Shown piece after piece: positions 1-64,000 of a stretch of 64,000 nucleotides of DNA. Each line of letters opens with the position of its first letter. The stretch's first letter is position 1. The notes beneath the pieces are model-generated. The model was not told the origin of the DNA, searched no databases, and saw only the letters and a list, made by a program, of their open reading frames with translations. Location of the stretch: positions 476,595 through 540,594 of the forward strand of contig NZ_NIBV01000001.1 in assembly GCF_002632585.1 (NCBI RefSeq), in the 5' to 3' direction. Source of the stretch: Xenorhabdus szentirmaii DSM 16338. GTDB lineage: Bacteria; Pseudomonadota; Gammaproteobacteria; Enterobacterales; Enterobacteriaceae. A program made the position numbers and the translations under genes.

Positions 1-264
1 GGCATTGGTCAGTGTCTGTGGATCATTTACCTTCGTGCTATTGTCGGCGGCAGTGGTGATGGTCCCGGCATTGGTCAGTGTCTGTGGGTCATTTACCTTC
101 GCGCTATTGTCGGCGGCGGTAGTGATGGTCCCGGCATTGGTCAGCGTCTGTGGGTCATTTACCTTCGTGCTATTGTCGGCGGCGGTAGTGATGGTCCCGG
201 CATTGGTCAGCGTCTGTGGGTCATTCACTTTCGCAGCATCCGCGGCAGCCTGCTTGACTGTACT
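1..264. repeat. Perfect 66-bp tandem repeat with about 4 copies in the window. Copies start at 1, 67, 133 and 199, and the array continues beyond the window start. It encodes the 22-aa stalk repeat of the adhesin.
   Basis: ggcattggtcagtgtctgtgg recurs with a 66-nt period and the copies differ by only 1-3 nt. Confidence 0.9.
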
Positions 265-1479
265 CGCACTGTCGGCGGCGGCGGTGATCTGAGGAATATT
301 TACCATTGCATCATTGATTTCTTTGGCTGCATCACCTGCGTTCTTGAGAGCTCCCATATCCTTTTTCAATTCAGCAATAACATTATTTTTAACATCTTCC
401 ATACTCTGATCAAGCTGCTTCTTATTAACTGCATCATTGGGGTCCTGACCAGCTGCAATATTCGTCAGATATTTATAGAAAGATTTATTTTCGTCTTCTT
501 TATCTTTATACCCAAATGAAACGGAGTTCTCTTTATCCGTTTTAGCGCCTTTACCGATAGCAGCTGAGTTAGCATGATTAGCAGTCGCCTCTTTTCCCAA
601 AGCAATACCATGCACTTTATACGCAGACGCTTTTCTTCCTATCACAATACTGTGTTCAGCCTTAGAGTAAATCCTCGCCTGCTCGCCAGCAGCGAAAGAA
701 TATGGGCTATCATCCTCAATGGTCGAATAGCTAGCAGCAAAAGATCTGTGACTCCTGCTACCAATTGCCGATAACGCGATCCCAAAAGAGCCATAACTAT
801 CTTCGCCAATTGCCGACCAACCCAAAGCTGAAGATCCGGGACTGCGTTTATTAATTGTCGACCAACCCGCGGCAAAAGAATAATGCGCGTTATCACCAAT
901 AGTTGAGTTACTCAAGGCAGTGGATTGATGAGATTTTTCACCGATTGTCGAGTTACTCAAGGCAGCGGATCGATGAGAGCCTTTACCGATTGTCGATTTA
1001 TTCAAGGCAGTGGAATAAAAAGAGCTTTCACCAATTTTCGAGTCACTCAAGGCAACTGAATGATGAGCTTTATCAGCAATACTAGATTCTCCGATAGCAA
1101 TAGAGTTAGGTACATTTCTACCTAAAGAACCATTGAGTAATGCTATAGAATTTGATGTTCCCCACGAAAAGTCATTGCTAATATACCCCGTATCTATCTC
1201 ACTCTCCTCTGATTTGATGAGATAAAATTCCTTATCTGATGGTGCAGCACTGTGAGAAGAGGATTTATAAATTTTCAAATGTTTTATCAAATCTATAAGA
1301 TCCCTTTCCTCAGGTTGTTCATTAGTAGATAACGTTAGATCCGTTTTCCCGAGTTGATTATTGGTAGTTTCAGCATCAGAATATGACATTAAAACAGTAT
1401 TAACAAGAAACGCCAAACTCGCTCTCTTAAAGATTTTATTTTGCACTATTTCACCATAATATAAAACAGATAAATTCAT
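1..1479 (-). CDS. Trimeric autotransporter adhesin (YadA/Hia-like), N-terminal part. The start codon is at 1479 and the gene runs off the window start. It has a signal peptide, YadA-head-like repeats (NSIAIGxxS / STALSNSTIG) and 22-aa stalk repeats.
   Basis: Manual translation of the minus strand from ATG 1479 gives MNLSVLYYGEIVQNKIFKRASLAFLVNTVLMSYSDA..., followed by repeated SxAxG head motifs and then AKVNDPQTLTNAGTITTAADNS x4. The ORF track does not list it because it runs off the edge. Confidence 0.7.
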   Translation of the reverse strand, partial: MNLSVLYYGEIVQNKIFKRASLAFLVNTVLMSYSDAETTNNQLGKTDLTLSTNEQPEERDLIDLIKHLKIYKSSSHSAAPSDKEFYLIKSEESEIDTGYISNDFSWGTSNSIALLNGSLGRNVPNSIAIGESSIADKAHHSVALSDSKIGESSFYSTALNKSTIGKGSHRSAALSNSTIGEKSHQSTALSNSTIGDNAHYSFAAGWSTINKRSPGSSALGWSAIGEDSYGSFGIALSAIGSRSHRSFAASYSTIEDDSPYSFAAGEQARIYSKAEHSIVIGRKASAYKVHGIALGKEATANHANSAAIGKGAKTDKENSVSFGYKDKEDENKSFYKYLTNIAAGQDPNDAVNKKQLDQSMEDVKNNVIAELKKDMGALKNAGDAAKEINDAMVNIPQITAAADSASTVKQAAADAAKVNDPQTLTNAGTITTAADNSTKVNDPQTLTNAGTITTAADNSAKVNDPQTLTNAGTITTAADNSTKVNDPQTLTNA

Positions 1480-2527
1480 TAATTAATTCATACGAAAAAT
1501 GATATAGGCAGAACACTCTCACAATAATGCTCAATTCTTTTTCGTTGACTTACATCTGGTCCATTGAAATTAATACTCTCTGATCATAATAGCTATGATT
1601 CTACGATGAAGGGTTATTACATTTACTATGAAAGTAATGATACGAAAGAGTTAGCCATTGCAATCTTAATGAATTAAACGGCTATTATTCATGGAGAATA
1701 ATACATCCACACTAAGTTAATTAGTATCACACAAAGATAAGTTTATATAATAACTTCATATTCTCGTTCAAAATAGGATAAAAATTAAACACCACAGAAA
1801 TACAAAAATCAAATTTTTGTCTATTAGATCACATTCAAATACTTGTCTTAAAGTTAACCAATCCGTCATTAAATTCAATAAATACATACAAGGGATTGAT
1901 TCTACTAATAATTTAAAAAAAACATTTAAATCAAATAAAAAAAGAATAAAGTTTACAATTAGGCGATAACTCATCATTATCAGGTTCTAATTGCCTTATT
2001 TATATGGGGGAAGCTCTTTCTTAACAAGCTTGTCACCTCAACTTAATTAAAACTCAATAAATCCATAGTAAAAACTGTACAATAAAAATTAAAAGACCAG
2101 CCTTATTGTTAATTTTAGTGAATCACAATTAACAGAATGATTCCATTCGCCATTAAACACAAATACCTTCCTAAAAACAGACCAGAAATTAACTTTTCGG
2201 CACACTATTTATTAATCCATAATATAAATTATTTTACTTTAACTCATATCTATTAATAATGATTCAGGCATCTATAGAAATAACTTAACCCGCCTATTTT
2301 CTCTTTACATTTAAACAATAATATTATTATTTATCATTCCGATATATTTTCCACATTTATCGATATACACCCTTTCTATATCAAACGGCCGCTTTGTTGG
2401 CCGCGCTGATTCCAAAGTTCTAAGCTATAACTTTATTGTATATAGTATTGCCCTTTTCTTGCCATATCATCATTGAAACAACCCTATAAAAAATAAACAT
2501 ATTTTTAATCTCTATCAGGAAGGTTCT

Positions 2528-3229
2528 ATGACCCCATCATGGCTCAGTTTAGCGCTGGATTCTCTGTGGCCGATGCTTTACGCTGGCCTGACATTCACTA
2601 TTCCCCTCACACTGATTACTTTCGCACTTGGGATATCGTTGGGGTTTGTTGTTGCATTAATCAGGCTGTACGGGCCTAAACCACTGGTCGCTGTCGTTCG
2701 GTTTTATGTCTGGCTGATCCGAGGTACACCACTGCTGGTACAACTGTTTTTGATTTTCTACGCCCTGCCCAGCGTGGGCATTACATTGGAAGCATTCACT
2801 TCCGCCGTTATCGGCTTTACCCTGAATGTGGGCGCCTATACCTCAGAAGTGATCCGTGCTGCCTTGGTTTCCGTCCCCAAAGGGCAATGGGAAGCTTCCC
2901 ACTCCATCGGCATGAGCTGGTGGCAATCACTGCGCCGGATAGTCTTGCCACAGGCCGCGCGGTTTTCTATTCCGCCTTTGTCCAATACATTTATTTCGTT
3001 GGTAAAAGACACTTCTCTGGCTTCCGTCATTACCGTACCAGAGATGTTTCTGGCGGCACAGCGCATCGCTGCTGTCACCTATCAACCGTTAATTCTGTAT
3101 ACCGAAGCCGCTATTCTCTATCTCCTCTTGAGTTCAGTATTGTCAGCCCTGCAAGTCCGGCTGGAAAAGAAATTCACCCAGCAAAGCAGTCATAAGGAAG
3201 CCAAAGATGATTCAGCTAACCAACATTGA
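2528..3229 (+). CDS. Polar amino-acid ABC transporter permease (HisMQ/YecS family).
   Basis: 233 aa, multi-TM, with the EAA-like loop typical of this family. It lies next to an ATPase and a substrate-binding protein. Confidence 0.8.
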   Translation: MTPSWLSLALDSLWPMLYAGLTFTIPLTLITFALGISLGFVVALIRLYGPKPLVAVVRFYVWLIRGTPLLVQLFLIFYALPSVGITLEAFTSAVIGFTLNVGAYTSEVIRAALVSVPKGQWEASHSIGMSWWQSLRRIVLPQAARFSIPPLSNTFISLVKDTSLASVITVPEMFLAAQRIAAVTYQPLILYTEAAILYLLLSSVLSALQVRLEKKFTQQSSHKEAKDDSANQH

Positions 3230-3971
3230 AAAAAGTTTCGACGGGCAAAAGGTGCTGAGAAATATAAGCCTGACAATTAAGGAAGGCAGCCTGACGGCAC
3301 TGATTGGCCCTTCTGGCAGCGGAAAAAGTACCTTGCTGCGCTGCATCAATTTGTTGGAAATTCCGCAGGCTGGCAAGCTGGAGATAAGCAAAGAACAAAT
3401 TACGTTTAATGGCAAAGAGCGACTGCCACACCGGGAAATTCAGCGTTTCAGTCTGCAAACCGGCATGGTATTCCAGAACTTCCAGCTTTTCCCGCATCTG
3501 ACGGTGATTGAAAACATTATGGAAGGACTGATTTGGGTACAGAAATGGCCACATGAACGTGCCAGAAAGCGCGCGCTGGAGCTACTGGAGAAAGTCGGCA
3601 TGTCTCATAAGGCCGATGTCTGGCCAGCCACACTGTCCGGCGGGCAGCAGCAGCGCGTCGCCATCGCCAGGGCCATGGCCCCGTCACCGAAGGTGTTGTT
3701 GTGCGATGAACCAACTTCAGCACTCGATCCCGAATTATCCAAAGAAGTCGTTTCAGTTTTGAAGCAATTGGCAGGGGAAGGCACCACCATGTTAATGGCG
3801 ACGCATGATTTACGATTGGCCGCCAATCTTGCCCATGATGTCATTTTTTTGGAATCCGGTGAAATTGTCGAGTCAGGCCCGGCAAAAACCCTCTTCACCC
3901 GTCCCGATAAGGAGCGTACCGTTAAATTTATCTCAACCCTGACAGAAACTTTACCGGATTGGGAGATATAG
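3207..3971 (+). CDS. Polar amino-acid ABC transporter ATP-binding protein.
   Basis: Walker A GPSGSGKST, signature LSGGQQQRVAIARA, Walker B LLCDEPTSALD. Confidence 0.9.
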   Translation: MIQLTNIEKSFDGQKVLRNISLTIKEGSLTALIGPSGSGKSTLLRCINLLEIPQAGKLEISKEQITFNGKERLPHREIQRFSLQTGMVFQNFQLFPHLTVIENIMEGLIWVQKWPHERARKRALELLEKVGMSHKADVWPATLSGGQQQRVAIARAMAPSPKVLLCDEPTSALDPELSKEVVSVLKQLAGEGTTMLMATHDLRLAANLAHDVIFLESGEIVESGPAKTLFTRPDKERTVKFISTLTETLPDWEI

Positions 3972-4083
3972 CAAGCAGTCACATTTATACCCGTCACCTT
4001 TCAGGTTGCGCCTTTGCCGCCTCGACGAAACTCGGAATTCATGGGGTATGACATCAGCAACATTATTTAACTGGAGAAACGCA

Positions 4084-4857
4084 ATGAAAAAATTTTTGAG
4101 TCTGTTACTGGCGGGTGCGGCTGCCCTTGCTATTTCTGCCCCGGGTTATGCGGGCAAAGATTTGGATGCCATAAAAACCTCTGGTGTCTTTAAGATTGGC
4201 ACAGAAGGCACTTATCCCCCTTTTACTTATCATGATACCAACAACACGCTGACTGGATTTGATGTGGATATCGCACGGGAGATCGCCCGTCGTTTGAATG
4301 TTAAGCCTGAGTTTATGGAAGTAAAATGGGATGGATTAATTGCAGGGTTGGATGCAAAACGTTTTGATGCCGTCATCAACCAAGTGGGTGTTACCCCTGA
4401 GCGGGCGGCAAAATTCAGTTTTTCCATTCCTTACACAACATCTCAGGTGGTGTTGATCACCCGCGACAATAACAACACGATAAAAACTTTTGCGGATATG
4501 AAAGGAAAACGATCAGCCCAGTCTCTGACCAGCAATTACGGGCAATTGGCAACATCTTACGGCGCTAGTTTAGTCAGTACTGACGGTTTTAACCAAGCCA
4601 TTGATTTGGTTGCCACAGGGCGCGCAGATGCAACATTGAATGATCGCCTGTCTTTCCTTGATTTCAAGAAACAACGCCCTAATGCACCGGTGAAAATTGT
4701 TGCCGAACAAGCAGATGCCAGTAAATCCGCGGTGTTGCTGCGCAAAGGCGATCCGGAATTGGCAGAAGCGATTAATAAGGCTCTGCAAGAATTAAAAGAG
4801 GACGGTACCTACGCCCGCATTTCAAAGAAGTATTTTGGCGTGGATATTTCTCAGTAA
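4084..4857 (+). CDS. Periplasmic amino-acid-binding protein (family 3 SBP). The start is at MKKFLSLLLAGAAALA, and the ORF track extends it upstream to 4006.
   Basis: Signal peptide followed by an SBP_bac_3-like sequence. It sits downstream of the permease and ATPase. Confidence 0.8.
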   Translation: MKKFLSLLLAGAAALAISAPGYAGKDLDAIKTSGVFKIGTEGTYPPFTYHDTNNTLTGFDVDIAREIARRLNVKPEFMEVKWDGLIAGLDAKRFDAVINQVGVTPERAAKFSFSIPYTTSQVVLITRDNNNTIKTFADMKGKRSAQSLTSNYGQLATSYGASLVSTDGFNQAIDLVATGRADATLNDRLSFLDFKKQRPNAPVKIVAEQADASKSAVLLRKGDPELAEAINKALQELKEDGTYARISKKYFGVDISQ

Positions 4858-4878
4858 GGGATCTTTTATTTAAATAAT

Positions 4879-4905
4879 TTGGGGCTGCGGCCCCACTTTT
4901 ATTTC
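4879..4905 (+). terminator. Rho-independent terminator of the ABC transporter operon.
   Basis: tggggctgcggcccca hairpin followed by cttttattt. Confidence 0.6.
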
Positions 4906-5151
4906 ACCCCCATTTTCCTTCATCCCATTAAGTAATTCATCACTCGGGTTATAAATAAAAAATTCGCTTTTCATAGGAATTTGGGCATTTCGTTGAACAC
5001 TTGCATATACGATAGTGGCCCATTCACCCAAGATGACGGCTTGCGATACTTGCAATAAAAGTGGCAAGCCGTCAGGTTCAGGATAAAGCAGTACCGATTT
5101 CTGCAAATTGATATTGATTCATCACATCCACCAGCCACTGCGATTCCTCAG

Positions 5152-6117
5152 TCACAAATCCAGCACCAATCGTTTCCCTTTAGCCCGGGAACAACAAATC
5201 AGCATGGATGTCTGGCTCTGCTTTTCCTCATCACTGAGGTATTGATCACGGTGGTCTGCTTCTCCTTCCAAAATCGTGGTTTCACAAGTTCCGCACACTC
5301 CCTCACGGCATAAGCTTTCAACATGGGCGGCGTTATTTCTTTCGATAACCTGAAGAATTGTCGAGTCACTGTCAACGTCCAGCTCAACGCCGGATTTCGC
5401 CAAAACAACAGTAAACGCATCACCGGTTTTATCTTCAACAGCAAACTGTTCGAAATGTAATTGGTGAGCAGGAAATCCGGCATTTTTCGCCGCTTGTTTT
5501 ACCCCATTATTCAATGAACCTGAACCACAGGTATAAATATGGCTTCCTTCTGGCAATCGGGAAATAAGTGTATCAAGTTTAAGGCGATTTCCTTCAGATG
5601 AAATATAACAATAGATTTTATCCTTAAATTCCGCAGTCATTAACTCTTTCGAAAATGCATTCTCATTGGGATAGCGGTAGCAATAATGCAATTCATACTC
5701 ACTATTTTTCTGTCGTAGTTCATGCAGGTAAGACATAAAAGGGGTTATCCCGATCCCACCCGCGATTAATATATGTTTCTTGGCTTCCGGCACTAATGCA
5801 AATAAGTTATTTGGCTCAGAAATAATGAGATTATGACCAACAATCACTTTATCGTGCATAAAGGCAGAACCGCCTCGGGAATTTTCTTCCCGCTTGACTG
5901 CAATTTGGTAGCGATTTTTATCACATGGTGAGTTTAATAAAGAATATGCATTACTATAACGCTTATCTCCATCCTGCATCTGAACAAAGATGTGACTTCC
6001 ACCGGTAAACGCGGGCAATTGCGTGTTTTCAGCCGGTATTAATGTAAATCGTTTAATCTTCGGTGTAATGGCCTCAATATTACTGACAATCACACCCATT
6101 GTTTGATAAGTTGACAT
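5152..6117 (-). CDS. yeaX: Carnitine monooxygenase reductase subunit (PDR/VanB-type FMN/NAD/2Fe-2S oxidoreductase).
   Basis: 321 aa with a flavin reductase domain and a C-terminal plant-type ferredoxin CREGVCGTCET. It clusters with a Rieske oxygenase. Confidence 0.8.
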   Translation of the reverse strand: MSTYQTMGVIVSNIEAITPKIKRFTLIPAENTQLPAFTGGSHIFVQMQDGDKRYSNAYSLLNSPCDKNRYQIAVKREENSRGGSAFMHDKVIVGHNLIISEPNNLFALVPEAKKHILIAGGIGITPFMSYLHELRQKNSEYELHYCYRYPNENAFSKELMTAEFKDKIYCYISSEGNRLKLDTLISRLPEGSHIYTCGSGSLNNGVKQAAKNAGFPAHQLHFEQFAVEDKTGDAFTVVLAKSGVELDVDSDSTILQVIERNNAAHVESLCREGVCGTCETTILEGEADHRDQYLSDEEKQSQTSMLICCSRAKGKRLVLDL

Positions 6118-6209
6118 GCGCCATTCCTGATGATTATACCTTCATCTTTCAATTTGCCCTGTGTTGGCTGTATTTTAAAACCCATGGAATATATATTGGG
6201 TATATCCAG

Positions 6210-7658
6210 TTAAACGCCCTGACAAAGATATTTAAGCTCTAAATAATCCTCAATGCCGTGGGTAGAACCTTCACGCCCCAAACCTGACTGTTTTACTCCA
6301 CCAAATGGAGCAACTTCATTGGAAATAAGTCCGGTATTAATACCTACCATGCCATAATCTAATTTTTCTGAAACACGCCAAATGCGTTGTGGGTTTTCAG
6401 TGTAAAAATAAGCAGCAAGCCCATAAATGGTATTATTGGCAGATTCAATAACACTTTCTTCGTCATCAAAAATCACCAGAGGGGCAATTGGCCCGAATAT
6501 TTCTTCCTCTAATATCAGGCTATTTTTCACAACATTACCGAGTACCGTAGGGATAAAGAAGTTATCACCCAAAACATGACGCTTACCACCATATAATAAA
6601 TCTGCGCCTTTATTTAGTGCATCCTCTAAAAGGAACTGAACCTTATCCGCTGATTTAGCATTAATCAGCGGGCCTATTTGTACTCCTTGTTCAAAACCGT
6701 TACCGACTTGCAGTTTTTGAACTTCTTCGATAAGACGTTGGCTGAATGCCTGATAAATGTCTTTGTGGATATACAAACGATTTGCACAAACGCAAGTCTG
6801 CCCCGCATTGCGGAATTTGGCGGCCATCGCCCCCTCTACCGCTTTTTCAATATCCGCATCTTCAAAAACAATAAAAGGTGCATTTCCCCCTAATTCTAAG
6901 GAGATTTTCTTTATGCTGCCCGAACACTGCCGCATCAATAAACGCCCAACCTCAGTGGAACCCGTAAAACTCAGTTTGCGCACGCGCTCATCATTCGTGA
7001 GTATTTCACCAATAACACGGGAATGGCCAGTGATGATATTGATCACCCCCGCAGGTATTCCCGCCTGAATGGCCAGCTCCACCATTGCCAAGGCTGTAAA
7101 AGGTGTTTCATTCGCCGGTTTTATTATCATGGTACAGCCTGCCGCAAGTGCAGGTGCGGCTTTGCGGGTAATCATCGCTGCCGGAAAATTCCAGGGGGTG
7201 ATGGCCGCACAAACACCAATGCCCTGTTTAATTACCATCAGCCGTTTATCTGCCGCCGGAGAGGGAATGATCTCTCCGTTTGTCCGCTTTCCTTGTTCCG
7301 CAAACCACTCAACAAAAGAAGCGGCATAGGTGATTTCACCCTCCGCTTCCGCCAACGGTTTCCCTTGCTCCAGCGTCATGATTTCTGCCAGCCATTTTTT
7401 ATTTTCACTGATTAGGCGAAACCAGTTCTGTAATAACTGGGCACGTTGATGGCCTGTCAGCGCTTGCCATTCCGGCAATGCATTGTGTGCGGCCTGAATG
7501 GATTTTTTCGTTTCAGTGGCGGCCATATTGGGTATCTGCCCGACAACCTTTCCGGTTGCTGGATCAGATACGATTAATGTCTCTTTATTATCAGCATCAC
7601 ACCATTGCCCATTGATGTGAGCCTGTTGACGAAAAAAAGGATTTTCTGAAATATTCAC
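6210..7658 (-). CDS. NAD(P)-dependent aldehyde dehydrogenase (GabD-like), probably malic semialdehyde dehydrogenase.
   Basis: 482 aa with ALDH family motifs (ELGGNAP, catalytic Cys region VCANRLY). It is inserted between yeaW and yeaX. Confidence 0.75.
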   Translation of the reverse strand: MNISENPFFRQQAHINGQWCDADNKETLIVSDPATGKVVGQIPNMAATETKKSIQAAHNALPEWQALTGHQRAQLLQNWFRLISENKKWLAEIMTLEQGKPLAEAEGEITYAASFVEWFAEQGKRTNGEIIPSPAADKRLMVIKQGIGVCAAITPWNFPAAMITRKAAPALAAGCTMIIKPANETPFTALAMVELAIQAGIPAGVINIITGHSRVIGEILTNDERVRKLSFTGSTEVGRLLMRQCSGSIKKISLELGGNAPFIVFEDADIEKAVEGAMAAKFRNAGQTCVCANRLYIHKDIYQAFSQRLIEEVQKLQVGNGFEQGVQIGPLINAKSADKVQFLLEDALNKGADLLYGGKRHVLGDNFFIPTVLGNVVKNSLILEEEIFGPIAPLVIFDDEESVIESANNTIYGLAAYFYTENPQRIWRVSEKLDYGMVGINTGLISNEVAPFGGVKQSGLGREGSTHGIEDYLELKYLCQGV

Positions 7659-7711
7659 CTAATGACCTCTTTGATTAAGCCGATACTGTCGTTTTCTTAC
7701 CTGATTCCGTC

Positions 7712-8833
7712 TTATTTTTCGTGGTACGTCTGGGCAATAAAATGGTGAAAGTAAGCAATTCCGTGCTCGCTGATCCCACTTCCCGTATTATCTGCCATGA
7801 TGCGCCCCTGACCACGATAACCACGTGATTTCAGCCCCTTCTGAACACTTTCAACCAAGCGCAGATCTTCCGGACGAAAAACATCGCGATACCATTCAAT
7901 CAATGCTTTCTGATCATCAGTCATCTCTTCATTTGTAAAATAAATGTCATAATTTTGCAGTGTGGTTTCAGCATTCACGGGAAATTCATAAATAACAGTC
8001 ATCATGCCCTTGATAGGTGTCACGTTATACATGGTGCAGGGCCATAACCAAAAGCCATGAAATGACGATTCCCCTTCAAATTTGAAAGACTGATCAGAGG
8101 GAATGGCATAACCAAATTGCAGGGACCATCTCTCATGCATGGTATGCCAATAACGATTAACCTGAACGGATTTTGAAAAGCCCGGATGGGCAGGGCCGCA
8201 GTGGTAGCACTCCAGATAATTATCAACAATGCTTTTCCAGTTGGCAGGTGTAGACGTTGTGAAACGTGCCGCCAGTTTTAAGTCATGAACGTCCGGGCAG
8301 GCTTCCAATACTCTGGCACTTAACCCCGGTAACTGCTCTTCAACCGTTCCTGCATTCATGTCCATATTGATGAAAACGAAACCTGCATATTCTTCTACTT
8401 TTACGGGGGTTAATTGCGCCAATTCTTTGTCGAAATTAGCCACATTTTCACAATTACGTGCATGTGCTAAAGAACCATCCAATTTGAATGTCCAGGCATG
8501 GTAGGGGCAAGTGATGACATTTTTCGCTTTTCCTTCCCCTGTTAATAACTGGTGGCCGCGATGAGGACAAACGTTAAAAAACGCACGCAATACTTTGTCC
8601 CGCCCACGAACAATCACAATACTCTCTCCAATAATTTCGCGCGTCACATAATCATTGAGATTGGCAAGCTCACTGCTGTGCGCAACACAAATCCAGCTTC
8701 TGGCAAAAATCGCCTCTTTTTCATAATCAAAGACGTCCTGAGAAGTGTAGAAACGCGCAGGCAAGGTATACGCTTCTGCTGGATTTGCGCAAAAATTTTG
8801 GGGGAGTGTGAAATAAGAATCTTTGATGCTCAT
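7712..8833 (-). CDS. yeaW: Carnitine monooxygenase oxygenase subunit (Rieske non-haem iron oxygenase).
   Basis: Rieske motif CPHRGHQL...CPYHAW and a mononuclear iron domain. It is adjacent to BCCT and the reductase. Confidence 0.85.
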   Translation of the reverse strand: MSIKDSYFTLPQNFCANPAEAYTLPARFYTSQDVFDYEKEAIFARSWICVAHSSELANLNDYVTREIIGESIVIVRGRDKVLRAFFNVCPHRGHQLLTGEGKAKNVITCPYHAWTFKLDGSLAHARNCENVANFDKELAQLTPVKVEEYAGFVFINMDMNAGTVEEQLPGLSARVLEACPDVHDLKLAARFTTSTPANWKSIVDNYLECYHCGPAHPGFSKSVQVNRYWHTMHERWSLQFGYAIPSDQSFKFEGESSFHGFWLWPCTMYNVTPIKGMMTVIYEFPVNAETTLQNYDIYFTNEEMTDDQKALIEWYRDVFRPEDLRLVESVQKGLKSRGYRGQGRIMADNTGSGISEHGIAYFHHFIAQTYHEK

Positions 8834-8850
8834 ATCAATTCCTTAATCAT

Positions 8851-10470
8851 TTAACGAAATGGTGTAGCTGGTGTTGTTGATGAAGTTCTTGGGACTTTTT
8901 TCTCTGTTATTGCCGGTGTGGTGATAGGATCTTGTTGATGTAAACCATCAATAGGATGTGTGGGGGTTTGTGAGTAGTCTTGTTTTATCCAGCGAATGAA
9001 GCCGTACGTCTTGATCAATAAGATCACCAGAAAAGGCAGGGCAGTCAAAACTACTGTTGTTTTCATCGTTTCCAACGACGCTTGCGTAAAGAGAATGGAA
9101 AGCGGGATCAGCGTAATCACGACACACCAGAAAAGACGCAGTTTCCGGCATGGGTCCTGACCTTCCCGCAAGTTATGCGTGCAGGTCGCCGCCATGGTAT
9201 AAGCCACCGCATCCATATGCGAAGCCAGGAAAATAACCATGATAAAGAGATAAGCGGCGAGGAAGAATTGGCCTAATGGCAACGCGCTCAGCAATTGATG
9301 AACGGCAGTTTCACCACCCAATGTATTCAATATTTCCGGTACATTGATGGCGCCGGTAATAAATTGGTGCATGGCGTGGCTTTCCAATACGCCAAAGAAG
9401 AACCAGCAACCAAAAGTACTCCCGAGTAACAATGCCCAAATCACTTCCTTAATTTTACGCCCGTGAGAAACCCGGGTTACAAACATGGCAACACCCGGTG
9501 TATAGGAAACCCACCATAACCAGTAGAATACCGTCCAGCTGCGTGTGAATTGGCCATCTCCCATCGGATCGGTAAATAGGCTCATTTGCAGGAAATTCTG
9601 TGTTGTCAGGCCAACCGCATTAATCATATTGTTAATGGTAAATTCCGTAGGCCCGACGATCAGTACCAGCAATGCAAACCCCAAGGCACCCCATCCCACC
9701 ATTTGGCTTAAACGCTGCATTCCTTTATCAATGCCGATATAAGAACTCAGGGAAAAGATCAGGGCGGCCAATAACGTAATTCCCGCCTGAACGGCAAAAT
9801 TATTAGGCGTACCGATAAGTGAAGAAAGCCCGCCACTCAATGTGGCCGCAGTCACCACCAAAGAAATGGTTAACGCGCCTACCGTCGCGATTAAATACGT
9901 CATATCAATCAAACGCCCCCAGAAACCTTGAGGGTTGATTTTGATAATGGCGGAAATAATGCCTGACAAGCTCAGACCTTTATTTTTCCTGACATGGAAA
10001 TGGTAAGCCATAATCAATGAAGCGAGCGCATAAGTTGCCCAAGCACTTAAGCCCCAGTGAAAGAAAGAATAACTGATGCTGTATTCCAGTGCCTTGGGGG
10101 TATGGGGAGGAATATTCAGGCCCGGCATTTGGTAATAGTATGCCCACTCCATAACTCCCCAATATAAAGTTGAGGACCCCAGCCCTGCACAAATAAACAT
10201 ACACAGCCAGGGTGCTGTAGCATATTTTGGTTTTCCTTCACCCAATCGAATATTGCCGTATTTACTTATTGCTAAATAAATGACAAACATCAAAGCAATA
10301 AGAACCAATATTTGAATTGTAGATCCCAGTAAACGCGTCAGCCCATTAAAAATTGAATTCGCAATAATACTTGTCTCTTTAGGAAATAAGCTAAGTGTTA
10401 TTGCTATCACAACGATAAAAACCAAGCTTATGACTATTAAGGGAATATCTTTCTTGGTATTGCTCAACAT
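8851..10470 (-). CDS. yeaV: BCCT-family (betaine/carnitine/choline) transporter.
   Basis: 539 aa polytopic protein with the BCCT signature [19 protein letters not shown]. Confidence 0.85.
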
Positions 10471-10959
10471 GAACCCTCCGTTTTATCACTTTGCATATAT
10501 CCACTTTTCATATATCCACTTTGCGTTTAATCGATAAAAACAAAATGCTTGTTATTGTTGTTATAAATACGGCAAAAAGAAAAATTCAATAAGTAGAAAC
10601 GATATTTACCGCATCTTTTTATTAACCACTGGAATATAATATTGATATATATTTTAAACAATTGAGAAAAGGGTAAATAGATAAAACACATATCGTAATG
10701 AATGTTTTGTGATGTTCGTCATAATTAGACCGGCATGAATTAAAATGGATATTTAATAGTTTAATTAACCCTGATTTTATTAAAAAAATCACAATAAAAA
10801 TAAAGGGCATAATCTGATTAATTATGCCCTTTATCTGAATCACTAATTTTTGACAAATAATTTATTCAAGCGCCCGGTCTTCTACCCTAAAACTATCCAC
10901 TCGATTAAATTCCTGTGTATTCTGAACAGGCGTAATAATACGTTCTTTTTTTATAGTAC

Positions 10960-11010
10960 ATTGCCCCTTTACCCGATCGTGACTGCTCCCCGCCCTGTCG
11001 GGCAAGGGTT
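10960..11010 (-). mobile_element. Short remnant of an IS605-family right end / TnpB 3' terminus.
   Basis: Shares GTGACTGCTCCCCGCC(C/G)CCTGTCGG with the TnpB fragment end at 26784-26815. It translates to ...AGSSH, matching the TnpB C-terminus. Confidence 0.45.
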
Positions 11011-11068
11011 TACAGCGGATTTTGCTAAAATGTCACCTTCGCTTTGATTAAGGATTTTGGGGCACAAC

Positions 11069-12151
11069 TCACGACAAATGCCGAATAATGGCGTCTCCGA
11101 CCTGCTGTGTTGATGCTTTGCCTTTCATGTCAGGCGTCACTGTGCCTTCCGCTATCACCGCTTCAATGGCAGATAAAATATCATTATGGGCATGTTGGTA
11201 ATGTTCATCATTTTCACCCAAGAACTGGATCATCATGGCACCAGACCAAATCATCGCGATGGGGTTGGCAATATTTTTGCCATAAATATCGGGTGCGGAC
11301 CCATGAACAGGTTCAAACAAGGAAGGGAAATCCCTTTCCGGATTCAGATTGGCAGAAGGTGAAAGCCCGATGGTTCCTGTACATGCCGGGCCAAGATCAG
11401 AAAGGATATCGCCGAATAAGTTGGAAGCGACAACAACATCAAACCGTTCCGGATTCAACACAAACCGTGCACAAAGAATATCAATGTGCTGTTTGTCCCA
11501 TTTAATTTCCGGGTACTGTTTTGCCATCTCCTCAACCCGCTCATCCCAGTAAGGCATACTGATCGCAATACCGTTTGATTTAGTGGCGGATGTCAGCAGC
11601 TTGCGGGGACGACTTTGCGCCAGTTCAAAGGCATATTTCAATATGCGATCAACACCACGGCGGGTAAAAACTGACTCTTGGATCACCACTTCATGTTCCG
11701 TGTCTTCATGCAGTCGTCCACCAATCGCTGAATATTCCCCTTCGGTATTCTCCCTGACGACATAAAAATCGATATCTTCCGGTTTCTTATTGGCTAACGG
11801 GCACGGAACTCCCGGTAAAAGACGGACAGGGCGTAAATTGACATATTGCTGAAATTCACGGCGAAACTTCAGCAATGATCCCCAAAGAGAGATATGGTCA
11901 GGCACTTTGTCAGGCCAACCCACCGCACCAAAATAGATCGCATCAAATGCCGTTAACTGTTTAAACCAATCATCAGGCATCATTGTGCCGTGCTTAAGGT
12001 AATAGTCGCAGCTGGCCCATTCGAAATATTCAAACGATAAATGGAGATCCCATTTTTCGGCTACCGCCTGTAATACCCGAATTCCTTCCGGCAAAACTTC
12101 GTGACCAATCCCATCCCCCGGAATTGCAGCAATCTTGAACAGTTTTTTCAT
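11069..12151 (-). CDS. dmlA: D-malate dehydrogenase (decarboxylating) / tartrate dehydrogenase.
   Basis: 360 aa and nearly collinear with E. coli DmlA (YeaU), e.g. AAIPGDGIG...SLWGSLLKFRREF...ATKSNG...NLFGDILSD. Confidence 0.9.
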   Translation of the reverse strand: MKKLFKIAAIPGDGIGHEVLPEGIRVLQAVAEKWDLHLSFEYFEWASCDYYLKHGTMMPDDWFKQLTAFDAIYFGAVGWPDKVPDHISLWGSLLKFRREFQQYVNLRPVRLLPGVPCPLANKKPEDIDFYVVRENTEGEYSAIGGRLHEDTEHEVVIQESVFTRRGVDRILKYAFELAQSRPRKLLTSATKSNGIAISMPYWDERVEEMAKQYPEIKWDKQHIDILCARFVLNPERFDVVVASNLFGDILSDLGPACTGTIGLSPSANLNPERDFPSLFEPVHGSAPDIYGKNIANPIAMIWSGAMMIQFLGENDEHYQHAHNDILSAIEAVIAEGTVTPDMKGKASTQQVGDAIIRHLS

Positions 12152-12255
12152 CAGACATCTCTCAATTATCAGAATGCAAAATTGACTTTTGCACTATCTT
12201 ATAATTGACTGATTTGTATTCAATCCAAAAAATGTAGAAACATAATTTACGATAT

Positions 12256-13182
12256 ATGAATAATTTGCCTATTTTACAGGATCTGCGTGTTTTCCTTTTA
12301 GTTGCCAAGAGAGCCAGTTTTGCCGCTGCTGCGGAAGAAATGGGCGCATCCCCGGCCTTTATCAGTAAACGCATTGCAATATTGGAAGGGGTATTGAATG
12401 TCACCCTGTTGCACCGAACAACGCGCAGGGTTTCAATTACGGAAGATGGTGAGCGGATATATGAATGGGCGCACCGTATTCTCAATGATGTGAACCAGAT
12501 GCTTGATGAACTCTCTGAACTTCGGCAAGAGCCGCAAGGCACAATCCGGATTGTCAGTAGCTTTGGTTTTGGGCGGCAATTCGTGGCCCCTGCCCTGTCA
12601 GCCCTTATCCAAGCGTATCCGCAATTGGAGATCCGGTTTGATGTGGAAGATCGTCTTGTTGATTTAGTCATGGAAGGCATTGATTTGGACATTCGTGTTG
12701 GTGATGACATCGATAATAATCTTATTGCGCGCAAGCTCGCATCCAACCGCCGGATTCTGTGTGCCGCGCCCTCTTACCTCGCCCGTCACCCGATGCCAAA
12801 ATCACTTAATGATCTCCCTTCTCACTCCTGTCTGGTCATCAAAGAACGGGATCATCCTTTCGGCATCTGGCAATTACAAAGCAATGCAGGTGCCCAATCA
12901 GTAAAAATCACCGGACCGATGTCATCCAATCACGGTGAGATTATTCACCAATGGTGTCTGGATGGGCATGGCATTACGCTGCGCTCTTATTGGGATGTCC
13001 GGGAAAATATCAAATCGGGGGCATTGGTTCATATTCTGCCGGAATATTATCAACCCGCGAATATCTGGGCGGTGTATGTTACTCGTCTGGCCATGTCTGC
13101 CCGCATTCGAGTTACCGTTGAGTTTCTGGAACGTTATTTCCAACTCCATTACTCCGATCAAATTGAAGTTAAATCTGTTTAA
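12256..13182 (+). CDS. dmlR: LysR-family transcriptional regulator, divergent from dmlA.
   Basis: N-terminal HTH LQDLRVFLLVAKRASFAAAAEEMGASPAFISKRIAILE plus a LysR substrate-binding domain. Confidence 0.85.
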   Translation: MNNLPILQDLRVFLLVAKRASFAAAAEEMGASPAFISKRIAILEGVLNVTLLHRTTRRVSITEDGERIYEWAHRILNDVNQMLDELSELRQEPQGTIRIVSSFGFGRQFVAPALSALIQAYPQLEIRFDVEDRLVDLVMEGIDLDIRVGDDIDNNLIARKLASNRRILCAAPSYLARHPMPKSLNDLPSHSCLVIKERDHPFGIWQLQSNAGAQSVKITGPMSSNHGEIIHQWCLDGHGITLRSYWDVRENIKSGALVHILPEYYQPANIWAVYVTRLAMSARIRVTVEFLERYFQLHYSDQIEVKSV

Positions 13183-13306
13183 TTTCAATATTATATAATA
13201 TGAATGCAATTTCACCCCAATACCATTTCACCTTAATAAAATATGATATATTCTGCTTTGTGTTATTACGTCCCTATCAATCAAGAAAAACAATAAAGAG
13301 AAAATA

Positions 13307-13810
13307 ATGACAACCCAAACAACACACAATTACCTTATTCGCCCTATTACCCAACACGATAATACAGGCATTGCCGCTGTTATCCGTGAAGTTTCCGCCG
13401 AGCACGGTTTAACCGCAGACAAGGGCTTTGCGGTTGCTGATCCGATTCTGGATACCCTGTACGAAGTTTACAGCCAGCCGCGCAGCGCCTATTGGGTCGT
13501 CGAAATGGATGGAGAAATTGTTGGCGGGGGCGGTGTTGCTCCGCTGGCAGGGGGTGATGGTGATACCTGTGAATTACAAAAAATGTATCTTTCTTCGGTA
13601 TTGCGGGGAAAAGGCGTTGCCAGGCAAATTGTGAAACTGTCTCTCGAATTTGGTACAGAACAAGGCTTTAAACGCTGCTATCTGGAAACGACGGAAAACT
13701 TAAAAGCGGCCATTGCCTTGTATGAAAAACTGGGCTTCGGTTATCTTGATGAACCCCTTGGCAACACAGGCCACAGTGACTGTGAAGTCAGAATGATCAA
13801 AGCGCTGTAA
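13307..13810 (+). CDS. yjgM: GNAT N-acetyltransferase.
   Basis: 167 aa, closely matching the remembered E. coli YjgM sequence (..[31 protein letters not shown]..). Confidence 0.8.
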
Positions 13811-13835
13811 CCCCGAGCAGCCACGAGCAATAAAT

Positions 13836-13860
13836 CAGCCCCACAGATGAAGTGGGGCAT
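13836..13860. terminator. Bidirectional hairpin terminator between the convergent yjgM and rraB.
   Basis: cagccccacagatgaagtggggcattg. Confidence 0.5.
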
Positions 13861-13904
13861 TGAATTTTAACAGGATTCAGGGAACGCCTTACTTCTGAAA
13901 CATC

Positions 13905-14330
13905 TTAGTGAAGTCTTGGTTCATCTTCTTCTGGCGGGAAGAGATCATCATTGTCATCTTCATCATCCGACGCATTGGGATCTTCAAAATAAGTTCCCCA
14001 ACCATCGTAATTCACACCCATTTTCTCAACGAGATCCATCAGTTGTTCAACTTGTGCGTTAATCAGATCAGCCTCCAGACGACTTTCACTAATCACGTCA
14101 CAACACATCAAAACAACACCATCTTCCGTTTCCAGCTCTTCAGCATCGGTTACTTCATAACCCAGCTTGAATGCTTCCAGGGCGGCCTTCTCCAATAGAT
14201 CAAAATCTTCCGCCGAGAAATGATGCTCAATGATATAAAGCGCATCCGGATCGCTGCCGTCTTCCAATAATTCTTCAATGATCAAGCGAGTTTCTTCGCG
14301 CTGTTCTTCTAAAGCATGTGGGTCTGCCAT
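13905..14330 (-). CDS. rraB: RNase E inhibitor RraB (acidic protein).
   Basis: 141 aa, very acidic, with an Asp/Glu-rich C-terminus. It has the E. coli yjgD position next to argI. Confidence 0.8.
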
Positions 14331-14522
14331 GCAAATCCCCTCCGTCAGTTGGCTGTCCTGTTTTGCATTCTCCCACCTTTTCTTTACAAAGGATATATCT
14401 ATCCCATTTTGTTCGAGGAGAAACGCAAACCGTAAGCGACTGATATATAACCAGTCTTCACATTATTACACTTACAAGCACCTAGCAAGGAACTTGCAAT
14501 GTGATTTTTTATCGATGTATAG

Positions 14523-14540
14523 TGAATATAAATTCAAAAT
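14523..14540 (+). promoter_or_regulatory. ARG box (ArgR operator) upstream of argI.
   Basis: aGTGAATATAAATTCAaa matches the TNTGAATWWWWATTCANW palindrome about 25 nt upstream of the start. Confidence 0.6.
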
Positions 14541-14563
14541 TGCAGTAATGGAGACCATACAAC

Positions 14564-15574
14564 ATGAACCCATTTTTTAAGCGCTCATTCCTAAAATTAC
14601 TCGATTTTACACCTATAGAAATCAATCGTTTTTTAACATTGGCTCATGAATTGAAGGCGAATAAAAAATCAGGTATGGAATCTCCCTTGCTCAAAGGAAA
14701 AAATATCGCCCTTATTTTCGAAAAAGACTCTACACGGACACGCTGTGCATTTGAAGTTGCCGCTCATGATCAAGGCGCCAACGTGACTTATTTAGGTTCA
14801 AATGGCAGCCAGATCGGACACAAAGAGTCCATCAAAGATACGGCAAGGGTACTTGGCCGCTTATATGACGGTATCCAATACCGTGGCTACAGTCAAAATA
14901 TTGTCGAAACGCTCGCGAATTTTTCAGGCATTCCGGTCTGGAATGGCCTGACTGATGAATTCCATCCAACTCAGTTATTGGCTGACTTACTGACAATACA
15001 GGAGCACAGCCAAAAAACACTGTCTGAAATCAAAATTGCCTATCTGGGCGATGCCCGGAATAACATGGGCAATACCCTGCTCGAAGCGGCTGCATTAACG
15101 GGTATGGATCTCCGTTTAGTCGCCCCAAAGATGTTTTGGCCCAATGCAACGTTAGTGACAGAATGCCAAAAACGGGCCGAGGAAACGGGGGGGCAGATCA
15201 CTCTGACAGAAGATATTGCACAAGGTGTAAAAGAAGCCGATTTTTTGTATACCGATGTTTGGGTATCGATGGGAGAGCCTAAATCAGTCTGGCAAGAACG
15301 CATCGCTTTGTTGAAGCCTTATCAGGTCAATATGGCGGTGATTAAACTGACAAAAAACCCAGCAGTTAAATTCCTGCATTGCTTACCGGCTTTTCACGAT
15401 GAAGAAACGATACTCGGCAAACAACTGGCAGAAGAATTTAGCTTATATGGCGGGCTGGAAGTGACCAATGAAGTCTTTGAATCAAAGCACAGCATTGTGT
15501 TTGATCAGGCTGAAAACCGAATGCACACCATTAAGGCCGTGATGGTGGCAACGATGGCGGAAAAGCTGGATTGA
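14564..15574 (+). CDS. argI: Ornithine carbamoyltransferase.
   Basis: STRTRCAFE, the HCLPAFH motif, and an N-terminus like E. coli ArgI (..[10 protein letters not shown]...L..LA..LK). Confidence 0.9.
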
Positions 15575-15785
15575 TGAAAACGAATGGGTTGATATAAGAC
15601 CGCCCAAAAGTTTAGGAATGAATAGAAAAAATGGTCAAAATTATTTAGTGCCAATATAAAACCCGAGTATTACGCATAGCGATTATGTGCAATCAAATAG
15701 CAATATTCGTGTTGATTCATTATGACAATGTTTATATTGCTATCTGTTCACCTTAACGACTAATAGCGCCGAAATCCCACTTATA

Positions 15786-16298
15786 TTACATTCCATCTAT
15801 TTCTTTTAGCATTTCTATTGCAACAGCCATTGGCATAAATAATCTGCCGCTCAATTGAGGAAACTCCTGAAACCCTACATTAATATAAAACTTTTTTGCC
15901 ACATCATTCTTAGCATCAACGATTATCATAGGAGTAGGGATCGATTTTGACGATTCTATCGCTTTTCGAATTGCATCTATAAGCAAAATCTCGCCCAGCC
16001 TTTGCCGCTGAAATTGCTTGCTTACCGCTAATCGGCCAATCAGTGCACAATGTAGTGATGAAAGGTATTTTTTAGATATATTTTCAGGTAATTCATTCAG
16101 CTCTACCGTACATAATGCTAAAGAATAAAACCCTTTAATTTGCGATTCATTTTGGCTACTAACCAGAACAAATGTCCTTGATAAATCCTTTTTATCATGT
16201 TGCCCTGAAATCGCTTTCAGATAGTTATTTAGAGCTGGCTCACCACAATCAAAATGACTCCTAATATGCTGTTTTTTATCAAGACGAACTATCTTCAT
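15786..16298 (-). CDS. GNAT-family acetyltransferase toxin (TacT/AtaT/KacT-like).
   Basis: 170 aa GNAT protein overlapping by 20 nt a DUF1778-type partner upstream. Confidence 0.7.
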   Translation of the reverse strand: MKIVRLDKKQHIRSHFDCGEPALNNYLKAISGQHDKKDLSRTFVLVSSQNESQIKGFYSLALCTVELNELPENISKKYLSSLHCALIGRLAVSKQFQRQRLGEILLIDAIRKAIESSKSIPTPMIIVDAKNDVAKKFYINVGFQEFPQLSGRLFMPMAVAIEMLKEIDGM

Positions 16299-16572
16299 TT
16301 ATTATTGTTTCCTTATGATGGCGAGCAGCTCGAAGGAAGCGTTCATTTGCCTTGATTGGCTCTTCCAATGCATGGACAAATGCCAATGCATCTTCCTGAC
16401 ACAATCGAATACGCATATCTTGTTCAATTAGCCTCTTTGCTTCCGCTACAGCGGCATTTGCAATGAAACTGTTCAAACTTGCATACCCTGATAATGATAA
16501 CGCTCGTTCAAGTAGCTCTTTGATTTCAGGATTCACTCTCGTAGTGATCCTTTCTTGAGCTTCATGTTTCAT
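16279..16572 (-). CDS. DUF1778 (TacA/AtaR-like RHH) antitoxin.
   Basis: 97 aa with ..ERITTRVNPEIKELLERAL..LTERD-like pattern. Its position and overlap with the GNAT gene support the call. Confidence 0.65.
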   Translation of the reverse strand: MKHEAQERITTRVNPEIKELLERALSLSGYASLNSFIANAAVAEAKRLIEQDMRIRLCQEDALAFVHALEEPIKANERFLRAARHHKETIINEDSSS

Positions 16573-16878
16573 ATTATGTTCCTTTGACTTATATATTTGA
16601 TTTATATGAATTTATACCTTTCTTTACTCAGATACCTTTCATCCATTGATGAATTTATCACCAAAATTAACAAGTGTCAATTTATGTGCCAAAATGACAC
16701 ATTCTTGTAAGCTAAATTGTGCAACCTGATCAAACTACCGAGTAAGAAAACCGCCTATCCACATGCAACACAAACAATACCTGAATTAATTTTGATAGGT
16801 TAATCATAATGTTAAACCAATATGAAAAACCTACCCAAAATTTTCAGGAATTTCCTCTTTCAACCATCAGGCTAATGA

Positions 16879-17037
16879 TTAAGGAGTCACATCCGTGTAT
16901 AAGAGTTTTTTGTGATTTAAACCTTCATAATCAGTTTCAAAATGGATAAAACGCTCCTGAACAGGATCAAATGTTGTTCTCTTTGTTTCTGTCTCCATTT
17001 TTTGTTTATACCGTATATTTTTTCCTTGCTTATCCAT
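16879..17037 (-). CDS. Possible 52-aa small protein as the fourth gene of the AT-rich operon.
   Basis: Manual translation gives MDKQGKNIRYKQKMETETKRTTFDPVQERFIHFETDYEGLNHKKLLYTDVTP. It starts 15 nt after the upstream stop and has a weak RBS. Confidence 0.25.
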   Translation of the reverse strand: MDKQGKNIRYKQKMETETKRTTFDPVQERFIHFETDYEGLNHKKLLYTDVTP

Positions 17038-17052
17038 GATGACAGATATTTG

Positions 17053-18003
17053 TCAGTCATATTTGCCATGTTGAACAATTAAATGCTCAACACCAATCTG
17101 TAAGTAATGAAGATCTCTATAGCCTGTTTCTAACAAAATTTCACTTTCTCCATCAAAAGAATACCGACGGAGATCATTCAACCCACGTGACAAATCTTGG
17201 GTTAATAAAAACAGTTCCCCATCCATGCCTTGCACCGCTTCATTAACCCTAAAGGGTAACCATTTTACTTTCAGTACCTTACTCGTTTTATAATTCATTT
17301 TAATTTCTAATGAAGCGCGATTAGAATTCGGGGTTTGCCAAATTAAAACCTCACTGCCTTTTATTGTAAATAAATATTGATCATCATACATACTATCTGC
17401 ATTATGTTTACTCATAACGCTCTTTATATTTAATTTATTCTGCCAGTTTTTCCCACCATCCGGGCTATAATTAACATTATCTTTGTTAACATATATAATA
17501 TCATCTTCCTCTTTTGAGAACATAATCTCCCCAAAAATAAAGGCCGTTATTCTAGAGCGTTCGTTATTGTTCTTTTTCCAAGGCTGTGATGTAATTATGG
17601 GTTGATCAGCCAAGTTAATTTTAACTATGTTTTTATCCATCAATAATACACAACGTATTTCTGAGCATATAGCATTGTTTAACAACCCTGATAACCCCCC
17701 AAGAAAAACAATCTCACCCCGACGGGAATAATAAATATTATATTCATATTTCCTTTTTTCCATAGGTGTATAATCGTATTTTTTCTTATTAATTTCCATG
17801 CCAACAATAACAATTAAACCTTCTTTAACGGGATAAGATTTTATAATATCAACATTGCTTAACGTTGTCTTATTGTTTATATTCTCATTCCACTTCCATG
17901 CAGAGTAATAGTTTTTATCAATAAATAAATACCAACCTAATAAACCAATGGAAAACATGACGGTTATAATAATCAGATGTCTGTTTAAAAATGGATTAAT
18001 CAT
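17053..18003 (-). CDS. Hypothetical protein with an N-terminal signal anchor and a domain of about 280 aa outside the membrane.
   Basis: 316 aa and very AT-rich. Its start overlaps the stop of the upstream gene. Confidence 0.6.
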   Translation of the reverse strand: MINPFLNRHLIIITVMFSIGLLGWYLFIDKNYYSAWKWNENINNKTTLSNVDIIKSYPVKEGLIVIVGMEINKKKYDYTPMEKRKYEYNIYYSRRGEIVFLGGLSGLLNNAICSEIRCVLLMDKNIVKINLADQPIITSQPWKKNNNERSRITAFIFGEIMFSKEEDDIIYVNKDNVNYSPDGGKNWQNKLNIKSVMSKHNADSMYDDQYLFTIKGSEVLIWQTPNSNRASLEIKMNYKTSKVLKVKWLPFRVNEAVQGMDGELFLLTQDLSRGLNDLRRYSFDGESEILLETGYRDLHYLQIGVEHLIVQHGKYD

Positions 18004-18575
18004 TATTTCAACACCACCACATCAGAGTTTTTATTCAATTTATGTCGTTTATTACTTAAGTAATAATAAATTTGATGGCAAATCTTACCATTCCTTGAAA
18101 ACACCTTATAAAGGGTACATGCCATTTCCAAAAAGAAGAAAATACCAAAAAATACAGTGAGTAAAATAAATGAAAATTCAAAAAATGAAGATAAGACATC
18201 TATCCAATCCCAATAATAAAAAACATATCCACTTTCTATAAAATTAGACAATGTCTTTCTTAAAAAAATATCAGTTGTTGTATTTCTTTCAGTATATCTA
18301 TGCCAATCCATGTCTCTGACAGGCATAATTTTTGTGGATAATACCCCTAATTTTTTAAGGATTTCATCATCCATTGATTTGACATAATTATTTGTCTTTT
18401 TTTGTTTAGGATAATAATTCTTAACGCCATCGACATCCAGATAAATTGAATCAGGATTTATATTATACCTTCCTTCCAGTACGCTATTTAATGCTTTTAA
18501 TAATTTTCGTCGGCCAGGATGAAATATAAGTATCGTTTTACGTATTCCTCTAACAATGAAATAGAAAACCAGCAA
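18003..18575 (-). CDS. Hypothetical protein with a C-terminal TM helix.
   Basis: 190 aa, AT-rich and translationally coupled to its neighbours. Confidence 0.55.
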   Translation of the reverse strand: MLVFYFIVRGIRKTILIFHPGRRKLLKALNSVLEGRYNINPDSIYLDVDGVKNYYPKQKKTNNYVKSMDDEILKKLGVLSTKIMPVRDMDWHRYTERNTTTDIFLRKTLSNFIESGYVFYYWDWIDVLSSFFEFSFILLTVFFGIFFFLEMACTLYKVFSRNGKICHQIYYYLSNKRHKLNKNSDVVVLK

Positions 18576-18981
18576 GCATTAAAATAGTAACGAATGCCAT
18601 AAATATTACATCCGAGAAATCATTATTTTTAGAAGAAATATTAAGGTAATGTACCCATACTCCCGAAAATACAACCATCATCCCTATAACAAAAGAGCAA
18701 AGCATAGAGAACTTGAAGACATAATTCTTGTTGGACTCTAAATACCCTTTAGTTGCATGATGTAACCAATGCAGCCAGTACGTTCCATCCTTTAATCGGT
18801 GAGCGCCTATCTTTAATTGATCACCAGATTCAAGTTTCCTCAACACCTGCTGACAGTCAGGAAAATTTTCTTGGCGAAAAAAGAAAACTTCACCAGAGGC
18901 AATTAACCTCACCATATTTTCCAGTATAACGTTTTCATAGTCACACTTTTCCAATGTGACATTAAAAAATTGAGGATTCAT
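18550..18981 (-). CDS. Hypothetical protein with a soluble N-domain and two C-terminal TM helices.
   Basis: 143 aa and the first gene of the AT-rich operon. Confidence 0.55.
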   Translation of the reverse strand: MNPQFFNVTLEKCDYENVILENMVRLIASGEVFFFRQENFPDCQQVLRKLESGDQLKIGAHRLKDGTYWLHWLHHATKGYLESNKNYVFKFSMLCSFVIGMMVVFSGVWVHYLNISSKNNDFSDVIFMAFVTILMLAGFLFHC

Positions 18982-19107
18982 CGAAAAAAATATTCCCCTG
19001 TATTTTGATTATCATAATCATTCCGGTTAACTTTTTTACAGGAGAAAATAGCGACCTTTTTGCTTTTTTTCCAATTCAGTGAAACATTTTTGTTTTCCCT
19101 GACTCAA

Positions 19108-19731
19108 TTATCTCCGGCTACTCAGCGCTAAATTAAACGCAAAAAGTAAAAATACCCCGCCGGTCACTCGATTCATCCACTTAACCACGTTTTCGCGGCG
19201 TAAAATGTGGGAAAGGGGGCGGGTGGCATAAATCAATGATAATGACCAGAATGTGCCAAGCAAGACATGAATAGACACTAAACTAAATGTCCACAAAACG
19301 GGTGAATGCCCTTGAGGAATAAACTGCGGCAAAAATGAAACATAAAATACGCCCATTTTCGGATTGAGAACATTACCCAACATTCCCTTGATAAACCAAT
19401 TTTGATTTTTGGTAGAAGAGGTAATTTCTCCACCAAGATCTTTTTTAGGATGCCACATCATTTGCATGCCCAACCAACATAAATACAGCGCACCACACCA
19501 TTTCAATATGTTGAATGCCAATTCTGATACCGCAATCAAAGTTCCAAGTCCAAAAGCCACCATCGCACCCCAAATAAAGCACCCTGCATTTATGCCAAGC
19601 GCTGCCTGAAAGGCTTTTTTGCCGCTTTCTACGGTTGCGGTCCTAAGAATCAATGCGGTGTCCAAGCCCGGTGTCAATGTGAGCAGGGTTGCGGCAACGG
19701 TAAATGCAAGGAGGGAATCCATCGCGGTCAT
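19108..19731 (-). CDS. LysE/RhtB-family amino-acid exporter.
   Basis: 207 aa, six TM helices, N-terminal LTPGLDTALIL motif. Confidence 0.8.
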   Translation of the reverse strand: MTAMDSLLAFTVAATLLTLTPGLDTALILRTATVESGKKAFQAALGINAGCFIWGAMVAFGLGTLIAVSELAFNILKWCGALYLCWLGMQMMWHPKKDLGGEITSSTKNQNWFIKGMLGNVLNPKMGVFYVSFLPQFIPQGHSPVLWTFSLVSIHVLLGTFWSLSLIYATRPLSHILRRENVVKWMNRVTGGVFLLFAFNLALSSRR

Positions 19732-19750
19732 ACTTTCTCCAAATGTTTTA

Positions 19751-20317
19751 TCAAAGATGCGAAATGATGCTTATATATTTTACGGGTACCGTTTTCGTCA
19801 ACCAAACACCATTATCTGCCTGATGGAATTTAAAACCTTGTTCATTCATCAGCCGGGCGTCAATTTTCAAAATGATAACCTTGCCATGGCGCGCTCCCAC
19901 CTTCGTTGCGGTGGTTTTATCCGCCGATAAATGCACATAGTGCCGCGTTCCCGCCGCCAGCCCCTGTTTGAAAATAGAGTCCAGAAAACGAGTCGCTGTG
20001 CCGTGATACAGAGTGTCAGGCGGCGTTTTTTCCTGATAGCGAATATCTACCCGTTGAGTAGAATGCCCTTGTACTGCCCTGATACGTAGCTGATCCACCG
20101 AAAGAGCAAATCGCTTCTTGTCATTCGTTTCAACAATGTTCTCAATCAGCGCCCAGTTTAATTGCTTGCCGTGTCTGGCTGCACATTTGATTAATACGCC
20201 AATATCCGCCCAGCCTTCACTATCCAGGGTTAAACCTATCGATTCCGGTTGATGGCGCAAGATATAACTTAAAAACTTGCTGGTTTTGGTATCTGCCAGA
20301 TCCCTGTTTTTACCCAT
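19751..20317 (-). CDS. kptA: RNA 2'-phosphotransferase Tpt1/KptA.
   Basis: Collinear with E. coli KptA ([34 protein letters not shown]). Confidence 0.9.
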
Positions 20318-20461
20318 TATTTTTCCTTCCGTTTATTTGAAACGACTTAACTCAGGGTGTTATCCAATCGAGTCTATGCTATTCATTTTTATTGAAGGGG
20401 ACTTTTTATTGATGAATACTAAGCAGGGCCAAAGCCCCGCTGAGTCCATATTCTGACATAA

Positions 20462-21292
20462 TTAGCCGGTCATTACCCAACGTCTTAAATAGCGATCCAG
20501 TAATTCAGTACTGCGTTCGCGCTGATCATTGAGTTCACAGCGCGCCCGTGCTTCATCCAATTCTGATTCAATAAAAGCATGAACCTTCAATTTACGGGAA
20601 CCATATTCTGATTCATTCGCTGCCCGCTTTATCCGCAGCAACTCATCAATATCCATTTTCAATTGTGGGTCATCCACGGTTCCCGCGACCAGCGTTTCAA
20701 AATCTATCGGTGGTGCGCCCTTTCCCATTTCAATCCAGCGAACCGCAAGCAAAGGGCGCAAAACATAAAAATATTTTTTGAGCCGGATTTTTTCACCTTG
20801 CAGGTAGCCCTGAAAGTTCTTTTTCGCCATTGAAAGATAGTGATAGCGCGCTTTTATATCCGAGAAAAAGCACGGTGCCATCGTTTTCAATCCGTTGGTT
20901 GCAGCCGGATCAGCATGATAAATGATGGGTGAATCCAGCCATTCCATTAAAGTCGGGTTGGCCTGTTTCATCAGTTTTAGCGCCTTGCGCAACTCCCAGC
21001 CATTGATATCCAACTCATCGCTGATCGGCAGTTCGATGACATCCCGCCCGTCTTCTACTTTCAGATACCACTCCACGGGATGAACGTAAATAAACCGGAC
21101 ATCGTAATCGCTGTCGGGGGAGGCAACCCCCCACCCACGACTGCCGGATTCACAGGCATACAATATCCGCACACCATATTTTTTTTCTATATCCACCAAT
21201 TCCTGACAGATACGAGCCTTCATCGCCGGACTGACAGCACTGTCTTCTGTATCCAGTTCCATTTCTGTGTCTAGTTCCATTTCTTTTTCCAT
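20462..21292 (-). CDS. Pol-beta-superfamily nucleotidyltransferase (COG3541-like).
   Basis: GSRGWGVASPDSDYDVRFIY nucleotidyltransferase motif. It lies between rtcB and kptA. Confidence 0.65.
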   Translation of the reverse strand: MEKEMELDTEMELDTEDSAVSPAMKARICQELVDIEKKYGVRILYACESGSRGWGVASPDSDYDVRFIYVHPVEWYLKVEDGRDVIELPISDELDINGWELRKALKLMKQANPTLMEWLDSPIIYHADPAATNGLKTMAPCFFSDIKARYHYLSMAKKNFQGYLQGEKIRLKKYFYVLRPLLAVRWIEMGKGAPPIDFETLVAGTVDDPQLKMDIDELLRIKRAANESEYGSRKLKVHAFIESELDEARARCELNDQRERSTELLDRYLRRWVMTG

Positions 21293-21330
21293 CTATTCTT
21301 TTTCCATCTATTCTTTATTTTTTGGGAAAA

Positions 21331-22572
21331 CTAACCTTTTACACACACCACTTGACGCAAGGTATGCACGATTTCCACCAGCGAAGACTGTGCTTGCATC
21401 ACCGCATCGATATCTTTATAAGCCATCGGGATCTCATCGATGACCTCGCTGTCTTTACGGCATTCCACATGTGCTGTTGCGCGTTTTTGGTCGCTGACGG
21501 TAAAACGCTTTTTCGCTTCGGTACGGCTCATCACCCGGCCTGCACCATGACTGCATGAACAAAAACTCTCTTCGTTACCCAACCCACGGACGATATAGCT
21601 TTTCACCCCCATTGATCCCGGAATAATCCCCATCTGGCCTTTTCGGGCAGATACCGCACCTTTGCGTGTCACCAAAACCTCTTCACCATAATGCTGTTCA
21701 CGCTGCACATAGTTATGATGGCAATTCACGGCTTCCTGCTGTGTTGTGAAAGGTTTCGGGATCTCACGTGACAGTGCTTCAAGCACGCGGTGCATCATTA
21801 CCTCACGGTTCTGGCGGGCATAGTCCTGTGCCCAACCCACCGCTTCCATATAGTCGTCAAAATAACGGCTTCCTTCCTCGAAATACGCTAAATCACGATC
21901 CGGCAAGTTAGCCATATGCTGCTGCATGTCTTTCTGTGCCAAGGTGATAAACAAGTTACCAATCGCATTTCCAACGCCACGGGAGCCGCTATGCAACATC
22001 ACCCAGACACGGTCTGCTTCATCAAGGCATAACTCAATAAAATGGTTTCCCGTTCCCAGCGTCCCCAGATGATTGTGGTTATTGGTGTTCAGCAACTTAG
22101 GGTATTTATCGGTAATACGCTTAAACCCCTCCGCCAATGTTCCCCAATGTTGATCCACAATCTCCGGTGCTTTGTTCCAAGACCCTTTATCACGACCGCC
22201 ACGGTTTACGGTACGCCCGTGCGGTACTGCGGCTTCAATGGCATGGCGAATATTCAGCAGGCTGTCCGGCAAATCAGAGGCCACCAGAGAAGTCCGCACA
22301 GCAATCATTCCGCAACCAATATCAACACCAACAGCTGCCGGAATAATGGCGCCGCGTGTTGGGATCACGCTACCGATGGTAGAACCTTTACCGACATGCA
22401 CATCCGGCATTACAGCCAAGTGCTTAAAAACAAACGGCATTTTGGCCGTGTTCTGCAATTGAATGATCGCCTTGGGATCAACGGGAACGCCGTTCGTCCA
22501 CATTTTTACCGGTGCACCATTCTCTTGCTTCAATAAGTGATAAGCGTTGGCTTTCATCTCTGTCGTTGTCAT
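21331..22572 (-). CDS. rtcB: RNA-splicing ligase RtcB.
   Basis: Near-identical blocks to E. coli RtcB (PDVHVGKGSTIGSVIPT, NHNHLGTLGTGNHFIE, CHHNYV, SCSHGAGR). Confidence 0.95.
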   Translation of the reverse strand: MTTTEMKANAYHLLKQENGAPVKMWTNGVPVDPKAIIQLQNTAKMPFVFKHLAVMPDVHVGKGSTIGSVIPTRGAIIPAAVGVDIGCGMIAVRTSLVASDLPDSLLNIRHAIEAAVPHGRTVNRGGRDKGSWNKAPEIVDQHWGTLAEGFKRITDKYPKLLNTNNHNHLGTLGTGNHFIELCLDEADRVWVMLHSGSRGVGNAIGNLFITLAQKDMQQHMANLPDRDLAYFEEGSRYFDDYMEAVGWAQDYARQNREVMMHRVLEALSREIPKPFTTQQEAVNCHHNYVQREQHYGEEVLVTRKGAVSARKGQMGIIPGSMGVKSYIVRGLGNEESFCSCSHGAGRVMSRTEAKKRFTVSDQKRATAHVECRKDSEVIDEIPMAYKDIDAVMQAQSSLVEIVHTLRQVVCVKG

Positions 22573-23711
22573 TTTTGTTCTCCTTTAATGTGTACCAATC
22601 CGTTTAGAACCTGATCTAAACCGCCATATACCGAAATCTGATTAATGCGCTCTGCAATACTTTCCAATGTTTCCAGCTCCTTTAGCCGTAAGGCAATGGG
22701 ATTGTTTTCCATCACCTTCGCGGTATTCAGCAGAGAGCGGGTCGCCGCTGTTTCTTCCCGGCGCCGGATCACATTCGCCTGTGCGGATTTTTCTGCCTCA
22801 ACAACCTGCGATAAAATGGCCTTCATATCGCCGGGCAAAATAATGTCTTTTACCCCCAGAGAGGCCACTTCCAGCCCAAAATTTTGGGTGATTTCCAGAA
22901 GTTGCTGACTGACCAATTCATCAATGACTTGTTTGTTTTCCAACAGCTCATCCAGCGAACGGGTTCCGACCACTTCCCGCAATGCGAATTGCAACTCCCG
23001 ATACAGATAAGCCACAGGCTCACTGAGTTGTCCGTAAGCCATCAATACATCGTGATAACGCCAGTTAGCGGATAAATTGATGCGCAGATTTACTTTGTCA
23101 CGCGTTAAAATTTCTTGCCCGCTCACTTCCAGCGACTGTAAACGGGTATCGATAATTTCTACTGCAACGTCATACCCGACCCGCCAGTAACCTTTTATTC
23201 CCGGCTGCAAGAGTTCCTGCACCGTGCCATCCACTTTTAAAATACCCAGATGCCAAGCTGGGATTTGAGCAATCAAAACACTGTCCCACCCTTTCACGCT
23301 GTGCTTGCGTGACATGGAGGCCGTCAATAGGGAAACCAGCTCTGGTGATACTTCCAGCTCTGAAGTTTTGAACTTCACAATGCGACGCGGATTACCATTT
23401 TTCCAATACAAACGGCGTGTTGCAGGAGGGAGGATCTCCATCAGCAAATCATGTTCATACAACAATCCCAGCTCATCTTCGGCAAGCTGTATATCGTCGC
23501 AATACTGCCCTATCCAAGAGGAATAATACTGACGCAAGTGCTCTGCCCGTTTTGTCTCAATTTCATTTCCATTCAGATCAAAAATCGTCACTTTCAGTTT
23601 GTTAAACCAATCATAGAAGCGGTATTCGCCAGCCACCAAAATCTGTTGGTATTCAGATTTTTTTGCCAATAAACCTATTTGTCCCTGCAATATTTTTATT
23701 TTTTTGATCAT
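22569..23711 (-). CDS. SPFH/band-7 (stomatin/prohibitin-like) domain protein, the first gene of the rtcB operon.
   Basis: 380 aa with an SPFH core. Its stop overlaps the rtcB start by 4 nt. Confidence 0.7.
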   Translation of the reverse strand: MIKKIKILQGQIGLLAKKSEYQQILVAGEYRFYDWFNKLKVTIFDLNGNEIETKRAEHLRQYYSSWIGQYCDDIQLAEDELGLLYEHDLLMEILPPATRRLYWKNGNPRRIVKFKTSELEVSPELVSLLTASMSRKHSVKGWDSVLIAQIPAWHLGILKVDGTVQELLQPGIKGYWRVGYDVAVEIIDTRLQSLEVSGQEILTRDKVNLRINLSANWRYHDVLMAYGQLSEPVAYLYRELQFALREVVGTRSLDELLENKQVIDELVSQQLLEITQNFGLEVASLGVKDIILPGDMKAILSQVVEAEKSAQANVIRRREETAATRSLLNTAKVMENNPIALRLKELETLESIAERINQISVYGGLDQVLNGLVHIKGEQK

Positions 23712-23937
23712 TATTATTTTCCTTCTTATTTTTATCTTCCCTTACATTCTGAAAACTGAGCATCAGGGCGAGGCCAAGGAGGGAATACACAGGTACCCAA
23801 CTGCGGTAGCTCAGTATTCTGCCCTTAGCTCAGCAACATCTGCCGAGCTTTCAAAATGGTGGTTCTCAACAGGCAACCACAGGATTTTATTTCTTTTTTT
23901 TCAATGTGTTTTACTGGGAAAGTAAAAGGTATTTCAT

Positions 23938-23990
23938 GTTTCGAATTTGGGATTCGAACCCAATTAAACCCTGAATGTTATTCGACCATT
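23938..23990 (-). ncRNA. tRNA-like minihelix (T-arm plus acceptor mimic) in the rtcB-operon leader. Candidate Y-RNA/YrlA-like element.
   Basis: The minus strand reads TCGAAT..TTGGG-TTCGAAT-CCCAA-ATTCGA, a canonical T-stem/T-loop flanked by a 6-bp acceptor-like pairing. It lies downstream of the sigma54 promoter. Confidence 0.3.
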
Positions 23991-24093
23991 GTCTATACAC
24001 TGACGGAATACATACGGCGTAATGGCTCATGCCATCACCCATGCACCGGCTGGATTTTGAATCCGTGCTATTTCAGCGTATGACTCCCTAGTT

Positions 24094-24110
24094 ATTGCCA
24101 ATTACGTGCC
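24094..24110 (-). promoter_or_regulatory. Sigma54 (-24/-12) promoter driving the SPFH-rtcB-NTase-kptA operon.
   Basis: Minus strand TGGCACGTAATTGGCAA. GG and GC have the correct spacing, with one mismatch to the TTGCA consensus. Confidence 0.6.
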
Positions 24111-24262
24111 AACTTCGGAAAAAAACAGAAATATTTTTTATCTATTTGAAAAATAATTATTTTTATTTCAGGTTGTTTTTAGTGATGGTTTTTATGGTTA
24201 GATTTCTTTATCTTTCCCTATCGTTGTTTATAAATTCAGATAAATAAAACACAGAGAAGACA

Positions 24263-25840
24263 ATGAAACGCAGAGTGGCCATCGGGATTTTGGGAACTAA
24301 ATTAGACAGGCGCGGCAAGAAAGCCAATCGATGGGCAAAATGGCGGCCAACCGTCGGAATGTGCCAGCAGCCGGAATTACCGGTTGATAGGCTGGAACTG
24401 CTTTACCAATCCAATGATTCTGTTTTGGCGGAGAGGGTTAAAGAGGATATTGAGCAGGTGTCACCACAAACAAAAGTGGTGTTGCATGAAATTCAAATTG
24501 AAAATCCATGGGATTTCGAAGAAGTTTATACGGCATTGCTGGATTTTGCCGTTCGCTACCCTTTCGATATCGAAAATGAAGAATATCTGGTCCATATCAC
24601 CACCGGCACCCACGTTGCCCAAATTTGCTGGTTCTTACTCACGGAAGCCCGTTATTTACCAGCTCAATTGCTTCAAACCGCCCCCAATAATCAGGGTGAT
24701 GAGATCCATCCCGAAGGTGTTTACACAATCATCGATTTAGATCTCAGCCGTTATACGACACTGACCAGCCGCTTTCTGCGGGAACAACAGGAGCAGGTGG
24801 CGTTTCTGAAATCAGGCATCGCAACACGCAATGCTAACTTTAACCATTTGATAGACCAAGTTGAACGCGTCGCCTTGCGCTCTGCTGCCCCCATTTTGCT
24901 GACAGGGCCTACGGGAGCGGGCAAATCTTTCCTCGCACGCCGGATCTACCAGTTGCGGCAATCGCGCCATTTAATCAAAGGGCAGTTTGTCGAGGTGAAT
25001 TGCGCTACCCTGCGGGGTGACAATGCCATGTCTACCCTGTTCGGACACGTCAAAGGGGCATTTACGGGCGCCATTCAGCCACGCGCAGGATTGCTCCGTG
25101 AAGCAGATAACGGCATTCTGTTTCTTGACGAAGTGGCTGAACTCGGATTGGATGAACAAGCGATGTTGCTGAAAGCCATTGAAGAAAAACATTTCCTGCC
25201 TTATGGCTCCGACAAGGCGGTTTACAGTGATTTCCAATTAATTGCCGGTACACATCGTGACTTACAGGATTGGGTCGCTCAAGGGAAATTCCGCGAAGAT
25301 TTATATGCCCGCATCAATATGTGGACATATCAACTGCCCGGTCTGGCACAACGCCGTGAAGATATTGAACCCAACATTGATTATGAACTTGCCCGCTATG
25401 CTCAAATGCAGCAAACACAGGTTCGTTTTGATAAAGAAGCAAGAAAAATTTACCTGCATTTTGCCTGCTCTGAACAGGCGCAATGGCGGGGCAACTTTCG
25501 TGAACTCAGCGCTTCCATCACGCGGATGGCAACATTTGCCGAAAATGGGCGCATCAATCAATCTTTGGCAGAAGAAGAAATCACACGTTTGAAAAAAAGT
25601 TGGCATGGTGGGCGGCACTCCGCTTTATTGCCTGACCACCTGCCCGACATTGATCTGTTCGATCGCCAGCAGCTGGAAACTGTGATTACGATCTGCCGAG
25701 AATCCACCAGCTTATCGGAAGCGGGACGCAAACTTTTCGCCGTTTCCCGCCAACATAAAAAACGGCCCAATGATGCCGATAGACTACGCAAGTATCTTGC
25801 CCGATTCGGTCTGGATTGGGAAAGCCTTCAACATGGTTAG
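24263..25840 (+). CDS. rtcR: Sigma54-dependent regulator RtcR (CARF plus AAA+ plus HTH).
   Basis: Collinear with E. coli RtcR, with a GAFTGA motif. It is divergent from the rtcB operon. Confidence 0.9.
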   Translation: MKRRVAIGILGTKLDRRGKKANRWAKWRPTVGMCQQPELPVDRLELLYQSNDSVLAERVKEDIEQVSPQTKVVLHEIQIENPWDFEEVYTALLDFAVRYPFDIENEEYLVHITTGTHVAQICWFLLTEARYLPAQLLQTAPNNQGDEIHPEGVYTIIDLDLSRYTTLTSRFLREQQEQVAFLKSGIATRNANFNHLIDQVERVALRSAAPILLTGPTGAGKSFLARRIYQLRQSRHLIKGQFVEVNCATLRGDNAMSTLFGHVKGAFTGAIQPRAGLLREADNGILFLDEVAELGLDEQAMLLKAIEEKHFLPYGSDKAVYSDFQLIAGTHRDLQDWVAQGKFREDLYARINMWTYQLPGLAQRREDIEPNIDYELARYAQMQQTQVRFDKEARKIYLHFACSEQAQWRGNFRELSASITRMATFAENGRINQSLAEEEITRLKKSWHGGRHSALLPDHLPDIDLFDRQQLETVITICRESTSLSEAGRKLFAVSRQHKKRPNDADRLRKYLARFGLDWESLQHG

Positions 25841-25866
25841 GATAATCACATTATGGAACTGAAACT

Positions 25867-26787
25867 ATGGAACTGAAATTTTTAGGCACCAGCGCCGGCG
25901 TTCCCACTAAAGAGCGTAACGTCACCAGCCTGATCCTCGATTTGCAGGGCACCCGCAATGCATTGTGGATGTTTGATTGCGGGGAAGGAACACAACATCA
26001 GATCCTCCATTCTTCGGTCAAGATCTCCAAACTGGAGAAAATTTTTATCACTCACCTGCACGGGGATCATATCTTTGGTTTGCCCGGTTTGCTGTGCAGC
26101 CGCTCAATGGGCGGCTCTACCGACCCGCTTACCTTATATGGCCCGACCGGCATACGCCAGTTTGTGGAAACTTCACTGCAACTGAGCAGCTCTTTTCTGA
26201 CCTATCCTCTGGACATTACCGAAGTTCAGGCAGGGCCGTTATTTGATGATGGTGAGCTGAAAGTCACGGCTTACGCTTTAAACCATCGCGTGGAATGTTA
26301 TGGCTATCGCATTGAAGAACATGATAAAGCCGGTGCACTGGATACCCAGAAACTGGATCAGGACGCCATCCCCCGTGGCCCGTGGATGCAGGCATTAAAA
26401 CAAGGCGGCACAATCACCCTGGAAGATGGCCGTACCATTTGTGGTAAAGATTATTTAGGTGTGCCGATCCGGGGTAAATCACTGGCCATTTTCGGGGATA
26501 CTGAACCAACGCCGGAAGCCCTGAAAATGGCGGCCAATGTTGATGTGATGGTACATGAAATCACATTGGAAGATGCCTTTGCCGAAAAAGCCAATGAACG
26601 GGGCCATTCCACCACCAAACAGGCCGCAGCACTGGCCCGTGATGCCAAGGCAAAACACTTTATCGCCACCCATATCAGCGGACGTTATGGCGTTGAAGAT
26701 TGCCCGCGGTTATTGGCGGAATGCCGGGAAATATTCCCCAATACCGATCTGGCTAAAGATTTTGCCGTGTTCCCGGTGAGAACGTGA
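25867..26787 (+). CDS. rbn: RNase BN / RNase Z.
   Basis: 306 aa with HLHGDH. It is near-collinear with E. coli ElaC/Rbn. Confidence 0.9.
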
Positions 26788-26789
26788 CT

Positions 26790-27110
26790 GCTCCCCGCCG
26801 CCTGTAATTCCAGTATGCCCTTCTGTCGGATGTTGAGGGCCGCATTGGTATCACACGCCACATTCGGGACAATGCCATAGACTCTTATTCAGTGGCATTT
26901 CCGCCATTTTGTTTCGCTGGCGTTTCGGCTTCATCATCACAGAGTAGGGAAGCGTAGTATTTTCCTGTCGCGGTTCTGGACAGGGTGACGCTTTATCCCT
27001 TTTTCAATCGCCTTGGTGATCCCAATATGAATTTGTTCAGATAAGGATATTTTTGACAATCGGTCTAACTGTAAATCAAGAGGTTTATCCATTTCGTGGT
27101 ACATCAAAAT
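26790..27110 (-). pseudogene. Frameshifted TnpB (IS605-family OrfB) C-terminal remnant.
   Basis: Translates to ..LWHCPECGV and, in another frame, ..[23 protein letters not shown], which is the canonical TnpB zinc-finger/C-terminus. Confidence 0.55.
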
Positions 27111-27159
27111 TCACCGTTTTTGGGCCTACCGCTTGTACCAAATATAGCGAAAACTCAAC

Positions 27160-27745
27160 AACCACCGACTAAAGTCGGTGGGTTAGTGATTAACGGACTG
27201 AAAGTCCGGATACGCATCGGCTGAACGATGCGTCAATCGTCCATCTTGAAATTATCATTTGGGTTCGGTTCAAAATGGTGGGCAAGATAAGCCTCAATCA
27301 TTTCTTCTGTTAACTGACCCACCGTGGCACAAAAATAGCCTCTGCCCCAAAAATGCTGACCCCAATAGCGTTTTTTCAGATGAGTAAACTCCTCAAACAA
27401 CTTACTCGCTGTCCTCCTTTTCAGCCTCCTCATGATTTCTGAGGGTGCTAATGTCGGCGGACTATTCACCAATATGTGAACATGATCTTGGCTCACGACA
27501 CCACTTAATATTCTGATTTCAAATGCTTCACACGTCTGACGGACTAACTCTCGCACCCGAATACCGACTTCACCCGTCAGCACCTTGTACCTGTATTTTG
27601 TTACCCACACAAAATGATATTCGATATTAAATACCGTGTGGCTGCCATATCTGTAATCCATGTTGCACCTCCCGTGCAACACAGTATCGCAGCTAAAGCT
27701 GACCGACTAAAGTCGGTGGTTTTAACCTTTAATATGGAAGAATAA
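27160..27745 (-). mobile_element. IS200/IS605-family element (a tnpA-only unit with subterminal hairpins).
   Basis: CCACCGACTAAAGTCGGTGG hairpins at both sides (27175 and 27704) flank tnpA. Confidence 0.6.
27233..27661 (-). CDS. tnpA: IS200/IS605 Y1 transposase TnpA.
   Basis: HVHILV HUH motif with a downstream catalytic Tyr region. It is about 142 aa. Confidence 0.85.
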   Translation of the reverse strand: MDYRYGSHTVFNIEYHFVWVTKYRYKVLTGEVGIRVRELVRQTCEAFEIRILSGVVSQDHVHILVNSPPTLAPSEIMRRLKRRTASKLFEEFTHLKKRYWGQHFWGRGYFCATVGQLTEEMIEAYLAHHFEPNPNDNFKMDD

Positions 27746-27848
27746 AAAGCATGAGATTACCGATGACTCCCGAGAATTGTTCCCAAGGATCAGCGGTCAG
27801 CAGTTTTGAAATCCATTGGGTATAAACTGGAAGAGAGGAAGAATAGCC

Positions 27849-28277
27849 ATGAATTACGCACAAGTTTCACCTGAAATCATTCATCCGTTATATAAAAGCT
27901 ATGAAAAAATCCATGCCTCTGAACTGGATCAGGCACTGATTCTGCTGGTGGAAACACGGGTATCCCAAATTAATGCCTGTGCCTATTGTTGTCACCTCCA
28001 TGCTGAAATGCTCCGGCAAAATCATGGTTTGGCACCAGCAAAACTGGATAAACTGCCCGCATGGTTCAATTCCAGTATTTACACGCCAAAAGAAAAACTG
28101 GCGCTGGAATGGGCTGAAGCCCTGACAACAAATCCCAGACAAAATGTGTTGGATGAGATCAAAATCCGCCTTGATGGCGTCTTTACGGAAAAAGAAATTG
28201 TTGATTTAACCGCCGCCATTGCCTTAATGAATGCATTGAACAGAATGGCCATCAGTTTGGGTGACAGAAACGAATAG
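27849..28277 (+). CDS. Carboxymuconolactone decarboxylase / AhpD-like family protein.
   Basis: CAYCCHLH motif and about 143 aa. Confidence 0.6.
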   Translation: MNYAQVSPEIIHPLYKSYEKIHASELDQALILLVETRVSQINACAYCCHLHAEMLRQNHGLAPAKLDKLPAWFNSSIYTPKEKLALEWAEALTTNPRQNVLDEIKIRLDGVFTEKEIVDLTAAIALMNALNRMAISLGDRNE

Positions 28278-28403
28278 AAGCAAATAAAAACGAATAGTTT
28301 CAACCCTTGGGCGATATAACCCGTTAAAACAAAAATTTCTTCCGGCAAACCTTGCGGTGAATGCTATCGTGAGTATAATGCGCGACGATTTGCTGGGAGA
28401 AAA

Positions 28404-28511
28404 CATGAAAGAGTGCGCTGTCAAGGCCGTTACAAAACATCAAGTTAACGAAACACTGTCTGCTGGCAGCGTGGGCGTATTGTTTTTCCCATTGCTTAAC
28501 CAAACATTTAA
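28404..28511 (+). CDS. pyrL: pyrBI leader peptide.
   Basis: The 35-codon ORF MKECAVKAVTKHQVNETLSAGSVGVLFFPLLNPNI ends immediately before the attenuator hairpin. Confidence 0.7.
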
Positions 28512-28542
28512 AAAGCCCCTCAATTGAGGGGCTTTTTTTTGC
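28512..28542 (+). terminator. pyrBI transcription attenuator.
   Basis: aaaagCCCCTCaattGAGGGGcttttttttg. Confidence 0.85.
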
Positions 28543-28584
28543 CCGACCCGTCGAAGGCTCGAGTCATAAAAGAGGAATGTACAC

Positions 28585-29526
28585 ATGGCTAATCCGTTAT
28601 ATCGCAAGCATATCATTTCAATTAATGATCTGAACCGCGCAGATCTGGAATTGGTATTGCAGACGGCAGCTGCATTGAAAGCCAATCCACAGACTGAATT
28701 ACTGAAACACAAGGTGATCGCAAGCTGCTTCTTTGAAGCTTCCACGCGTACCCGCCTCTCTTTTGAAACCGCCATTCAGCGACTCGGCGCTTCTGTTGTT
28801 GGTTTTGCTGACAGCAGCAATACGTCATTGGGCAAAAAGGGAGAAACGTTGGCAGATACCATTTCCATCATCAGCCAATATGCCGATGCGATTGTGATGC
28901 GTCACCCACAAGAAGGGGCGGCACGGCTGGCTTCTGAATTTTCCGGTGATATCCCTGTCATCAACGCCGGCGATGGTGCAAACCAGCATCCAACCCAAAC
29001 GTTGTTGGACCTGTTCACCATTCAGGAAACCCAGGGCCGGCTGGAAAACCTGAAAATTGCCATGGTCGGGGATTTGAAATACGGCCGTACCGTTCACTCC
29101 CTGACTCAGGCACTGGCGAAATTCAATGGCAACCATTTCTGCTTTATCGCGCCGGATGCGCTGGCAATGCCAAGCTATATCCTGCATATGCTGGAAGAGA
29201 AACAAGTCAGTTACAGCCTCCACACTAACTTTGAAGACGTCCTACCAGAGCTGGATATTCTGTACATGACCCGTGTTCAGAAAGAGCGCCTTGATCCTTC
29301 AGAATATGCCAATATCAAAGCGCAATTTGTTCTGCGCGCGGCAGACTTGGCAAACGTCAAAGAGAACCTGAAAGTGCTGCATCCTCTGCCACGTATTGAT
29401 GAGATCACAGTGGATGTTGATAAAACGCCTTATGCTTACTATTTCCAACAAGCAGGTAACGGGATTTTCGCCCGTCAGGCATTATTATCATTGGTCTTGA
29501 ATGAAGAAGTGGTTATGGACAGTTAA
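28585..29526 (+). CDS. pyrB: Aspartate carbamoyltransferase catalytic subunit.
   Basis: STRTR, HPTQ and other ATCase motifs. It matches E. coli PyrB. Confidence 0.95.
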
Positions 29527-29539
29527 TAAAAATAAATAG

Positions 29540-29593
29540 CCATTAATATTATGATTGAGGGTAATTACCCTTGGTCATAATATTATTTAATTC
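29540..29593. repeat. Nested palindrome / long hairpin immediately 3' of pyrB.
   Basis: attaATATTATGAttgAGGGTAAttACCCTtggTCATAATATtatt. Confidence 0.6.
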
Positions 29594-29835
29594 AAAGCAT
29601 GTTTTTATTTTTATAAAAATAAAAATTAACAAGATGAAATAATTAAATTATAAATAGTCAATTTAAAATACATGTGTATTTAAAAGCCCTTTTCTTATTT
29701 TAACCTGCCATAAAATTAAGTTATTATCCTGTGTTTCGATAACGTCAGTTTTTCATCGTTATCTTACTCTGTAATTAAAAGCACCCGCCAAATTGATAAA
29801 CATTACGACGATAAATAAATTGATGATATGCACTT

Positions 29836-30349
29836 ATGCAAAGGAAAAAAAATTGCCATCAACAATATGAACATATTTGGGTAGACGAATTTTCATATAG
29901 CTATCAAGGTTCAGAACAGCAAAAGCCGCGGCATTACTTGGCTCATGCTCTGACTCATGCCCAAAATCAACATCAGGCATTGGTTCAGTTATCGGATCAT
30001 ATATTGCATTCGTTACAGGCTGACGAAGGCCAATATGAGAAAATACTCCCTTTTTACAATATCTGGGTACTTGTCGCCATTTGGAAAAACAATTAATCCT
30101 GAACGTTGAAAAAATCTATGGAGAACAACCGATTATTGTGCTGAATACGCAAGATATCAGTGAACCCTTGCCAATTGATACCGGCTCTCTGGAAATAACC
30201 TCGTATCCCTGCCCGCCTTTTACGGGTGAAAACCCTCTTAATCTAAACGCTTCCCCGCCCTGTTCTTATTCAGGGATAAGAAACCCGCTGATTTTGATGC
30301 GCAACTGGAAAGTATTCTGGCGGAGCTGGATAAACAGAAAAATAAATAA
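29836..30349 (+). pseudogene. Hypothetical gene apparently broken by two frameshifts. The three successive frames read ..IWVLVAIWKNN / EKQLILNVEKIYGE.. / ..KKPADFDAQLESILAELDKQKNK.
   Basis: Three consecutive overlapping frames each give protein-like sequence with no recognisable domain. Confidence 0.25.
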
Positions 30350-30364
30350 GGAAAACACACTGCC

Positions 30365-31900
30365 ATGAATTGGTTTAAAAGATTAAAGATCTCCAAATAT
30401 GCCATTCCGGCCAAACCATTTGTCGATAGAAAAATAGAATTGCTGAAAATACCGTTTGCCAAGTACGATCAGGCAGCATTGAAAGGATTTATTCCACTCA
30501 CCGGCATTGATGATGATGTCTGCTCCATACAACGTGCAGGACAGAGTTTACACTATGAATTCCTCTGCTTTTCTCTCGTTATTTTATCTCTGATTTTTGG
30601 CTTATTTTATTATACGGCCTTTGAAGAACAGCAATTGAATCATTATAAAAAAATTAAAGCTCAAGTGACGCTGGCCAAGAAAAAATACGGAGAACACTAT
30701 TATCTTCTGCCGACTTTACCTGAGAATATGGCGTTTGCACGGTATGTCGACGATGAAAAAACACGTTCTTTCTGGACTGAGCTTCATTATCGCTACAGTT
30801 ACTCTGAACATAAACTGACATACCAGATCCTCAATATTTTGATGTTCCTCCTGCTTCTGATCTGTTTTTCGCTTCCTTTTTATCTCTATTATTTCCATCC
30901 GCTTCCCCCACCACTCTTTATTGATCGAAAACGTCAGATTATTTTTACTTGGCATAAAGGAAACGTTTTTGTTTCCCGTTATTCTCAGGTCAATATGTTT
31001 CAGTATGACTACAAAATAGCAGAAACTAAATTAATCACAGCATTAGGGCTATATACTCAGGATAAAAATCAAAAGTTGCTTCAATATCTGTTTCGCCCCA
31101 ATGTGCTCATCTCACTTAATGAGACAGATATCAGAAAGAAGGCACTGGCTCCCTATATTTTTATGGTTCAATACCTTTGCAACGGCAAAGAGGCTATCGC
31201 CGAGAGTTGTTATGGGTTAATTAAACCTTCTCGTTTTTGGCGCGAAGAAAGAAAACCCGGTGATTTTGATAAACAAATGGCCCGTATTCTTGCCGCGTTA
31301 GATGCAGGAGAAACCGCGCCCTCCCCCTCTCTTGCAACAAAATCCTCATCACTATCCGCATATTTGTCCCATACTTATCTCATTGACGCAGAAAAGGCGT
31401 TATTGGAAATGCCCATGAAACCCAAAAATCGGCGGGAATTAAAGGCATTTGCGCCCTTAAAAAGTATCAATGACAGATATTGTGTTCTGCGCAGCCGCCG
31501 GCCTGTCCTGCGATTTTCGTTATTATTTCTGGCGCTGTTGCTGTGTATTCTCGTTTTTAACCACAATGTTGAGAATTACAACCGAACAAAAGGCTGGGAA
31601 GAGCCAGAGATCCTGAAGGACGTGCAAAGCGTAAGAATAGAGTACGGCGATAATTTTCACTTGCGGGATGACCTTTCCCCTTCACTGGACGGGCTTAAAT
31701 TTATCAATGGCCTGGGGCTGAATGTCGATGATCCCCTTCCTGACTGGGCTTATCTCTATTATCGCTTGCATTATCATTATCTCGGTGAAAATACTTACAC
31801 TGTCTCCGACTATGCAGAAAAATTCGGGATGTTTTTGTTTTTTTATTCCTTTTATTCTCTATTTTGGTTTCTTTTGGCGCGAACATTTAACAGTCATTGA
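30365..31900 (+). CDS. Polytopic membrane protein of unknown family, with a 2-TM unit plus an IDRKRQIIFTW...RYSQV module.
   Basis: 511 aa. Hydrophobic helices at about residues 66-90 and 160-185 are followed by a conserved module shared with the downstream paralog. Confidence 0.55.
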   Translation: MNWFKRLKISKYAIPAKPFVDRKIELLKIPFAKYDQAALKGFIPLTGIDDDVCSIQRAGQSLHYEFLCFSLVILSLIFGLFYYTAFEEQQLNHYKKIKAQVTLAKKKYGEHYYLLPTLPENMAFARYVDDEKTRSFWTELHYRYSYSEHKLTYQILNILMFLLLLICFSLPFYLYYFHPLPPPLFIDRKRQIIFTWHKGNVFVSRYSQVNMFQYDYKIAETKLITALGLYTQDKNQKLLQYLFRPNVLISLNETDIRKKALAPYIFMVQYLCNGKEAIAESCYGLIKPSRFWREERKPGDFDKQMARILAALDAGETAPSPSLATKSSSLSAYLSHTYLIDAEKALLEMPMKPKNRRELKAFAPLKSINDRYCVLRSRRPVLRFSLLFLALLLCILVFNHNVENYNRTKGWEEPEILKDVQSVRIEYGDNFHLRDDLSPSLDGLKFINGLGLNVDDPLPDWAYLYYRLHYHYLGENTYTVSDYAEKFGMFLFFYSFYSLFWFLLARTFNSH

Positions 31901-32315
31901 TCGTGAACGGCAAATCATCTTTACCTGGGGCCTCTTTCAGGTTCATGCAACACGTTATTCACAAGTTAAATTTAATTATTGGAATGAACATTTTCCCCGA
32001 CAAATACCCGTTGGGATCAAACTCTTCAACTGTCATATGTCCCCTAAGGCCCTTCAATGGTATGTCGGTCTATTTCCACAATGGCAATGGAAAAAATGGC
32101 GGTGGAGAAAACGCCCTGCGCAAATTGAAATCTGTTCATTTATCGTTAAGTTCTTAGTGCATGGCAAAGATGCCGTCAGCGAAGTCGATTTCGAACGCCC
32201 TGAAGGATATATCTGGTCACATACCAGACAACCGACAGATACAGAATCCACAATTAAAGATACATTGGAAAAACAGGATAGCCATCTGGCAACGGAAGAG
32301 GCGGATAACTCATAG
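31722..32315 (+). CDS. Shorter paralog with two TM helices plus the IDRERQIIFTW...RYSQV module. It overlaps the upstream gene by 179 nt in another frame.
   Basis: 197 aa. The module is conserved with the upstream gene. Confidence 0.5.
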   Translation: MSMIPFLTGLISIIACIIIISVKILTLSPTMQKNSGCFCFFIPFILYFGFFWREHLTVIDRERQIIFTWGLFQVHATRYSQVKFNYWNEHFPRQIPVGIKLFNCHMSPKALQWYVGLFPQWQWKKWRWRKRPAQIEICSFIVKFLVHGKDAVSEVDFERPEGYIWSHTRQPTDTESTIKDTLEKQDSHLATEEADNS

Positions 32316-32410
32316 AAACCGTTTTAGTGCATTCAGAATGAAAATGGTGTCGCTAATCAGCCCGGCTAAGCCGGGCCAGAATGGGTGTTTTTCTGATTAT
32401 TGATTAACCA

Positions 32411-34729
32411 TTAGATAAGGCGAGAAAATTTAGATTTATCCTGTTCAGTGAGAGACAGTTTCACTGGCACAGATTTTGACGTGGGTGTGCCGGTTCCATC
32501 CCCAATACTTTCCATTGGGACTAAAGGGTTCGTTTCAGGGTAGTAAGCGGCGAGGTTCCCACGGGGAATGGAATAAGGCACTAATTTGAAGCCAAACACT
32601 TTACGCGGGACTCCGTCATTCCATATTGTTTCGATATCCACCAAATCACCGGCCTGATAGCCCGATTGTGCAATATCTTCCGGGTTCATAAATAACACTT
32701 CCCGTTGCCCGTAAACCCCACGGTACCGGTCATCCAAACCATAAATGGTGGTGTTGTACTGGTCATGGGAACGCAAGGTCTGCAATGTGAAAGGAACGTC
32801 TGCAAGTGCAATTTGGGGAAATAAGGTGTTCGGCAGAGCCGCATGGCTGAATTCTGCTTTTTGGCTTGCCGTTGCAAAGCGTAATTCCGCCGCCGCATTC
32901 CCGAGATAAAACCCTCCCGCTTGTTCACATTTTTTATTGAAATCATCAAATCCGGGGATGGTTGCTGCAATATGGTCGCGGATTTTATTGTAATCACCCG
33001 CCAGTTCCAGCCAGTTAATCGTTTCGAGATGACCAACCGTTGCGTCAGCAATACCTGCAATAATTGAGGTTTCAGAACGCTGGGTATCAAACAGCGGTTT
33101 ATTCACGCCTTCTGACGCATGAACCATACTGAAAGAGTCTTCTACTGTCACAAATTGTGGGCCGGTAGCCTGAATATCCCGTTCGGTACGCCCCAACGTT
33201 GGCAGGATAAGCGCCCCTTTTTTGCCCGTAACCAGATGACTCCGGTTTAGTTTTGTACTGATATGCACGGTCAGATCGCAATGTTTCAACGCTTCTTCGG
33301 TGCGCGGGCTATCCGGCGCTGCCGCCGCAAGGTTTCCACCCAATGCAATCAACACCTTAACCTCATCACGCAACATCGCACTCAGGGCTTCCACAACGTT
33401 ATGCCCGTGGGCACGGGGAGGTTCGAATCCAAAATGGGCGGCCAAGCTATCCAAGAAAGGCTTGTTGGGTTGTTCATTAATCCCCATCGTCCGATTGCCC
33501 TGCACATTACTGTGACCGCGCACGGGGCAAAGCCCTGCACCGGGTTTCCCCAACTGACCAAACAACAATTGCAAATTGACTATTTCACGCACGGTCGCCA
33601 AAGAGTGTTTATGTTGAGTGATCCCCATTGCCCAAGTGCAAATCACACGCTCTGCGTTCTGGTAAATCGCCGCCGCTTCCCGCAACTGTGTTTCAGACAA
33701 TCCGGATTGAGCCTCAATAAACGACCATTCTGTCTCAGCGACTTCTTGCAAGTAGGCTTCCACACCTTTGGTATAAGTGTTAATAAACTCCCTATCAAAA
33801 ATGCCCGGTTGACCATCAGCCAGCCGTGCATTATGCGTTTCCAGAAGCGCCTTAACCATTCCCCGCACCGCGGCCATATCACCACCTAATTTAGGTTGGT
33901 AGTAGCGATGGCTAATTTCTCCCGCCCTTGAAGTCACCACTTCAAGGGGTTTTTGTGGATCTGCGAAACGTTCCAAACCTCGTTCACGCAATGTATTGAA
34001 GGTCACAATGCGCGCTCCGTGTTCAGCCGCATGTCTCAGGCTATGCAGCATTCGCGGGTGGTTTGTGCCGGGGTTCTGGCCAAAGACAAAAATGGCATCC
34101 GCATGATCGAAATCTTGCAGCCGGATTGTTCCTTTCCCCACCCCCAAGCTTTGTAACATGCCGAAACCGCTGGCTTCATGGCACATGTTGGAACAATCAG
34201 GGAAGTTATTCGTTCCCAGCACGCGGCCAAACAACTGGTACAGCCATGAGGCTTCATTACTGGCTCGGCCAGAAGTATAGAGCTCAAGCTGATCGGGATT
34301 ATCCATCGCATTGATATGGCAGGCGATCAGCGCAAAAGCGTCATCCCAGCTAATCGGCTCATAGTGATCCGTTTGTGGGTTGTAGCTCAACGGCTCAACA
34401 ACCCGCCCTTGATATTCAAGGAAATAATCACTTTGCTGGTAAAGTTTACTGACGCTGTGAGTTGCAAAAAATGTCCGATCAATATAGCGGTGGGTTGCTT
34501 CCCATGTGACCGCCTTAGCGCCATTTTCACAAAAACTGAACAGGCTTTTATTATCATCTCCCCATGCACATCCCGGACAATCAAAGCCTTTGGGCTTGTT
34601 CATGCGCATCAGGTTAACCATATTTTTCAGGGCTTGTTTGCTATCAAAGACAAAGCGGGTTGTTGCCTCCAGTGATCCCCAACCACCAGCCGCTGAGTGG
34701 TAAGGTTTTATTTTGGATTTGAATTTCAT
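32411..34729 (-). CDS. YdeP/FdhF-like molybdopterin oxidoreductase alpha subunit.
   Basis: 772 aa with an N-terminal Cys cluster DCPGCAWGD and molybdopterin oxidoreductase family architecture. Confidence 0.75.
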   Translation of the reverse strand: MKFKSKIKPYHSAAGGWGSLEATTRFVFDSKQALKNMVNLMRMNKPKGFDCPGCAWGDDNKSLFSFCENGAKAVTWEATHRYIDRTFFATHSVSKLYQQSDYFLEYQGRVVEPLSYNPQTDHYEPISWDDAFALIACHINAMDNPDQLELYTSGRASNEASWLYQLFGRVLGTNNFPDCSNMCHEASGFGMLQSLGVGKGTIRLQDFDHADAIFVFGQNPGTNHPRMLHSLRHAAEHGARIVTFNTLRERGLERFADPQKPLEVVTSRAGEISHRYYQPKLGGDMAAVRGMVKALLETHNARLADGQPGIFDREFINTYTKGVEAYLQEVAETEWSFIEAQSGLSETQLREAAAIYQNAERVICTWAMGITQHKHSLATVREIVNLQLLFGQLGKPGAGLCPVRGHSNVQGNRTMGINEQPNKPFLDSLAAHFGFEPPRAHGHNVVEALSAMLRDEVKVLIALGGNLAAAAPDSPRTEEALKHCDLTVHISTKLNRSHLVTGKKGALILPTLGRTERDIQATGPQFVTVEDSFSMVHASEGVNKPLFDTQRSETSIIAGIADATVGHLETINWLELAGDYNKIRDHIAATIPGFDDFNKKCEQAGGFYLGNAAAELRFATASQKAEFSHAALPNTLFPQIALADVPFTLQTLRSHDQYNTTIYGLDDRYRGVYGQREVLFMNPEDIAQSGYQAGDLVDIETIWNDGVPRKVFGFKLVPYSIPRGNLAAYYPETNPLVPMESIGDGTGTPTSKSVPVKLSLTEQDKSKFSRLI

Positions 34730-35226
34730 GAAAATCTCTATTTTTTTATGTCGTCGTCGACACCAAACTGGTCATTATTTATAAATAAACCAATTGGTTA
34801 CAGAAAAACCAATAACGCCGATTTCATCCATTGGCATTGGCGGATGACCACCGCAGCAATCATAGGGGCGAACCAAGCAGCCATGCTTCGCGATAAAATC
34901 AGAAGCCAAACGATGACCACGTCTTGGTAATCATACTCCTATTCGCTTATTGTGGTAGTTATTCCATTGTTATGATGCGAAAAAACCGAACGTTAAGTGT
35001 AATCGTATTTCTGATTCGATTTATCGACATTTTTTGATATCGTTTAATAGTAAAAAAATAATATTATTAACTTCGTTTATATTTTTATATTAAAAAATAA
35101 TATTTAATGAAAATTGAATAACATGGGTATTTAAATTAAATAATATGCAAAAAATAAAGAACCATCACCTTATCCATAATTTATCCTAAACACCCATTTT
35201 AAAAGGCTCAGAATAGAACCTTGATA

Positions 35227-35586
35227 CTATGGCAGCATATTTTCAAAATAAATAGCTTCCGCTTCATATTCCTTTATCAGGCACCCGTTTTTTTCTGCTA
35301 TTTCCGCATCGGTATTGGCGGATTCAATCGTTTCCAGCAAGCATTTCTTCGCTATCATATTATCCCAGCTCGCTTCCAATTCTTTGATAAGCGCACTATT
35401 TTCCGGATTTAGCGTGATTGCATGTGCCACTGATTTGTCCTTCCTGCTCTGCAGGTTTTTCAGCTTGATTTCACTGTGATGATTGATGATTTCAAGCTGT
35501 TCCGCTTCCTTGCCATTAAAGGCAGCATAACTTGTGGATGCAGAAAGAAACAAAGAACTTAGTAACATGATTTTAATTGGATTCAT
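35227..35586 (-). CDS. Secreted DUF1311 (LprI-like) protein.
   Basis: Signal peptide and a two-Cys pattern of about 100 aa. Confidence 0.45.
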   Translation of the reverse strand: MNPIKIMLLSSLFLSASTSYAAFNGKEAEQLEIINHHSEIKLKNLQSRKDKSVAHAITLNPENSALIKELEASWDNMIAKKCLLETIESANTDAEIAEKNGCLIKEYEAEAIYFENMLP

Positions 35587-35789
35587 AGTGTTAAACTTTT
35601 ATCGTCATGTGCAATTTTTTGATATTATCAGGTGCCGATATATCACTGTTTCCTGCATTACCTTCTGCACTATTTCCAAACTGTTCCTGAATTTCAACCC
35701 ATCAAAATAAATTGCATTCAACCTATTTTATAAATTATTTCCTTCCTGATTTTCCTCAAAGATTATCAAAGAAGAAAATAGCGTTATTA

Positions 35790-37010
35790 TCATCCCCCAT
35801 GACTCACAATAAAATAAACAAATGTGCCCACGTAGTTACCAATCACATACCCCACCGTGCCAATCACCATAATCGGGCCAACCAGATTATTCCAGCCACG
35901 GCTGATAGCCATTGCCGCCGCCGTTGTTGGCCCGCCAATATTGGCGTTGCACGCAAGAATATTTTCTTCAAGGCTGAATTTAAATATTTTCCCTGCCGCA
36001 AAGGTCAGCATCAGGTTTATCATGGCAATGACAAACACAAAGCCAAACAGCAGAGGTGCATGGCTGAGGATGGCATGAACGGATGCCGGTATGCCAATCA
36101 CAACAAAAAACATGTAAATGGCATAAGTTCCCAGCTCTTGTGTGCCATTCAGTTTGCTGAATGTTTCTTTAAATATTGAAACGATAATAAACGTCACCGT
36201 GGTCAGGAGCAGGTATTTATCGGTGATCAGGCTGAAAATTAACTCCTGAAAAAGATTATTGGGTTGCCCCAACAGGGCTTTTGACCATGCTGAGAGATGA
36301 AATGACAACGCCACGATAAAGATTGACCATGCCAACGATGATGCTATGTCTTTCAGGGCGATATTTTTGGGCTGCCAATAGGCAGCTGCCATCGTTTGGG
36401 ATTTATCAAATGCGGGGCTATTTTCAACTTCATCTGTATAGGGACTGCCCCAGATATTTCTCGCCACTTTCCAGCCAGATAAGACTATCAGGATAATAAA
36501 ATAACCTGCCATCATAAAATTATCGGCGACGATGGTGGATACCACCATACCTTGGGATGTGTCCAGCTTGGCTGCCATTGCGACGAAGTTAACACCGCCC
36601 CCTGTGTAGGAAGCAGAAATCATGCCGCTGATTTTATCCAATTCAGGAATGTATGCCCTGAACAGGTGGAAAGCGATGATGGCTCCCGTCATGGTGGCAA
36701 TGGAAGAAATCAAAAACAGGATCAGCAGTCGCCCGCTTTCTCTGATAATGCGTTGTAAGTTGGTTTTAAATAACAGTAAAGGGATCGCCAGTGGCAGGAT
36801 ATATTCCCAGACAACATCATAGGCGGGGGCTTCGGCAGGAATGATATGCAGGTTTGAAGCCACAATTGCAATGATCAGGGCAATCACTGAACCCGGAATT
36901 TTAGATGCCCATTTGAAATGCTGTTCAGACAGAATGGCAGCCGCAACGGTCATCATAATAAAGGCCCAGAGCATCAATGAATTGTCGGCAGTGATAAGGG
37001 TGTTGATCAT
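35790..37010 (-). CDS. DUF819-family polytopic membrane protein.
   Basis: 406 aa with ASYTGGGVNFVA and CNANIGGPTTAAA motifs. Confidence 0.6.
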   Translation of the reverse strand: MINTLITADNSLMLWAFIMMTVAAAILSEQHFKWASKIPGSVIALIIAIVASNLHIIPAEAPAYDVVWEYILPLAIPLLLFKTNLQRIIRESGRLLILFLISSIATMTGAIIAFHLFRAYIPELDKISGMISASYTGGGVNFVAMAAKLDTSQGMVVSTIVADNFMMAGYFIILIVLSGWKVARNIWGSPYTDEVENSPAFDKSQTMAAAYWQPKNIALKDIASSLAWSIFIVALSFHLSAWSKALLGQPNNLFQELIFSLITDKYLLLTTVTFIIVSIFKETFSKLNGTQELGTYAIYMFFVVIGIPASVHAILSHAPLLFGFVFVIAMINLMLTFAAGKIFKFSLEENILACNANIGGPTTAAAMAISRGWNNLVGPIMVIGTVGYVIGNYVGTFVYFIVSHGG

Positions 37011-37052
37011 GGGATCTTGCCTAAGATGTTATTTTATCGATTACGCTATCGT

Positions 37053-37781
37053 CTATCGTGCCATGCTCGAGTCTACCGCACCATAAAGAGCCGTCTGATT
37101 TTTATAAAATGCCCATAAAGAATTGCCGTAATCATAATGCCACCATTCTGTCGGGTAATTGCTAAAGCCTGCTTGCGTCATGGCCTGATACAGTAATCGG
37201 CGATATAAGGTTGCCGGCATATTTTTGTCTGGATCGGCTTCTAATGCGACGGTATAAGAGCGCTCACTCACTTCATCAAATTCAGTCCCCAAGTTCAGGG
37301 CATGGCCCGTTTCCCGATCAAAAAGAGTGACATCAACCGCTCCTCCCGTTAAATGAGGGAGAACTTGATTCGCATCCACGGGGGCCGGAGCGACAAATTT
37401 CTGCAACATCCGTTGCTGTTCTTCAGGGGGCAAGCCGGCAAATTGCGCTGCAATATCTGCCTGCGTTTTCTCCTGCAATGCTTGCTGAACTTCCCGGGAG
37501 CGCCAGCCATCCAATATCAATAACCCTAAATGGTCAGGGAGCAGTTGTGATACCAGAGTCAATTTTTCCGCAACACTTTTCCTTACTAAGCCGTGTTCAA
37601 TCGAGCCTTTTATTCCATCCAGAAAATAGACCGGTTTCTGTTTTAACTTTTCCGTATCAGTAATGAAAACTAAAGGTTCATGGCATTCATGAATAGGGAT
37701 TTTATTAATGAGCGACCAGTCAGCATCTTTTTCCGGCACGATTTTTTCTGCGGGATTTTTATCTGTATCAATCTGCTTCAT
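37053..37781 (-). CDS. ddpX: D-alanyl-D-alanine dipeptidase (VanX/DdpX, M15D).
   Basis: DGWRSREVQ, HLTGGAVDV and EWWHY motifs. Confidence 0.8.
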   Translation of the reverse strand: MKQIDTDKNPAEKIVPEKDADWSLINKIPIHECHEPLVFITDTEKLKQKPVYFLDGIKGSIEHGLVRKSVAEKLTLVSQLLPDHLGLLILDGWRSREVQQALQEKTQADIAAQFAGLPPEEQQRMLQKFVAPAPVDANQVLPHLTGGAVDVTLFDRETGHALNLGTEFDEVSERSYTVALEADPDKNMPATLYRRLLYQAMTQAGFSNYPTEWWHYDYGNSLWAFYKNQTALYGAVDSSMAR

Positions 37782-38050
37782 TTTTCAACCTGCTATTTTG
37801 AGAGGTACGATTTGAAACCTGTGAAATAGGGTATCAATCACTATCCAATTCGTTATCGTTATGTTTGAACACGGTACATTTTAAGAAAGATTTTCACAGA
37901 TTAACAACAAAAGCCGATGCCATTAAATTTTATTTAATCAATAGGTTAAATCATCTTTAAAATTAAAAGGTTAATCAGATGAAATGCCAAATGGTCTGTG
38001 ACAGAATAAGGCGTTTTCCTTGATCCTCCTAATATTTGGAATGACACAAC

Positions 38051-38515
38051 ATGACCCAAGATCATCAACTACAAGTAGAAGCCATTAAATGTGGCACCGT
38101 TATCGACCACATTCCAGCTCATGTCGGCTTTAAGTTATTATCGCTGTTCAAACTGACTGAAACAGACCAGCGCATTACCATCGGCCTGAATCTGCCTTCC
38201 AATCATTTGGGCAGAAAGGATCTGATCAAGATTGAAAATACTTTCCTGACGGAACAGCAGGCAAACCAGCTCGCTATATATGCTCCCCATGCCACAATCA
38301 ATAATATTGAAAACTATGTTGTGGTTAATAAGATGCCAATCAATCTGCCAGAATGCATCGACAGTATTCTTGTTTGCCCAAACAGCAACTGCATCAGTCA
38401 CAATGAGCCGGTCAACAGCAGTTTCCGCGTGCTGAAAGCAAAAAATGATGTTGTACTGCTTTGTAAATATTGTGAAAAAGAATTTGATCGCCAAGCCGTT
38501 ATCAAGAACGACTAA
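38051..38515 (+). CDS. pyrI: Aspartate carbamoyltransferase regulatory subunit.
   Basis: Collinear with E. coli PyrI, including the Zn Cys cluster CPNSNCISH...CKYCE. Confidence 0.95.
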
Positions 38516-38662
38516 TCGTCAGCCTAAACTGCCATGCGCAGCTAATACAGCGATAGCTCAAACCCGTATAGTCAAATCCGGTATCAATTGATACCGGATT
38601 TGAGATCACTATAATGGCGATCTCATCGAATTTTTTACTCAGACGCTAAACAGGAGTTTCTA

Positions 38663-39049
38663 ATGTCACGTTCTATTCATACCGATAATGCCCCAGCGGC
38701 AATTGGCCCTTATGTTCAGGGTGTTGATCTTGGCAGTATGGTGATCACTTCCGGTCAGATCCCTGTCGATCCGAAAACCGGTGCTATCCCTGACGATATT
38801 ACCGCTCAAGCCCGCCAGTCTCTGAAAAATGTGAAAGCGATCATCGAGCAATCTGGCCTGAAAGTCGCTGATATCGTAAAAACCACTGTGTTCGTTAAAG
38901 ATCTGAACGACTTTGCAACAGTAAATGCGGCTTATGAAGCATTCTTTAATGAGCATAATGCGCCATTCCCTGCACGTTCATGTGTTGAAGTGGCCCGTCT
39001 GCCAAAAGATGTGAAAATCGAAATCGAAGCGATGGCTGTCCGCCGCTGA
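38663..39049 (+). CDS. ridA: Enamine/imine deaminase RidA.
   Basis: 128 aa in the YjgF family. It is downstream of pyrI as in E. coli. Confidence 0.9.
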   Translation: MSRSIHTDNAPAAIGPYVQGVDLGSMVITSGQIPVDPKTGAIPDDITAQARQSLKNVKAIIEQSGLKVADIVKTTVFVKDLNDFATVNAAYEAFFNEHNAPFPARSCVEVARLPKDVKIEIEAMAVRR

Positions 39050-39061
39050 TTTCTGTTTTCC

Positions 39062-39098
39062 ACAACCCTGAACATATTTGTGTCAGGGTTGTTATTTC
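39062..39098 (+). terminator. Rho-independent terminator of ridA.
   Basis: ACAACCCTGAacatatttgtgTCAGGGTTGTtatttc. Confidence 0.7.
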
Positions 39099-39288
39099 GG
39101 GCCAGCCATTTTTCTTTTTCCTTCCCTCTTTTCCCTTTTCCTGACAATTTTCCTTTTCTTTGTCTCAGATCAACTTTGTGGGTGGTATATTGGATTAAAA
39201 AATCCATATATTGTGCTTAAATATTTAAACACACCTATATATAGTGTTTATGCACAAGATTATCCACATATAACCAAAACACGCTGTC

Positions 39289-41205
39289 ATGTCATTTTCG
39301 CCTGTGGATAATATATCGAGGAGCTTTACCGTGAATTCACATACATGGCACGATCAGCTAGATCAAGAGATCCGTGGCCTGATCGAACAAAATCATTTTT
39401 CCCTGCTTAATGAAAATGCCAATAAAGACAGTAAAGTCATCCCAACCCAACGCGATTTATTGGCTGGGATCGTCGCCAGACAGTATGCCAAACAGCATAT
39501 GTTGCCCCGTGATGTGGTAATGGCGCATGAAAAGGGAGAAATTCATTATCATGATCTGGATTACGCCCCTTTTTTCCCTATGTTCAACTGCATGCTGATT
39601 GACTTGCAAGGTATGTTAACCCATGGCTTTAAGATGGGTAACGCAGAGATTGAACCGCCCAAATCCATCTCTACTGCGACAGCGGTCACCGCTCAGATCA
39701 TCGCGCAAGTTGCCAGCCATATTTATGGTGGCACAACGATCAATCGCATTGATGAAGTCTTGGCGCCTTTCGTAAAAGCCAGTTATGACAAACATCTGGC
39801 CATTGCCAAAGAGTGGGAAATTGCAGATCAGGCCGCCTACGCAGAAGCCCGAACCGAAAAAGAGTGCTATGACGCTTTTCAGTCTCTGGAATACGAGGTC
39901 AATACACTGCATACCGCCAATGGGCAGACACCATTTGTCACATTTGGCTTCGGGCTGGGCACGTCAAAAGAGTCTCGTCTGATTCAGATTTCTATTCTGC
40001 GCAACCGCATTGCCGGTTTGGGGAAAAACCACAAGACCGCTGTGTTTCCTAAATTGGTTTTCGCCATTCGTGATGGGTTGAATCACCGATTTGGTGATCC
40101 CCACTATGATATTAAATTACTTGCGCTGGAATGTGCCAGTAAGCGGATGTATCCCGATATCCTCAATTATGATCAAGTGGTTAAGGTGACCGGCTCATTT
40201 AAAACGCCAATGGGTTGCCGCAGTTTTCTCGGTGTTTATGAAGAGAATGGTCAGCAATTGCATGAGGGGCGCAATAACTTAGGTGTGATCAGCCTTAATC
40301 TGCCCCGCATTGCGCTCGAAGCCAAAGGTCATGAGGCGAAATTCTGGGCGATTCTGGAGCAGCGTTTGGTGATGGCTAAAAAAGCGCTGATGACAAGAAT
40401 TTCCCGCCTCGAAAAGACGAAGGCTCGTGTTGCACCTATTCTCTATATGGAAGGAGCCTGTGGCGTTCGGCTGAAAGCGGATGACAATATTGCCGGGATT
40501 TTCAAACAGGGCCGTGCCTCTATTTCGTTGGGATATATCGGTATCCATGAAACGATAAATGCGTTATATGGCAACCATCCTCATCTCTTTGATGATGAAC
40601 AACGTCAGCAAAAAGCGCTTTCCATTGTCAAACGGTTACGTGAGGCTGTTGACCAATGGAAACATGAAACCGGCTATGGATTCAGTCTCTACAGTACCCC
40701 AAGTGAAAACTTGTGTGACCGTTTCTGTCGTCTGGATACCGCTGAATTTGGCGTGGTCCAGGGGGTCACGGATAAAGGCTATTACACCAATAGCTTCCAT
40801 TTGGATGTAGAAAAGAAGGTCAATCCCTACGATAAACTGGATTTTGAGGCAAAATATCCGCCACTGGCAAATGGCGGTTTTATCTGTTACGGCGAATACC
40901 CTAATCTGCAACATAATTTAAAAGCATTAGAAGATGTTTGGGATTACAGCTATTCGCGTGTTCCTTACTATGGAACCAATACCCCCATTGATGAGTGTTA
41001 CCAATGTGGTTTTACGGGAGAATTTACTTGTACCAGCAAAGGATTTACCTGCCCTCAATGTGGCAATCATGATCCTGCCCATGTTTCCGTCATCCGCCGT
41101 GTTTGTGGTTACTTGGGCAGCCCTGATGCCCGCCCCTTCAATGCAGGTAAACAGGAAGAAGTAAAACGCCGGGTGAAACATCTCAGGAATGGTCGGATGG
41201 ATTAA
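39289..41205 (+). CDS. nrdD: Anaerobic ribonucleoside-triphosphate reductase (class III) lacking the N-terminal ATP-cone. The real start may be the GTG at 39331.
   Basis: Near-identical to E. coli NrdD from residue about 95 onward, including the Zn ribbon CYQCGF..CPQCG and glycyl radical RVCGYLGSP. No ATP-cone is encoded upstream. Confidence 0.85.
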   Translation: MSFSPVDNISRSFTVNSHTWHDQLDQEIRGLIEQNHFSLLNENANKDSKVIPTQRDLLAGIVARQYAKQHMLPRDVVMAHEKGEIHYHDLDYAPFFPMFNCMLIDLQGMLTHGFKMGNAEIEPPKSISTATAVTAQIIAQVASHIYGGTTINRIDEVLAPFVKASYDKHLAIAKEWEIADQAAYAEARTEKECYDAFQSLEYEVNTLHTANGQTPFVTFGFGLGTSKESRLIQISILRNRIAGLGKNHKTAVFPKLVFAIRDGLNHRFGDPHYDIKLLALECASKRMYPDILNYDQVVKVTGSFKTPMGCRSFLGVYEENGQQLHEGRNNLGVISLNLPRIALEAKGHEAKFWAILEQRLVMAKKALMTRISRLEKTKARVAPILYMEGACGVRLKADDNIAGIFKQGRASISLGYIGIHETINALYGNHPHLFDDEQRQQKALSIVKRLREAVDQWKHETGYGFSLYSTPSENLCDRFCRLDTAEFGVVQGVTDKGYYTNSFHLDVEKKVNPYDKLDFEAKYPPLANGGFICYGEYPNLQHNLKALEDVWDYSYSRVPYYGTNTPIDECYQCGFTGEFTCTSKGFTCPQCGNHDPAHVSVIRRVCGYLGSPDARPFNAGKQEEVKRRVKHLRNGRMD

Positions 41206-41209
41206 TGTC

Positions 41210-41674
41210 ATGAATTATCATCAATATTATCCGGTTGATGTCGTCAATGGCCCGGGAACCCGCTGTACGCTGTTTGTATCAGGCTGTTTGCATCAATGTC
41301 GTGGTTGCTATAACCAAAGCACTTGGCGCGTGGATTCAGGCCAAGCTTTCACACCAGCAACCGAAGAACAGATTATTTCTGATTTGAAAGACCAGCGCAT
41401 AAGGCGGCAAGGATTATCGTTATCCGGAGGTGATCCTCTGCATCCCCATAATATTCCCGCCATACTGAGGCTGGTTAAGCATGTCAGAGAAGAGTGTCCG
41501 GATAAAGATATCTGGCTGTGGACGGGTTATGTCTTCAATGAGTTAAGTGACATCCAGCAAGAAGTCATCCGCTATATTCATGTGCTGGTTGATGGTAAGT
41601 TTGAGCAGGCGTTGTCTGATCCCACACTAATTTGGCGTGGTAGCCGCAATCAGGTCATTCACTATTTACGTTAA
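41210..41674 (+). CDS. nrdG: Class III RNR activating enzyme (radical SAM).
   Basis: [35 protein letters not shown] matches E. coli NrdG. Confidence 0.9.
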
Positions 41675-42108
41675 TTATTTTGGCGTTGCCAATGCAATTT
41701 AGTGCCAAAACCAAGAGTATTATCCACCATTTTTATTTCATTAAGATTAAGTTGCCAAATGGGTGACTTGCTTGCCAGAGCGACAGGAAAATGGTGACAG
41801 TAACGCTTTCTGGCCACAGCTTCCGCCTCACCTGTCAGCGGGATCACTTCACCGCGAAATTGAACACCTTTGATTTCAGCAACGTTATGGATTTGTTCAG
41901 CCACAGTGCCTGCAACAATGGGGTTTTTCTGCATCAGCTGCCCGTGGCGGGTATTGACTTCAGTCATAAACCAGAGTGCCATGCTATCAGCATCAAATAC
42001 ATAAAAGCAGCTTGCGCACCATAAATCCTGACTGGAAGAGGTACAAAGCGTAAATACATGCTGTTCAGCAAGATACTCTCTTATTGTTAAATTATTTTTA
42101 TCTGACAT
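41671..42108 (-). CDS. yhbP: PNPOx-like / YhbP family protein.
   Basis: 145 aa with a pyridoxamine-phosphate-oxidase-like fold signature. Confidence 0.6.
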
Positions 42109-42226
42109 TGCCTAATCCCATATAGTGATTAAATCTACTGATAACACAAAATGACTGGATTTTCATCCAGCCATTTTTACTGCATTTAATCTAACACACC
42201 ATGAGGTTTATATGGAAAACTATAAA

Positions 42227-42478
42227 TTATTTATAGAGTTCCGCTGTTCCATTGAGTTGGTTTTGACCAGAGGCAGAAATAATCCGGAAATATTTTGCGC
42301 CAGCTTCATCAGCTTTTTTGGATAATTCTTTAGTCAGAGCATCCAATGTTTCAGTACCCGCCACTGAAACAACACCGATTTTTTCTCCCTGAGCAACCTG
42401 AACCTCTGTAGCAGCAAATGAACCAAATGAAACAGCACCTAAAGCTAAAACTGCCATAATATTTTTAATAGCTTTCAT
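42227..42478 (-). CDS. DUF1471 (YdgH/BhsA/McbA family) periplasmic stress protein.
   Basis: 83 aa with a signal peptide and the family's C-terminal pattern. Confidence 0.6.
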   Translation of the reverse strand: MKAIKNIMAVLALGAVSFGSFAATEVQVAQGEKIGVVSVAGTETLDALTKELSKKADEAGAKYFRIISASGQNQLNGTAELYK

Positions 42479-42748
42479 CTTCTACTCCTTAGTTCGTTTT
42501 TTAAAAAAGGTTCATCCTTTGTGATGATGTGCATGTTATACGCCTGATAAGAAAATGATAATTAGCAAATGTTGCTATTGTTATTCTAATTTTTTGAACA
42601 ATAAGTACGTCAATCGTTAATATATTTATAATTAATTTAAATTAATTCAATTAATTGCGATAACAAAACAACTCAAATAAACTTATAATTGAATACAAAG
42701 TTAATTTTTATCTGTTATTACGCCTAAAACAATTATTAAAAATAAATA

Positions 42749-43084
42749 ATGAAATCTAAAACACCCAACTGGTATCTCTACCTCATCAGAACACGGGATG
42801 GCACGCTGTATACGGGGATCACAACCGATGTATCCCGTCGGTTTACACAACACACATCAGGCAAGGGCGCAAAGGCATTAAGGGGAAAAGGACCGTTGAC
42901 ATTGGTTTATACAAGTCTGGTCAGGAGCCAAGGCCTTGCATTGAAAGTGGAATACCGTGTCAAAAAACTCAGTAAAAAACAAAAAGAGAGGCTGATTGCC
43001 AATCAGCCTCTCTGTGTCATGACTTATTTAATATCAATGGGTTTACCTGAGAAGTTCTTCACCCATCCAGACCACACTCAATGA
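42749..43084 (+). CDS. yhbQ: GIY-YIG nuclease superfamily protein.
   Basis: [41 protein letters not shown] matches E. coli YhbQ. Confidence 0.85.
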
Positions 43085-43088
43085 TCCA

Positions 43089-43607
43089 TTATCCGGACTG
43101 TGACCACAGATTCTCAAAATAACTGGGATAAGTCACCAAGCCCCGACAATTTTCCACTGAAGTATTAGAGAGGGGGTAGATCAGGAAATAATCTTCACAA
43201 TCAGGCCATTGGCAATACAGCTGGTGCTCATTGGCAAGCTCGAAACCCAAGTGGTGATAATATGTGGGCTCACCCAAGACAACAACGGCACCATACCCAA
43301 ATTCATTCAGGCTATCCAGCCCTTCATTGACCAGATATTCACTTAATTTGTGGTGACGGTATTGTTCCTCCACCGCCAATGCTGCCAGACCCACCCACTG
43401 GTGATCTTCGCCATTGAGATCAACTGGCGTGAAAGCAGCATAACCAATCACATGACCATCATCGTCAGTCGCAACAATGCCCAATGTCAATAAGCCATCT
43501 TCTCTTAATTGATTAATTAATTCAGCTTCTGCCGATGTTTCAAAAGACTGACGCAAAAGAGCATCAATCCCTACCGCATCGACCGGAATTTCTACCCTAA
43601 TTAACAT
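43089..43607 (-). CDS. yhbS: GNAT acetyltransferase.
   Basis: Collinear with E. coli YhbS (MLIRVEIP.D..GIDALLR.SFE...). Confidence 0.85.
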   Translation of the reverse strand: MLIRVEIPVDAVGIDALLRQSFETSAEAELINQLREDGLLTLGIVATDDDGHVIGYAAFTPVDLNGEDHQWVGLAALAVEEQYRHHKLSEYLVNEGLDSLNEFGYGAVVVLGEPTYYHHLGFELANEHQLYCQWPDCEDYFLIYPLSNTSVENCRGLVTYPSYFENLWSQSG

Positions 43608-43915
43608 GATGATAATGCGCGATCGTGCTGATCCACGCCCTCTTTCTGTCCCGCTTTGATAAATTCGGCTAACCGTAATACACCAAAACGGAGGATGGAT
43701 GGCATAGATTCCAGTTCAATAGAATCCATCAGATTTTTCACATGCAGTCCTAATTCTGTGTTTCCTTCAATACGTAAACGGTGCTGAAAAAACAGAGTGT
43801 CGGGATCTTCACGACGAGCAGCAATGAGGACGAAATCATTTAAGTCGCCACTCAAACTGACGTCTTCACTAGCATACTGTCGAACGACCAAATGGGAGTG
43901 GATTTTACTTAGCAC
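43601..43915 (-). CDS. ubiT: SCP2-domain protein corresponding to the C-terminal two thirds of UbiT (YhbT). It is N-terminally truncated relative to E. coli.
   Basis: Aligns to E. coli UbiT residues about 70-174. An in-frame stop lies 15 nt upstream of the GTG start. Confidence 0.5.
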   Translation of the reverse strand: MLSKIHSHLVVRQYASEDVSLSGDLNDFVLIAARREDPDTLFFQHRLRIEGNTELGLHVKNLMDSIELESMPSILRFGVLRLAEFIKAGQKEGVDQHDRALSSC

Positions 43916-44150
43916 AGTTCAGACTCCTTTTAATGCAAAGTGACGCGCTATTCTGCCAAGATCCTGCTGTATTCCCCGATCCTACATCAAGAATCGATAA
44001 TAAATCCCTTGCAGCAAAACGTCTACAGGGGAAACACAAGAAAAGTGAACACAATAATGCTTCAAATCAAAGCATCCCATTGCCCAACTCGCGACAATAC
44101 TCAATGACGACTCAATACCCGGCGGTATCTTACAGATGATATATTCTTTA

Positions 44151-45365
44151 TCAGTCATGAATGAAAAAGCGTTTTATGCGCTGGGTAACGCCCCGCAATT
44201 CCCCATTGCGCAACATGCCGACCAAAATGCCCAGAATCATATATATCACCCCAAGCAACAGCATCATGCCAATATCCTTGAACACACTGTGCAATGGCAA
44301 ACCCATTTGGTTGATGCCTGCGATAGCTTTTGTCGCCCAAGTGGATGGCAATGCCGATGAAATCATCCGTACCCAATCGGGCATCGCCTGAATCGGCCAG
44401 ATTGTCCCCGAAATGTAGAAAATCGGTGTCGTGATAAAAGCCAGTGTCAGGTAGATCATTTCCACACTGCGTAAACATTCCGTCACCAGTTTGCCCAGCC
44501 CCAGTACCGCCAGCAAAAATGGGAATGTCAGTAGCAACAGGAGATAAATCGGTGCATCTTGCCGATATCCCAATACCCACGGCCACAAGACAAAAAAGAT
44601 CACCGACAAAAACAGCCAGATGGGAATTAAGGCAGACAAAGCCCCTAAATAAACGGGCAGCGGTGGCTTACCTTTAGGTGTTCCCCTTATCGCCACACTG
44701 ACACGGATGCTCGCAATCAATAAAGAATGCTGCAAAAGCATCACTAACAAACCGGGAAAAACTATCGCGGCATAGCTGATGCCCGGATTAAATAACCCGA
44801 TTGTTTCTCCACGAATTGGCTGTAGTAAGAGCTTCACCTGTTCTGTGCTGAAACCCGCTTTTAATAGCAGCGCGCCATTAAATTCTGATAAAAGTTGCTG
44901 ATAAGCTAATGCCAGATCCTGTTGTATCTGCCCATTTGCAAGACGGTTAGTTGCATCCCCATAAACAGGAACAGTGACGTTGATTCCGCTCAACAGGTGT
45001 TTTTCAAAATCGACGGGCACGATAATAATGGCAAAAATTTTTCTCAGGAGCATGTCCTGACGCGCATTATCGAGATTGTTATAGCCCTTGACTTCAACTT
45101 TCGCTGTAGAATCAATCCGGCGGATCAATGCCCAGCTCATGTGGCTGTGATCCTGATCGATCACTGCCACCGGCAAATCCCACAAAGAAGGGCGCACATA
45201 CACCAGACTCATGATACACAGCGAGATGATCAAGAGCAGCCAGAGGGGTTTTTCCAGCATCCCGAGAAAGACGTTGCGAAATGTCTGCCAATACAATGTC
45301 CAGTTAACTCGTCCATTATTATCCGCCATCATGCAGCTCCTTCTGATTGAGTAAGACGCACCCAT
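44151..45365 (-). CDS. ABC-2 family transporter permease.
   Basis: 404 aa with TM1, a large periplasmic loop, and five more TM helices. Confidence 0.75.
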   Translation of the reverse strand: MGASYSIRRSCMMADNNGRVNWTLYWQTFRNVFLGMLEKPLWLLLIISLCIMSLVYVRPSLWDLPVAVIDQDHSHMSWALIRRIDSTAKVEVKGYNNLDNARQDMLLRKIFAIIIVPVDFEKHLLSGINVTVPVYGDATNRLANGQIQQDLALAYQQLLSEFNGALLLKAGFSTEQVKLLLQPIRGETIGLFNPGISYAAIVFPGLLVMLLQHSLLIASIRVSVAIRGTPKGKPPLPVYLGALSALIPIWLFLSVIFFVLWPWVLGYRQDAPIYLLLLLTFPFLLAVLGLGKLVTECLRSVEMIYLTLAFITTPIFYISGTIWPIQAMPDWVRMISSALPSTWATKAIAGINQMGLPLHSVFKDIGMMLLLGVIYMILGILVGMLRNGELRGVTQRIKRFFIHD

Positions 45366-46474
45366 AAGCGATTGCGGATCAAGAAACCACAGACCGCAGG
45401 ATAGATTAGCAATACCAGGCAGACATGCAGAATAACGTGTAAAGAGACTTCCCTCAGAAAGATGTCGAACATAGCATTCAACGCATGAGTCAAGGGTTCG
45501 AGGTTAGAAATGATCCTTGCAGGCCATACCATGGAGAGTTCAGGCACAACCATGCCGGAAAAGGCCATTGCAATACTCACCAGCATACCGATTAGGGAGT
45601 AAGCAGTAATGGCGCTGCTGGTAAACGTAAATAACAGCAACCCAATACTTTGTGCCGCAATAACATAGAAAAATCCGACAATTGGCATATACAGGGGATT
45701 GCCTGTCACTTTCGCATCAGAAAAAACAACCAGTGCAGTGATTTCCAAGATTAATAGCAGGGTAAAAATTAAGGTATAGGGCACTAATTTCCCCAACAAT
45801 GCCCCCACGACAGATTTTGTTTTCAAAAGCTGCTTATCTCTGGACATTGTATAAATGGTGCTCGTTACCACAAAAAGCTGCAATAAATGGATGATTGCCG
45901 CAAATTGCTGGTAATAAATATAGCTGCCACTGGCGTTGAACAAGCTGTCATAGGACATCGTGGCCTTGGCTAAAGGAGGCAGTTGTTGACCGATTTCTGA
46001 TGCGATAATTGCACGATATTTTGCATTTGCCTCAGCCATCAATCCGCTGAAGTCCTGAATGGAATAACGCCCGGCACCGTAAAACAGGGCATTGTAATAG
46101 GCGCTTACCGTGGGCTGCCTGCCACTTAACGCATCTTTTTCAAAATTCTCAGGGAAATAAACCAATGCATAATCTTCTGCGCGGCTCAGACGCTCCAGAG
46201 ATTCCGGCAGGTTACTGTCATAAGATTTGATATTCGCATGGGGCGCCGCATTCAAGTCACGGATCAGGGTGCGGGACAACGTACTCTGATCATTATCCAC
46301 AACCGACACTGGCAAGTTGAATAATGTTCCTTCCGAAAAGTTTGCATTGATCAAAATAAACAGCAAAAAAGGAAATAACCAGCTCAGCCAGTGAAATACC
46401 GGATTGTGAAGTGCAGCCTTAAGTTCTCGCGTGAACGCCAGTCCAAAACTGCGCCACGCAAATTTTCTGTTCAT
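45329..46474 (-). CDS. ABC-2 family transporter permease.
   Basis: 381 aa with the same architecture. Confidence 0.75.
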   Translation of the reverse strand: MNRKFAWRSFGLAFTRELKAALHNPVFHWLSWLFPFLLFILINANFSEGTLFNLPVSVVDNDQSTLSRTLIRDLNAAPHANIKSYDSNLPESLERLSRAEDYALVYFPENFEKDALSGRQPTVSAYYNALFYGAGRYSIQDFSGLMAEANAKYRAIIASEIGQQLPPLAKATMSYDSLFNASGSYIYYQQFAAIIHLLQLFVVTSTIYTMSRDKQLLKTKSVVGALLGKLVPYTLIFTLLLILEITALVVFSDAKVTGNPLYMPIVGFFYVIAAQSIGLLLFTFTSSAITAYSLIGMLVSIAMAFSGMVVPELSMVWPARIISNLEPLTHALNAMFDIFLREVSLHVILHVCLVLLIYPAVCGFLIRNRLWVRLTQSEGAA

Positions 46475-46486
46475 CAGGCCACAACC

Positions 46487-47455
46487 TTATTTATCCCAGT
46501 CCCATAATGCACTCATACCCGGACGTAACCCATCAACGGGTTGCAACGGGTATAACCGGATCTCAAAAGTTCTCAGGTCAAAATCCCCTGTCGCACGGGT
46601 GGCGCGTTTTGTCGCATAGTCGCCCATGGGTGCGATATAACGGATTTCGGCTTCAACGTCTTTATCGAGAGCAGGTATACGCAGTGTGATTTTGTCCCCT
46701 TTACGCACTTTCGCCAGAATATCTTCACGCAAGTTATAAACGAAGTAAGCTTGTGGAACGCGAACCAATGTCGCCAACGGGCTATTGGCATTAAAAAGCT
46801 GGCCAACTTCTGCGGGTAATGGCCCGACTTCACCATCAACAGGCGCTTTTACCTGTAGGTCATTACCCTGGATTTTCAATTCACGCAGTTTCTCTTCCGC
46901 TTCATTCACTGCCGCCTGATATTGTTGACGCAATTCAATGCGATCGCCATTTTTCCCTGCATCCAGCTCGGCTTTAGCGCCCAGCATTTTCTGGTAGGCA
47001 ACATCACGTGTATTACGTGCACTATCCAATGCGCTGGCAGAAACATAACCTTTAACTGACACATTGCTCATGCGCTCAAATTCACGCTGTGCATTTTTGT
47101 ATGCGGATTGGGCCTGCGCAAAAATAGACTCTAAGTTACGAATGCTCTCCTCACGGGTACCATGCAGGGAGAGTTCAAGTTTTGCTCTTGCCTGATCACG
47201 GGCAGCTTGTGCTCCGGCAACTTTTGCATCCAGTTCCGGGCTATCCAGACTGACCATCAGTTGCCCCGCCTTAACGTCATCTCCCCGCCCAACATGGAGC
47301 GCAACCACACGACCAGAGGCTTTGGAAGCAATAATGACTTCGGGTGCATCAACTTCGCCCTGCAACAACAAATTCTGGTTGTGAGAACGGAAAAGCACCG
47401 CCATTGCGATCAGGAAAATAATTAATAATATTGTGAAAAGTGTTCTTTTCTTCAT
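46487..47455 (-). CDS. HlyD-family membrane fusion / secretion protein.
   Basis: N-terminal TM, coiled coils and a beta-barrel, and about 322 aa. Confidence 0.8.
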   Translation of the reverse strand: MKKRTLFTILLIIFLIAMAVLFRSHNQNLLLQGEVDAPEVIIASKASGRVVALHVGRGDDVKAGQLMVSLDSPELDAKVAGAQAARDQARAKLELSLHGTREESIRNLESIFAQAQSAYKNAQREFERMSNVSVKGYVSASALDSARNTRDVAYQKMLGAKAELDAGKNGDRIELRQQYQAAVNEAEEKLRELKIQGNDLQVKAPVDGEVGPLPAEVGQLFNANSPLATLVRVPQAYFVYNLREDILAKVRKGDKITLRIPALDKDVEAEIRYIAPMGDYATKRATRATGDFDLRTFEIRLYPLQPVDGLRPGMSALWDWDK

Positions 47456-48404
47456 TATGTTCTGTAAGTCCCAAGCGTACTATCAGGTACTAAGTTCTGT
47501 ACCCAATGGATTTCAAGTTGCAGCGCAACGATAAGGGCGCGGCTCCCAAGAGCCACAGCAAACCGCATGTTGATAAAAACGGTGACTGAGGTGAATGAGC
47601 GTCGCCAGTGAAACGGCAACTTGAAAGACAATGGGTATATGTAAAATTAACAGTGTAGTGTGACACTATTGAGTAACATTCTTTTTAGAAATCCGTGCGC
47701 TTGATCATTGACAAAAATGAAATTCCCATAAAAACACTAAAAATTCACAACTTCACCAAAATGTCAACCTGAAATATGAATTTTAGCATATTTCAATTAA
47801 CACGCCATCATGCAGATGATAGCACCAAGATAATACAAATCATCGAATTAAAATAAAGCAATAAATGAAAATGACAATTATTACCAAGTGTCGATTTATC
47901 AATCACAAAATAACCAACGCATCAGTATGAATAACTTGTAATACAATGTTATTATTTTCTTTATGATAATAATCAAAAAATATAGATTAGCATTAATATC
48001 CATTTACATAAAAAAGAAAGATCGGCAATAAAAAAACCAATAAAATCTAATCGCCGAATAAGGTGATTGAATAGATGCACAGACATACTACAGCTGTACC
48101 GTTATTAAAAGAAACTTTAATATATTTATATCATCACCGGCAGAATAAATGCGCCCAGTTTTGTCTTTTCAAGAATATTATTCAGATATTTCTATCTACA
48201 AAAACTTATTAACCCGACACCAATGCAGAATAAAAAATAAACATCATTTCTGTATCATTAAATTTTTATATTAAATATAAAAATCATAACAGAATATAAT
48301 AATCAAAATAAAATAGTAAACAATAGAAATCTAAACATATCCATACCGTCAATATCATTGCATTTCCATTTTTTTATTATGACGTTCAGATAAATAAGAT
48401 AAAA

Positions 48405-48445
48405 AAAAGGGAGATCACCGTGATCACCCCATTTTTATCTATTAT
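48405..48445. terminator. Bidirectional rho-independent terminator.
   Basis: aaaaaaaaGGGAGATCACCGTGATCACCCCatttttat. Confidence 0.55.
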
Positions 48446-48541
48446 TAGGATATCTACTCTGTTCAAACTATTTAATATGCAATATGTGGTGTTCCCCTAA
48501 GCCTTGACAGTGGTCATTTCAGGTAAAATACAGGCACAGTG

Positions 48542-48626
48542 ATTGAAACTTAGCTATTGAAACTGAGCTATTGAGACTGAGTTATTGAACCTTAGATATT
48601 AGATCCTGATTATTGAACAGATTTTA
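48542..48626. repeat. Degenerate 14-bp tandem repeat (TTGAAACTGAGCTA-like) with about 6 copies, immediately 3' of the recombinase gene.
   Basis: attgaaacttagcta ttgaaactgagcta ttgagactgagtta ttgaaccttagata ttagatcctgatta ttgaacag. Confidence 0.7.
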
Positions 48627-48633
48627 CCAATAA

Positions 48634-49257
48634 TTAAGGCGTGATATATTTACCATGATTAATTTTTAAGTTTTCAGTATGTTGCCATGCTTTTTGAAAA
48701 CGTTCTGGATTGCTGGCGGTATAATGCATGGTATGACGTATATTCCGATGGCCTAAATAATCCTGAATCAGCCGGGTATCCAGCCCCTGATTAGCCAGCT
48801 CAAACCCGCATGAATGCCGTAACTTGTGAGGATGTAATTTGATTGTCAATCCTGCTTGCTCCCCATATCTCCCCATTAATACATATATCCACTGACGCGA
48901 TAACTTTCCTCCTTTACGTGAAGGAAATAACCAGGAAGAAGCCCTGTATATCTTATTGTCATCTCTGACCTGCAACCATTTCAATAGAAGTTTCTGTTCC
49001 GTTGCTGATATAGGGTGCGTTGTCGAGAAACCATTTTTCAATCGCTTTATAAATATGGTTTTTCCTGCAATATCGATATCAGAGATTTTTAATGAAATCA
49101 ACTCACTCACACGTAGGCCATGAATATAAGTCAAGTACAATAAACACTGATCACGCTCTTTATTTACAGAATTAGTTAATACAGAAAAAACACGCTTCCA
49201 TTCGTCCTGTGTGATGTATTTTCTCATGAGATATCTCCAATAAAACGAACCCAGCAC
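48634..49257 (-). CDS. FimB/FimE-family tyrosine site-specific recombinase (phase-variation type).
   Basis: 207 aa. The C-terminal HPHKLRHSCGFELANQGLDTRLIQDYLGHRNIRHTMHYT is nearly identical to the FimB/FimE catalytic region. Confidence 0.85.
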   Translation of the reverse strand: MLGSFYWRYLMRKYITQDEWKRVFSVLTNSVNKERDQCLLYLTYIHGLRVSELISLKISDIDIAGKTIFIKRLKNGFSTTHPISATEQKLLLKWLQVRDDNKIYRASSWLFPSRKGGKLSRQWIYVLMGRYGEQAGLTIKLHPHKLRHSCGFELANQGLDTRLIQDYLGHRNIRHTMHYTASNPERFQKAWQHTENLKINHGKYITP

Positions 49258-50123
49258 AACTCCAACTTCATAATTTAATTCTGAAAAAACACTGGCATAA
49301 TAGGAATATCTTTATGTTTATCATTCTTGCGGCAACAAGCTCCCTCCTGATAAAGAAATATCAGTTAATAATGAATTTAAGATCATTTTTTGATCGACCT
49401 TATTAAAATTTAAACTTCAATAATTATATGACCTGTATGCGATTTTGCAGAATATAAATAATATCTAAATCACAAAAAACAAAATAATAACTAATTGATC
49501 ATAGTTAATCCTGCCTCCAATTTTAAATTAATCGTCCTGATATGCAGTACGATAACTGTACATCAGTTTACTTTCCTATGTTTAGAAAGAGAGGTAAATC
49601 GAAACATACCAAGAAAAATAAACAATTTCGCAACAATTCATATTCTCTTATACTTTATACTGTTTTTATTTTAACCAGACACAGAGTACCTGAGTAATCC
49701 AAAGTAAAATAATAACTATTTGTTTTTGCAAAATTAATCAAATTAAAGGCACTTTTATTATCAAGATAACTTAAAACCAGATCCAACGCCCCTTTTCTTA
49801 TCAACTTCCTTTTTAAACTTCACTAATCAATAAATAAAGTTTTATTGATCGAGAAATGATTTTATGGTGGAATAAAAAACCTGATAATCAGGAAAATGCA
49901 GATCAAAAATCTACTCGTTAATTGCCAAGCAATATTCATTAACCATTTTTTAAAATCTTAGTTCAGGCAATGTCATGTTGTCATTTTTTTAATCCGTAAT
50001 GACGTGATGCTTTCTTCCTGAAAGCCCGACGCATGATTGACGTCAAACAGAAGACAATATTCTAAAACACATGGGTTATTTCTGGCCGTCGCCTGATATT
50101 TTTATTGTTGCAGGTTTATATCT

Positions 50124-53117
50124 ATGAACAAAAAATTCGATAAGCCGTGGCTACCGGATCAGCAATATTTGCTAAAACGTGTAGCTTGGGTAAACATTGT
50201 CACCCAACTTGTATTTCCGGTTGCTTGCGCATTGAATCCTGTTATTGCTAATGCAGAAACACAAACGACTTTTCAAAATGAAATACGCACATTATCAACA
50301 GAGCCGTATATTCTAAAATCAGGGGAAACAGTCAATATTGTTGCCAAGCGGTATGGTTTAACCGTCGACGACTTAAAAAAGATCAATCAACTGCGTACCT
50401 TTGATAAACCTTTTATCGCTCTTGGTGCCGGCAGCGAGATTGATGTCCCTAACCCCCGAACCAATAAATTTTTGCCTTTTAATTATTCGGCACTCAGTCA
50501 GGCTTCCGCTACCGATGAAAAGCCTCGTCGCTTGGCTGAAATAGCTTCCCGGCTGGGGAGTTTATTATCCCATGGGAATATTGAGCATAGTGCAACAAGT
50601 CAGTTGAGTCATCTGGCAATGGGAGAAGCCAATCAACAAATTCAAAATTGGTTAGGGCGCTATGGTACAGCCCGTGTGCAAGCCAATATCGACAATCATG
50701 GTCATTTAAATGGCAGCCAGCTCGATATGCTTTTGCCTTTGCATGATACTCGCTCTCAAATGGCTTTCACCCAATTTGGCCTGCGCCGTATCGATAAACG
50801 CAGTACTTTTAATGTCGGCGTCGGGCAACGCCATTTTTTTGATGACTGGATGCTGGGTTACAATGCTTTTCTTGACCATGACTTAACCGGTGATAATACT
50901 CGTTTTGGCCTTGGTGCAGAATATGCCCGTGATTATCTGAAATTAGGCGTGAACAGTTACTTGCGTTTAAGTCACTGGAAAGAATCCCGCATGTTGACAG
51001 ATTATGATGAGCGCCCTGCCAACGGTTTCGATCTGAGGGCACAAGGCTATGTCCCTTCTTTGCCTCAACTTGGCGGGAAATTAGTGTATGAGCACTATTT
51101 CGGGGATGAAGTCGGATTAATCAATAAAGATCACCGGGGAAAAAATCCGTCTGCTTTTACAGCGGGAATTAATTATACCCCTATTCCTTTACTGACTTTC
51201 GAAATTGACCGCAAGCAAGCGGGATCAGGTCATGGGGAAACACAATTCAATGTGGAACTGAATTATGAAATCGGTACTCCGTGGGCAAAACAGATTGATC
51301 CGGATGCAGTCACACTCAAGCGCACCCTGCAAGGCGGTCGTTACGATTTAGTCGATCGCAATAATCAGATCGTTTTGGAGTACCGTAAACGTGAAGTCAT
51401 CTCCCTGACAATGGATAATTCTCTGATCGGTTATGAGGGAGATACCAAACCTCTTCATATTAGCATCAAGAGCAAATATGGGCTTAAAGAGATCCAGTGG
51501 AATGCCCCAAGGCTATTTGCCAACGGCGGCATAATCAAATCTCAGGATGGAATACATTACTCACTGACTTTGCCTGAATACCAAGCGCAGGGAAACAATA
51601 CCTACACCGTAGACGCGATTGCCTACGATAAAAAAGGAAATGCTTCCAAGCAAGCAGAAATGCAACTGCAAGTATTGAGTGAAGAAGCCAGTGCCACTCA
51701 GTCTAGTTTTACAGCAAAAGATAAAAAATTAATCGCTGATGGGCATTCAAATACGCTTCTCATACTGACACTGAAAAATAAAGAAGGAAATCCTGTCCGC
51801 GGGCAGGCCTCAGATATTACCTTAACCACCAGCGGGTTAGGCGGGGAAGGCAGCGATCCCAAAATCGAAGCGATGAAAGAGTCTCAGCCAGGTATTTACC
51901 AGTCCCAGCTTACTGCAGGCAAAAAGACCGGAATACTGAAAATTACACCACGAGTACACGGTGTGACCATCAAACCGGTTGAAATCGCGTTCGTGCATCC
52001 TAATACCCCCATTGTCAAAAATCTGGCTCTCGTTGGTAAGTTAGAGATGGGGCAAAAATTGAGTGCGATTTATACCTTTGACGCCAATCATGGCGATACG
52101 GTAGATAAATCGCGCTATATATGGGGCAATAAGGGGAATACTGATATCACCAAAGGTCATATCATCTCTGAGTCCGGCAAAATTCCTGACTATACCCTGA
52201 CTCTGGAAGATGCAGGAACAGTAAAAGAGATTGCAGTACAGGCTCAGAATGAGCTTGGGCTCACCGGTAATACGGCAGTCGTTGATACCAGCATGAGTGC
52301 CGGACAAGGTAATCATACTCATGATGGCGGGAAAAACGGCACTGTCAGAGGGCTTGCCGATAAAATGACAGTCACGATGAGTGACACGAAAGTCAAAAGA
52401 GATGAGCCAATTACCCTGAAAATAGAAACATTCAATCACGGGCAGTCAGTCAGAAATGTCTCTGTCAACGTGAAAGCTGTTCAGGCAATGAACCGTCAGA
52501 AGCATGATGAGAAAATCACAATACTGCTCAATGGCAACCTTGGAGAAACACAAGCTTATACCGATGATCAAGGTGTACTTTCTCTTCCCGTGGCAGATCC
52601 GTTCGGGCTTGGAGTAAAAACGACACTGTCAGTCACAGCAGATGGCACGGCACCTTCTGAGACGAGAGATGTCACTTTCACGGTTGCAACCAGCCCTGAT
52701 GTTGATGTGGCAAACTTTTGGGGACATATGGCTGATACGATCACCGTTAATGGTATGACTTTCACACGCCCACTACTGGAAACTGAGATAGTCAAGAATG
52801 GAGATCACAGGCATGAAACTATTATTACTGAGTATGGTGAAATCTGGCCACGCCGCATGAATACAGGCGCCAATTGGTTCTGTAAGAAGGAAACCGATAC
52901 TGTACCGACAAAAGACGAATTACTGAGTCTGTACCAGACCTATCCTGAAAACAGAATTCATGAGCTATTCGGCTGGCCACAACACCGCTCTTATCGTACT
53001 TCAACACCGGCAATTAATGATAAAGGGAAAACTGCCCATTATGCCGTGAACATCAGCGATGGATACGCGCATGTCATTGATGAAGATGTCACTGATTATG
53101 TGACCTGTAAGCAATAA
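50124..53117 (+). CDS. Intimin/invasin-family inverse autotransporter adhesin (LysM, beta-barrel, Big repeats, C-terminal lectin-like domain).
   Basis: 997 aa with a long signal peptide, a LysM block YILKSGETVNIVAKRYGLTVDDLKKINQL, Big-like repeats and a C-terminal Cys pair. Confidence 0.75.
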   Translation: MNKKFDKPWLPDQQYLLKRVAWVNIVTQLVFPVACALNPVIANAETQTTFQNEIRTLSTEPYILKSGETVNIVAKRYGLTVDDLKKINQLRTFDKPFIALGAGSEIDVPNPRTNKFLPFNYSALSQASATDEKPRRLAEIASRLGSLLSHGNIEHSATSQLSHLAMGEANQQIQNWLGRYGTARVQANIDNHGHLNGSQLDMLLPLHDTRSQMAFTQFGLRRIDKRSTFNVGVGQRHFFDDWMLGYNAFLDHDLTGDNTRFGLGAEYARDYLKLGVNSYLRLSHWKESRMLTDYDERPANGFDLRAQGYVPSLPQLGGKLVYEHYFGDEVGLINKDHRGKNPSAFTAGINYTPIPLLTFEIDRKQAGSGHGETQFNVELNYEIGTPWAKQIDPDAVTLKRTLQGGRYDLVDRNNQIVLEYRKREVISLTMDNSLIGYEGDTKPLHISIKSKYGLKEIQWNAPRLFANGGIIKSQDGIHYSLTLPEYQAQGNNTYTVDAIAYDKKGNASKQAEMQLQVLSEEASATQSSFTAKDKKLIADGHSNTLLILTLKNKEGNPVRGQASDITLTTSGLGGEGSDPKIEAMKESQPGIYQSQLTAGKKTGILKITPRVHGVTIKPVEIAFVHPNTPIVKNLALVGKLEMGQKLSAIYTFDANHGDTVDKSRYIWGNKGNTDITKGHIISESGKIPDYTLTLEDAGTVKEIAVQAQNELGLTGNTAVVDTSMSAGQGNHTHDGGKNGTVRGLADKMTVTMSDTKVKRDEPITLKIETFNHGQSVRNVSVNVKAVQAMNRQKHDEKITILLNGNLGETQAYTDDQGVLSLPVADPFGLGVKTTLSVTADGTAPSETRDVTFTVATSPDVDVANFWGHMADTITVNGMTFTRPLLETEIVKNGDHRHETIITEYGEIWPRRMNTGANWFCKKETDTVPTKDELLSLYQTYPENRIHELFGWPQHRSYRTSTPAINDKGKTAHYAVNISDGYAHVIDEDVTDYVTCKQ

Positions 53118-53322
53118 TCTGTTTATTGGCGATTAGCGAAAAAAACTGACGAAAATATCCGCCCTGATCTGGGCGGATCACCTTCCCCACACTGATATTG
53201 GTTGATTTATTACCAATCCCTTGCCAACTTCTGGCACACTCTATCTGCCAATGTCCTATTGACGAGGCTAAATTCCACCTTTGATAATGGCTGATTCAAT
53301 TTATTAATCACTCAATAAAAAT

Positions 53323-55020
53323 ATGTACGAATTTAACCTCGTGTTGTTATTGCTTCAGCAAATGTGTGTCTATCTGGTCATCGCCTGGCTGCTGAGCAAA
53401 ACACCACTATTCATCCCCTTGCTGCAAGTTACTGTACGCTTGCCACACAAGTTGATGTGCTACATTGTTTTTTCCATTTTTTGCATTATGGGCACTTATT
53501 TCGGGCTGAACGTCAATGATTCCATCGCGAATACCCGAGCTATCGGTGCGGTACTGGGAGGCTTTCTCGGCGGCCCAACGGTAGGGGCAATGGTGGGATT
53601 TACCGGAGGGTTGCACCGTTATTCTCTCGGAGGGATGACTGCATTCAGTTGTATGGTATCCACAATTGTGGAAGGCGTGTTGGGTGGCCTGGTACACAGT
53701 TATCTCATGAAGCGGGGGCAGATTAATAAGTTATTGAATCCTTGGACAGCCGCCATTGTGACGTTCTTCGCTGAATGCGCCCAAATGGGCATAATTTTGC
53801 TACTGGCTACCCCTTTCGATGAAGCGCTGAGTTTGGTGAAAGATATCGCGGCTCCCATGATCATCGCTAACAGTATTGGCTCCGCCATGTTTATTCGCAT
53901 TTTGTTGGATAGACGCGCTATTTTCGAAAAATATACCAGTGCTTTTTCTGCTCAGGCGCTGAAAATTGCTGTCTGCACAGAAGGCATACTGCGTAAGGGG
54001 TTCAACGAAGACAACAGTATGCGTGTAGCCAAAGTGATTTATCAGGAGCTGGAAATAGGCGCTGTCGCTATCACTGACAGGGAAAAATTACTGGCATTTA
54101 TCGGCATTGGTTCCGATCACCATTTGCCCGGAACGCCCATAGCTTCGGCGCAATCACGCCAATCCATTGAAAACAATGAAGTCGTATATGCTGATGGTAA
54201 TGAGACTCCTTATTGTTGTTCTCTTGACCCAACTTGTAAACTTGGCTCTGCTCTGGTGATCCCTTTGCGAGGGGAAAATCAGCAAGTGCTCGGCAGCATC
54301 AAACTTTACGAGGCCAAAAATCGTTTATTCAGCTCAATCAACCGAACATTGGGTGAGGGTATTGCCAGTTTGCTTTCTGCCCAAATTCTTGCCGGACAGT
54401 ATGAACGCAATAAGCAATCTTTACTGCAATCAGAAGTGAAGCTGCTTCATGCGCAAGTGAACCCTCACTTTTTATTTAATGCCCTGAATACATTACAGGC
54501 AGTGATCCGACGGGATAAACAGCAAGCGGGCCAATTGGTACAATATCTTTCAACATTTTTCCGTAAAAATTTGAAGCGGCCGGAAGAAATCGCCACACTG
54601 GAGAATGAAATAGAGCATGTAAATGCTTACTTACAAATAGAGAAGGCGCGCTTCTGTGAACACCTTCAAGTCACCATAGAGATACCAGAATTCCTGAGCA
54701 CGGCAAAATTACCTGCATTCTCTCTGCAACCCATGGTAGAGAATGCCATTAAACACGGTACATCACAGTTGCTTGATATAGGAAAGATTACCATCAGAGC
54801 TTATCAGGAAGATAATTTGCTAACAGTAGAGATAGAAGATAATGCGGGGCTTTATTGTCCCAAACATGCAGGAGATGGACTTGGGATGAGTCTGGTAGAT
54901 AAACGTCTACAGCTTCGTTATGGTAAGCAGTATGGCATCAGTGTTCATTGCCAATCAGAAGAATTTACCCGTGTCATTTTACGTTTACCATTGGAAAAAG
55001 AGGCTAAAGAGGCAGCGTAA
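53323..55020 (+). CDS. btsS: LytS-type sensor histidine kinase (5TM-Lyt, GAF, HisKA/HATPase).
   Basis: 565 aa. The partner is a close YehT/BtsR homolog. Confidence 0.8.
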
Positions 55021-55022
55021 AG

Positions 55023-55745
55023 ATGAATATATTGATTGTTGATGATGAGCCGTTGGCTCGTGAGAATCTACGTTGTCTATTGGAAAAAGAAACAGATATT
55101 CAGATCATGGGGGAATGTGCCAACGCCGTAGAAGCCATTGGTGCTATCCATCGCCTGAAACCGGATGTCGTTTTCCTCGATATCCAGATGCCCCGCATTA
55201 CCGGTCTGGAAATGGTAGGAATGCTCGATCCGGAGCATCGCCCTTATATCGTTTTTCTGACGGCTTTTGATGAATATGCAGTGCAAGCCTTTGAAGAACA
55301 TGCGTTCGATTATTTATTGAAGCCGCTGGAAAAAGGGCGGCTGAGCAAAACACTACAACGGCTGCGTTCTGGTTATCAGAAGCAGAATCTGGCGGAATTA
55401 CAACGCGAAGATGAGCAACTGAAATATATTCCTTGCACAGGCCGCAGCCGGATATGGCTGATGCCGCTGGATGATGTTTTGTATGTCACTTCCCGCCTGA
55501 GCGGTGTATATGTGATGAGTGCCAGCGGGCAAGAGGGTTTTACGGAGTTGACTCTGCGTACACTGGAAAGCCGTACGTCACTGATCCGCTGTCACCGGCA
55601 ATATTTGGTCAACATGATTCATTTGCGAGAAATTGTGTTTGGGGAAAGCGGGCAAGCAGAGCTGGTGCTGAGGAATAATGAACAGATCCCGGTTAGCCGT
55701 CGTTATTTGAAACCCCTGAAAGAGGCGTTAGGACTAAATTACTAA
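55023..55745 (+). CDS. btsR: LytTR-family response regulator.
   Basis: Near-collinear with E. coli YehT/BtsR ([14 protein letters not shown]...[35 protein letters not shown]). Confidence 0.85.
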
Positions 55746-55920
55746 GGAACGGAAATTCCTACAATGTTCAGAACTGTTTAACTCACTCGCTGAGTTCCTG
55801 CTTCAACGGGTAGCCTGACTTGCACCGTTCCTCTACAGGCAAGCATGATGTACCGCGCCACCAAGATATTGCGCGCGCCGTTTATAGCAGTGTTTTATGT
55901 ATGACCACAGCCACCCATAG

Positions 55921-55950
55921 CCACATAACCACATAACCACATAACCACAT
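55921..55950. repeat. Octamer tandem repeat (CCACATAA) x3-4.
   Basis: ccacataaccacataaccacataaccacat. Confidence 0.8.
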
Positions 55951-56264
55951 GCACCATAACTACCTGCGCCATAACGACATGCGCTATATGTCACATATTC
56001 GAACCGACTTGTGACTGACGATTTTCTTTTACAGTGAGATTTTCTTTCACAGTGAGGAGATAAACAGTTCACAAAAGATGTTAACAAATAGCCTGGATAT
56101 CCCGGCGGTTATTCACATTGAGCAAAAAGGAAATATGATATAAAGCGCACTGCATTGAAACATGACGTTGAAGCTTGAAGCAATGGTTGGAAAACTTAGC
56201 TGAATTACAGAGTAGCCAACTGGTGGCGATTGTCTCTTTCATATCTGATTTCTAACATAAGATT

Positions 56265-56726
56265 GTGGCAATTTTGCCCCAAAAATTCGGTGTTGATATG
56301 TCATTCAATTCTGACAAGGAAAAACGCTTGATATATTTTTATCTTAAGATAAAGACAAACAGGATGATCCTGAAAAACATTAATACCCAGAAAGAATTTG
56401 AGATTGAAGGAAACTTTAGTTCGTCCCGTTTGCTGATTGGTGAGTTTCATGACGCCCACCGTCAATTAGTCAAATTACTGAGACGGCATCACTTCCGAAA
56501 AGGGCTCAGATGGTTTTTAGATTGGAGAAATCGGATCATTATCCATCCTCTGGAGAAAAGCGAAGGCGGTTTATGTTCTGTGGAACAACGGATATTGACA
56601 GAAGTCGTACACATCAGTTTCCGTGGCTATATCAATGAAGCCGTCATCTATGAAGGTGAACACTTACTTTCAGATGAAGAAGTTAAGGCGCAATTAAATA
56701 AGCGATTCCCTATCAAATGGAGCTAA
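56265..56726 (+). CDS. Hypothetical protein.
   Basis: 153-aa ORF with no recognisable motif. The start is uncertain. Confidence 0.4.
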   Translation: MAILPQKFGVDMSFNSDKEKRLIYFYLKIKTNRMILKNINTQKEFEIEGNFSSSRLLIGEFHDAHRQLVKLLRRHHFRKGLRWFLDWRNRIIIHPLEKSEGGLCSVEQRILTEVVHISFRGYINEAVIYEGEHLLSDEEVKAQLNKRFPIKWS

Positions 56727-56933
56727 ATCAATCCCCTTCCACCCCATAAAACTACATTCATACATAGCTTCATATTCTCTATAAATATCAAACGGAACAC
56801 ATAACAAAAGCCCTTTCCGATGAAAGAAAGGGCTTTATTTCCGGCATTTTTCAAAACCGCAGCTAACCCGGCCACTCAAGCGACGAATACATTATTCGTC
56901 GCTTGGGCTATTGGGTGACTTATTTATGCGTTT

Positions 56934-58874
56934 TTATGCGTTGCTCGCACTATTGCTGTTGCTTTGACGACGGCGTGGAGCACCGCCATTAAAATCATCA
57001 TTGCTGCGGCCACGGAAAGAACCACGCTCACCGCCACCACGACGTTCGTTATTAAAACGACGGCCGCCATTGTTGCCTGCATTATCACGATCACGACGCT
57101 GACCATTGCCACCACCGTTGCGGCCACCACCACTGCGACGCTCACGGCGCTCGAATGGTTGTGCATCACCCATCAACTGCATGTTCAGAGGCTTGTTCAG
57201 AATGCGAGTGCGGGTAAAGTGAGACAATAATTCGCCCGGCATTCCTTTTGGCAGCTCAATCGTGGAGTGAGTCGCGAACAGTTTGATATTGCCAATATAA
57301 CGGCTGCTGATATCGCCTTCGTTAGCAATTGCGCCCACGATATGACGAACTTCAACACCATCATCACGGCCCACTTCAATGCGATACAGTTCCATATCAC
57401 CCACATCACGACGTTCACGACGCGGACGGTCACCTTTGTCACCACGATCACCTCGGTCACCGCGGTCACCTCTGTCACGATCACCGAAACCATTTCCATT
57501 ACGGCGACGGTCATCACGGTCGTTGAATTCACGGCGAGGGCGGCGAACTGGATCTGGTGGCAGGATCAGTGGGCGCTCACCTTGTGCCATTTTCAGCAGG
57601 GCAGCAGCCAGAGTTTCCATATCCAGCTCTTCATCCGTACCCAATTTAGACAACAGTGCACGGTATTGATCCAAATCGCTGCTTTCCAGTTGTTGCTGGA
57701 CATTAGCCGCAAATTTCTCCAGACGACGCTGACCCAGCAGTTCTGCATTTGGCAGTTCAACTTCAGGAATAGTCAGCTTCATGGTGCGTTCGACGTTACG
57801 CAGCAAACGGCGTTCACGGTTTTCAACGAACAGCAGAGCACGACCCGCACGGCCTGCACGGCCTGTACGACCAATGCGGTGTACGTAGGATTCTGCATCC
57901 ATTGGGATGTCATAGTTAACAACCAGACTGATACGCTCAACATCCAGACCACGGGCAGCAACATCAGTTGCAATCAGGATATCTAAACGACCATCTTTCA
58001 AGCGTTCAAGTGTCTGCTCACGCAGGGCCTGGTTCATGTCACCATTCAGTGCCGCAGAGTTGTAACCGTTACGCTCCAGCGTTTCAGCCACTTCCAGCGT
58101 TGCATTTTTGGTACGCACGAAAATGATCGCAGCATCAAAATCTTCTGCTTCAAGGAAACGTACCAGTGCTTCGTTTTTACGCATACCGTAAACAGACCAG
58201 TAGCTCTGGCTGATGTCAGGACGGTTTGTCACGCTGCTCTGAATACGAACTTCCTGTGGATCATTCATGAAACGACGGGTAATGCGGCGAATCGCTTCCG
58301 GCATGGTTGCTGAGAACAGGGCTGTCTGGTGTTCAGCAGGGATCTGGCTCATGATATTTTCAACATCTTCGATGAAGCCCATGCGCAACATTTCGTCAGC
58401 TTCATCCAGAACCAAACCTTTCAGGTTGGACAGATCCAATGTTCCACGCTTCAGGTGGTCCAACAGACGGCCCGGCGTTCCCACAACAACTTGTGGTCCC
58501 TGACGCAGAGCACGTAATTGAACGTCGTAACGCTGTCCACCGTAAAGTGCGACAACATTTACGCTACGCATATGTTTAGAGAAATCTGAACATGCTTCGG
58601 CAACCTGTACCGCCAGTTCACGGGTAGGAGCCAACACAAGAATTTGTGGCGCTTTAAGTTCAGCATCAATGTTATGCAACAACGGCAGACTGAATGCCGC
58701 AGTTTTACCACTACCGGTCTGCGCCATGCCCAGCACGTCGCGGCCGTTCAGCAGGTGAGGAATACATTGTTGTTGAATAGGAGATGGCTTTTCATAGCCC
58801 ATGTCTCCCAGTGCAGAAAGAATAGGTGCCGATAAACCTAAATCAGCAAAAGAGATTTCAGTCTCAGTGGTCAT
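56934..58874 (-). CDS. deaD: Cold-shock DEAD-box RNA helicase DeaD/CsdA.
   Basis: N-terminus [31 protein letters not shown] matches E. coli DeaD. It has DEAD motifs and a C-terminal RGD/RGG-rich tail. The start is at the second in-frame Met of the ORF-track ORF. Confidence 0.9.
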
Positions 58875-59045
58875 GTAATGGTGCCTCATTAATCGTGGCG
58901 GCCAGTCTACATAACACAGTGAAAAGAATTTCTGTCATTTTCATTTAAAATGTGAACTGGCTCAAATTATGTTATTAAACGAACAAACAAGCCCCCATCT
59001 CTTAAGGATGTGGACTTAAAAATCTGTCGTAAAAATGTTCGTCAG

Positions 59046-59930
59046 CTATTGTTGGTTCGATTCCGATAAGTCATCTTGTCTTTGGCCCAATAATGCCAAT
59101 TCCAACAATGCGTAGCGGTGCTCAACAAAGTTATGCACATTGTTAGCTACCGTCAGCTTGAATAACGCAGCTGCGCTATCCTCATCCCCCAGACTTAGGT
59201 AATGTTTACCTAAATAGAAGTCAGTTTCACTGAGATGCTCAGCGAGCGAAGTGTTATCCGCTGAATTCTGTTGCAAACGCACCATCAGTGTTTTTTCACT
59301 GATTTTGCCCAGATAGAATTCAACGATATTCCAGCCCCATAGCCCCCGGTTCGCTTTGTCAAAATGGTACGACAAATTTGTCATTGCAACCTTAGGATCG
59401 ATTTTTTCTTCCACAAGGTACAACCACAACGAACGGAAGGGATCATTTGGATCGTCTTGATAAAACGCCTGCAGATCATCCTGCGCCAATTGATAGCGGC
59501 CACCGTAATACAGTGCAATGCCGCGATTCATTCGCGCGTAGTTGTAAGTTGGATCAAGCTCTAAAACAGAATCAAACGCTTCATAGGCAGAATCAAAATT
59601 ACCTGCCTGCGTAAAATAAATTCCCAGATAATTAAAAATTTCAGGAATATCAGGGCGGATAGACAAAGCTACTGAAAAATCATTCTGTGCCAATGCCCTC
59701 AGCCCGAGGCTATCATACAGTACACCGCGTTCATATAAAAGCTGTGCATACTCATCTTCTGTAAGTGACCGACTCGCAAGTATTTGTTCCATACGAGCCA
59801 GAATAACCTCTTGTTGCAATGTCGGTTGTAATGGAATAGCAATCAGTTCATTTTTACGCCACCCAGTGCTGCCACATCCTACAAGGAAAAAAATAGCCGC
59901 AACATAACACCAGCGCAGAAAAGAATTCAT
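59046..59930 (-). CDS. nlpI: TPR lipoprotein NlpI.
   Basis: Lipobox LVGC and TPR repeats. It sits between deaD and pnp as in E. coli. Confidence 0.9.
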
Positions 59931-60116
59931 TTCCCACTCCCGAAGTCAGACATTAATCAGAATGCCCAGTTACTCCACCCACATTGTATGTTTCAGGCAT
60001 CCTGCCCAAAACGGACTTTTCCCTTCATCTTCCAATTTTAGCTTTTTGGCTCCAATTAGAAAAATATCGGGATAAGCCGGCGCCCTTTTTACAGGACGCC
60101 GCTCTTTACGTCAAAT

Positions 60117-62246
60117 TTATTCTACTGATGACTGTGGTGCTGCATCGGTAGGAGCCACTGCTTCTTTCATGCTCAGACGGATACGACCCTGACGATCGAT
60201 CTCCAATACCTTAACCGGTACTTCCTGACCCATTTGCAGATAATCAGTGACTTTCTCTACACGTTTGTCCGCAATTTGAGAAATATGCACAAGACCTTCT
60301 TTACCGCCACCGATAGCAACGAATGCACCAAAATCAACAATGCGGGTCACTTTACCGTTGTAGATGCGGCCAACTTCAACTTCAGCAGTGATTTCTTCAA
60401 TACGGCTGATAGCATGACGTGCTTTGTCACCGTCAGTTGCGGCGATCTTCACGGTACCGTCATCTTCGATTTCAATGGTGGTGCCGGTTTCTTCGGTCAA
60501 TGCACGGATCACAGAACCACCTTTACCGATCACATCCTTGATCTTGTCCGGATTGATCTTGATGGTGTGAATGCGTGGCGCGAACTCAGAGATATCATTG
60601 CGTGGGCCTTCAATGGCCTGCTCCATCACGCTCAGAATATGCAGACGGGCACCTTTGGCTTGGTTCAGCGCAATCTGCATGATTTCACGGGTGATACCTT
60701 CAATCTTGATATCCATCTGCAATGCACTGATACCATCACGGCTACCCGCCACTTTAAAGTCCATGTCGCCCAGATGATCTTCGTCACCCAGAATATCAGA
60801 CAGAACCACAAAGTTATCCCCTTCTTTCACCAGACCCATTGCGATACCCGCAACAGCAGCCTTAATCGGCACACCTGCGTCCATCAATGCCAGTGATGCA
60901 CCACAAACAGAAGCCATGGAAGAAGAACCGTTGGATTCAGTGATTTCAGATACAACGCGAACGGTATACGGGAATTCGCTGGCGCTTGGCATAACAGCCA
61001 GCACACCGCGTTTCGCCAGACGTCCATGGCCGATTTCGCGACGTTTTGGTGAACCAACCATGCCGGTTTCACCTACAGAGTATGGAGGGAAGTTATAGTG
61101 GAACAGGAAGCGATCGGTACGCTCACCCATCAGTTCATCAATAACCTGAGCATCACGCTCTGTACCCAGAGTAGCAGCAACCAGCGCCTGAGTTTCACCA
61201 CGGGTGAACAGGGCTGAACCGTGAGTACGCGGCAGTACACCAGTACGAACGTCCAGAGCACGTACCATGTCTTTTTCACGGCCATCAATACGGGGTGCTC
61301 CGCTCAGAACACGGCTGCGAACAACGTTTTTCTCCAGACCGGACAGCGCATCAAGCACTTCACCTTCTTCCAGCTCAATACCTTTTTCCGCAGATTCTGC
61401 CAGAATAATTGCAGAAACTTCTTCTTTGATGGTATCAACCTGAGTATAACGCTCTTGCTTCTCGGTAATGCGGTAAGCATCGCCCAGACGGCTTTCAGCC
61501 AGTTCAGCAACACGGTCATTCAGTGACTGGTTGATAGGCTCCGGAGACCAGTCCCATTTTTCTTTGCCTGCTTCAGCAGCCAAAGAATTGATGTTTTCAA
61601 TAACAATCTGTTGTTGGTCGTGACCAAACACAACCGCGCCCAGCATTTGTTCTTCTGTCAGCAATTCTGCTTCAGATTCAACCATCAATACCGCACCTTC
61701 TGTACCCGCAACAACCAGATCCAGACGGCTGTGTTTCAGCTCATCGCTGGTTGGGTTCAGGATGTATTGATCGTTGATGTAACCAACACGCGCAGCACCA
61801 ATTGGGCCGTTGAATGGAATACCGGACAGTGCCAGTGCAGCAGACGCACCAATCATGGCAACGATATCAGGGTTGACCTGTGGGTTAACAGAAACAACGG
61901 TTGCAATGATCTGAACTTCGTTCAGGAAACCTTCCGGGAACAGAGGACGCAAAGGACGGTCGATCAGACGGGCAACTAATGTTTCGCCTTCGCCGGGACG
62001 GCCTTCACGACGGAAGAAACTTCCGGGAATACGGCCCGCAGCGTAAGTACGCTCTTGATAGTTAACGGTCAGTGGGAAGAAATCCTGACCTGGTTTTGCT
62101 TTTTTCTGACCTACAACGGTAACAAATACCGCAGTGTCATCCATATTTACCATAACAGCCGCTGTCGCTTGACGAGCCATCATGCCAGTTTCGATGGTCA
62201 CAGTGTGCTGACCATACTGGAATTTACGAACAATCGGATTCAGCAA
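60117..62246 (-). CDS. pnp: Polynucleotide phosphorylase.
   Basis: 709 aa with RNase PH, KH and S1 domains, collinear with E. coli PNPase. Confidence 0.95.
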
Positions 62247-62408
62247 AATAATTTTCCTTTGATTAGTGTTACCGACTTAGGTTAAGTCTCAGCAACAATG
62301 GACTTTCTCTTCTTGCTACACCCTCACGACTAATGACAGAACTCAGTATTCCTTAAGCACTCTCATTAGCCGCGCGAATCACTGTAGCGGAAGAGATTCA
62401 GGTTTTGG

Positions 62409-62446
62409 AAACGGTATCTAAATTTCTCAATTCCGTTTCCTAGAAG
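62409..62446 (-). promoter_or_regulatory. Stem-loop in the pnp 5' leader (candidate RNase III autoregulatory hairpin).
   Basis: GGAAACGG(n22)CCGTTTCC inverted repeat between rpsO and pnp. Confidence 0.4.
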
Positions 62447-62447
62447 A

Positions 62448-62482
62448 AAAGGGGCCCGATTAGGCCCCTTTCCACTGAAACT
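62448..62482 (-). terminator. rpsO rho-independent terminator.
   Basis: The minus strand reads AAAGGGGCCTAATCGGGCCCCTTTTCTTC. Confidence 0.8.
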
Positions 62483-62488
62483 TATCGA

Positions 62489-62758
62489 TTAGCGACGCAG
62501 ACCCAGACGCTCAATCAGCGTGGTGTAGCGAGCCAAGTCTTTACGCTTCAGGTAGTTCAGCAGTTTACGACGCTGTGCAACTTTTCTCAACAGACCACGA
62601 CGGCTGTGGTGATCTTTCTTGTGCTCAGAGAAGTGACCTTGCAGTTGGTTAATGTCAGCAGTCAGCAGGGCAATCTGAACTTCGCTGGAACCACTGTCGT
62701 TAGCGCCACGGCCAAAATCAACAAGAATCTGCGCTTTTGCAGCAGTACTTAGAGACAT
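62489..62758 (-). CDS. rpsO: 30S ribosomal protein S15.
   Basis: 89 aa with [18 protein letters not shown]... Confidence 0.95.
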
Positions 62759-62952
62759 AGTATAACTCCAAATATGTAGTTTAAAATGACGAGTGCCGAT
62801 CTCTAATTCAGCGACTCATATATAGACGCGGTATTCTACGCTGCAAATAAGTGAAGCGCAAGACAGCACAATTGCCGCCATTCACTGCTTCAACGCAATT
62901 TGTCTGCTCAAAATTCCTTGTCAGTTACTATATTCCTTGTCAGGAACAAGCA

Positions 62953-63906
62953 TTATTCAATTTCAGGTTCAGTTTCAACCACCAGACGACGCGGAGCAAC
63001 CTGCCCATCATCATCAATCACCGCAATGCCAATGAATTTATTTTCATCACTTTCGGTGACCCGCACCCATTCACCGGAAGCCAGATTGTGCCCGCTCCGA
63101 ACGGGTTGCCCTTGTTTAAAATAGGATGCAACCACGGATGGCAAGTGGATCACAGGGAAATGAGCAACAGCGGTATCCATAGGCAACAACAATGGATCAA
63201 GCAGCGTTCCTGCTTCAATTTCTTGATCTTCAGCTTGTTGCTTTAATTCATATAACTGTTCCAGCGTCACCATTCTTTGATTCGGGTAATTGGCAACCTG
63301 CAAACGGCGCAGATAAATCACATGCGCACCACAGCCCAAAAGTTCACCCAAGTCATCCGTAATGGTGCGGATGTAAGTTCCCTTGGAACAATGTATTTCC
63401 AATTCCAGCTCATTCCCTTCCCAACGAATGAACTGTAATTCATAAACGGTGATAGGGCGCGCTTCTCTTTCAACTTCAATACCCTGACGGGCATATTCAT
63501 ACAGCGGCTTTCCTTGGTGTTTCAATGCAGAATACATAGAAGGAACCTGCAAAGTGTCACCACGGAATGTCTCTAAGGCCGCATCAAGCTGAGCCTGAGT
63601 GATTACCACTTCACGTTCACTGATGATCTGCCCATGTGAATCAGAAGTGTCTGTTCGCTGCCCCAGACGGGCAATCACCCGATAGCGCTTATCAGAATCC
63701 AGCAGGAATTGGGAGAATTTGGTCGCTTCACCAAGGCAAATCGGCAACATACCTGTTGCCAGTGGGTCCAGTGCACCCGTATGGCCTGCTTTACAGGCAT
63801 TGAAAATTCGCCTTACTTTCTGTAACGCATCATTGGAGGAAATATCCTGCGGCTTATCCAGCAACAGTACACCGTTTATTGCACGGCCTCTACGACGACG
63901 CCCCAT
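62953..63906 (-). CDS. truB: tRNA pseudouridine-55 synthase.
   Basis: Collinear with E. coli TruB ([44 protein letters not shown]). Confidence 0.95.
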
Positions 63907-64000
63907 TATTTTTCCTCGTTGTGATCCGCAGATGCACGGCGCTGCTCGTCACTTTTCACGACATTGCTGACCAGATTCGACATGCGCATCCCTTCCACCA
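63907..64000 (-). CDS. rbfA: Ribosome-binding factor A, 3' end only (partial at the window edge).
   Basis: The minus-strand frame gives ..[30 protein letters not shown], which is RbfA C-terminus-like. It is adjacent to truB as in the nusA-infB operon. Confidence 0.7.

Follow-up and report, generated by a model that had tools for sequence, protein, structure and literature searches.

The locus described here is, in our judgement, probably the Xenorhabdus copy of a Band-7 (SPFH)-type Rtc RNA-repair operon that works through the steps proposed below. It lies within a 64-kb stretch of X. szentirmaii DNA (the window). Systems that combine a Band-7 protein, a b7a-tRNA, RtcB and RlaP were predicted by Burroughs and Aravind in 2016 (NAR 44:8525, quoted in bioRxiv 10.1101/312249), and the composition SPFH, RtcB and RlaP under RtcR/sigma-54 control has thus already been described; that Xenorhabdus carries a real copy is confirmed. 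Because the operon belongs to a predicted, almost unstudied class of RNA-repair systems, its existence is no surprise. Two leader RNAs that flank the predicted tRNA-like RNA covary strongly and fall outside Rfam, and their covariation is documented here.

Gene content of the locus

A sequence-only reading of this DNA had placed rtcR divergent from an operon of four genes, encoding an SPFH protein, RtcB, a pol-beta nucleotidyltransferase and KptA, and the positions of the open reading frames bear this out (Table 1), as does the 4-nt overlap (22569-22572) between the SPFH stop codon and the rtcB start codon. Family HMMs agree with all five gene identities. RtcB (PF01139, 448 bits) shares 71% identity with its E. 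coli counterpart across 407 amino acids, as befits the ortholog it had been taken for. The putative nucleotidyltransferase is indeed one, matching RlaP (PF10127, 325.7 bits) along the full profile, from position 1 to 249 of 249, with a GS...DxD motif that reads GSRGWG...DSDYD.

Table 1 Features of the Xenorhabdus rtc locus, with positions counted along the window
Feature	Position	Strand	Description
LysE-family exporter gene	19108-19731	-	PF01810, E = 1.6e-30
kptA/Tpt1	19751-20317	-	188 aa, NAD+-dependent RNA 2'-phosphotransferase
GC-rich stem-loop, rlaP-kptA spacer	20422-20442	-	no U-tract after the stem
rlaP	20462-21292	-	276 aa, RNA-ligase-associated pol-beta nucleotidyltransferase
rtcB	21331-22572	-	413 aa, 3'-phosphate RNA ligase
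SPFH/Band-7 gene	22569-23711	-	380 aa
Leader element C	23747-23857	-	predicted ~111-nt rod-like hairpin, variable tip
Leader element B	23938-23987	-	predicted reduced tRNA-like (b7a-tRNA-type) minihelix
Leader element A	23989-24086	-	~98-nt RNA predicted to form a three-way junction from a closing stem, a short hairpin and a long one
Predicted sigma-54 (-24/-12) promoter TGGCACGTAATTGGCA	24096-24111	-	pattern match, 1 mismatch
TTATC/GATAA-type repeats adjoining the rtcR start	24206-24244	.	read from sequence
rtcR	24263-25840	+	525 aa, divergent from the operon
rnz (RNase Z/BN)	25867-26787	+	NF000800, 508.6 bits (cut-off 398)

The absence of rtcA also held across the whole window, in which tblastn returned no match (best E = 5). 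This composition had been called non-canonical. However, the system type was predicted in 2016, and lack of RtcA is the rule among the Enterobacterales SPFH loci sampled (17 of 17). SPFH orthologs occur in at least 577 species genomes of gamma- and beta-proteobacteria, and in 80 loci sampled among these matching genomes we found the architecture SPFH-(RtcB)-(RlaP) with a divergent rtcR.

Note that rnz lies 26 nt 3' of rtcR on the same strand, and that the rtcR-rnz pair is common to loci L001-L007 (Providencia, Erwinia, Brenneria, Proteus and Lonsdalea) and Xenorhabdus. It is a conserved neighbour, and a functional link to the rtc genes would be putative.

RtcR and the sigma-54 promoter

RtcR scored 836.8 bits with NF038308 (cut-off 650) and is 64% identical to its E. 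coli counterpart. Its layout is CARF, sigma-54 AAA+ and HTH, with PF06956 (RtcR) at residues 2-185 and PF00158 at residues 187-354. The predicted promoter is situated ~385 nt 5' of the SPFH ATG, and every one of the 17 Enterobacterales loci has the pattern TGGCAYG-N4-T[G/C]GC at the corresponding site; the promoter is also alignable in four Xenorhabdus loci. The RtcR/sigma-54 control proposed earlier is plausible; use of the promoter, processing of the leader and the extent of the operon are predictions from these patterns. The TTATC/GATAA repeats are candidate upstream activating sites for RtcR; loci from Enterobacterales, Pseudomonas and Thiobacillus have similar repeats at the corresponding site. 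From 18900 to 24300, no sigma-70-like promoter was detected on the strand of the operon.

A predicted structured RNA leader

The ~385 nt between promoter and SPFH gene contain three RNA modules (A, B and C) that are conserved and lie inside the 5' UTR, from promoter to SPFH ribosome-binding site, in every locus that carries them. (The sequence-only reading overlooked these structured RNAs, the tRNA-like element included.) Rfam has no match to A or C in the window.

Element A folds with a minimum free energy of -37 kcal/mol (z = -4.55). Its covariance model, R1, scores the window at 76.3 bits (E = 1.8e-16) and matches 67 of 83 sources, always just 5' of the SPFH gene and on the SPFH strand. Across the alignment 85.2% of cells pair, with a covariation of 0.456 against at most 0.145 in slid registers. 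Pairing reaches ~95% in helices 2 and 3 and is weaker in the closing stem (57.5% in the broad alignment). Element C (-42.8 kcal/mol, z = -3.22) has conserved internal-loop motifs, GGCARAA and TTCCCYnC. Its model, R2, scores 79 bits in the window (E = 9.4e-17) and has 23 matches, comprising all the Enterobacterales together with Snodgrassella and Gilliamella; pairing holds in 92.5% of cells, compensatory changes are seen at 19 of the 22 pairs, and the covariation of 0.681 compares with at most 0.206 in slid registers.

Element B combines a 6-bp acceptor-like stem with a T-arm (TTGGG-TTCGAAT-CCCAA, 23947-23963) and has no D or anticodon arm. The minihelix is its minimum-free-energy fold, with an unexceptional energy (z = -0.03), and neither ARAGORN nor Rfam called it in the window. 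Its acceptor stem covaries (TCGAAT/ATTCGA in the window, GTGAAC/GTTCAC in X. bovienii), and in X. hominickii the T-arm is lost. In 64 of 67 loci, element A is followed by a T-loop of the form GGTTCRAnTCC, and 40 loci have two copies of it ~73 nt apart; at this site in Pseudomonas and the beta-proteobacteria ARAGORN finds one or two tRNA-like genes, and the Rfam tRNA model reaches 50.8 bits in one of the loci compared (L030). The window minihelix, with its perfect T-loop, is clearly homologous by position to these full tRNA-like units, and element B is probably a local version of the b7a-tRNA that had been predicted. The 2018 paper that names the tRNA-like RNA describes it as not yet validated (bioRxiv 10.1101/312249), and we found no experimental validation of a Band-7-linked tRNA-like RNA in the literature examined. 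The coordinates and covariance models given here should ease Northern, CLIP and structural work on these RNAs.

The SPFH protein

The SPFH fold is present in the 380-residue protein (Band_7, E = 8.9e-26), which is laid out as three tandem 5-stranded beta modules (~residues 1-190), an SPFH domain and a long helix, and is 50-57% identical to the orthologs sampled from Pseudomonas, Burkholderia and other beta-proteobacteria. No TM-like segment was found along it (maximum Kyte-Doolittle 19-residue mean 1.09, versus 1.96 for LysE), and by this measure the protein is soluble. The best structural matches to the SPFH domain are stomatin, HflK/C, flotillin and QmcA, and the core fold and coiled-coil helix of membrane SPFH scaffolds are there; only major vault protein (MVP) aligns end to end with beta-repeats, SPFH domain and helix. 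The likeness to MVP is structural and inferential only, and is not in itself evidence for a cage or for RNA packaging. The operon contains no gene for an NfeD or protease partner and no further open reading frame between leader and rtcB. A soluble, MVP-like SPFH protein bears on the roles of SPFH rings away from membranes.

KptA and its linkage to the operon

KptA scored 165.8 bits with PF01885 (PTS_2-RNA) and 257.7 bits with NF002014 (cut-off 239), and its LRH, IRAxQGHS and tRH (t-RH-vHLS) motifs align with those of Runella Tpt1 (7kw8; 170 bits). Judged by this alignment to a solved Tpt1, the enzyme is catalytically intact. We take the catalytic Arg-His-Arg-Arg tetrad to be R16/H17/R64/R119 in the numbering of the Shuman-lab papers.

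The gene follows rlaP in X. szentirmaii (the window included), X. hominickii and X. bovienii, and in none of 80 other sampled loci; as far as these loci indicate, the linkage is a single-lineage feature with one evolutionary origin, in Xenorhabdus. The co-oriented lysE gene, which begins 19 nt 3' of kptA and always accompanies it in Xenorhabdus, is probably a passenger. In X. nematophila the SPFH gene, rtcR and rlaP are gone, rtcB is a fragment and toxin-antitoxin genes have been inserted, with kptA-lysE intact; because kptA survives this decay, its role in the pathway is only putative.

The junctions that RtcB makes between 3'-phosphate or 2',3'-cyclic phosphate ends and 5'-OH ends carry no 2'-phosphate. 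KptA is therefore not a step downstream of RtcB, and the "complete heal-and-seal pathway" seen in this gene set by the sequence-only reading does not stand; a clean-up by KptA after RtcB ligation is ruled out by the same chemistry. No Trl1-type ligase is encoded in the operon, where RtcB is the sole ligase, and the operon therefore does not yield the canonical substrate of Tpt1. A subset of Tpt1 enzymes does remove terminal 2'-PO4. The role of KptA/Tpt1 in bacteria without a Trl1-type ligase has been called obscure (PMC6573784). The RlaP family has been named and biochemically characterised, and its 3'-OH products are not RtcB substrates, an incompatibility that the RlaP authors acknowledge (PMC12776372).

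Proposed mechanism and alternatives

We propose that RNA cleavage products with 2',3'-cyclic phosphate ends would activate RtcR through its CARF domain, as in the family generally, and that transcription would start at the sigma-54 promoter, yielding leader elements A, B and C followed by the SPFH, rtcB and rlaP reading frames and then, in Xenorhabdus only, those of KptA and the LysE exporter. By analogy with their families, RtcB would reseal the cyclic or 3'-phosphate ends to 5'-OH ends and RlaP would put one or two missing nucleotides back on the 3' end. The SPFH protein may oligomerise into a cytosolic ring or cage and, with RNAs derived from the leader, might support the repair enzymes as a scaffold or cofactor, much as has been proposed for Ro and Y RNA in rsr-yrlBA-rtcBA. 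If KptA is involved, it would most plausibly remove 2'-phosphates at RNA ends that are no substrate for RtcB, and would thus make up in part for the absent 2'-phosphate healing activity of RtcA. A stronger version, which we consider improbable, has the SPFH protein form a vault-like ring or cage in the cytosol that binds the RNAs released from its own mRNA leader and concentrates RtcB and RlaP on damaged tRNA or rRNA, with the orphan KptA recruited in Xenorhabdus as the particle's enzyme for healing 2'-phosphate ends in place of RtcA; such a particle, if real, would provide the first physiological pathway for KptA in bacteria.

Two alternatives concern parts of this scheme. It is a serious possibility, to which we give somewhat less than an even chance, that kptA-lysE is an independent transcription unit held in place by Xenorhabdus synteny and that KptA has no part in Rtc repair. 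The pair adjoins the rtc system in Xenorhabdus alone and outlasts it in X. nematophila, Photorhabdus kptA is unlinked to rtc genes and sits in an unrelated context, RtcB makes no 2'-PO4 junction, and kptA is coupled to lysE, whose product has no link with RNA repair, just as tightly (19 nt) as to rlaP. The 144-nt rlaP-kptA spacer of the window also holds a stable hairpin (-19.1 kcal/mol, z = -3.47), one that the terminator scan did not call; however, the spacers of X. hominickii and X. bovienii measure 23-43 nt and have no terminator (in X. hominickii, at 23 nt, the stem-loop is absent), and no sigma-70-like promoter was detected 5' of kptA. KptA is, moreover, regarded as an RNA-end-healing enzyme in other repair systems, and RtcA, the other handler of 2'-PO4 ends, is missing here. 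A kptA gene beside an RtcA-less rtcB-rlaP operon makes Xenorhabdus a natural test of whether KptA heals 2'-phosphate ends in vivo. It is rather unlikely that modules A, B and C act purely in cis (as mRNA stabilisers, as a processing platform, or as a sensor or decoy adjusting translation or RtcR signalling) and are not RNA partners of the SPFH protein in trans. Their confinement to the 5' UTR, the lack of any promoter or terminator of their own in our searches and the end of element C ~35 nt short of the SPFH start codon would suit such a role, yet RNase P and RNase Z naturally process tRNA-like units, which would set fragments free, and the Y RNAs of rsr-yrlBA-rtcBA are likewise embedded in an operon and act in trans. 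The modules also co-occur strictly with the SPFH gene, and A and C are kept even in SPFH-RlaP-only loci without RtcB.

Two further readings recast the operon as a whole. That it is a mobile anti-phage defence module, or a phage counter-defence module as the sequence-only reading allowed, is very unlikely: PADLOC includes RtcR-type CARF regulators and RNA repair does counter ribotoxins in phage-host conflicts, but the RtcR model was the only PADLOC match (none for SPFH, RtcB, RlaP or KptA), a single SPFH relative turned up in 2.9 million viral contigs, the site beside rnz is chromosomal and conserved across several families, and the cassette does not stand out in GC content (0.43-0.51) from the flank beyond rtcR. 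The same reading had the SPFH protein anchor a complete RtcB, KptA and nucleotidyltransferase heal-and-seal pathway at the membrane, which we regard as exceedingly unlikely. Most characterised SPFH proteins are membrane-associated, among them the four best structural matches to the SPFH domain, but no hydrophobic or TM segment occurs anywhere in this one, three soluble beta modules take the place of the stomatin membrane hairpin, the operon has no NfeD partner gene, and the substrate of KptA is not an RtcB product. Anchoring is disfavoured by the first two of these points, and RNA repair by a soluble SPFH system remains the functional frame that we prefer; of the earlier interpretation, the framing as RNA repair was right.

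Comparison with known systems

The E. coli rtcBA-rtcR operon has the same RtcR/sigma-54 control, with the RtcB and RtcR identities given above; it includes RtcA and has no SPFH protein, RlaP, long structured leader or operon-encoded KptA. Salmonella rsr-yrlB-yrlA-rtcBA resembles the Xenorhabdus operon in placing an RNA-binding scaffold candidate and embedded structured noncoding RNAs, one of them tRNA-like, 5' of rtcB under RtcR, with Ro/TROVE in the place of SPFH. The leader RNAs are not Y RNAs: the Rfam YrlA model has no match in the window (on a Pseudomonas tRNA-like unit it gives a partial match of 33 bits).

Eukaryotic vaults (MVP, vault RNA, TEP1 and PARP4) have in MVP a protein with the domain order of the SPFH protein, beta repeats followed by an SPFH-like shoulder and a cap helix, that aligns over approximately the full length of the SPFH protein, although the SPFH protein has three beta modules against nine in MVP and sequence identity is 11-13%. 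Like the pathway of tRNA ligase and Tpt1 in fungal and plant splicing, the Xenorhabdus operon pairs an intact Tpt1/KptA with an RNA ligase; its ligase is RtcB, not one of the Trl1 type, and produces no junction 2'-PO4.

The Band-7/b7a-tRNA systems are alike in the divergent rtcR, the Band-7 gene in first place, RtcB, RlaP and, with element B as its putative counterpart, a tRNA-like RNA adjoining the Band-7 gene. PaFlo8 of Pseudomonas aeruginosa has already been noted inside an rtc locus, in the order rtcR, then PaFlo8-rtcB-rlaP-rtcA, whereas the Xenorhabdus operon has no rtcA. The predicted tRNA-like RNA is reduced to an acceptor/T-arm minihelix in the window, against one or two full cloverleaf-like units in Pseudomonas and the beta-proteobacteria, and Xenorhabdus, unlike the other members sampled, has KptA and LysE appended.

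The cassette belongs to a predicted class of RNA repair operons

Families were assigned with Pfam and NCBIfam profiles, and an ORF list reproduced exactly the gene coordinates that had been read from the sequence. [quoted passage not shown] The RtcB and RtcR proteins are 71% and 64% identical, respectively, to those of E. coli K-12, and the SPFH stop and the rtcB start share 4 nt. The claimed absence of RtcA also held, E. coli RtcA finding no match anywhere in the 64-kb window. Note that RlaP likewise found no match among PDB sequences, in a copy that does not include the PfRlaP crystal structure.

Features of the cassette, its leader and its surroundings (window positions)
Feature	Position	Strand	Evidence or description
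AT-rich island	~16000-19000		GC 0.28-0.35 vs ~0.47 in cassette; directly downstream of lysE
Island ORF	17053-18003	-	no Pfam match
Island ORF	18003-18575	-	no Pfam match
Island ORF	18550-18981	-	no Pfam match
kptA	19751-20317	-	ORF list; PTS_2-RNA 165.8 bits; equivalog NF002014 above cut-off
rlaP (276 aa)	20462-21292	-	PF10127 325.7 bits
rtcB	21331-22572	-	RtcB Pfam family 448 bits
SPFH gene (380 aa)	22569-23711	-	Band_7 E = 8.9e-26
Element C	23747-23857		rod-like hairpin, z = -3.22
Element B	23938-23987		tRNA-like minihelix, z = -0.03
Element A	23989-24086		three-way junction, z = -4.55
Sigma-54 promoter	24096-24111	-	TGGCACGTAATTGGCA; ~385 nt upstream of SPFH ATG
Candidate RtcR sites	24206-24244		TTATC...GATA(A) repeats beside rtcR start codon
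rtcR	24263-25840	+ (divergent from the other cassette genes)	equivalog NF038308 836.8 bits
rnz (RNase Z/BN)	25867-26787	+	NF000800 508.6 bits; 26 nt downstream of rtcR, same strand
IS200-like Y1 transposase	27233-27682	-	PF01797 E = 8.1e-43
Attenuator-like matches	28428-28585		weak, sub-threshold Rfam matches
Aspartate/ornithine carbamoyltransferase gene	28585-29526		just downstream of the attenuator-like matches

The composition had been taken to be novel and non-canonical, a view that the neighbourhood check overturned, as the same class has already been described and a missing RtcA is the rule in its Enterobacterales copies. The class prediction is attributed, in text that cites it, to Burroughs & Aravind 2016. 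The Pseudomonas operon has been drawn as rtcR / rtcB-rlaP-rtcA, with rtcR divergent, and the RlaP enzyme of Pseudomonas extends damaged RNAs at the 3'-OH by one or two NMPs (2025 preprint, PMC12776372); in P. aeruginosa, the rtc locus contains the gene of the SPFH protein PaFlo8 (2026 paper). The cassette is a real member of this known, computationally predicted class.

Relatives of the SPFH protein are encoded at no fewer than 577 loci in Gamma- and Betaproteobacteria in a scan that took one genome per species; 80 of these loci were fetched as a sample for neighbourhood counts. Downstream of the SPFH gene lay RtcB only (21 of 80), RtcB-RlaP-RtcA (17), RtcB-RlaP (16; the raw tally adds X. bovienii L085 here, whereas the counts given here cover the 80 species loci alone), RlaP only (7), RtcB-RtcA (7), RtcB-RtcA-RlaP (4) or nothing recognised (8; the raw blank class, n = 9, takes in L021 and L033, where the contig runs out directly past the SPFH gene). 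Because none of the 17 Enterobacterales loci carries RtcA, its absence is normal for this branch, in which the last gene of the operon is rlaP or rtcB.

Several fetched loci depart from this layout. RtcB is wholly missing, leaving leader-SPFH-RlaP only (at about 6000-8000), from L003, L005, L008, L009, L010, L016 and L017, which come from Brenneria, Lonsdalea, Klebsiella, Superficieibacter, Citrobacter and Mangrovibacter and still have leader elements A and C. What seems to be the constant core consists of the SPFH, RNA and RlaP parts. Among the Pseudomonas and beta-proteobacterial loci (L018-L080), the SPFH-rtcB gap measures 450-830 nt, and in some of them the rtcB-rlaP interval holds 0.6-2.6 kb of extra sequence.

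The operon leader contains three predicted RNA modules

The predicted sigma-54 promoter is conserved in orthologous loci. Between it and the SPFH gene, the 374-nt leader folds at -109.8 kcal/mol (z = -3.78 vs shuffled controls) and is made up of three modules, elements A, B and C. Enterobacterales, Pseudomonas and Thiobacillus loci have repeats resembling the candidate RtcR sites in the equivalent position. Neither the leader (E <= 10) nor a 12-kb region gave a relevant match when scanned against Rfam.

For element A, a covariance model (R1) built from 20 sequences was searched against 83 sources (1.06 Mb) and matched in 67, in each case immediately 5' of the SPFH gene and on its strand; the window copy scored 76.3 bits. 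In the alignment of these 67 sequences 85.2% of cells are paired, compensatory change is seen at 20 of 23 pairs, and covariation reaches 0.456, slid registers giving no more than 0.145. Pairing is ~95% in the two core helices. The closing stem (P1b), modelled from the Enterobacterales alignment, holds there but has only 57.5% of cells paired over the 67 matches; because P1b is weak outside the Enterobacterales, the broad claim for element A is limited to helices 2-4. Element C, for which the model is R2, was matched in all Enterobacterales loci and in Snodgrassella and Gilliamella (79 bits for the window copy), with 92.5% of cells paired, compensatory change in 19 of 22 pairs, and covariation of 0.681 vs at most 0.206 in slid registers. 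Note that the alignments behind these pairing counts had been made to fit the models, a bias in favour of the structures; independent MAFFT/RNAalifold runs recovered the same helices. Neither element matches any Rfam 15 family, and these two strongly covarying predicted RNA elements are new here.

Element B comprises a 6-bp acceptor-like stem around a 16-nt linker and a perfect T-arm (TTGGG-TTCGAAT-CCCAA), and its fold energy is unexceptional. Its acceptor stem covaries (TCGAAT/ATTCGA in the window vs GTGAAC/GTTCAC in X. bovienii). The window copy was called neither by ARAGORN, run on the leader, nor by Rfam. In this position ARAGORN detected tRNA-like genes, single or paired in tandem and many with aberrant anticodon loops, in loci of Pseudomonas and Betaproteobacteria, and the Rfam tRNA model scores 50.8 bits in one such leader (L030). 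A T-loop consensus lies downstream of element A in 64 of the 67 leaders, as two copies ~73 nt apart in 40 and as one in 24; the single-copy set takes in every Enterobacterales leader that still has a T-loop, the T-arm of X. hominickii having been lost. Because T-loop or tRNA-like units follow element A in orthologous leaders, we interpret element B of the window as a reduced b7a-tRNA (the predicted Band-7-associated tRNA-like RNA); this putative reduced minihelix is also new here. We entertained the idea that elements A and B together form one YrlA-like Y RNA, which was rejected: the Rfam YrlA and tRNA models find no match in Enterobacterales leaders, and the operon has no Ro/TROVE gene.

KptA is a Xenorhabdus-specific addition

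The KptA protein, which aligns with Runella Tpt1 (7kw8) at 170 bits and conserves the catalytic LRH, IRAxQGHS and RH positions, is predicted to be intact. KptA was found in none of the 80 sampled SPFH loci. The gene order rnz-rtcR / SPFH-rtcB-rlaP-kptA-lysE, with rtcR divergent, occurs in the window species, X. szentirmaii and X. hominickii, and X. bovienii FO818637 (L088) has it without the SPFH gene, keeping rtcB-rlaP-kptA-lysE. (In the latter genome a further KptA fragment, of 113 aa, follows a Phd/ParE pair.) Another X. bovienii strain has no kptA within the ~1.1 kb of contig left after rlaP. In X. nematophila (L087) the rtc locus has decayed to a 149-aa RtcB fragment and an rnz fragment, with toxin-antitoxin (ParDE) and HTH insertions, and kptA-lysE is intact despite this decay; in Photorhabdus, kptA lies in an unrelated context. 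Together, the X. nematophila, Photorhabdus and Xenorhabdus contexts argue that the linkage of KptA is a single lineage-specific event. The appending of KptA(-LysE) to an RtcA-less operon is specific to Xenorhabdus and is new here.

In some Xenorhabdus species kptA is likely to be co-transcribed with the operon; the rlaP-kptA spacer of X. hominickii is 23 nt. Co-transcription in the window is uncertain because the spacer there is 144 nt long and contains a stable hairpin (-19.1 kcal/mol, z = -3.47, no U-tract). A promoter scan detected no sigma-70-like promoter in this spacer, and no sigma-70 promoter or canonical terminator splitting the operon was found on the operon strand, the scan being weak negative evidence.

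The sequence-only reading had RtcB ligate the RNA and KptA then remove the 2'-phosphate. RtcB ligation leaves no 2'-phosphate at the junction, and on this reaction chemistry the proposed order does not hold up and a role for KptA after RtcB was rejected. More defensible than post-ligation clean-up is that KptA would remove terminal 2'-PO4; in canonical operons such ends are reportedly handled by RtcA, as Das and Shuman are said to have found in 2013. A subset of Tpt1 enzymes removes terminal 2'-PO4 (PMC6573784). That KptA is functionally integrated in the repair operon is a tentative proposal, to which we give slightly less than an even chance.

The surroundings of the cassette and its occurrence in viruses

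The rtcR-rnz pair is common to Providencia, Proteus, Erwinia, Brenneria, Lonsdalea and Xenorhabdus, and the adjacency could be plain synteny or could be related to processing of the tRNA-like leader. The Y1 transposase gene lies between rnz and a CMD-family gene and is not at the equivalent position in X. szentirmaii or X. hominickii. The ORFs of the AT-rich island overlap or abut, and one of 143 aa is common to the window and X. szentirmaii. The attenuator-like matches are to amino-acid leader peptide/attenuator families, and the region is probably a pyrB-type attenuator.

PADLOC recognised RtcR alone, with no match for SPFH, RtcB, RlaP or KptA. The suggestion that the cassette is a phage-borne counter-defence module was dropped as unsupported, because 2.9 million viral contigs yielded a single SPFH relative. 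(This lone match, at 59% identity, is on L090, IMGVR_UViG_2667528155_000005, a candidate phage or possible prophage-boundary artefact.)

The SPFH protein resembles the major vault protein in its predicted structure

The nearest relatives of the SPFH protein are from Xenorhabdus (93% identity to that of X. szentirmaii). The sequence-only reading had placed it as a membrane anchor for the pathway, an idea at odds with the absence of any hydrophobic segment: the highest 19-residue hydropathy is 1.09, as compared to 1.96 for LysE. The match to PDB stomatin sequences is confined to residues 185-375. The AF2 model (pLDDT 73.7; 80-90 over the N-terminal 190 residues) is laid out as three tandem five-stranded beta modules followed by the SPFH domain and a long helix. 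Sequence similarity is detectable between modules 1 and 2, and orthologs of ~510-535 aa (P0001-P0004, P0010, P0011 and P0018; loci L012, L035, L038, L051 and L070) have an additional N-terminal module, seen as a tandem duplication in the alignment. In its modelled structure this soluble SPFH protein resembles the major vault protein from end to end, a predicted likeness that is new here.

Follow-up and report, generated by a model that had tools for sequence, protein, structure and literature searches.

A conserved tRNA-like element in the sigma-54-transcribed leader of a Xenorhabdus SPFH-rtcB operon, related to the predicted b7a-tRNA

Why should the untranslated leader of an RNA repair operon carry part of a tRNA? 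In a 64,000-nucleotide (nt) stretch of the Xenorhabdus szentirmaii DSM 16338 genome (contig NZ_NIBV01000001.1), referred to here as the window, the region between rtcR and the divergently transcribed SPFH-rtcB-rlaP-kptA operon contains, when read on the minus strand, a T arm enclosed by an acceptor-like helix. The original prediction, which was made from the letters of the DNA, regarded this motif as a tRNA-like noncoding element of the operon leader and as a candidate Y RNA. RtcR is activated by damaged tRNAs and is reported to respond to tRNA fragments with 2',3'-cyclic phosphate ends (PMC7790460). We asked whether the element is a genuine conserved RNA structure, to which family it belongs and what it might do.

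The placement of the element in a leader that is transcribed from an RtcR- and sigma-54-dependent promoter was borne out by the Pfam assignments of the neighbouring genes (Table 1). Within the promoter TGGCACGTAATTGGCA, the GG dinucleotide lies at 24110-24109 and the GC at 24098-24097, and the spacing places the start site at approximately 24086-24084. Of 85 sources (the window and L001-L084), 74 have a sigma-54 motif of the form TGGCAY-N5-T[TGC]GC 5' of the leader, and a divergent RtcR is encoded in 75 fetched loci. In the window, rtcR is followed by a metallo-beta-lactamase-fold gene with tRNase Z-like matches; such an RNase BN/tRNase Z-like gene adjoins rtcR in nine loci, that of the window included. 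The first gene of the operon starts with an ATG at 23711 (minus strand). Its SPFH product is 93% identical to the X. szentirmaii slipin and no transmembrane segment was predicted in it, the highest 19-residue hydropathy window being 1.09; the proteins of the locus are 99.5-100% identical to their X. szentirmaii counterparts. A search of the leader by megablast gave no match in E. coli genomes. Three other readings of this region were set aside. An attenuator is unsupported, as a promoter scan yielded no sigma-70 promoter in the leader and a terminator scan yielded no terminator-like site in 23500-24400. Two opposite-strand open reading frames (ORFs), at 23704-23925 and 23856-24083, are not credible, because loop lengths that differ by 1 to 2 nt among Xenorhabdus species would break their frames. 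Finally, SPFH homologues of approximately 520 aa raised the suspicion of an N-terminal extension running over the leader, which was excluded by the intergenic distance in X. miraniensis, equal to that of the window.

Table 1. Features of the leader and of the genes around it, in window coordinates
Feature	Position	Strand	Basis
KptA/Tpt1 RNA 2'-phosphotransferase	19751-20317	-	Pfam PF01885
RlaP nucleotidyltransferase	20462-21292	-	Pfam PF10127
RtcB RNA ligase	21331-22572	-	Pfam PF01139
SPFH/Band-7 (slipin) gene, 380 aa, first gene of the operon	22569-23711	-	Pfam PF01145
Distal leader (Module III), two predicted hairpins 5' of the ribosome-binding site	23745-23872	-	fold
Hairpin TTTTACT-TTCCC-AGTAAAA, downstream of the mimic	23909-23927	-	fold
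Acceptor-like stem, 3' strand ATTCGA(A)	23940-23946	-	direct reading
T arm TTGGG/TTCGAAT/CCCAA; 5-bp stem, 7-nt loop with GTTCGAATC signature	23947-23963	-
D-arm-like mini hairpin AAC-ATTCAGG-GTT; 3-bp stem, loop ending in GG	23967-23979	-
Acceptor-like stem, 5' strand (G)TCGAAT	23980-23986	-	pairs with ATTCGA; covariation
Module I, structured RNA of about 94 nt at the 5' end of the transcript	23991-24084	-	minimum free energy (MFE), covariation
sigma-54 (-24/-12) promoter TGGCACGTAATTGGCA	24096-24111	-	direct reading; form TGGCAC-N5-TTGGCA
RtcR, sigma-54 activator with N-terminal RtcR/CARF domain, divergent	24263-25840	+	Pfam PF06956 and PF00158

The motif itself was present as claimed. It forms a 47-nt element at 23940-23986 on the minus strand, approximately 135-170 nt downstream of the sigma-54 promoter and 229 nt from the SPFH start codon (measured from the acceptor 3' end), distances that agree with those originally predicted. 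Read from 23986 to 23936, the minus strand runs GTCGAAT AAC-ATTCAGG-GTT TAA TTGGG-TTCGAAT-CCCAA ATTCGAA ACAU. The six pairs TCGAAT/ATTCGA make up the acceptor, with G1 opposite A72; the linker TAA (23966-23964) separates the D-like hairpin from the T arm, whose stem strands lie at 23963-23959 and 23951-23947 and whose loop lies at 23958-23952. Since the acceptor 3' strand is followed by ACAU, the window copy encodes no CCA. Like a canonical tRNA, the element has a T arm of the GTTCRANYC type with a 5-bp stem joined directly to the acceptor 3' strand. Nevertheless, a canonical tRNA gene was rejected, in accordance with the original prediction: no more than 16 nt separate the acceptor 5' strand from the T arm, so that the arms follow one another as acceptor 5' strand, D-like hairpin, T arm and acceptor 3' strand with no anticodon arm, ARAGORN called no tRNA gene in the window, and Rfam, including the models for tRNA (RF00005) and YrlA (RF02553), gave nothing in 23600-24300 at the gathering score or at E<=10. 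The prediction had also denied the element a D arm, and here it needs correction, as a D-arm-like mini hairpin is present; in the window this hairpin is assigned by homology, because the alignment to the covariance model described below skipped it. The general architecture is a familiar one. In the acceptor-T-arm minihelix and in the tRNA-like domain of tmRNA, the acceptor is stacked on the T arm, the D arm is reduced and the anticodon arm is absent. The window element resembles them in each of the arms but differs from tmRNA in having no mRNA-like domain, no known aminoacylation identity, no CCA and, in the window copy, no G3:U70 pair.

Could such an arrangement have arisen by chance? The 11-mer GGTTCRANTCC occurs at four sites in the 64-kb window against 0.29 expected, but the three further sites (28063, 33420 and 59054) lie inside ORFs with no flanking stems, and both stems were found solely at 23940-23986. 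Folded alone, the 47-mer takes the acceptor and T-arm structure (MFE of -8.3 kcal/mol), yet the helix is AU-rich and its stability is no greater than that of shuffled sequence (z=-0.22), so that folding does not single it out. Because the thermodynamics are unremarkable, the case for more than a chance resemblance rests on comparative evidence.

To obtain this evidence, we retrieved 80 loci by alignment of SPFH homologues, covering Enterobacterales, Pseudomonas, Burkholderia and many other Betaproteobacteria. In 78 of the 80, the interval from the sigma-54 promoter to the SPFH gene contains a T arm of the GGTTCRANTCC type (GTTC(G/A)AnTC); this coupling to SPFH is biased by sampling because the loci were collected through that gene. 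The T-arm stems vary from locus to locus yet remain complementary. Enterobacterales have a single copy, at -180 to -250 relative to SPFH, and in most Pseudomonas and Betaproteobacteria there are two, spaced 70-75 nt from each other; in many loci, two or three tRNA-like modules can be recognized. Two Pseudomonas loci among the 80 are without any T arm, and X. hominickii has lost both the T arm and the next hairpin while keeping Module I and the distal leader. The mimic is thus dispensable in some lineages.

We then built a covariance model (R1) from 13 Betaproteobacterial modules of the short type found in the window, termed mini modules below, with no Enterobacterales sequence among them. As the length of the insert varies, MAFFT lost the register of the acceptor 5' strands; the arms were parsed by hand and the unpaired columns padded with N. 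The seed alignment was consequently fitted to the structure, with slide controls and an independent match in the window as safeguards. In the seed, 94.9% of the cells are paired, a proportion that drops to 32-52% on sliding of the partners; changes on both sides are seen in 12 of the 15 pairs. Searched against the 64-kb window, R1 returned one full-length match, at 23936-23986 on the minus strand (28.3 bits, E=1.5e-5, model positions 1-52). Further matches were obtained in Proteus, Erwinia, Superficieibacter, Franconibacter, Mangrovibacter and three other Xenorhabdus species. Across 43 R1 copies, 92% of the cells are paired (34-54% when slid) and compensatory changes occur in 13 of 15 pairs, three of which show them within Xenorhabdus. 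Covariation extends to all seven acceptor pairs and all three pairs of the D-like stem, and the T-arm cells are paired at 97.2%.

The same pattern can be followed by eye among close relatives. The acceptor strands are TCGAAT/ATTCGA both in the window and in X. szentirmaii; X. miraniensis has ATGAAC/GTTCGT and X. bovienii GTGAAC/GTTCAC. In all three species the AAC/GTT stem of the D-like hairpin is constant, its loop measures 5-7 nt and the T arm is kept. Elsewhere, the D-like hairpin has 3-4 bp, comes right after the acceptor and bears a GG-type loop (CTC-GTCGG-GAG, ATTC-TGGG-GAAT, GCA-TGGT-TGC). Furthermore, the G-U pairs of the mimic are compatible with the minus-strand transcript only. Collectively, these data leave us highly confident that the window element is a conserved, structured tRNA mimic.

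Comparison of the loci revealed two kinds of tRNA-like module. In the full-length module, which is proximal to SPFH, the acceptor measures 5 bp (TTGGA/TCCAA or TTCGA/TCGAA) and the D arm is canonical (TAGCTCAGTCGGTAGAGC); there is also a T arm, and an 'anticodon' arm whose stem covaries and whose loop is variable and often a tetraloop. Many full-length modules are called tRNA by ARAGORN, with odd or inconsistent anticodons, and they score 36-60 bits with the Rfam tRNA model. The mini module lies upstream of the full-length one and consists of a 6- to 7-bp acceptor, a 3- to 4-bp hairpin with a GG loop, a linker and the T arm; the linker is 3-5 nt long or, as in Comamonadaceae and a few other groups, replaced by an additional tetraloop hairpin. 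Enterobacterales, the window included, have the mini type and no full-length module. A CCA after the discriminator (positions 74-76, within 1 nt) is encoded by 19 of 41 non-Enterobacterales mini copies versus 4 of 70 full-length copies, which indicates tRNA-type 3' maturation; the mini copies of X. bovienii and Proteus also encode it, and the window copy does not.

The closest family is the predicted b7a-tRNA, which is known here through its summary in 10.1101/312249. There, a band 7-associated tRNA encoded beside RtcB is given as a prediction of Burroughs & Aravind (2016), who suggested that it serves as a cofactor; the b7a-tRNA is characterised as 'strongly resembling an authentic tRNA', and functional redundancy between it and YrlA is proposed. 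The window element agrees with this description in being tRNA-like, in adjoining a Band-7/SPFH gene of an RtcB operon, with SPFH, RtcB, RlaP and KptA following in turn, and in having homologous modules at the same place in other genomes, as the match of a model built without Enterobacterales demonstrates. It departs from the description in one respect: the full cloverleaf of the b7a-tRNA fits the full-length module of Pseudomonas and Betaproteobacteria, whereas the mini module does not fit it, and in two-module loci the mini module is the upstream partner of the b7a-tRNA-like one. The window element is therefore a reduced variant of the family, to the extent that 10.1101/312249 describes it. 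One full-length relative has been detected by qRT-PCR, namely PA4581.1 of Pseudomonas aeruginosa, annotated as 'tRNA-Arg4', which is the copy in the rtcR-SPFH intergenic region and has no CCA and an atypical D-loop (PMC13637947). PA4581.1 is a full cloverleaf with an anticodon, in contrast to the reduced form in the window.

The mimic is not the only structured part of the leader. Module I begins with the bases GTC..., which coincide with the inferred start site. Its P1 helix is formed by 24084-24073 (GTCATACGCTGA) and 24003-23991 (TCAGTGTATAGAC); within it, hairpin a (24068-24049) exposes the T-loop-like GGATTCAAAATCC at 24064-24052, and P2/hairpin b (24048-24004) is a long irregular helix with CGG/CCG closing and a UU bulge. 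The predicted fold has an MFE of -35.7 kcal/mol (z=-3.77), and Module I and the mimic fold independently of each other. RNAalifold of 17 Enterobacterales found double changes in 19 of 23 pairs; for the full structure in 17 Enterobacterales, pairing holds in 90.4% of the cells and falls to 36-48% on sliding, with compensatory change in 24 of 32 pairs. The end pairs of P1 change from GTC/GAC in Enterobacterales to GAC/GTC in Pseudomonas. A core motif, CCGG(Y)GC ... (G)YATGCCGCC or GTTCCGYC, recurs in 70 of 74 leaders, mimic-less ones included, so that Module I is kept more widely than the tRNA mimic. In the lineages viewed by eye, it ends 3-5 nt 5' of the acceptor (4-5 nt in the window). No Rfam family matched this part of the leader, the window leader having been searched at E<=10, and a survey of the literature yielded no account of it. 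Of the two modules, Module I is perhaps more important than the mimic and less well known. Neither this more conserved upstream module nor the relation to the b7a-tRNA figured in the original prediction.

Downstream of the mimic, the hairpin at 23909-23927 is not terminator-like, because an A-rich tract comes next; it is kept in X. miraniensis and X. bovienii and has disappeared together with the T arm in X. hominickii. Module III is conserved among Xenorhabdus species, X. hominickii included, and other Enterobacterales share motifs with it, for example GGCA(A/G)AA...TTCCCC...GCTTCGC. The duplicated TGAGCTA that had been pointed out in the leader falls within Module III; both copies exist, but the first is unconserved in X. 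miraniensis, which has TGGGTTA.

What, then, might the mimic do? We consider that the best overall explanation, with a probability of roughly 0.55, is a functional tRNA-like module, a reduced variant of the b7a-tRNA, that is excised from the leader and acts in trans. Module I and the mimic are predicted to share the RtcR-dependent promoter and would therefore be made together with SPFH, RtcB, RlaP and KptA when RNA damage activates RtcR. Enzymes of tRNA processing would then excise the mimic, an RNase P cut at the 5' end of the acceptor making the 3' end of Module I at the same time, and the GG loop of the D-like hairpin could dock onto the T-loop to form a tRNA elbow. The resulting small RNA might assist the soluble SPFH protein in trans, as its cofactor or scaffold partner, in the way that a Y RNA assists Ro60; alternatively, it might work as a decoy, drawing away factors that bind the acceptor/T-arm end of tRNA. 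This half of tRNA is recognised by RNase P, the CCA-adding enzyme, TruB/TrmA and EF-Tu. We infer excision, 3' processing, elbow formation and action in trans, for which Y RNA and Ro60 provide the published analogy, and the cofactor or decoy mechanism as such is a tentative proposal, to which we give clearly less than even odds. The roles put forward in the original prediction, as a decoy, a ligand of RtcR or a substrate of the NTase or KptA, are likewise hypothetical. A role as an anticodon-nuclease substrate is unlikely, because the mimic has no anticodon arm.

A rather doubtful alternative is that the mimic is purely a cis-acting processing signal. The fold would recruit RNase P or RNase Z/BN, and the cut would free Module I with a defined 3' end and leave a trimmed 5' end on the mRNA, the minihelix itself having no further job, as with MALAT1-mascRNA. 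The short distance between the end of Module I and the acceptor and the wider retention of Module I are what this explanation would lead one to expect, and an RNase BN/tRNase Z-like gene stands beside rtcR in the nine loci. The window copy, being devoid of CCA, would suit tRNase Z, which handles 3' ends without an encoded CCA. However, Module I persists alone in X. hominickii and the two Pseudomonas loci without a T arm, and it is thus independent of the T arm. In addition, two or three modules per locus and an encoded CCA exceed the needs of a cut site, and the D-like GG hairpin is conserved and covarying.

Less probable still is a function in the regulation of the operon itself, with the mimic or a fragment of it binding the CARF domain of RtcR as a feedback ligand or sensor, or with cleavage by a shared nuclease tuning the induction. 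The reported response of RtcR to tRNA fragments with 2',3'-cyclic phosphate (PMC7790460) and the adjacency of mimic and rtcR in 75 loci speak for this possibility. Against it, the mini form has no anticodon loop, the usual site of the cleavage that yields tRNA halves; the level of the P. aeruginosa tRNA-like RNA was unchanged on rtc induction (PMC13637947); and, in Salmonella, the activating nuclease left YrlA uncleaved (PMC7790460).

The original prediction had favoured a kinship with the YrlA Y RNAs, which did not hold. YrlA is circularly permuted, with the V arm, the T arm, a closed acceptor-like hairpin and the D arm arranged inside a 5'/3' stem that binds Ro60 (Chen 2014, PMC4201824); it is encoded beside rsr, and its Ro-binding motif is GNCGAAN0-1G (PMC4201824). 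The likeness to the window element is a real one, comprising tRNA mimicry in general, a canonical T-loop, a D-like element capable of forming an elbow and an operon under RtcR and sigma-54, which is also where Salmonella YrlA resides according to PMC4201824 and 10.1101/312249. The arm order of the window element is, however, that of a normal tRNA, and the Ro motif is unconserved: the window has GTCGAATA with no final G, and neither X. miraniensis nor X. bovienii has the motif. RF02553 gave no match in the window leader at E<=10, and its sole match in the three leaders searched (that of the window, a Betaproteobacterial one and a Citrobacter one) was a weak, partial one of 20.5 bits in L021. 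The covariance scan with Rfam that had been suggested as a check therefore found nothing in 23600-24300. Even in Klebsiella, Citrobacter and Phytobacter, where a covarying hairpin and a conserved CTGGTTG come after the T arm and no acceptor strand lies upstream of it, an order that is permuted as in YrlA, the Rfam YrlA model gave no match (Citrobacter leader tested). As the prediction had stated, no Ro60/Rsr gene lies nearby: no TROVE domain was found by Pfam in the ten neighbouring ORFs (17053 to 26787), and the genes listed for related Xenorhabdus loci do not include rsr. It is hence very improbable that the element is a YrlA-type Y RNA using Ro60/Rsr encoded elsewhere.

We give practically no credence to the alternative that the prediction itself had named, a degenerate 3' piece of a tRNA that dates from an old att-like integration and is conserved as DNA only, or to a chance match, since, even though a T arm with an acceptor 3' strand is what tRNA-targeting integrases duplicate and the fold is thermodynamically ordinary, a matching 5' strand exists and co-changes with the 3' strand even within Xenorhabdus, the position relative to promoter and SPFH is fixed across two proteobacterial classes, no integrase is encoded among the ten neighbouring ORFs (17053 to 26787), and an E value of 1.5e-5 for R1 argues against chance.

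It is conceivable, though speculative, that the rtcR-SPFH leader constitutes an undescribed modular RNA system and a partner of SPFH, in which a Module I core of approximately 94 nt, with its ends paired as in Y RNAs, is combined with zero to three exchangeable tRNA-like modules. The RNA with which the soluble SPFH protein truly associates might then be Module I, and the mimics might be adaptors or reporters of damage at the acceptor end. Since mini modules often encode CCA, maturation as for a tRNA is conceivable, perhaps with charging or CCA repair as well.

Elements of this type have been missed or misannotated as odd tRNAs, as in the case of tRNA-Arg4 of P. aeruginosa, and no Rfam family covers them. 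The reduced form defines a minimal conserved part, consisting of the acceptor, the GG hairpin and the T arm, and thereby narrows the range of possible recognisers. It also offers two small RNAs with predicted ends that can be tested in culturable Xenorhabdus, Proteus and Pseudomonas. The RtcB repair operons are widespread in bacteria and are induced by antibiotics and DNA damage; knowledge of their substrates and accessory factors is still limited. A tRNA mimic and a second conserved RNA, both predicted to be made only when the repair genes are, suggest that the SPFH branch of these operons may have RNA cofactors of its own, comparable to the Y RNAs of Ro60.

The 5′ and 3′ ends of Module I, the structured RNA that precedes the tRNA mimic in the leader of the SPFH-rtcB-rlaP-kptA operon, pair with each other and show strong covariation, and Module I is more widely retained than the mimic itself. 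No Rfam family matched Module I, and our literature search found no paper on it. The distal leader, which precedes the SPFH ribosome-binding site (window 23745-23872, minus strand), is conserved as well in the leaders of loci L002-L080 (L-numbers denote the fetched homologous SPFH loci from Gamma- and Betaproteobacteria). Its conserved motif is exemplified by AGCAGTACCCGCCGGTGCGG in Pseudomonas and Betaproteobacteria and by GGCAAAA…TTCCCC…GCTTCGC in Enterobacterales, and long hairpins are predicted upstream of the ribosome-binding site. X. hominickii, in which the T arm is lost or decayed, retains both Module I and the distal leader.

Features of the window and of homologous SPFH loci
Feature	Location	Strand	Remarks
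Module I, ~94-nt structured RNA	window 23991-24084	−	extreme 5′ end of the sigma-54 transcript
Metallo-beta-lactamase-fold gene	window 25867-26787	+	tRNase Z N-terminal matches; adjoins rtcR
Three more T-loop-like 11-mers	window 28063-28073; 33420-33430; 59054-59064	+	all inside ORFs
SraG RNA and ribosomal S15 leader	window 62309-62473; 62702-62819	+; −	rpsO-pnp region; Rfam
Lost or decayed T arm and following hairpin	L081 2290-2340		X. hominickii; …AACTTAGGGTTCTATCGGATACGCGC…
Full-length tRNA-like gene	L018 3603-3744; L023 3572-3717; L021 3660-3732; most of L018-L080		Pseudomonas and Betaproteobacteria
Further mini tRNA-like element	L043 5540-5612; L055 5320-5371; L034 5337-5388		between SPFH and rtcB genes
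T arm, then covarying 5-6-bp hairpin and conserved CTGGTTG	L008, L010, L013, L014, L015, L017		about −230 to −130 from SPFH start

Across the window, four T-loop-like 11-mers were observed against 0.29 expected, and complementary stems were absent at the three ORF-internal sites. The SraG RNA and S15 leader are an ordinary Enterobacterales feature. The metallo-beta-lactamase-fold gene beside rtcR, which encodes the sigma-54 activator, is probably RNase BN; its Xenorhabdus homologues (L081, L082) carry a precomputed Pfam match to Anti-Pycsar Apyc1. The adjacency recurs in nine loci (Xenorhabdus, Providencia heimbachae, Erwinia, Brenneria, Lonsdalea and Proteus) and may reflect plain synteny.

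The SPFH/slipin protein of the window (22569-23711, minus strand) differs from classical membrane stomatins in that a region of ~148 amino acids precedes its Band-7 domain and no transmembrane segment was predicted. Homologues of ~510-530 amino acids (L012, L035, L038, L051 and L070; proteins P0001-P0004) exceed the 380-amino-acid form by roughly 145 residues, and an N-terminal extension over the leader was ruled out as the source of these residues. In several Enterobacterales (L003, L005, L008, L009, L010, L016 and L017), RlaP directly follows the SPFH gene, and no RtcB match was present within the fetched stretches of these loci.

The full-length tRNA-like module of Pseudomonas and Betaproteobacteria, absent from Enterobacterales, has conserved D and T arms and a pseudo-anticodon arm with a variable loop, often a tetraloop; the anticodons assigned by ARAGORN were inconsistent or impossible. 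Among the additional mini elements, that of L043 ends in ACCA at its 3′ end and overlaps the 3′ end of an ORF encoding a Cys-rich protein of 148 amino acids. Three Betaproteobacterial loci in which no RtcR match was found (L075 2145-2705, L078 153-2031 and L079 2494-2756) carry ordinary tRNA gene arrays (Asp, Phe, Arg, Pro, His, Glu and Leu) immediately upstream of the SPFH leader.

The T arm of Klebsiella, Citrobacter and Phytobacter lacks an upstream acceptor strand and precedes the covarying hairpin and CTGGTTG. This arrangement looks like a circular permutation of the kind seen in YrlA, the bacterial Y RNA, and yielded no match to Rfam YrlA. A weak YrlA match (20.5 bits) was obtained at L021 3635-3684. 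This match bridges two modules: it starts in the T arm of a mini module, the type without an anticodon arm, and extends into the following tRNA-like module as far as its D arm. It hints that tandem tRNA-like units are a possible source of permuted YrlA-type RNA.

Follow-up and report, generated by a model that had tools for sequence, protein, structure and literature searches.

Some archaea, for example Methanocaldococcus jannaschii, have unlinked pyrB and pyrI genes, and the encoded chains still assemble into a regulated holoenzyme. In Vibrio cholerae, VasW (DUF4123), VasX and TsiV2 constitute a type VI effector/immunity module, and orphan immunity gene arrays are known. Within Xenorhabdus, Cordes and Binford (2018, BMC Evol Biol 18:194, Fig. 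8; PMC6299612) described the interval between pyrB and a gene named 'cbbBc' as a recombination hot spot; the retrieved passages of that paper report that 23 Xenorhabdus species have either no gene or highly diverse modules between the two, that X. mauleonii has a PLD toxin gene there, 'within the pyrBI operon', and that the gene set of X. innexi at the hot spot may be ancestral. Judged from these passages, the published hot spot and the interval analysed here are one locus of one genus, and cbbBc is the 772-aa YdeP-family gene of Table 1. The hot spot itself is already published, and a single recent insertion is not supported as the origin of the interval.

The window, the whole 64,000-nt stretch of X. 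szentirmaii DSM 16338 DNA that was analysed, carries both genes on the plus strand, with 8,524 nt between pyrB and pyrI; exact protein matches identify its source. In 72 of 80 related loci from gamma- and betaproteobacterial genomes, outgroups such as Providencia and Arsenophonus included, the same gap measures 9–73 nt, which makes the separation in X. szentirmaii exceptional. Rather than lying directly 3′ of pyrB (∼10–70 nt), as in a pyrLBI operon, pyrI is set apart from it by four opposite-strand genes. The right-hand neighbour is the usual one: Ribonuc_L-PSP is called at the ridA position in the comparison loci, and ridA is 79–96% identical (tblastn) in the Xenorhabdus and Photorhabdus loci and 81–88% in most other Enterobacterales loci. 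The sequence-only reading of this DNA had proposed that an insertion of ∼8.5 kb splits pyrBI; the split stands, with ends at 29526 and 38051, while the notion of one insertion does not, as the arrangement is common to Xenorhabdus and layered. We regard it as likely that the 8.5 kb are an old, multi-layered accessory-gene hot spot in the former pyrBI intercistronic spacer, with the consequences for expression set out below.

Table 1. Features of the pyrB–pyrI region, in window coordinates (L002 is the X. khoisanae locus).
Feature	Position	Strand	Evidence or remark
TATAAT promoter element	28374-28379	+	upstream of pyrL
pyrL leader ORF, 40 codons	28405-28527	+	read directly from sequence
Terminator-like pause hairpin	28457-28477	+	terminator scan
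Attenuator hairpin GCCCCTC-AAT-TGAGGGGC and T8 run, overlapping pyrL	28515-28540	+	read directly
pyrB, ATCase catalytic subunit, 313 aa	28585-29526	+	TIGR00670, 396 bits vs cut-off 237, E=9e-119; Pfam OTCace_N and OTCace
AT-rich intergenic region, GC 0.24	29527-29835	+	homologous to X. khoisanae pyrB-DUF4123 spacer
Terminator-like RNA hairpin	29544-29585	+	19 bp, 4-nt loop, then UAUUUAAUU
DUF4123 T6SS adaptor pseudogene, 5′ ∼136 codons	29836-30243	+	75% nucleotide identity to L002 11429-11862
Deletion junction, then last ∼105 nt of immunity-type gene	30244-30349	+	30245-30349 matches L002 17120-17233, 76%
Two tandem candidate VasX-immunity units, ∼320 aa, 2 TM segments each	30365-32315	+	homology to proteins downstream of VasX
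FdhF/YdeP-family molybdopterin oxidoreductase, 772 aa	32411-34729	-	TIGR01701, 905 bits vs cut-off 582
Variable slot A: AT-rich spacers and one gene	34730-35789	-	content differs between species
Secreted LprI-like protein, 119 aa	35227-35586	-	UniRef name LprI N-terminal domain-containing; signal-peptide-like N-terminus
DUF819 membrane protein, 406 aa	35790-37010	-	PF05684, E=2e-96
M15 (VanX/DdpX-like) metallopeptidase, 242 aa, predicted cytoplasmic	37053-37781	-	PF01427, E=2e-20
Conserved pyrI upstream block	37976-38050	+	alignments A3 and A7
Candidate pyrI promoter: ATGAAA, 17-nt spacer, TGnCAGAAT, then short leader	37979-37984 and 37999-38007	+	predicted
pyrI, ATCase regulatory subunit, 154 aa, intact	38051-38515	+	TIGR00240, 199 bits vs cut-off 149, E=4e-59
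ridA	38663-39049	+	right-hand neighbour of pyrI, same as E. coli

Age and layering of the interval

The split is carried by all ten Xenorhabdus species examined (szentirmaii, littoralis, bovienii, innexi, griffiniae, sp. CP147734, doucetiae, cabanillasii, khoisanae and anantnagensis, the last covered only up to the hairpin that is conserved beyond pyrB). Wherever a Xenorhabdus locus extends over both genes they are separated, and elsewhere the same intervening genes adjoin pyrB or pyrI. The order pyrI, M15, DUF819, slot A, YdeP, slot B, pyrB is found in five species with loci reaching both genes and, as far as the fetched DNA extends, in three more; X. doucetiae is without M15 and DUF819. The two slots hold different genes from species to species: nothing, HTH-ThiF-MFS, a VasX cassette (one with IS1) or phage tail genes in slot B, and nothing, Metallophos, DUF2867, Metallophos-Vut_1-HTH or an LprI-like protein in slot A. 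Such variable content between the same conserved flanks is that of a hot spot, in agreement with the literature. Relatives thus share the split and, as shown below, conserved sequence upstream of pyrI, the two findings on which the sequence-only reading had let its recent insertion stand or fall.

Three or more layers that differ in age make up the interval, a mosaic to which a strain-level deletion and frameshifts are added. The first layer would be the horizontal gain, before Xenorhabdus and Photorhabdus separated, of a cytoplasmic M15 D-Ala-D-Ala-type dipeptidase together with a DUF819 transporter; this pair would have inserted, in opposite orientation, after the stop codon of pyrB and ahead of the ribosome-binding site of pyrI. 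The FdhF/YdeP-family oxidoreductase, present Xenorhabdus-wide, would have been added as the second layer, and the third would consist of the two slots, A between DUF819 and YdeP and B between YdeP and pyrB, with turnover between species.

The M15–DUF819 pair is probably ancestral. DUF819 orthologues sit between pyrB and pyrI in both genera, and in Photorhabdus caribbeanensis and P. noenieputensis the gap of 2.4–2.5 kb holds DUF819 on the minus strand and an M15 remnant. Among relatives taken from the best 120 of 3,915 matches, a small neighbour-joining tree of DUF819 places Xenorhabdus and Photorhabdus as sister clades (73–75% identity between the genera) that are together sister to Psychrobacter-type sequences (64–67% identity). 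The pair is also adjacent in Psychrobacter (50% and 64% identity), which among the matches listed appears to hold its closest outside relatives, though no proven donor. Parsimony on this tree suggests a single ancestral acquisition; transfer between the genera by homologous recombination would be an alternative, which we do not favour.

The locus is recombinogenic, with cargo that varies from species to species and, in X. bovienii, even from strain to strain, and it is conceivable that the hot spot was used convergently, M15–DUF819 being gained independently or exchanged via the pyrB and pyrI flanks, so that the split would be younger than the genera. In line with this, DUF819 is more diverged between the genera (68–75% identity) than PyrB (88%) or PyrI (84%), and P. 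heterorhabditis is without the insert. We nevertheless consider this improbable, as orientation, order and right-hand junction, including the GGAGG-hairpin leader of pyrI, are the same in both genera, the DUF819 of each genus forms its own deep clade with the two clades as sisters, and the Photorhabdus M15 gene is a decayed pseudogene, implying long residence. The two flanks of the P. caribbeanensis insert, moreover, add up exactly to the 141-nt pyrB–pyrI gap of P. heterorhabditis; this gap could in principle also be the pre-insertion state.

Genes of the interval

Several species carry a T6SS cassette in slot B, comprising a DUF4123 adaptor, a pore-forming toxin of the VasX family and tandem genes for putative immunity proteins of the membrane; DUF4123 and VasX_N domains were found in the loci of X. 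khoisanae, X. innexi, X. doucetiae and X. griffiniae. Alignment with X. khoisanae identifies the X. szentirmaii slot as a decayed version of this cassette, with the toxin deleted and candidate orphan immunity genes left. Directly after pyrB, blastn pairs window positions 29531-29583 and 29617-29765 with L002 10963-11014 and 11101-11248. The adaptor stub that follows is 73–77% identical to a 436-aa X. khoisanae protein, which carries DUF4123 at residues 161-283 (E=1e-15), and its ∼136 codons lie upstream of the domain itself; a frameshift near a T-run at ∼30050 breaks it into ORFs 29836-30096 and 30081-30368, and other X. szentirmaii strains have a single ORF of 177–187 aa at this position. Missing thereafter are ∼5.3 kb of the X. 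khoisanae locus, namely the remainder of DUF4123, the VasX toxin and the larger part of the first immunity gene, with the junction mapped at the nucleotide level; the VasX_N toxin gene, which falls in this segment, is absent from the window. Through this deletion the cassette would have lost its toxin and been reduced to a dead stub of the adaptor with orphan candidate immunity genes, the remnants being further frameshifted in DSM 16338. What had been described as a frameshifted hypothetical gene is frameshifted, and its identity is corrected to the 5′ remnant of a DUF4123 adaptor joined to the 3′ terminus of an immunity-type gene.

What had been noted next to it as two paralogous polytopic membrane proteins corresponds to the two tandem units of Table 1, the second of which is frameshifted near 31835 to give ORFs 30365-31900 (511 aa) and 31722-32315 (197 aa); in X. 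szentirmaii strain M both units are fused in one reading frame (649 aa). An internal repeat, D1, pairs 30281-30331 with 31253-31303 at a spacing of 972. The units are 31–35% identical to the 319-, 326- and 327-aa proteins directly after VasX in X. khoisanae, X. innexi and X. doucetiae, a position that makes them candidates for an immunity function. A Pfam search of these proteins matched no family, and hhalign found no profile similarity to the DUF6708 proteins beside Psychrobacter VasX (probability 1.6%).

The YdeP-family protein is 86–92% identical in the other Xenorhabdus species examined. Its description as YdeP-like holds for the FdhF/YdeP family (TIGR01701) and fails at the YdeP equivalog level, at which it scores 801 bits against a cut-off of 1473 (NCBIfam NF007406). 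For the 119-aa protein of slot A, whose 90%-identity cluster contains X. szentirmaii-group sequences only, the earlier assignment to DUF1311 is not reproduced with Pfam at E≤1, the UniRef name being LprI N-terminal domain-containing; its secretion is supported by the N-terminus. The DUF819 membrane protein was correctly recognised, and the family belongs to the CPA/AT transporter superfamily according to the retrieved text of PMC8396727. Its partner had been called a VanX-type D-Ala-D-Ala dipeptidase, which is right at the level of the M15 family; it contains the motifs HLTGGAVD and EWWH, and neither a signal peptide nor a TM segment was found in it, but with 66 against 176 (DdpX) and 51 against 320 (VanX) it stays below both NCBIfam equivalog cut-offs.

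Expression signals of pyrB and pyrI

pyrI is under strong purifying selection. None of the Xenorhabdus and Photorhabdus loci seen has a disrupted pyrI ORF, PF01948 and PF02748 are both matched, consistent with a functional PyrI with allosteric and zinc domains, all four cysteines of the zinc site (CxxxxC...CxxC) are conserved, and dN/dS is 0.04–0.09, X. szentirmaii pairs included (0.016–0.19 in intact-operon controls). Upstream of the gene lies a block of ∼110 nt in relatives that is 84–85% identical across eight Xenorhabdus species, compared to 45–48% further upstream, with synonymous sites close to saturation (dS 0.5–1.8). It is identical but for one base in three X. szentirmaii strains, and X. 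doucetiae keeps it though M15–DUF819 is replaced. The block looks like pyrI's own promoter and leader. The candidate promoter, however, matches only 4/6 and 4/6 with a TG motif. A simple promoter scan did not list it, and the predicted pyrI leader folds are no better than those of shuffles.

In X. szentirmaii 23 nt of the leader, GGAGG and the hairpin GAATACC-N5-GGTATTC, are lost; this piece is retained in seven of seven other aligned Xenorhabdus species and three of three Photorhabdus and includes the one strong Shine-Dalgarno sequence that precedes pyrI. Such a loss would be a step of decay if pyrI were dispensable and drifting to loss or silent, leaving ATCase as unregulated trimers, and PyrI is dispensable for catalysis and has been lost in some symbionts (none was found in the Ca. 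Pantoea edessiphila locus, L073). The intact ORFs with their four zinc-site cysteines and the dN/dS, as low as in intact-operon genomes, make this very doubtful.

Upstream of pyrB, a rho-independent attenuator hairpin, GCCCCTCAATTGAGGGGC with T8 at 28515-28540, overlaps the pyrL ORF, and the layout of pyrL in the window is the E. coli pyrLBI attenuator layout. The pyrL attenuator of pyrB is intact, and pyrI is, as had been proposed, physically uncoupled from it. The long palindrome that had been noticed at the pyrB 3′ end is real and is best described as a terminator-like RNA hairpin of that end. It folds with -22.3 kcal/mol as plus-strand RNA (z=-5.1; none of 200 shuffles folds as well), more weakly as minus-strand RNA (-16, z -2.7), and is flagged by the terminator scan. 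X. anantnagensis, X. khoisanae and one strain of X. bovienii keep it, the G.U↔A.U changes being compatible with pairing only on the pyrB sense strand. It stays beside pyrB whatever cargo lies beyond and is neither an insertion target nor a scar.

Together these signals suggest that pyrB would keep UTP-sensitive control by pyrL and its transcript would end at its own 3′ hairpin, and that pyrI would most likely be transcribed from a promoter inside the ∼110-nt block that stays attached to it whatever lies upstream. The subunit balance of ATCase would then rest on two independent expression signals rather than on translational coupling, which would be tolerable because the catalytic trimers are active without PyrI. 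As the hairpin tail is only moderately U-rich, with no classical U-tract, termination may be leaky, and co-transcription is plausible again in P. heterorhabditis with its short gap; in X. szentirmaii, expression of pyrI mainly by read-through from the pyrL–pyrB promoter, attenuation governing both subunits, is extremely unlikely, since 8.5 kb would have to be crossed, ∼4.6 kb of them antisense to four convergent genes (YdeP, the 119-aa protein, DUF819 and M15) and with several further terminator-like sites in the path, and since the block next to pyrI, conserved by selection, points to signals close to the gene. No more credible is a single recent ∼8.5 kb insertion (genomic island) in this strain or species, with the palindrome as target or scar: it would suit the AT-rich flanks that the sequence-only reading had rightly noted (GC 0.236 at 29527-29835 and 0.320 at 37782-38050 vs 0.436 for the whole window), the heterogeneous GC across the interval and the adjacent genes of the outgroups, but is rejected by the comparative loci, in which the split, YdeP and (not in X. 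doucetiae) M15–DUF819 recur in Xenorhabdus and DUF819 in two Photorhabdus species, the parts differ in breadth of distribution and the hairpin is conserved with different cargo, by the 23 species of the published hot spot (retrieved passages of PMC6299612), and by the lack of the hallmarks of a classical integrative island (integrase/recombinase, tRNA/att, direct repeats), no integrase-like ORF being among the gene calls of the window, no tRNA in 20000-45000, and the flanking direct repeats found being short, AT-rich and at chance level.

Comparison with described systems

Measured against the retrieved passages of PMC6299612, in which the modules are not named as T6SS VasX cassettes and Photorhabdus, the M15–DUF819 core and the expression of pyrI do not appear, what is added here is the resolution of the X. 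szentirmaii slot B as a toxin-deleted remnant of an X. innexi-type module. The Xenorhabdus relatives resemble the V. cholerae VasX module in having a DUF4123 adaptor, a VasX_N toxin (1171–1177 aa) and tandem small membrane proteins in the same order; in contrast, the toxin is absent from the window and the candidate immunity proteins are without a Pfam family. Of the module the window retains no more than the stub of the adaptor and the membrane-protein genes that follow, and it would thereby show the pattern of an orphan immunity locus. Like DdpX and VanX (MEROPS M15D), the M15 peptidase has the Pfam Peptidase_M15 domain and the motifs HxxGxAxD and ExxH and is predicted to be cytoplasmic, but it is paired with a DUF819 transporter and not with a Ddp ABC transporter or van genes.

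The locus shares with E. coli pyrLBI the pyrL ORF, the pause hairpin, the GC-rich attenuator with T8, and the order and orientation of pyrB, pyrI and ridA. It differs in the gap, which is ∼15 nt there and 8.5 kb with four opposite-strand genes here, and in that pyrB has its own 3′ hairpin and pyrI its own conserved upstream block. Catalytic and regulatory chains in separate transcription units are found in M. jannaschii as well; however, that organism belongs to another domain of life and has an independent history, while the split described here arose among relatives that all keep a coupled operon.

Extent of the pyrB–pyrI separation

Both genes of the aspartate carbamoyltransferase (ATCase) operon are clearly recognizable in X. 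szentirmaii (table), with 8,524 nt between the pyrB stop and the pyrI start. We compared this spacing with 80 loci around PyrB relatives, taken from one genome per species, and located pyrI in each. The gap is only 9–73 nt in 72 of them, the Morganellaceae Providencia and Arsenophonus included, and large gaps are confined to Photorhabdus (2,363 and 2,545 nt) and Xenorhabdus. This supports the sequence-only reading that the split is real and places it far outside the norm. Two symbiont loci show further routes of operon erosion: the secondary endosymbiont of the psyllid Ctenarytaina eucalypti has a 440 nt gap (L033, 10919–11357), and Ca. Pantoea edessiphila (L073) has no pyrI beside pyrB, ridA coming directly after it.

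Features of the window
Feature	Position	Strand	Remarks
RtcR-type sigma-54 activator and metallo-beta-lactamase-fold protein	24263–26787		525 aa and 306 aa, in this order
TATAAT element	28374–28379		upstream of pyrB
Leader ORF	28405–28527		40 codons; upstream of pyrB
Pause-type hairpin, then U-rich stretch	28457–28487		upstream of pyrB
GC-rich hairpin, then T8	28515–28540		overlaps the leader ORF end
pyrB, aspartate carbamoyltransferase catalytic chain	28585–29526	+	TIGR00670, 396 bits, E = 9e-119; both OTCase Pfam domains
Palindrome	29544–29585		19 uninterrupted pairs in + strand RNA
Direct repeat candidate	29577–29628 and 35058–35102		just past the pyrB hairpin and in the spacer between YdeP and the slot A gene
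Adaptor remnant	29811–30243		first ~136 codons of the X. khoisanae adaptor gene
Immunity-type remnant	30245–30349		last ~110 nt of an X. khoisanae immunity-type gene
Two tandem membrane units	30365–32315		~320 aa and 2 TM segments each; post-VasX protein family, 31–35% identity
Slot A LprI-like protein	35227–35586		119 aa
Candidate pyrI promoter	37979–37984 and 37999–38007		RTGAAA and TGnCARAAT
Site of the 23-nt loss	38036–38042		upstream of pyrI
pyrI, regulatory chain	38051–38515	+	TIGR00240, 199 bits; PyrI and PyrI_C domains
ridA	38663–39049		3′ of pyrI, as in E. coli
NrdD homologue	39289–41205		3′ of ridA
SraG sRNA	62309–62473	+	Rfam, 104 bits
S15 leader	62702–62819	–	Rfam, 89 bits

We fetched further loci by way of their DUF819 and PyrI homologues, and the split is present in every Xenorhabdus species examined: X. 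szentirmaii (3 strains), X. littoralis, X. bovienii (2 strains), X. innexi, X. griffiniae, X. sp. CP147734, X. cabanillasii, X. doucetiae and X. khoisanae. Within the extent of the fetched DNA, the genes are arranged as pyrI, M15 (a VanX/DdpX-like peptidase), DUF819 (a transporter), slot A, YdeP (an oxidoreductase), slot B and pyrB, the exception being X. doucetiae, where M15–DUF819 is replaced. Slot A holds nothing, a metallophosphoesterase, a DUF2867 gene, a four-gene set or, in X. szentirmaii, a secreted LprI-like protein whose earlier label, DUF1311, is backed only by its UniRef name and finds no Pfam match at E ≤ 1. Slot B is empty or carries HTH–ThiF–MFS genes, a type VI secretion (T6SS) cassette (riddled with IS1 in X. 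griffiniae) or phage-tail genes, and it differs between the two X. bovienii strains. A recent single insertion of ~8.5 kb, as had been proposed, does not fit a split that is common to all Xenorhabdus species examined, has variable slots, reaches Photorhabdus and lies in a hot spot published in 2018.

A search for flanking direct repeats or att sites gave no convincing candidate for the interval. The sole repeat pair consists of matches of 17–28 nt, ~50 nt in all, 79–88% identical with a 7-nt gap; it lies in low-complexity AT-rich DNA and for this reason is likely due to chance. It would bracket the T6SS remnant and YdeP. No tRNA was found in positions 20000–45000 and no Rfam family within the pyrB–pyrI interval, the only Rfam matches in the window being those of the usual rpsO–pnp region (SraG and the ribosomal protein S15 leader).

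Two other features of the window were recorded. The metallo-beta-lactamase-fold protein follows an RtcR-type activator beside which no rtcB or rtcA was noticed, and Pfam matches of the homologues of these genes in L090 and L091 include Anti-Pycsar_Apyc1. The NrdD homologue is 632–671 aa long in the Xenorhabdus loci with no ATP-cone Pfam match, and its Photorhabdus counterpart (L093, 9195–11333) has 712 aa and an ATP-cone; the shortness in Xenorhabdus could be a matter of the start-codon call or a true N-terminal loss.

Origin of the interval and decay of slot B

P. caribbeanensis and P. noenieputensis have a minus-strand DUF819 gene between pyrB and pyrI, whose product is 67–68% identical to the window protein. 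Beside it, in the Xenorhabdus order, lies a decayed M15 fragment; YdeP is absent between their pyrB and pyrI. The DUF819 proteins of the two genera form sister clades in a neighbor-joining tree, with X. innexi basal, and the closest proteins outside both genera, among the best 120 of 3,915 matches, are from Psychrobacter and metagenomes (64–67%). As M15 (50% identical) and DUF819 are also adjacent in Psychrobacter, the pair represents a transferable two-gene module. One acquisition before the divergence of Xenorhabdus and Photorhabdus would be the most economical history; a transfer between the two genera instead appears unlikely to us. An en-bloc origin from a Psychrobacter-like donor was rejected. 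On one Psychrobacter contig (L084, 7286–13221; Logan SRR19240303) M15 and DUF819 adjoin a molybdopterin oxidoreductase and a VasX cassette, but only the M15–DUF819 pair is common to this contig and the window: the oxidoreductase is only 39% identical to the window YdeP, and the VasX and immunity genes have no similarity. The same kinds of non-orthologous genes at both places may reflect coincidence or a common hot-spot tendency. On this contig the VasX_N toxin lies with three DUF6708-type genes beside M15–DUF819, and the oxidoreductase with FdhD on the opposite side.

In Providencia the pyrB–pyrI junction reads TGA-GGAGGA-N7-ATG. The end of Xenorhabdus PyrB (NEDVVI..) remains comparable to the outgroup NKELAI, and GGAGG is still present on the pyrI side; by this comparison the original insertion went into the spacer between the two cistrons. 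In P. heterorhabditis (L093 and L094, 7860–8000) the gap is only 141 nt, made up of ~70 nt next to pyrB and ~75 nt next to pyrI, the two stretches on either side of the insert in P. caribbeanensis. This is most readily explained by a later, clean loss of the insert, the operon apparently having been re-joined by deletion.

In X. khoisanae pyrB is followed by genes for a 436-aa DUF4123 protein (the adaptor of the T6SS pore-forming toxin VasX), a 1174-aa VasX_N protein, membrane proteins of 319 and 326 aa (84% identical) and a further fragment. The same adaptor–toxin–membrane-protein set occurs in X. innexi and X. doucetiae; in X. griffiniae a VasX gene is followed by IS1 copies. Nucleotide alignment to X. 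khoisanae covers two adjoining pieces of the window, which indicates that ~5.3 kb including the whole toxin has been deleted. What had been described as a frameshifted hypothetical gene is indeed frameshifted, and its identity can be amended to the 5′ end of a DUF4123 adaptor gene fused to the 3′ end of an immunity-type gene. The fusion ORF has 177–187 aa in most other X. szentirmaii strains and 111 aa in strain sp. 42, and in DSM 16338 it bears an extra frameshift at a T-run near 30050.

The two paralogous polytopic membrane proteins reported downstream stand as tandem membrane units, now resized to ~320 aa with two TM segments each, the second being frameshifted. Both units form one 649-aa ORF in strain M, and in DSM 16338 a frameshift divides it into 511 + 197 aa. 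The 511-aa sequence has three accessions (CDL82825.1, PHM34087.1 and PHM42810.1), which suggests separate assemblies and makes a sequencing error unlikely. An immunity role for these proteins is suggested by their position and copy-number behavior; no Pfam match was found at E ≤ 10, and a relationship to the DUF6708 proteins beside the Psychrobacter VasX was rejected (hhalign probability 1.6%). Judged from its gene remnants, slot B of X. szentirmaii is a dead T6SS cassette, reduced to orphan candidate immunity genes.

Control regions of pyrB and pyrI

The E. coli pyrL attenuator has the same layout as the four elements upstream of pyrB. These elements are intact, in line with the earlier claim that pyrL attenuation would reach pyrB only and leave pyrI uncoupled. 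The palindrome 3′ of pyrB is highly stable as + strand RNA (–22.3 kcal/mol, z = –5.1, 0 of 200 shuffles as stable), and in the complementary strand three positions become C·A mismatches (–16 kcal/mol). It is kept just 3′ of pyrB in X. anantnagensis, X. khoisanae and one X. bovienii strain with other slot B cargo, and its variable stem positions switch between G·U and A·U among species. Its persistence beside pyrB with different cargo and these stem changes argue against an integration target or scar and point to a 3′ hairpin of the pyrB transcript, a candidate terminator or stabilizer. The tail is only moderately U-rich, and species with an empty slot B have different terminator-like hairpins at this position.

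PyrI has its full length and retains the four cysteines that bind zinc, and the dN/dS of its gene within Xenorhabdus and Photorhabdus (0.04–0.09) falls inside the range of intact-operon pairs (0.016–0.19), indicating that the gene is maintained by selection. The 269-nt spacer between the divergent M15 and pyrI genes shows sharply bipartite conservation: from RTGAAA to the start codon it is 84–85% identical across eight Xenorhabdus species, further upstream 45–48%, and synonymous sites of the flanking genes are near saturation (dS 0.5–1.8). In X. doucetiae the block is still attached to pyrI though the upstream neighbors are other genes on the same strand. We infer that its 5′ edge is a promoter, as RTGAAA, 17 nt and TGnCARAAT fit sigma-70, with TAAAAT at the aligned position in Photorhabdus; a simple promoter scan did not list this candidate, and we found no transcription start site data set for X. 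szentirmaii in the literature. Downstream follow GGAGGAGG, the hairpin GAATACC-N5-GGTATTC and then ~10 nt to the ATG. The stem is nearly invariant, the loop being longer in Photorhabdus, and the operon re-joined in P. heterorhabditis still has this hairpin leader. Only this small hairpin is conserved, without covariation, and the pyrI leader as a whole gave no significant fold (z –2.4 to +0.5).

Of this leader, DSM 16338 and two further X. szentirmaii strains have lost 23 nt, namely most of GGAGG and the whole hairpin, which leaves only a weak GGA upstream of the start codon. Compared against L083, L082, L086, L087, L089, L092, L095, L003, L005 and L093 the loss is unique to X. szentirmaii, the element being present in the seven other Xenorhabdus and three Photorhabdus species aligned. 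Two further candidates were rejected: RutR-like and CRP-like half-sites seen by eye in 37985–38003 are not conserved in an alignment of eight Xenorhabdus and three Photorhabdus species, and a 15-codon overlapping uORF from an upstream ATG (ATGACACAAC) is missing in X. innexi, X. cabanillasii and Photorhabdus. All species have the start-like ATGACACAAC or a degenerate copy 10 nt upstream. X. innexi (L086, ~8886–8900) and X. cabanillasii (L095, 10001–10030) carry a ~15-nt tandem duplication just past the pyrI start (ATGACCCAAGACCAT-TCACTGCAAGATCAT), which adds 5 residues (PyrI = 159 aa).

With pyrB alone behind the pyrimidine attenuator and four convergent genes and several hairpins before pyrI, PyrB and PyrI would now be expressed from separate promoters, and subunit balance would be set by promoter and RBS strength and not by coupling. 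As ATCase catalytic trimers are active without PyrI and surplus regulatory dimers are presumably harmless, loss of coupling should be tolerated. The sequence gives no indication of anything beyond ordinary promoter capture following the operon split. We regard it as unlikely that, after the split, the Xenorhabdus/Photorhabdus lineage evolved a dedicated pyrI module in which a stand-alone promoter and GGAGG/hairpin leader tune PyrI independently of pyrL. In such a model the conserved 7–8 bp hairpin (GAAUACC-loop-GGUAUUC), which separates the strong GGAGG from the start codon, would serve as a regulatory switch or a 'split' ribosome-binding site. Having deleted exactly this element, X. szentirmaii would be naturally mutant, its PyrB:PyrI ratio changed and its allosteric control of pyrimidine synthesis weakened. 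The upstream block is a testable handle on an allosteric enzyme's subunit balance once translational coupling is gone, with natural variants at hand in the 23-nt leader deletion of X. szentirmaii and the collapsed gap of P. heterorhabditis.

Comparison with the published hot spot

Between pyrB and cbbBc, 'within the pyrBI operon', Cordes & Binford (2018; PMC6299612, Fig. 8) place a PLD toxin gene that X. mauleonii acquired laterally. The passages of that paper on this locus describe a recombination hot spot, for which the gene set of X. innexi may be ancestral. Their cbbBc corresponds to the YdeP-family gene of the window. For Xenorhabdus, this work had already described both the split and the interval as a hot spot, so that the main finding here brings little that is new. 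In X. cabanillasii (L095, 1–1106), genes for phage tail sheath and tube (Phage_sheath_1, Phage_T4_gp19) lie past YdeP, on what is the pyrB side in other species; they fit the 'prophage genes' that the 2018 paper gives for the hot spot and may represent a tailocin or PVC-like element. We found no paper tying VasX to this Xenorhabdus locus, and the decay of the X. szentirmaii cassette to orphan candidate immunity genes bears on nematode-symbiont competition. Four smaller points go beyond the passages of the 2018 paper on this locus, the pyrI upstream block and its natural variants being two of them; in addition, the disruption is common to Photorhabdus and probably began with one acquired dipeptidase–transporter pair, and the slot B module floated there as ancestral is a T6SS VasX toxin cassette.

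What the first reader, a model, noticed from the sequence alone, without database searches (positions are those of the whole stretch)
39100..39340. nrdD lacks its ATP-cone; the upstream region is a 60-nt polypyrimidine tract plus inverted DnaA-box-like repeats bracketing the start codon
From residue about 20 the encoded protein is nearly identical to E. coli NrdD residues about 95-712. The about 90 N-terminal residues that form the allosteric ATP-cone are not encoded. What lies upstream is a CT-only tract (39105-39168: ttttctttttccttccctcttttcccttttcctgacaattttccttttctttgtctc), and then ttATCCACAtataacc at 39260-39275 and ccTGTGGATAAtatat at 39302-39316. These are perfect TTATCCACA DnaA-box consensus sequences in inverted orientation spanning the ATG at 39289. 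A candidate NrdR box (acacctatatatagtgt, 39225-39241) and a candidate FNR half-site pair (TTGTCtcagATCAA, 39157-39170) are also present. The options are a recent 5' deletion, a functional cone-less class III RNR that has lost dATP inhibition, or a start-codon-flanking regulatory palindrome.
Basis: partly seen in the sequence, partly recalled or inferred. Interest (0 to 1): 0.6.

Follow-up and report, generated by a model that had tools for sequence, protein, structure and literature searches.

The report
Cone-less anaerobic ribonucleotide reductase, Xenorhabdus-wide
The anaerobic ribonucleotide reductase gene of this Xenorhabdus szentirmaii window does lack its ATP/dATP-sensing domain, but the whole genus shares this old in-frame deletion in a working gene, and the DNA motifs upstream are the ordinary promoter elements found in relatives such as E. 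coli.

Summary
The window is from Xenorhabdus szentirmaii. NrdD has no ATP-cone. It aligns with E. coli NrdD 97-711 at 85% identity and begins within 7 residues of the naturally cone-less phage T4 enzyme.

This is not a lesion. All 35 Xenorhabdus NrdD clusters lack the cone, while Photorhabdus and all other listed non-Xenorhabdus relatives keep it. The core is under strong purifying selection (dN/dS 0.03-0.06). The cone was removed by an in-frame internal deletion that kept the ancestral GTG start, ribosome-binding site and promoter. Some species still carry a decayed 'VKTVVIQRND' stub; the szentirmaii group lost it through a second 66-nt deletion.

The real start is GTG 39331, not ATG 39289, so the DnaA boxes do not bracket the start codon. 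They form a three-box array in the inferred leader: a double box at 39248-39268 and an inverted box at 39303-39311. These boxes are conserved across Enterobacterales, and ChIP-seq has shown DnaA binding upstream of E. coli nrdD (PMC11317965).

The tandem NrdR boxes (15-bp spacer) and the FNR-like site are also conserved and conventional. The 34-nt pure pyrimidine run is real but variable between species, and its function is unknown. Overall: a new member of a known kind, of modest interest.

The parts
38663..39049 (+). ridA (enamine/imine deaminase), the upstream gene. The order ridA-nrdD is ancestral in Morganellaceae and Pectobacterium.
   Evidence: Pfam PF01042 and NCBIfam PRK11401/TIGR00004; synteny by tblastn.
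39062..39092 (+). Hairpin downstream of ridA (ACAACCCTGA / TCAGGGTTGT), a probable ridA terminator stem.
   Evidence: 10-nt perfect inverted repeat. The stem is conserved in all Xenorhabdus loci. The strict terminator scan did not call it, so its function is inferred.
39106..39166 (+). Polypyrimidine tract with a pure C/T run at 39109-39142. It is a species-variable low-complexity spacer just upstream of, and running into, the FNR-like site.
   Evidence: Longest such tract in the window. Identical in five other X. szentirmaii assemblies. Length and sequence vary between species.
39160..39173 (+). FNR-like site TTGTC-TCAG-ATCAA, about 63-65 bp upstream of the inferred transcription start.
   Evidence: The half-sites are invariant in 12 Xenorhabdus sequences, and a site is present at the equivalent position in other genera. 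It is not significant by itself. FNR activation of E. coli nrdDG is stated in PMC2892513 and PMC4009431.
39201..39216 (+). NrdR box 1 (AATCCATATATTGTGC).
   Evidence: Conserved block in alignments A1 and A2. It lies 15 bp from box 2, as in E. coli nrdDG (PMC12176259).
39214..39222 (+). Inferred extended -10 element (TGcTTAAAT) in the spacer between the NrdR boxes. It implies a transcription start near 39229-39231.
   Evidence: Inference only. It rests on alignment with the E. coli spacer containing TAAAAT. The consensus promoter scan did not call it. There is no transcript mapping.
39232..39247 (+). NrdR box 2 (CACCTATATATAGTGT).
   Evidence: The only match in the window to ACACWATATATWGTGT with up to 3 mismatches. 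Conserved across genera.
39248..39268 (+). Double DnaA box: TTATGCACA - aga - TTATCCACA (3-bp spacing).
   Evidence: The same pair with 2-3 bp spacing is present in Proteus, Morganella, Providencia, Yersinia, Serratia and Pectobacterium. The spacing rule comes from PMC11317965.
39289..39291 (+). In-frame ATG used by some public annotations (638-aa product). It is most likely not the start codon.
   Evidence: It has no ribosome-binding site. It is replaced in L004, L005 and L006, and a 1-nt indel in L007 breaks the frame. Public records disagree on the start: 624, 633 and 638 aa.
39303..39311 (-). Start-proximal DnaA box (TGTGGATAA on the + strand), 28 nt upstream of GTG.
   Evidence: A perfect box sits 28 to 35 nt upstream of the start in many of the 80 Enterobacterales loci, including the Enterobacteriaceae; in Yersinia, Serratia and some others it lies further upstream, up to about 100 nt.
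39318..39323 (+). Ribosome-binding site GAGGAG.
   Evidence: The GAGGA core is invariant in Xenorhabdus, and the site aligns with the ribosome-binding site of cone-bearing relatives.
39331..41205 (+). nrdD, class III ribonucleotide reductase catalytic subunit, 624 aa, without ATP-cone.
   Evidence: (P0001, 100% identical, X. szentirmaii).
41210..41674 (+). nrdG, the radical-SAM activase, 154 aa.
   Evidence: NCBIfam PRK11121 matches residues 8-161 of the longer ORF to profile positions 1-154. Gene calls on other assemblies agree.

Best explanation
This is the nrdDG operon of Xenorhabdus szentirmaii. After Xenorhabdus split from Photorhabdus, an in-frame internal deletion removed the roughly 70-residue body of the N-terminal ATP-cone of NrdD. 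The ancestral GTG start, ribosome-binding site and promoter were left in place. In the lineage that includes X. szentirmaii, a second 66-nt in-frame deletion then removed the decayed N-terminal stub. The protein now begins about where phage T4 NrdD begins.

The enzyme is functional. It most likely keeps specificity-site regulation but has no overall-activity (ATP-on/dATP-off) site. If so, feedback from dATP on anaerobic dNTP synthesis can act only through transcription.

That transcriptional control uses the ancestral enterobacterial promoter:
- an FNR-like activator site about 64 bp upstream of the inferred start;
- two NrdR operator boxes, 15 bp apart, flanking the -10 element;
- three DnaA boxes (a double box plus one inverted box) in the roughly 100-nt leader, where DnaA probably represses or modulates transcription.

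Shown here: domain absence, taxonomic distribution, selection, conservation of motifs, and start-codon assignment by conservation. Inferred: enzyme properties, transcription start, and the direction of the DnaA effect. The pyrimidine tract is a species-variable spacer with no assigned function.
For: Domain absence. No cone-like coding remnant lies upstream apart from the junction (tblastn).

Distribution: all 11 Xenorhabdus loci have short open frames, while Photorhabdus, Proteus, Yersinia and others have 712 aa. All 35 Xenorhabdus protein clusters lack PF03477, and every listed non-Xenorhabdus hit has it.

Internal deletion with a retained start: 'VKTVVIQRND...' stubs are present in X. bharatensis, X. 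stockiae, X. innexi, X. kozodoii and others, aligned to 'VKTVVIKRDG' of cone-bearing relatives. The nested 66-nt second deletion is seen. The NrdD tree shows Xenorhabdus as monophyletic and sister to Photorhabdus.

Function: dN/dS is 0.03-0.06, against 0.064 in Photorhabdus. Cys87, Cys296, Gly593 and the four zinc cysteines align with E. coli C175, C384, G681 and C644/647/662/665 (the residue roles are from established RNR literature). nrdG is intact.

T4 precedent: query 10-617 aligns to 1H78 residues 3-604. T4 and T. maritima NrdD lack the cone, and about 20% of class III enzymes do (PMC11226230).

Promoter: the motifs are conserved in A1 and A2. DnaA boxes occur in nearly all 80 loci. E. 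coli shows a DnaA ChIP-seq peak at nrdD with 62-fold enrichment (PMC11317965). NrdD is over-produced in an E. coli DARS2 deletion (PMC12371093). The 15-bp NrdR spacer matches E. coli (PMC12176259).
Against: No biochemical data exist for any Xenorhabdus NrdD, so loss of dATP inhibition is inferred only from domain absence and the T4 enzyme.

The transcription start is not mapped. My placement relies on homology to E. coli and on my recollection of the E. coli FNR site positions (-64.5 and about -33.5), which I could not verify because those papers are not held. The consensus promoter scan did not find this promoter.

The presence of nrdR, fnr and dnaA in this genome was not checked.

In Photorhabdus the DnaA boxes have decayed, so DnaA control of nrdD is dispensable in at least one close relative.

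The NJ tree does not cleanly resolve whether the second deletion happened once.
Confidence: 0.85

Rival explanations
1. A recent strain-specific 5' deletion has damaged nrdD, making it a lesion or a pseudogene in the making.
For: Only the raw observation that about 88 N-terminal residues present in E. coli are missing.
Against: The same architecture occurs in every Xenorhabdus species sampled. Five other X. szentirmaii assemblies have an identical or nearly identical upstream region. dN/dS is 0.03-0.06 over dS of 0.6 to above 2. All catalytic residues are kept.
Confidence: 0.01
2. Xenorhabdus replaced its native nrdD with a naturally cone-less, phage-type (T4-like) gene by horizontal transfer.
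For: The N-terminus coincides with that of T4 NrdD. The NCBIfam 618-position family PRK14704 aligns end to end.
Against: The core is 86-88% identical to Photorhabdus NrdD and 85% to E. coli. It scores 1082 bits on the enterobacterial model against 366 bits on PRK14704, below that model's cut-off. Synteny ridA-nrdD-nrdG-yhbP is unchanged. The promoter, ribosome-binding site and GTG are homologous to those of cone-bearing relatives. N-terminal stubs of the old cone survive.
Confidence: 0.01
3. Translation starts at ATG 39289. The inverted repeat around it is a translational control element, for example an mRNA hairpin that hides or exposes the start.
For: ATG 39289 is in frame, and RefSeq-style annotation uses it (638 aa). 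The minimum-energy fold of the leader pairs the two 9-10-nt arms.
Against: There is no ribosome-binding site before the ATG. The ATG is absent in L004, L005 and L006 and out of frame in L007. GAGGA plus GTG is invariant and homologous to the start of 712-aa relatives. The fold is no more stable than shuffled sequence (z = -0.38). Where one arm changes (L007, L008, L009, L011) the other does not compensate. In Enterobacteriaceae the two boxes are direct rather than inverted, so no hairpin can form, yet both are perfectly conserved.
Confidence: 0.05
4. The pyrimidine tract is a functional regulatory element, such as a triplex or other unusual DNA structure or a protein-binding platform that modulates FNR-dependent activation. 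It is not a neutral spacer.
For: It is the most extreme strand-asymmetric tract in 64 kb. It directly abuts the FNR-like site. It is invariant among X. szentirmaii assemblies. Some C/T richness is shared by other Xenorhabdus species, with a 30-nt run in X. littoralis.
Against: Length and sequence are not conserved between species: 8-18 nt in most Xenorhabdus and at most 13 nt in the other genera scanned from L017 on (at most 9 in the five Photorhabdus loci). No repeat unit or mirror repeat was detected. No Rfam family matches.
Confidence: 0.1

Closest known systems
Bacteriophage T4 NrdD (PDB 1H78/1H7A/1HK8), a natural class III RNR without an ATP-cone
   Same: It has the same domain content (NRDD barrel, glycyl-radical domain, zinc site) and no ATP-cone. 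The N-termini coincide to within 7 residues.
   Different: The Xenorhabdus protein is a chromosomal enterobacterial NrdD, 85% identical to the E. coli enzyme, that lost the cone secondarily. T4 NrdD is a more distant phage homologue (729 bits, against 1472 bits for the identical X. szentirmaii entry). No biochemistry exists for the Xenorhabdus enzyme.
E. coli NrdD/NrdG and the nrdDG promoter (FNR, NrdR, DnaA)
   Same: The catalytic core is orthologous. NrdR boxes are tandem with a 15-bp spacer. A perfect DnaA box sits about 30 nt upstream of the start. An FNR-type site lies upstream.
   Different: E. coli NrdD has the 95-residue ATP-cone. In Enterobacteriaceae the two perfect DnaA boxes are direct repeats about 78 bp apart. 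In Xenorhabdus (and Proteus, Yersinia, Pectobacterium) there is a double box plus an inverted box 34 bp away. The upstream neighbour is treC in E. coli and ridA here.
Photorhabdus NrdD (sister genus)
   Same: Closest cone-bearing relative, 86-88% identical in the core. It has the same ridA-nrdD-nrdG-yhbP synteny, the same GTG start and the same NrdR and FNR-like sites.
   Different: Photorhabdus keeps the cone (712-719 aa with PF03477). It has lost the double DnaA box, and its proximal box is degenerate.
DnaA-regulated nrdAB and polA promoters of E. coli (double DnaA boxes)
   Same: A near-consensus and a consensus 9-mer in direct orientation 3 bp apart. Compare polA TTATGCACAaagTTATCCACA with TTATGCACAagaTTATCCACA here.
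   Different: The gene is different, and the position here is in the inferred leader rather than upstream of the promoter. DnaA binding has not been tested in Xenorhabdus.

Membership tests
Class III (anaerobic) ribonucleotide reductase NrdD | NRDD catalytic barrel plus C-terminal glycyl-radical domain with the RVCGY motif | tested here: met
   PF13597 (624 bits) and PF01228 (107 bits). TIGR02487 scores 661 bits against a cut-off of 326, and PRK09263 scores 1082 against 657. RRVCGYLG aligns with E. coli G681.
Class III (anaerobic) ribonucleotide reductase NrdD | Active-site cysteines and the four-cysteine zinc site | tested here: met
   C87, C296 and C556/559/574/577 align with E. coli C175, C384 and C644/647/662/665. 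The roles of these residues come from the RNR literature and were not tested.
Class III (anaerobic) ribonucleotide reductase NrdD | Adjacent NrdG radical-SAM activase | tested here: met
   PRK11121 scores 284 bits against a cut-off of 199. The gene starts 4 nt after the nrdD stop.
ATP-cone-regulated NrdD (E. coli / Prevotella copri type) | N-terminal ATP-cone domain (PF03477) carrying the overall-activity site | tested here: not met
   There is no PF03477 hit, and profile positions 1-94 of PRK09263 are unmatched. No cone-coding remnant lies upstream. PF03477 is absent from all Xenorhabdus clusters.
Cone-less NrdD (T4 / Thermotoga type) | Active enzyme with a specificity site only and no dATP switch-off | not testable with these tools
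   The architecture matches. Activity and allostery need enzymology.
DnaA binding site (double DnaA box) | 9-mer TTATCCACA (or TTWTNCACA) paired with a second box 2-3 bp away in the same orientation | tested here: met
   TTATGCACA-aga-TTATCCACA at 39248-39268. The rule is from PMC11317965.
DnaA binding site (double DnaA box) | Conservation beyond the neutral background | tested here: met
   Perfect 9-mers lie at corresponding positions in most of 80 loci from many genera, while mean column identity in the upstream alignment is 42%.
DnaA binding site (double DnaA box) | Occupancy by DnaA | not testable with these tools
   Shown only for E. coli nrdD by ChIP-seq.
NrdR operator | Two 16-bp palindromic NrdR boxes separated by 15-16 bp, upstream of an nrd operon | tested here: met
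   Boxes at 39201-39216 and 39232-39247 with a 15-bp spacer, conserved in all relatives. The criterion is from PMC12176259 and PMC2892513. A single box alone is not significant.
NrdR operator | nrdR gene present in the genome | not tested
FNR-activated promoter | TTGAT-N4-ATCAA site at an activating distance from the transcription start | tested here: inconclusive
   TTGTC-TCAG-ATCAA matches 8 of 10 positions. It is invariant in Xenorhabdus and positionally conserved. There are 101 equally good matches in the window, and the transcription start is only inferred.

The most novel reading that the evidence does not exclude
Xenorhabdus and Photorhabdus may have taken reciprocal routes after their split. 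Xenorhabdus discarded the allosteric on/off domain of its anaerobic reductase but kept the full DnaA/NrdR/FNR promoter. Photorhabdus kept the cone but let the DnaA boxes decay. If this reflects a real trade-off, control of anaerobic dNTP supply can be shifted between the enzyme level and the transcription level. The Xenorhabdus genus would then offer a natural series of cone-deletion intermediates for testing what the class III ATP-cone is for in vivo: a 34-residue stub, a 29-residue stub and no stub.
Probability: 0.12. Interest if true: 0.5.

Novelty: new member of a known kind. Interest (0 to 1): 0.27.

Why it matters
Cone-less class III reductases are already known; about a fifth of the class lacks the cone, including the structurally solved T4 enzyme. 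DnaA, NrdR and FNR control of nrdDG is established or reported in E. coli. Nothing here changes the textbook picture.

The modest value lies in three points:
- A whole, well-sampled genus lost the overall-activity site by a datable in-frame deletion, while its sister genus kept it. This gives closely matched natural enzyme pairs (88% identical cores) for asking what dATP switch-off contributes under anaerobiosis.
- The DnaA boxes upstream of nrdD are perfectly conserved across most Enterobacterales. This supports the recent E. coli ChIP-seq result that nrdD belongs to the DnaA regulon.
- Public annotation of this gene uses three different start codons, and conservation points to GTG 39331.

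Tried and rejected
- Cone remnants in the upstream DNA. tblastn with the Photorhabdus, Proteus and Yersinia N-termini found only the junction and, in some species, the first 13-19 residues. No hidden or frameshifted cone was found.
- RNA-hairpin reading of the inverted boxes. The hairpin is predicted, but the leader folds no better than shuffles (z = -0.38), and there are no compensatory changes.
- Known RNA families. There was nothing but a chance miRNA-model hit at E = 0.7.
- Consensus promoter and terminator scan. It gave no useful call for the inferred promoter or for the ridA hairpin.
- Statistical support for the FNR and NrdR matches within the window alone. There is none. Their support is comparative only.
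- Length polymorphism of the C/T tract between X. szentirmaii assemblies. There is none, only 0-2 substitutions elsewhere in the intergenic region.
- Reading Boston & Atlung 2003 and Torrents et al. 2007 for the mapped E. coli start and site positions. Neither paper is held, so those positions rest on my memory.
- Literature on Xenorhabdus NrdD. No paper in the library mentions it.
- nrdR in the genome could not be checked.
Full report
**What is in the sequence**

The region 38663-41674 reads ridA, a 281-nt intergenic region, nrdD and nrdG. The nrdD product matches the enterobacterial NrdD model PRK09263 from profile position 95 to 709 of 712. It carries only the NRDD and glycyl-radical Pfam domains and has no ATP-cone. 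BLASTP against E. coli NrdD, taken from an annotated E. coli chromosome, gives 85% identity over query 9-623 and E. coli 97-711. The domain loss is therefore real. 'Nearly identical' overstates the similarity.

A 100% identical protein is annotated in Xenorhabdus szentirmaii, which identifies the source organism.

**Start codon**

The open frame extends up to ATG 39289, and some public records use it (638 aa; others use 633 or 624 aa). Several facts point instead to GTG 39331:
- GTG 39331 lies 7 nt after GAGGAG (39318-39323).
- The ribosome-binding-site core and this GTG are invariant in all 12 Xenorhabdus sequences.
- They align with the GTG or ATG start of the 712-aa proteins of Photorhabdus, Proteus, Yersinia, Pectobacterium and E. 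coli.
- ATG 39289 has no ribosome-binding site, is replaced in three species, and is put out of frame by a 1-nt indel in X. mauleonii.

The 'PVDNISRS' peptide of the long annotation is simply the DnaA box and ribosome-binding site read in frame. The inverted boxes therefore lie upstream of the start. They do not flank it.

**How widespread the loss is**

A scan of one genome per species returned 80 loci.
- All 11 Xenorhabdus loci have short open frames.
- Photorhabdus, Proteus, Morganella, Providencia, Yersinia, Serratia, Pectobacterium, Dickeya, Edwardsiella and the Enterobacteriaceae all encode the full protein beginning VKTVVIKRDG or MTPHVMKRDG.
- In the protein search, all 35 Xenorhabdus clusters are 624-680 aa without PF03477. 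They include szentirmaii, littoralis, miraniensis, beddingii, nematophila, siamensis, indica, budapestensis, cabanillasii, stockiae and innexi.
- Every other listed hit is at least 708 aa with PF03477.

The organisation is typical of the lineage and is not a lesion.

**How the cone was lost**

The N-termini fall into three classes, measured as residues before the conserved EIRGL motif. The ancestral value is 100.

| Class | Residues before EIRGL | Example N-terminus | Species |
|---|---|---|---|
| L | 34 | MKMVVTQQDD... | kozodoii, anantnagensis, IM139775 |
| M | 29 | MKTVVMQRNNHPVNVEKKALHEWHDRLDQ | stockiae, innexi, bharatensis, budapestensis and others |
| S | 12 | (V)NSHTWHDQLDQ | szentirmaii, littoralis, beddingii, miraniensis, nematophila |

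The L and M stubs keep a recognisable but decayed copy of the first roughly 14 residues of the cone; the KRDG nucleotide-binding motif has become QRNN or QQDD. The body of the cone was thus removed by an in-frame internal deletion that spared the start codon.

At the DNA level, the S form equals an L-like form minus a further 66 nt directly after GTGAA. S and L share the rejoined sequence TTCC-NAT-ANA-TGG.

A neighbour-joining tree of the core places Xenorhabdus as monophyletic and sister to Photorhabdus. The M species form one clade, and S plus L form the other. The simplest history is one deletion in the Xenorhabdus stem, followed by a second in the S lineage. The tree does not resolve whether the second event was single.

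tblastn found no other cone-coding remnant upstream.

**Is the gene functional?**

- dN/dS of the core between Xenorhabdus species is 0.03-0.06 at dS of 0.6 to above 2. A Photorhabdus pair gives 0.064.
- The radical glycine, both active-site cysteines and the four zinc cysteines are retained.
- nrdG is intact.
- The protein aligns with phage T4 NrdD from query residue 10 to T4 residue 3. T4 NrdD is a solved, active enzyme that lacks the cone.
- About 20% of class III enzymes lack the cone (PMC11226230).

I infer an active enzyme without the ATP-on/dATP-off switch. This was not measured.

A phage origin is excluded by the 86-88% identity to Photorhabdus, the unchanged ridA-nrdD-nrdG-yhbP synteny, the homologous promoter and the surviving stubs.

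**The upstream region**

Alignments within Xenorhabdus (A1) and across families (A2) show the same order of conserved blocks:
1. ridA hairpin, 39062-39092.
2. A variable spacer.
3. FNR-like TTGTC-N4-ATCAA, 39160-39173.
4. NrdR box 1, 39201-39216.
5. A 15-bp AT-rich spacer.
6. NrdR box 2, 39232-39247.
7. Double DnaA box TTATGCACA-aga-TTATCCACA, 39248-39268.
8. 34 bp of unconserved sequence.
9. Inverted box TGTGGATAA, 39303-39311.
10. Ribosome-binding site and GTG.

The 15-bp NrdR spacer equals that of E. coli nrdDG (PMC12176259). The E. coli spacer contains TAAAAT. By homology I place the -10 element in the Xenorhabdus spacer (TGcTTAAAT) and the transcription start near 39229-39231.

That placement puts the FNR-like site at about -64. 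The value agrees with my recollection of the essential E. coli FNR-2 site, which I could not verify. It also puts all three DnaA boxes in a leader of about 100 nt.

**DnaA boxes**

Perfect 9-mers occur at corresponding positions upstream of nrdD in most of the 80 loci, in two arrangements:
- Morganellaceae, Yersiniaceae, Pectobacteriaceae and Edwardsiella have a double box (2-3 bp spacing) plus an inverted proximal box.
- Enterobacteriaceae have two direct TGTGGATAA boxes about 78 bp apart.

This is a strong phylogenetic footprint, given 42% mean column identity in the alignment.

It is not new biology. E. coli DnaA ChIP-seq found a 62-fold peak upstream of nrdD. That paper notes the sites had been predicted earlier, and it shows that DnaA prefers box pairs 2-3 bp apart (PMC11317965). 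NrdD is over-produced in an E. coli DARS2 deletion, which lowers DnaA-ATP (PMC12371093). That result is compatible with repression by DnaA.

The RNA-hairpin alternative is weak. Stability is no better than shuffled sequence, there are no compensatory changes, and in Enterobacteriaceae the boxes are not inverted.

**The pyrimidine tract**

The 34-nt pure C/T run (39109-39142) is the most extreme in the window. It is invariant in five other X. szentirmaii assemblies.

Between species the spacer varies freely in length and sequence. The longest pure run is 30 nt in X. littoralis, 8-18 nt in other Xenorhabdus species and at most 13 nt in the other genera scanned (at most 9 in Photorhabdus). No internal repeat was detected, and no RNA family matches.

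I read it as a low-complexity spacer between the ridA terminator and the FNR-like site. A structural role cannot be excluded.

**Verdict**

The exceptions are the start codon and some coordinates.

It is driven by the ancestral FNR/NrdR/DnaA promoter, which is already described for E. coli.

The finding is a new member of a known kind. I found no paper mentioning Xenorhabdus NrdD. Interest is modest. The nested deletion series, and the reciprocal pattern in Photorhabdus (cone kept, DnaA boxes lost), are the only points that might repay follow-up.

Noticed in passing
window 28585-29526 (pyrB) and 38051-38515 (pyrI): The aspartate carbamoyltransferase genes pyrB and pyrI are separated by about 8.5 kb. 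The intervening DNA carries two ORFs with no family match, an FdhF/YdeP-type oxidoreductase (32411-34729, -), a DUF819 protein (35790-37010, -) and an M15 D-Ala-D-Ala dipeptidase-like protein (37053-37781, -). DUF819 also lies between pyrB and pyrI in Photorhabdus. In Proteus, Providencia and Pectobacterium the two genes are contiguous.
   Followed up: partly
L010, L013-L016 (Photorhabdus), about 30-100 nt upstream of nrdD: Photorhabdus keeps the NrdD ATP-cone, but it has lost the double DnaA box (deleted in alignment A2) and has only a degenerate proximal box (TTTGGATAA or TTTTGAACA). This is the reverse of Xenorhabdus.
   Followed up: partly
L011 (X. innexi) about 3680-3790; alignment A1 columns 184-243: About 60 bp containing the NrdR box 1 - spacer - box 2 unit appears tandemly duplicated. 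That would give four NrdR boxes upstream of nrdD in this species.
   Followed up: no
window 39289 / 39304 / 39331: Public records annotate the same X. szentirmaii gene with three different starts, giving products of 638, 633 and 624 aa (P0003, P0002, P0001). Conservation supports only the 624-aa form.
   Followed up: yes
L087, L088 (runs SRR32300893 and SRR32300892); window 39245: Two independent short assembled contigs both begin exactly at window position 39245. That is 86 nt upstream of the GTG and about 15 nt downstream of the inferred transcription start. If these runs are RNA-seq, this would fit the proposed start. The nature of the runs is unknown.
   Followed up: no
window 18333-18341 (-) and 46293-46301 (+): There are two further perfect TTATCCACA 9-mers, so the window holds 4 against 0.77 expected. 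Both are single boxes inside long ORFs (18003-18575 -, 45329-46474 -) with no neighbouring second box visible. They are probably chance matches.
   Followed up: partly
L008 (X. stockiae) about 3835-3915; P0030 and P0033: An insertion of about 35 nt lies between the double DnaA box and the proximal box. It lengthens the open frame, so these species are annotated with a 680-aa NrdD whose first roughly 40 residues are translated leader.
   Followed up: no
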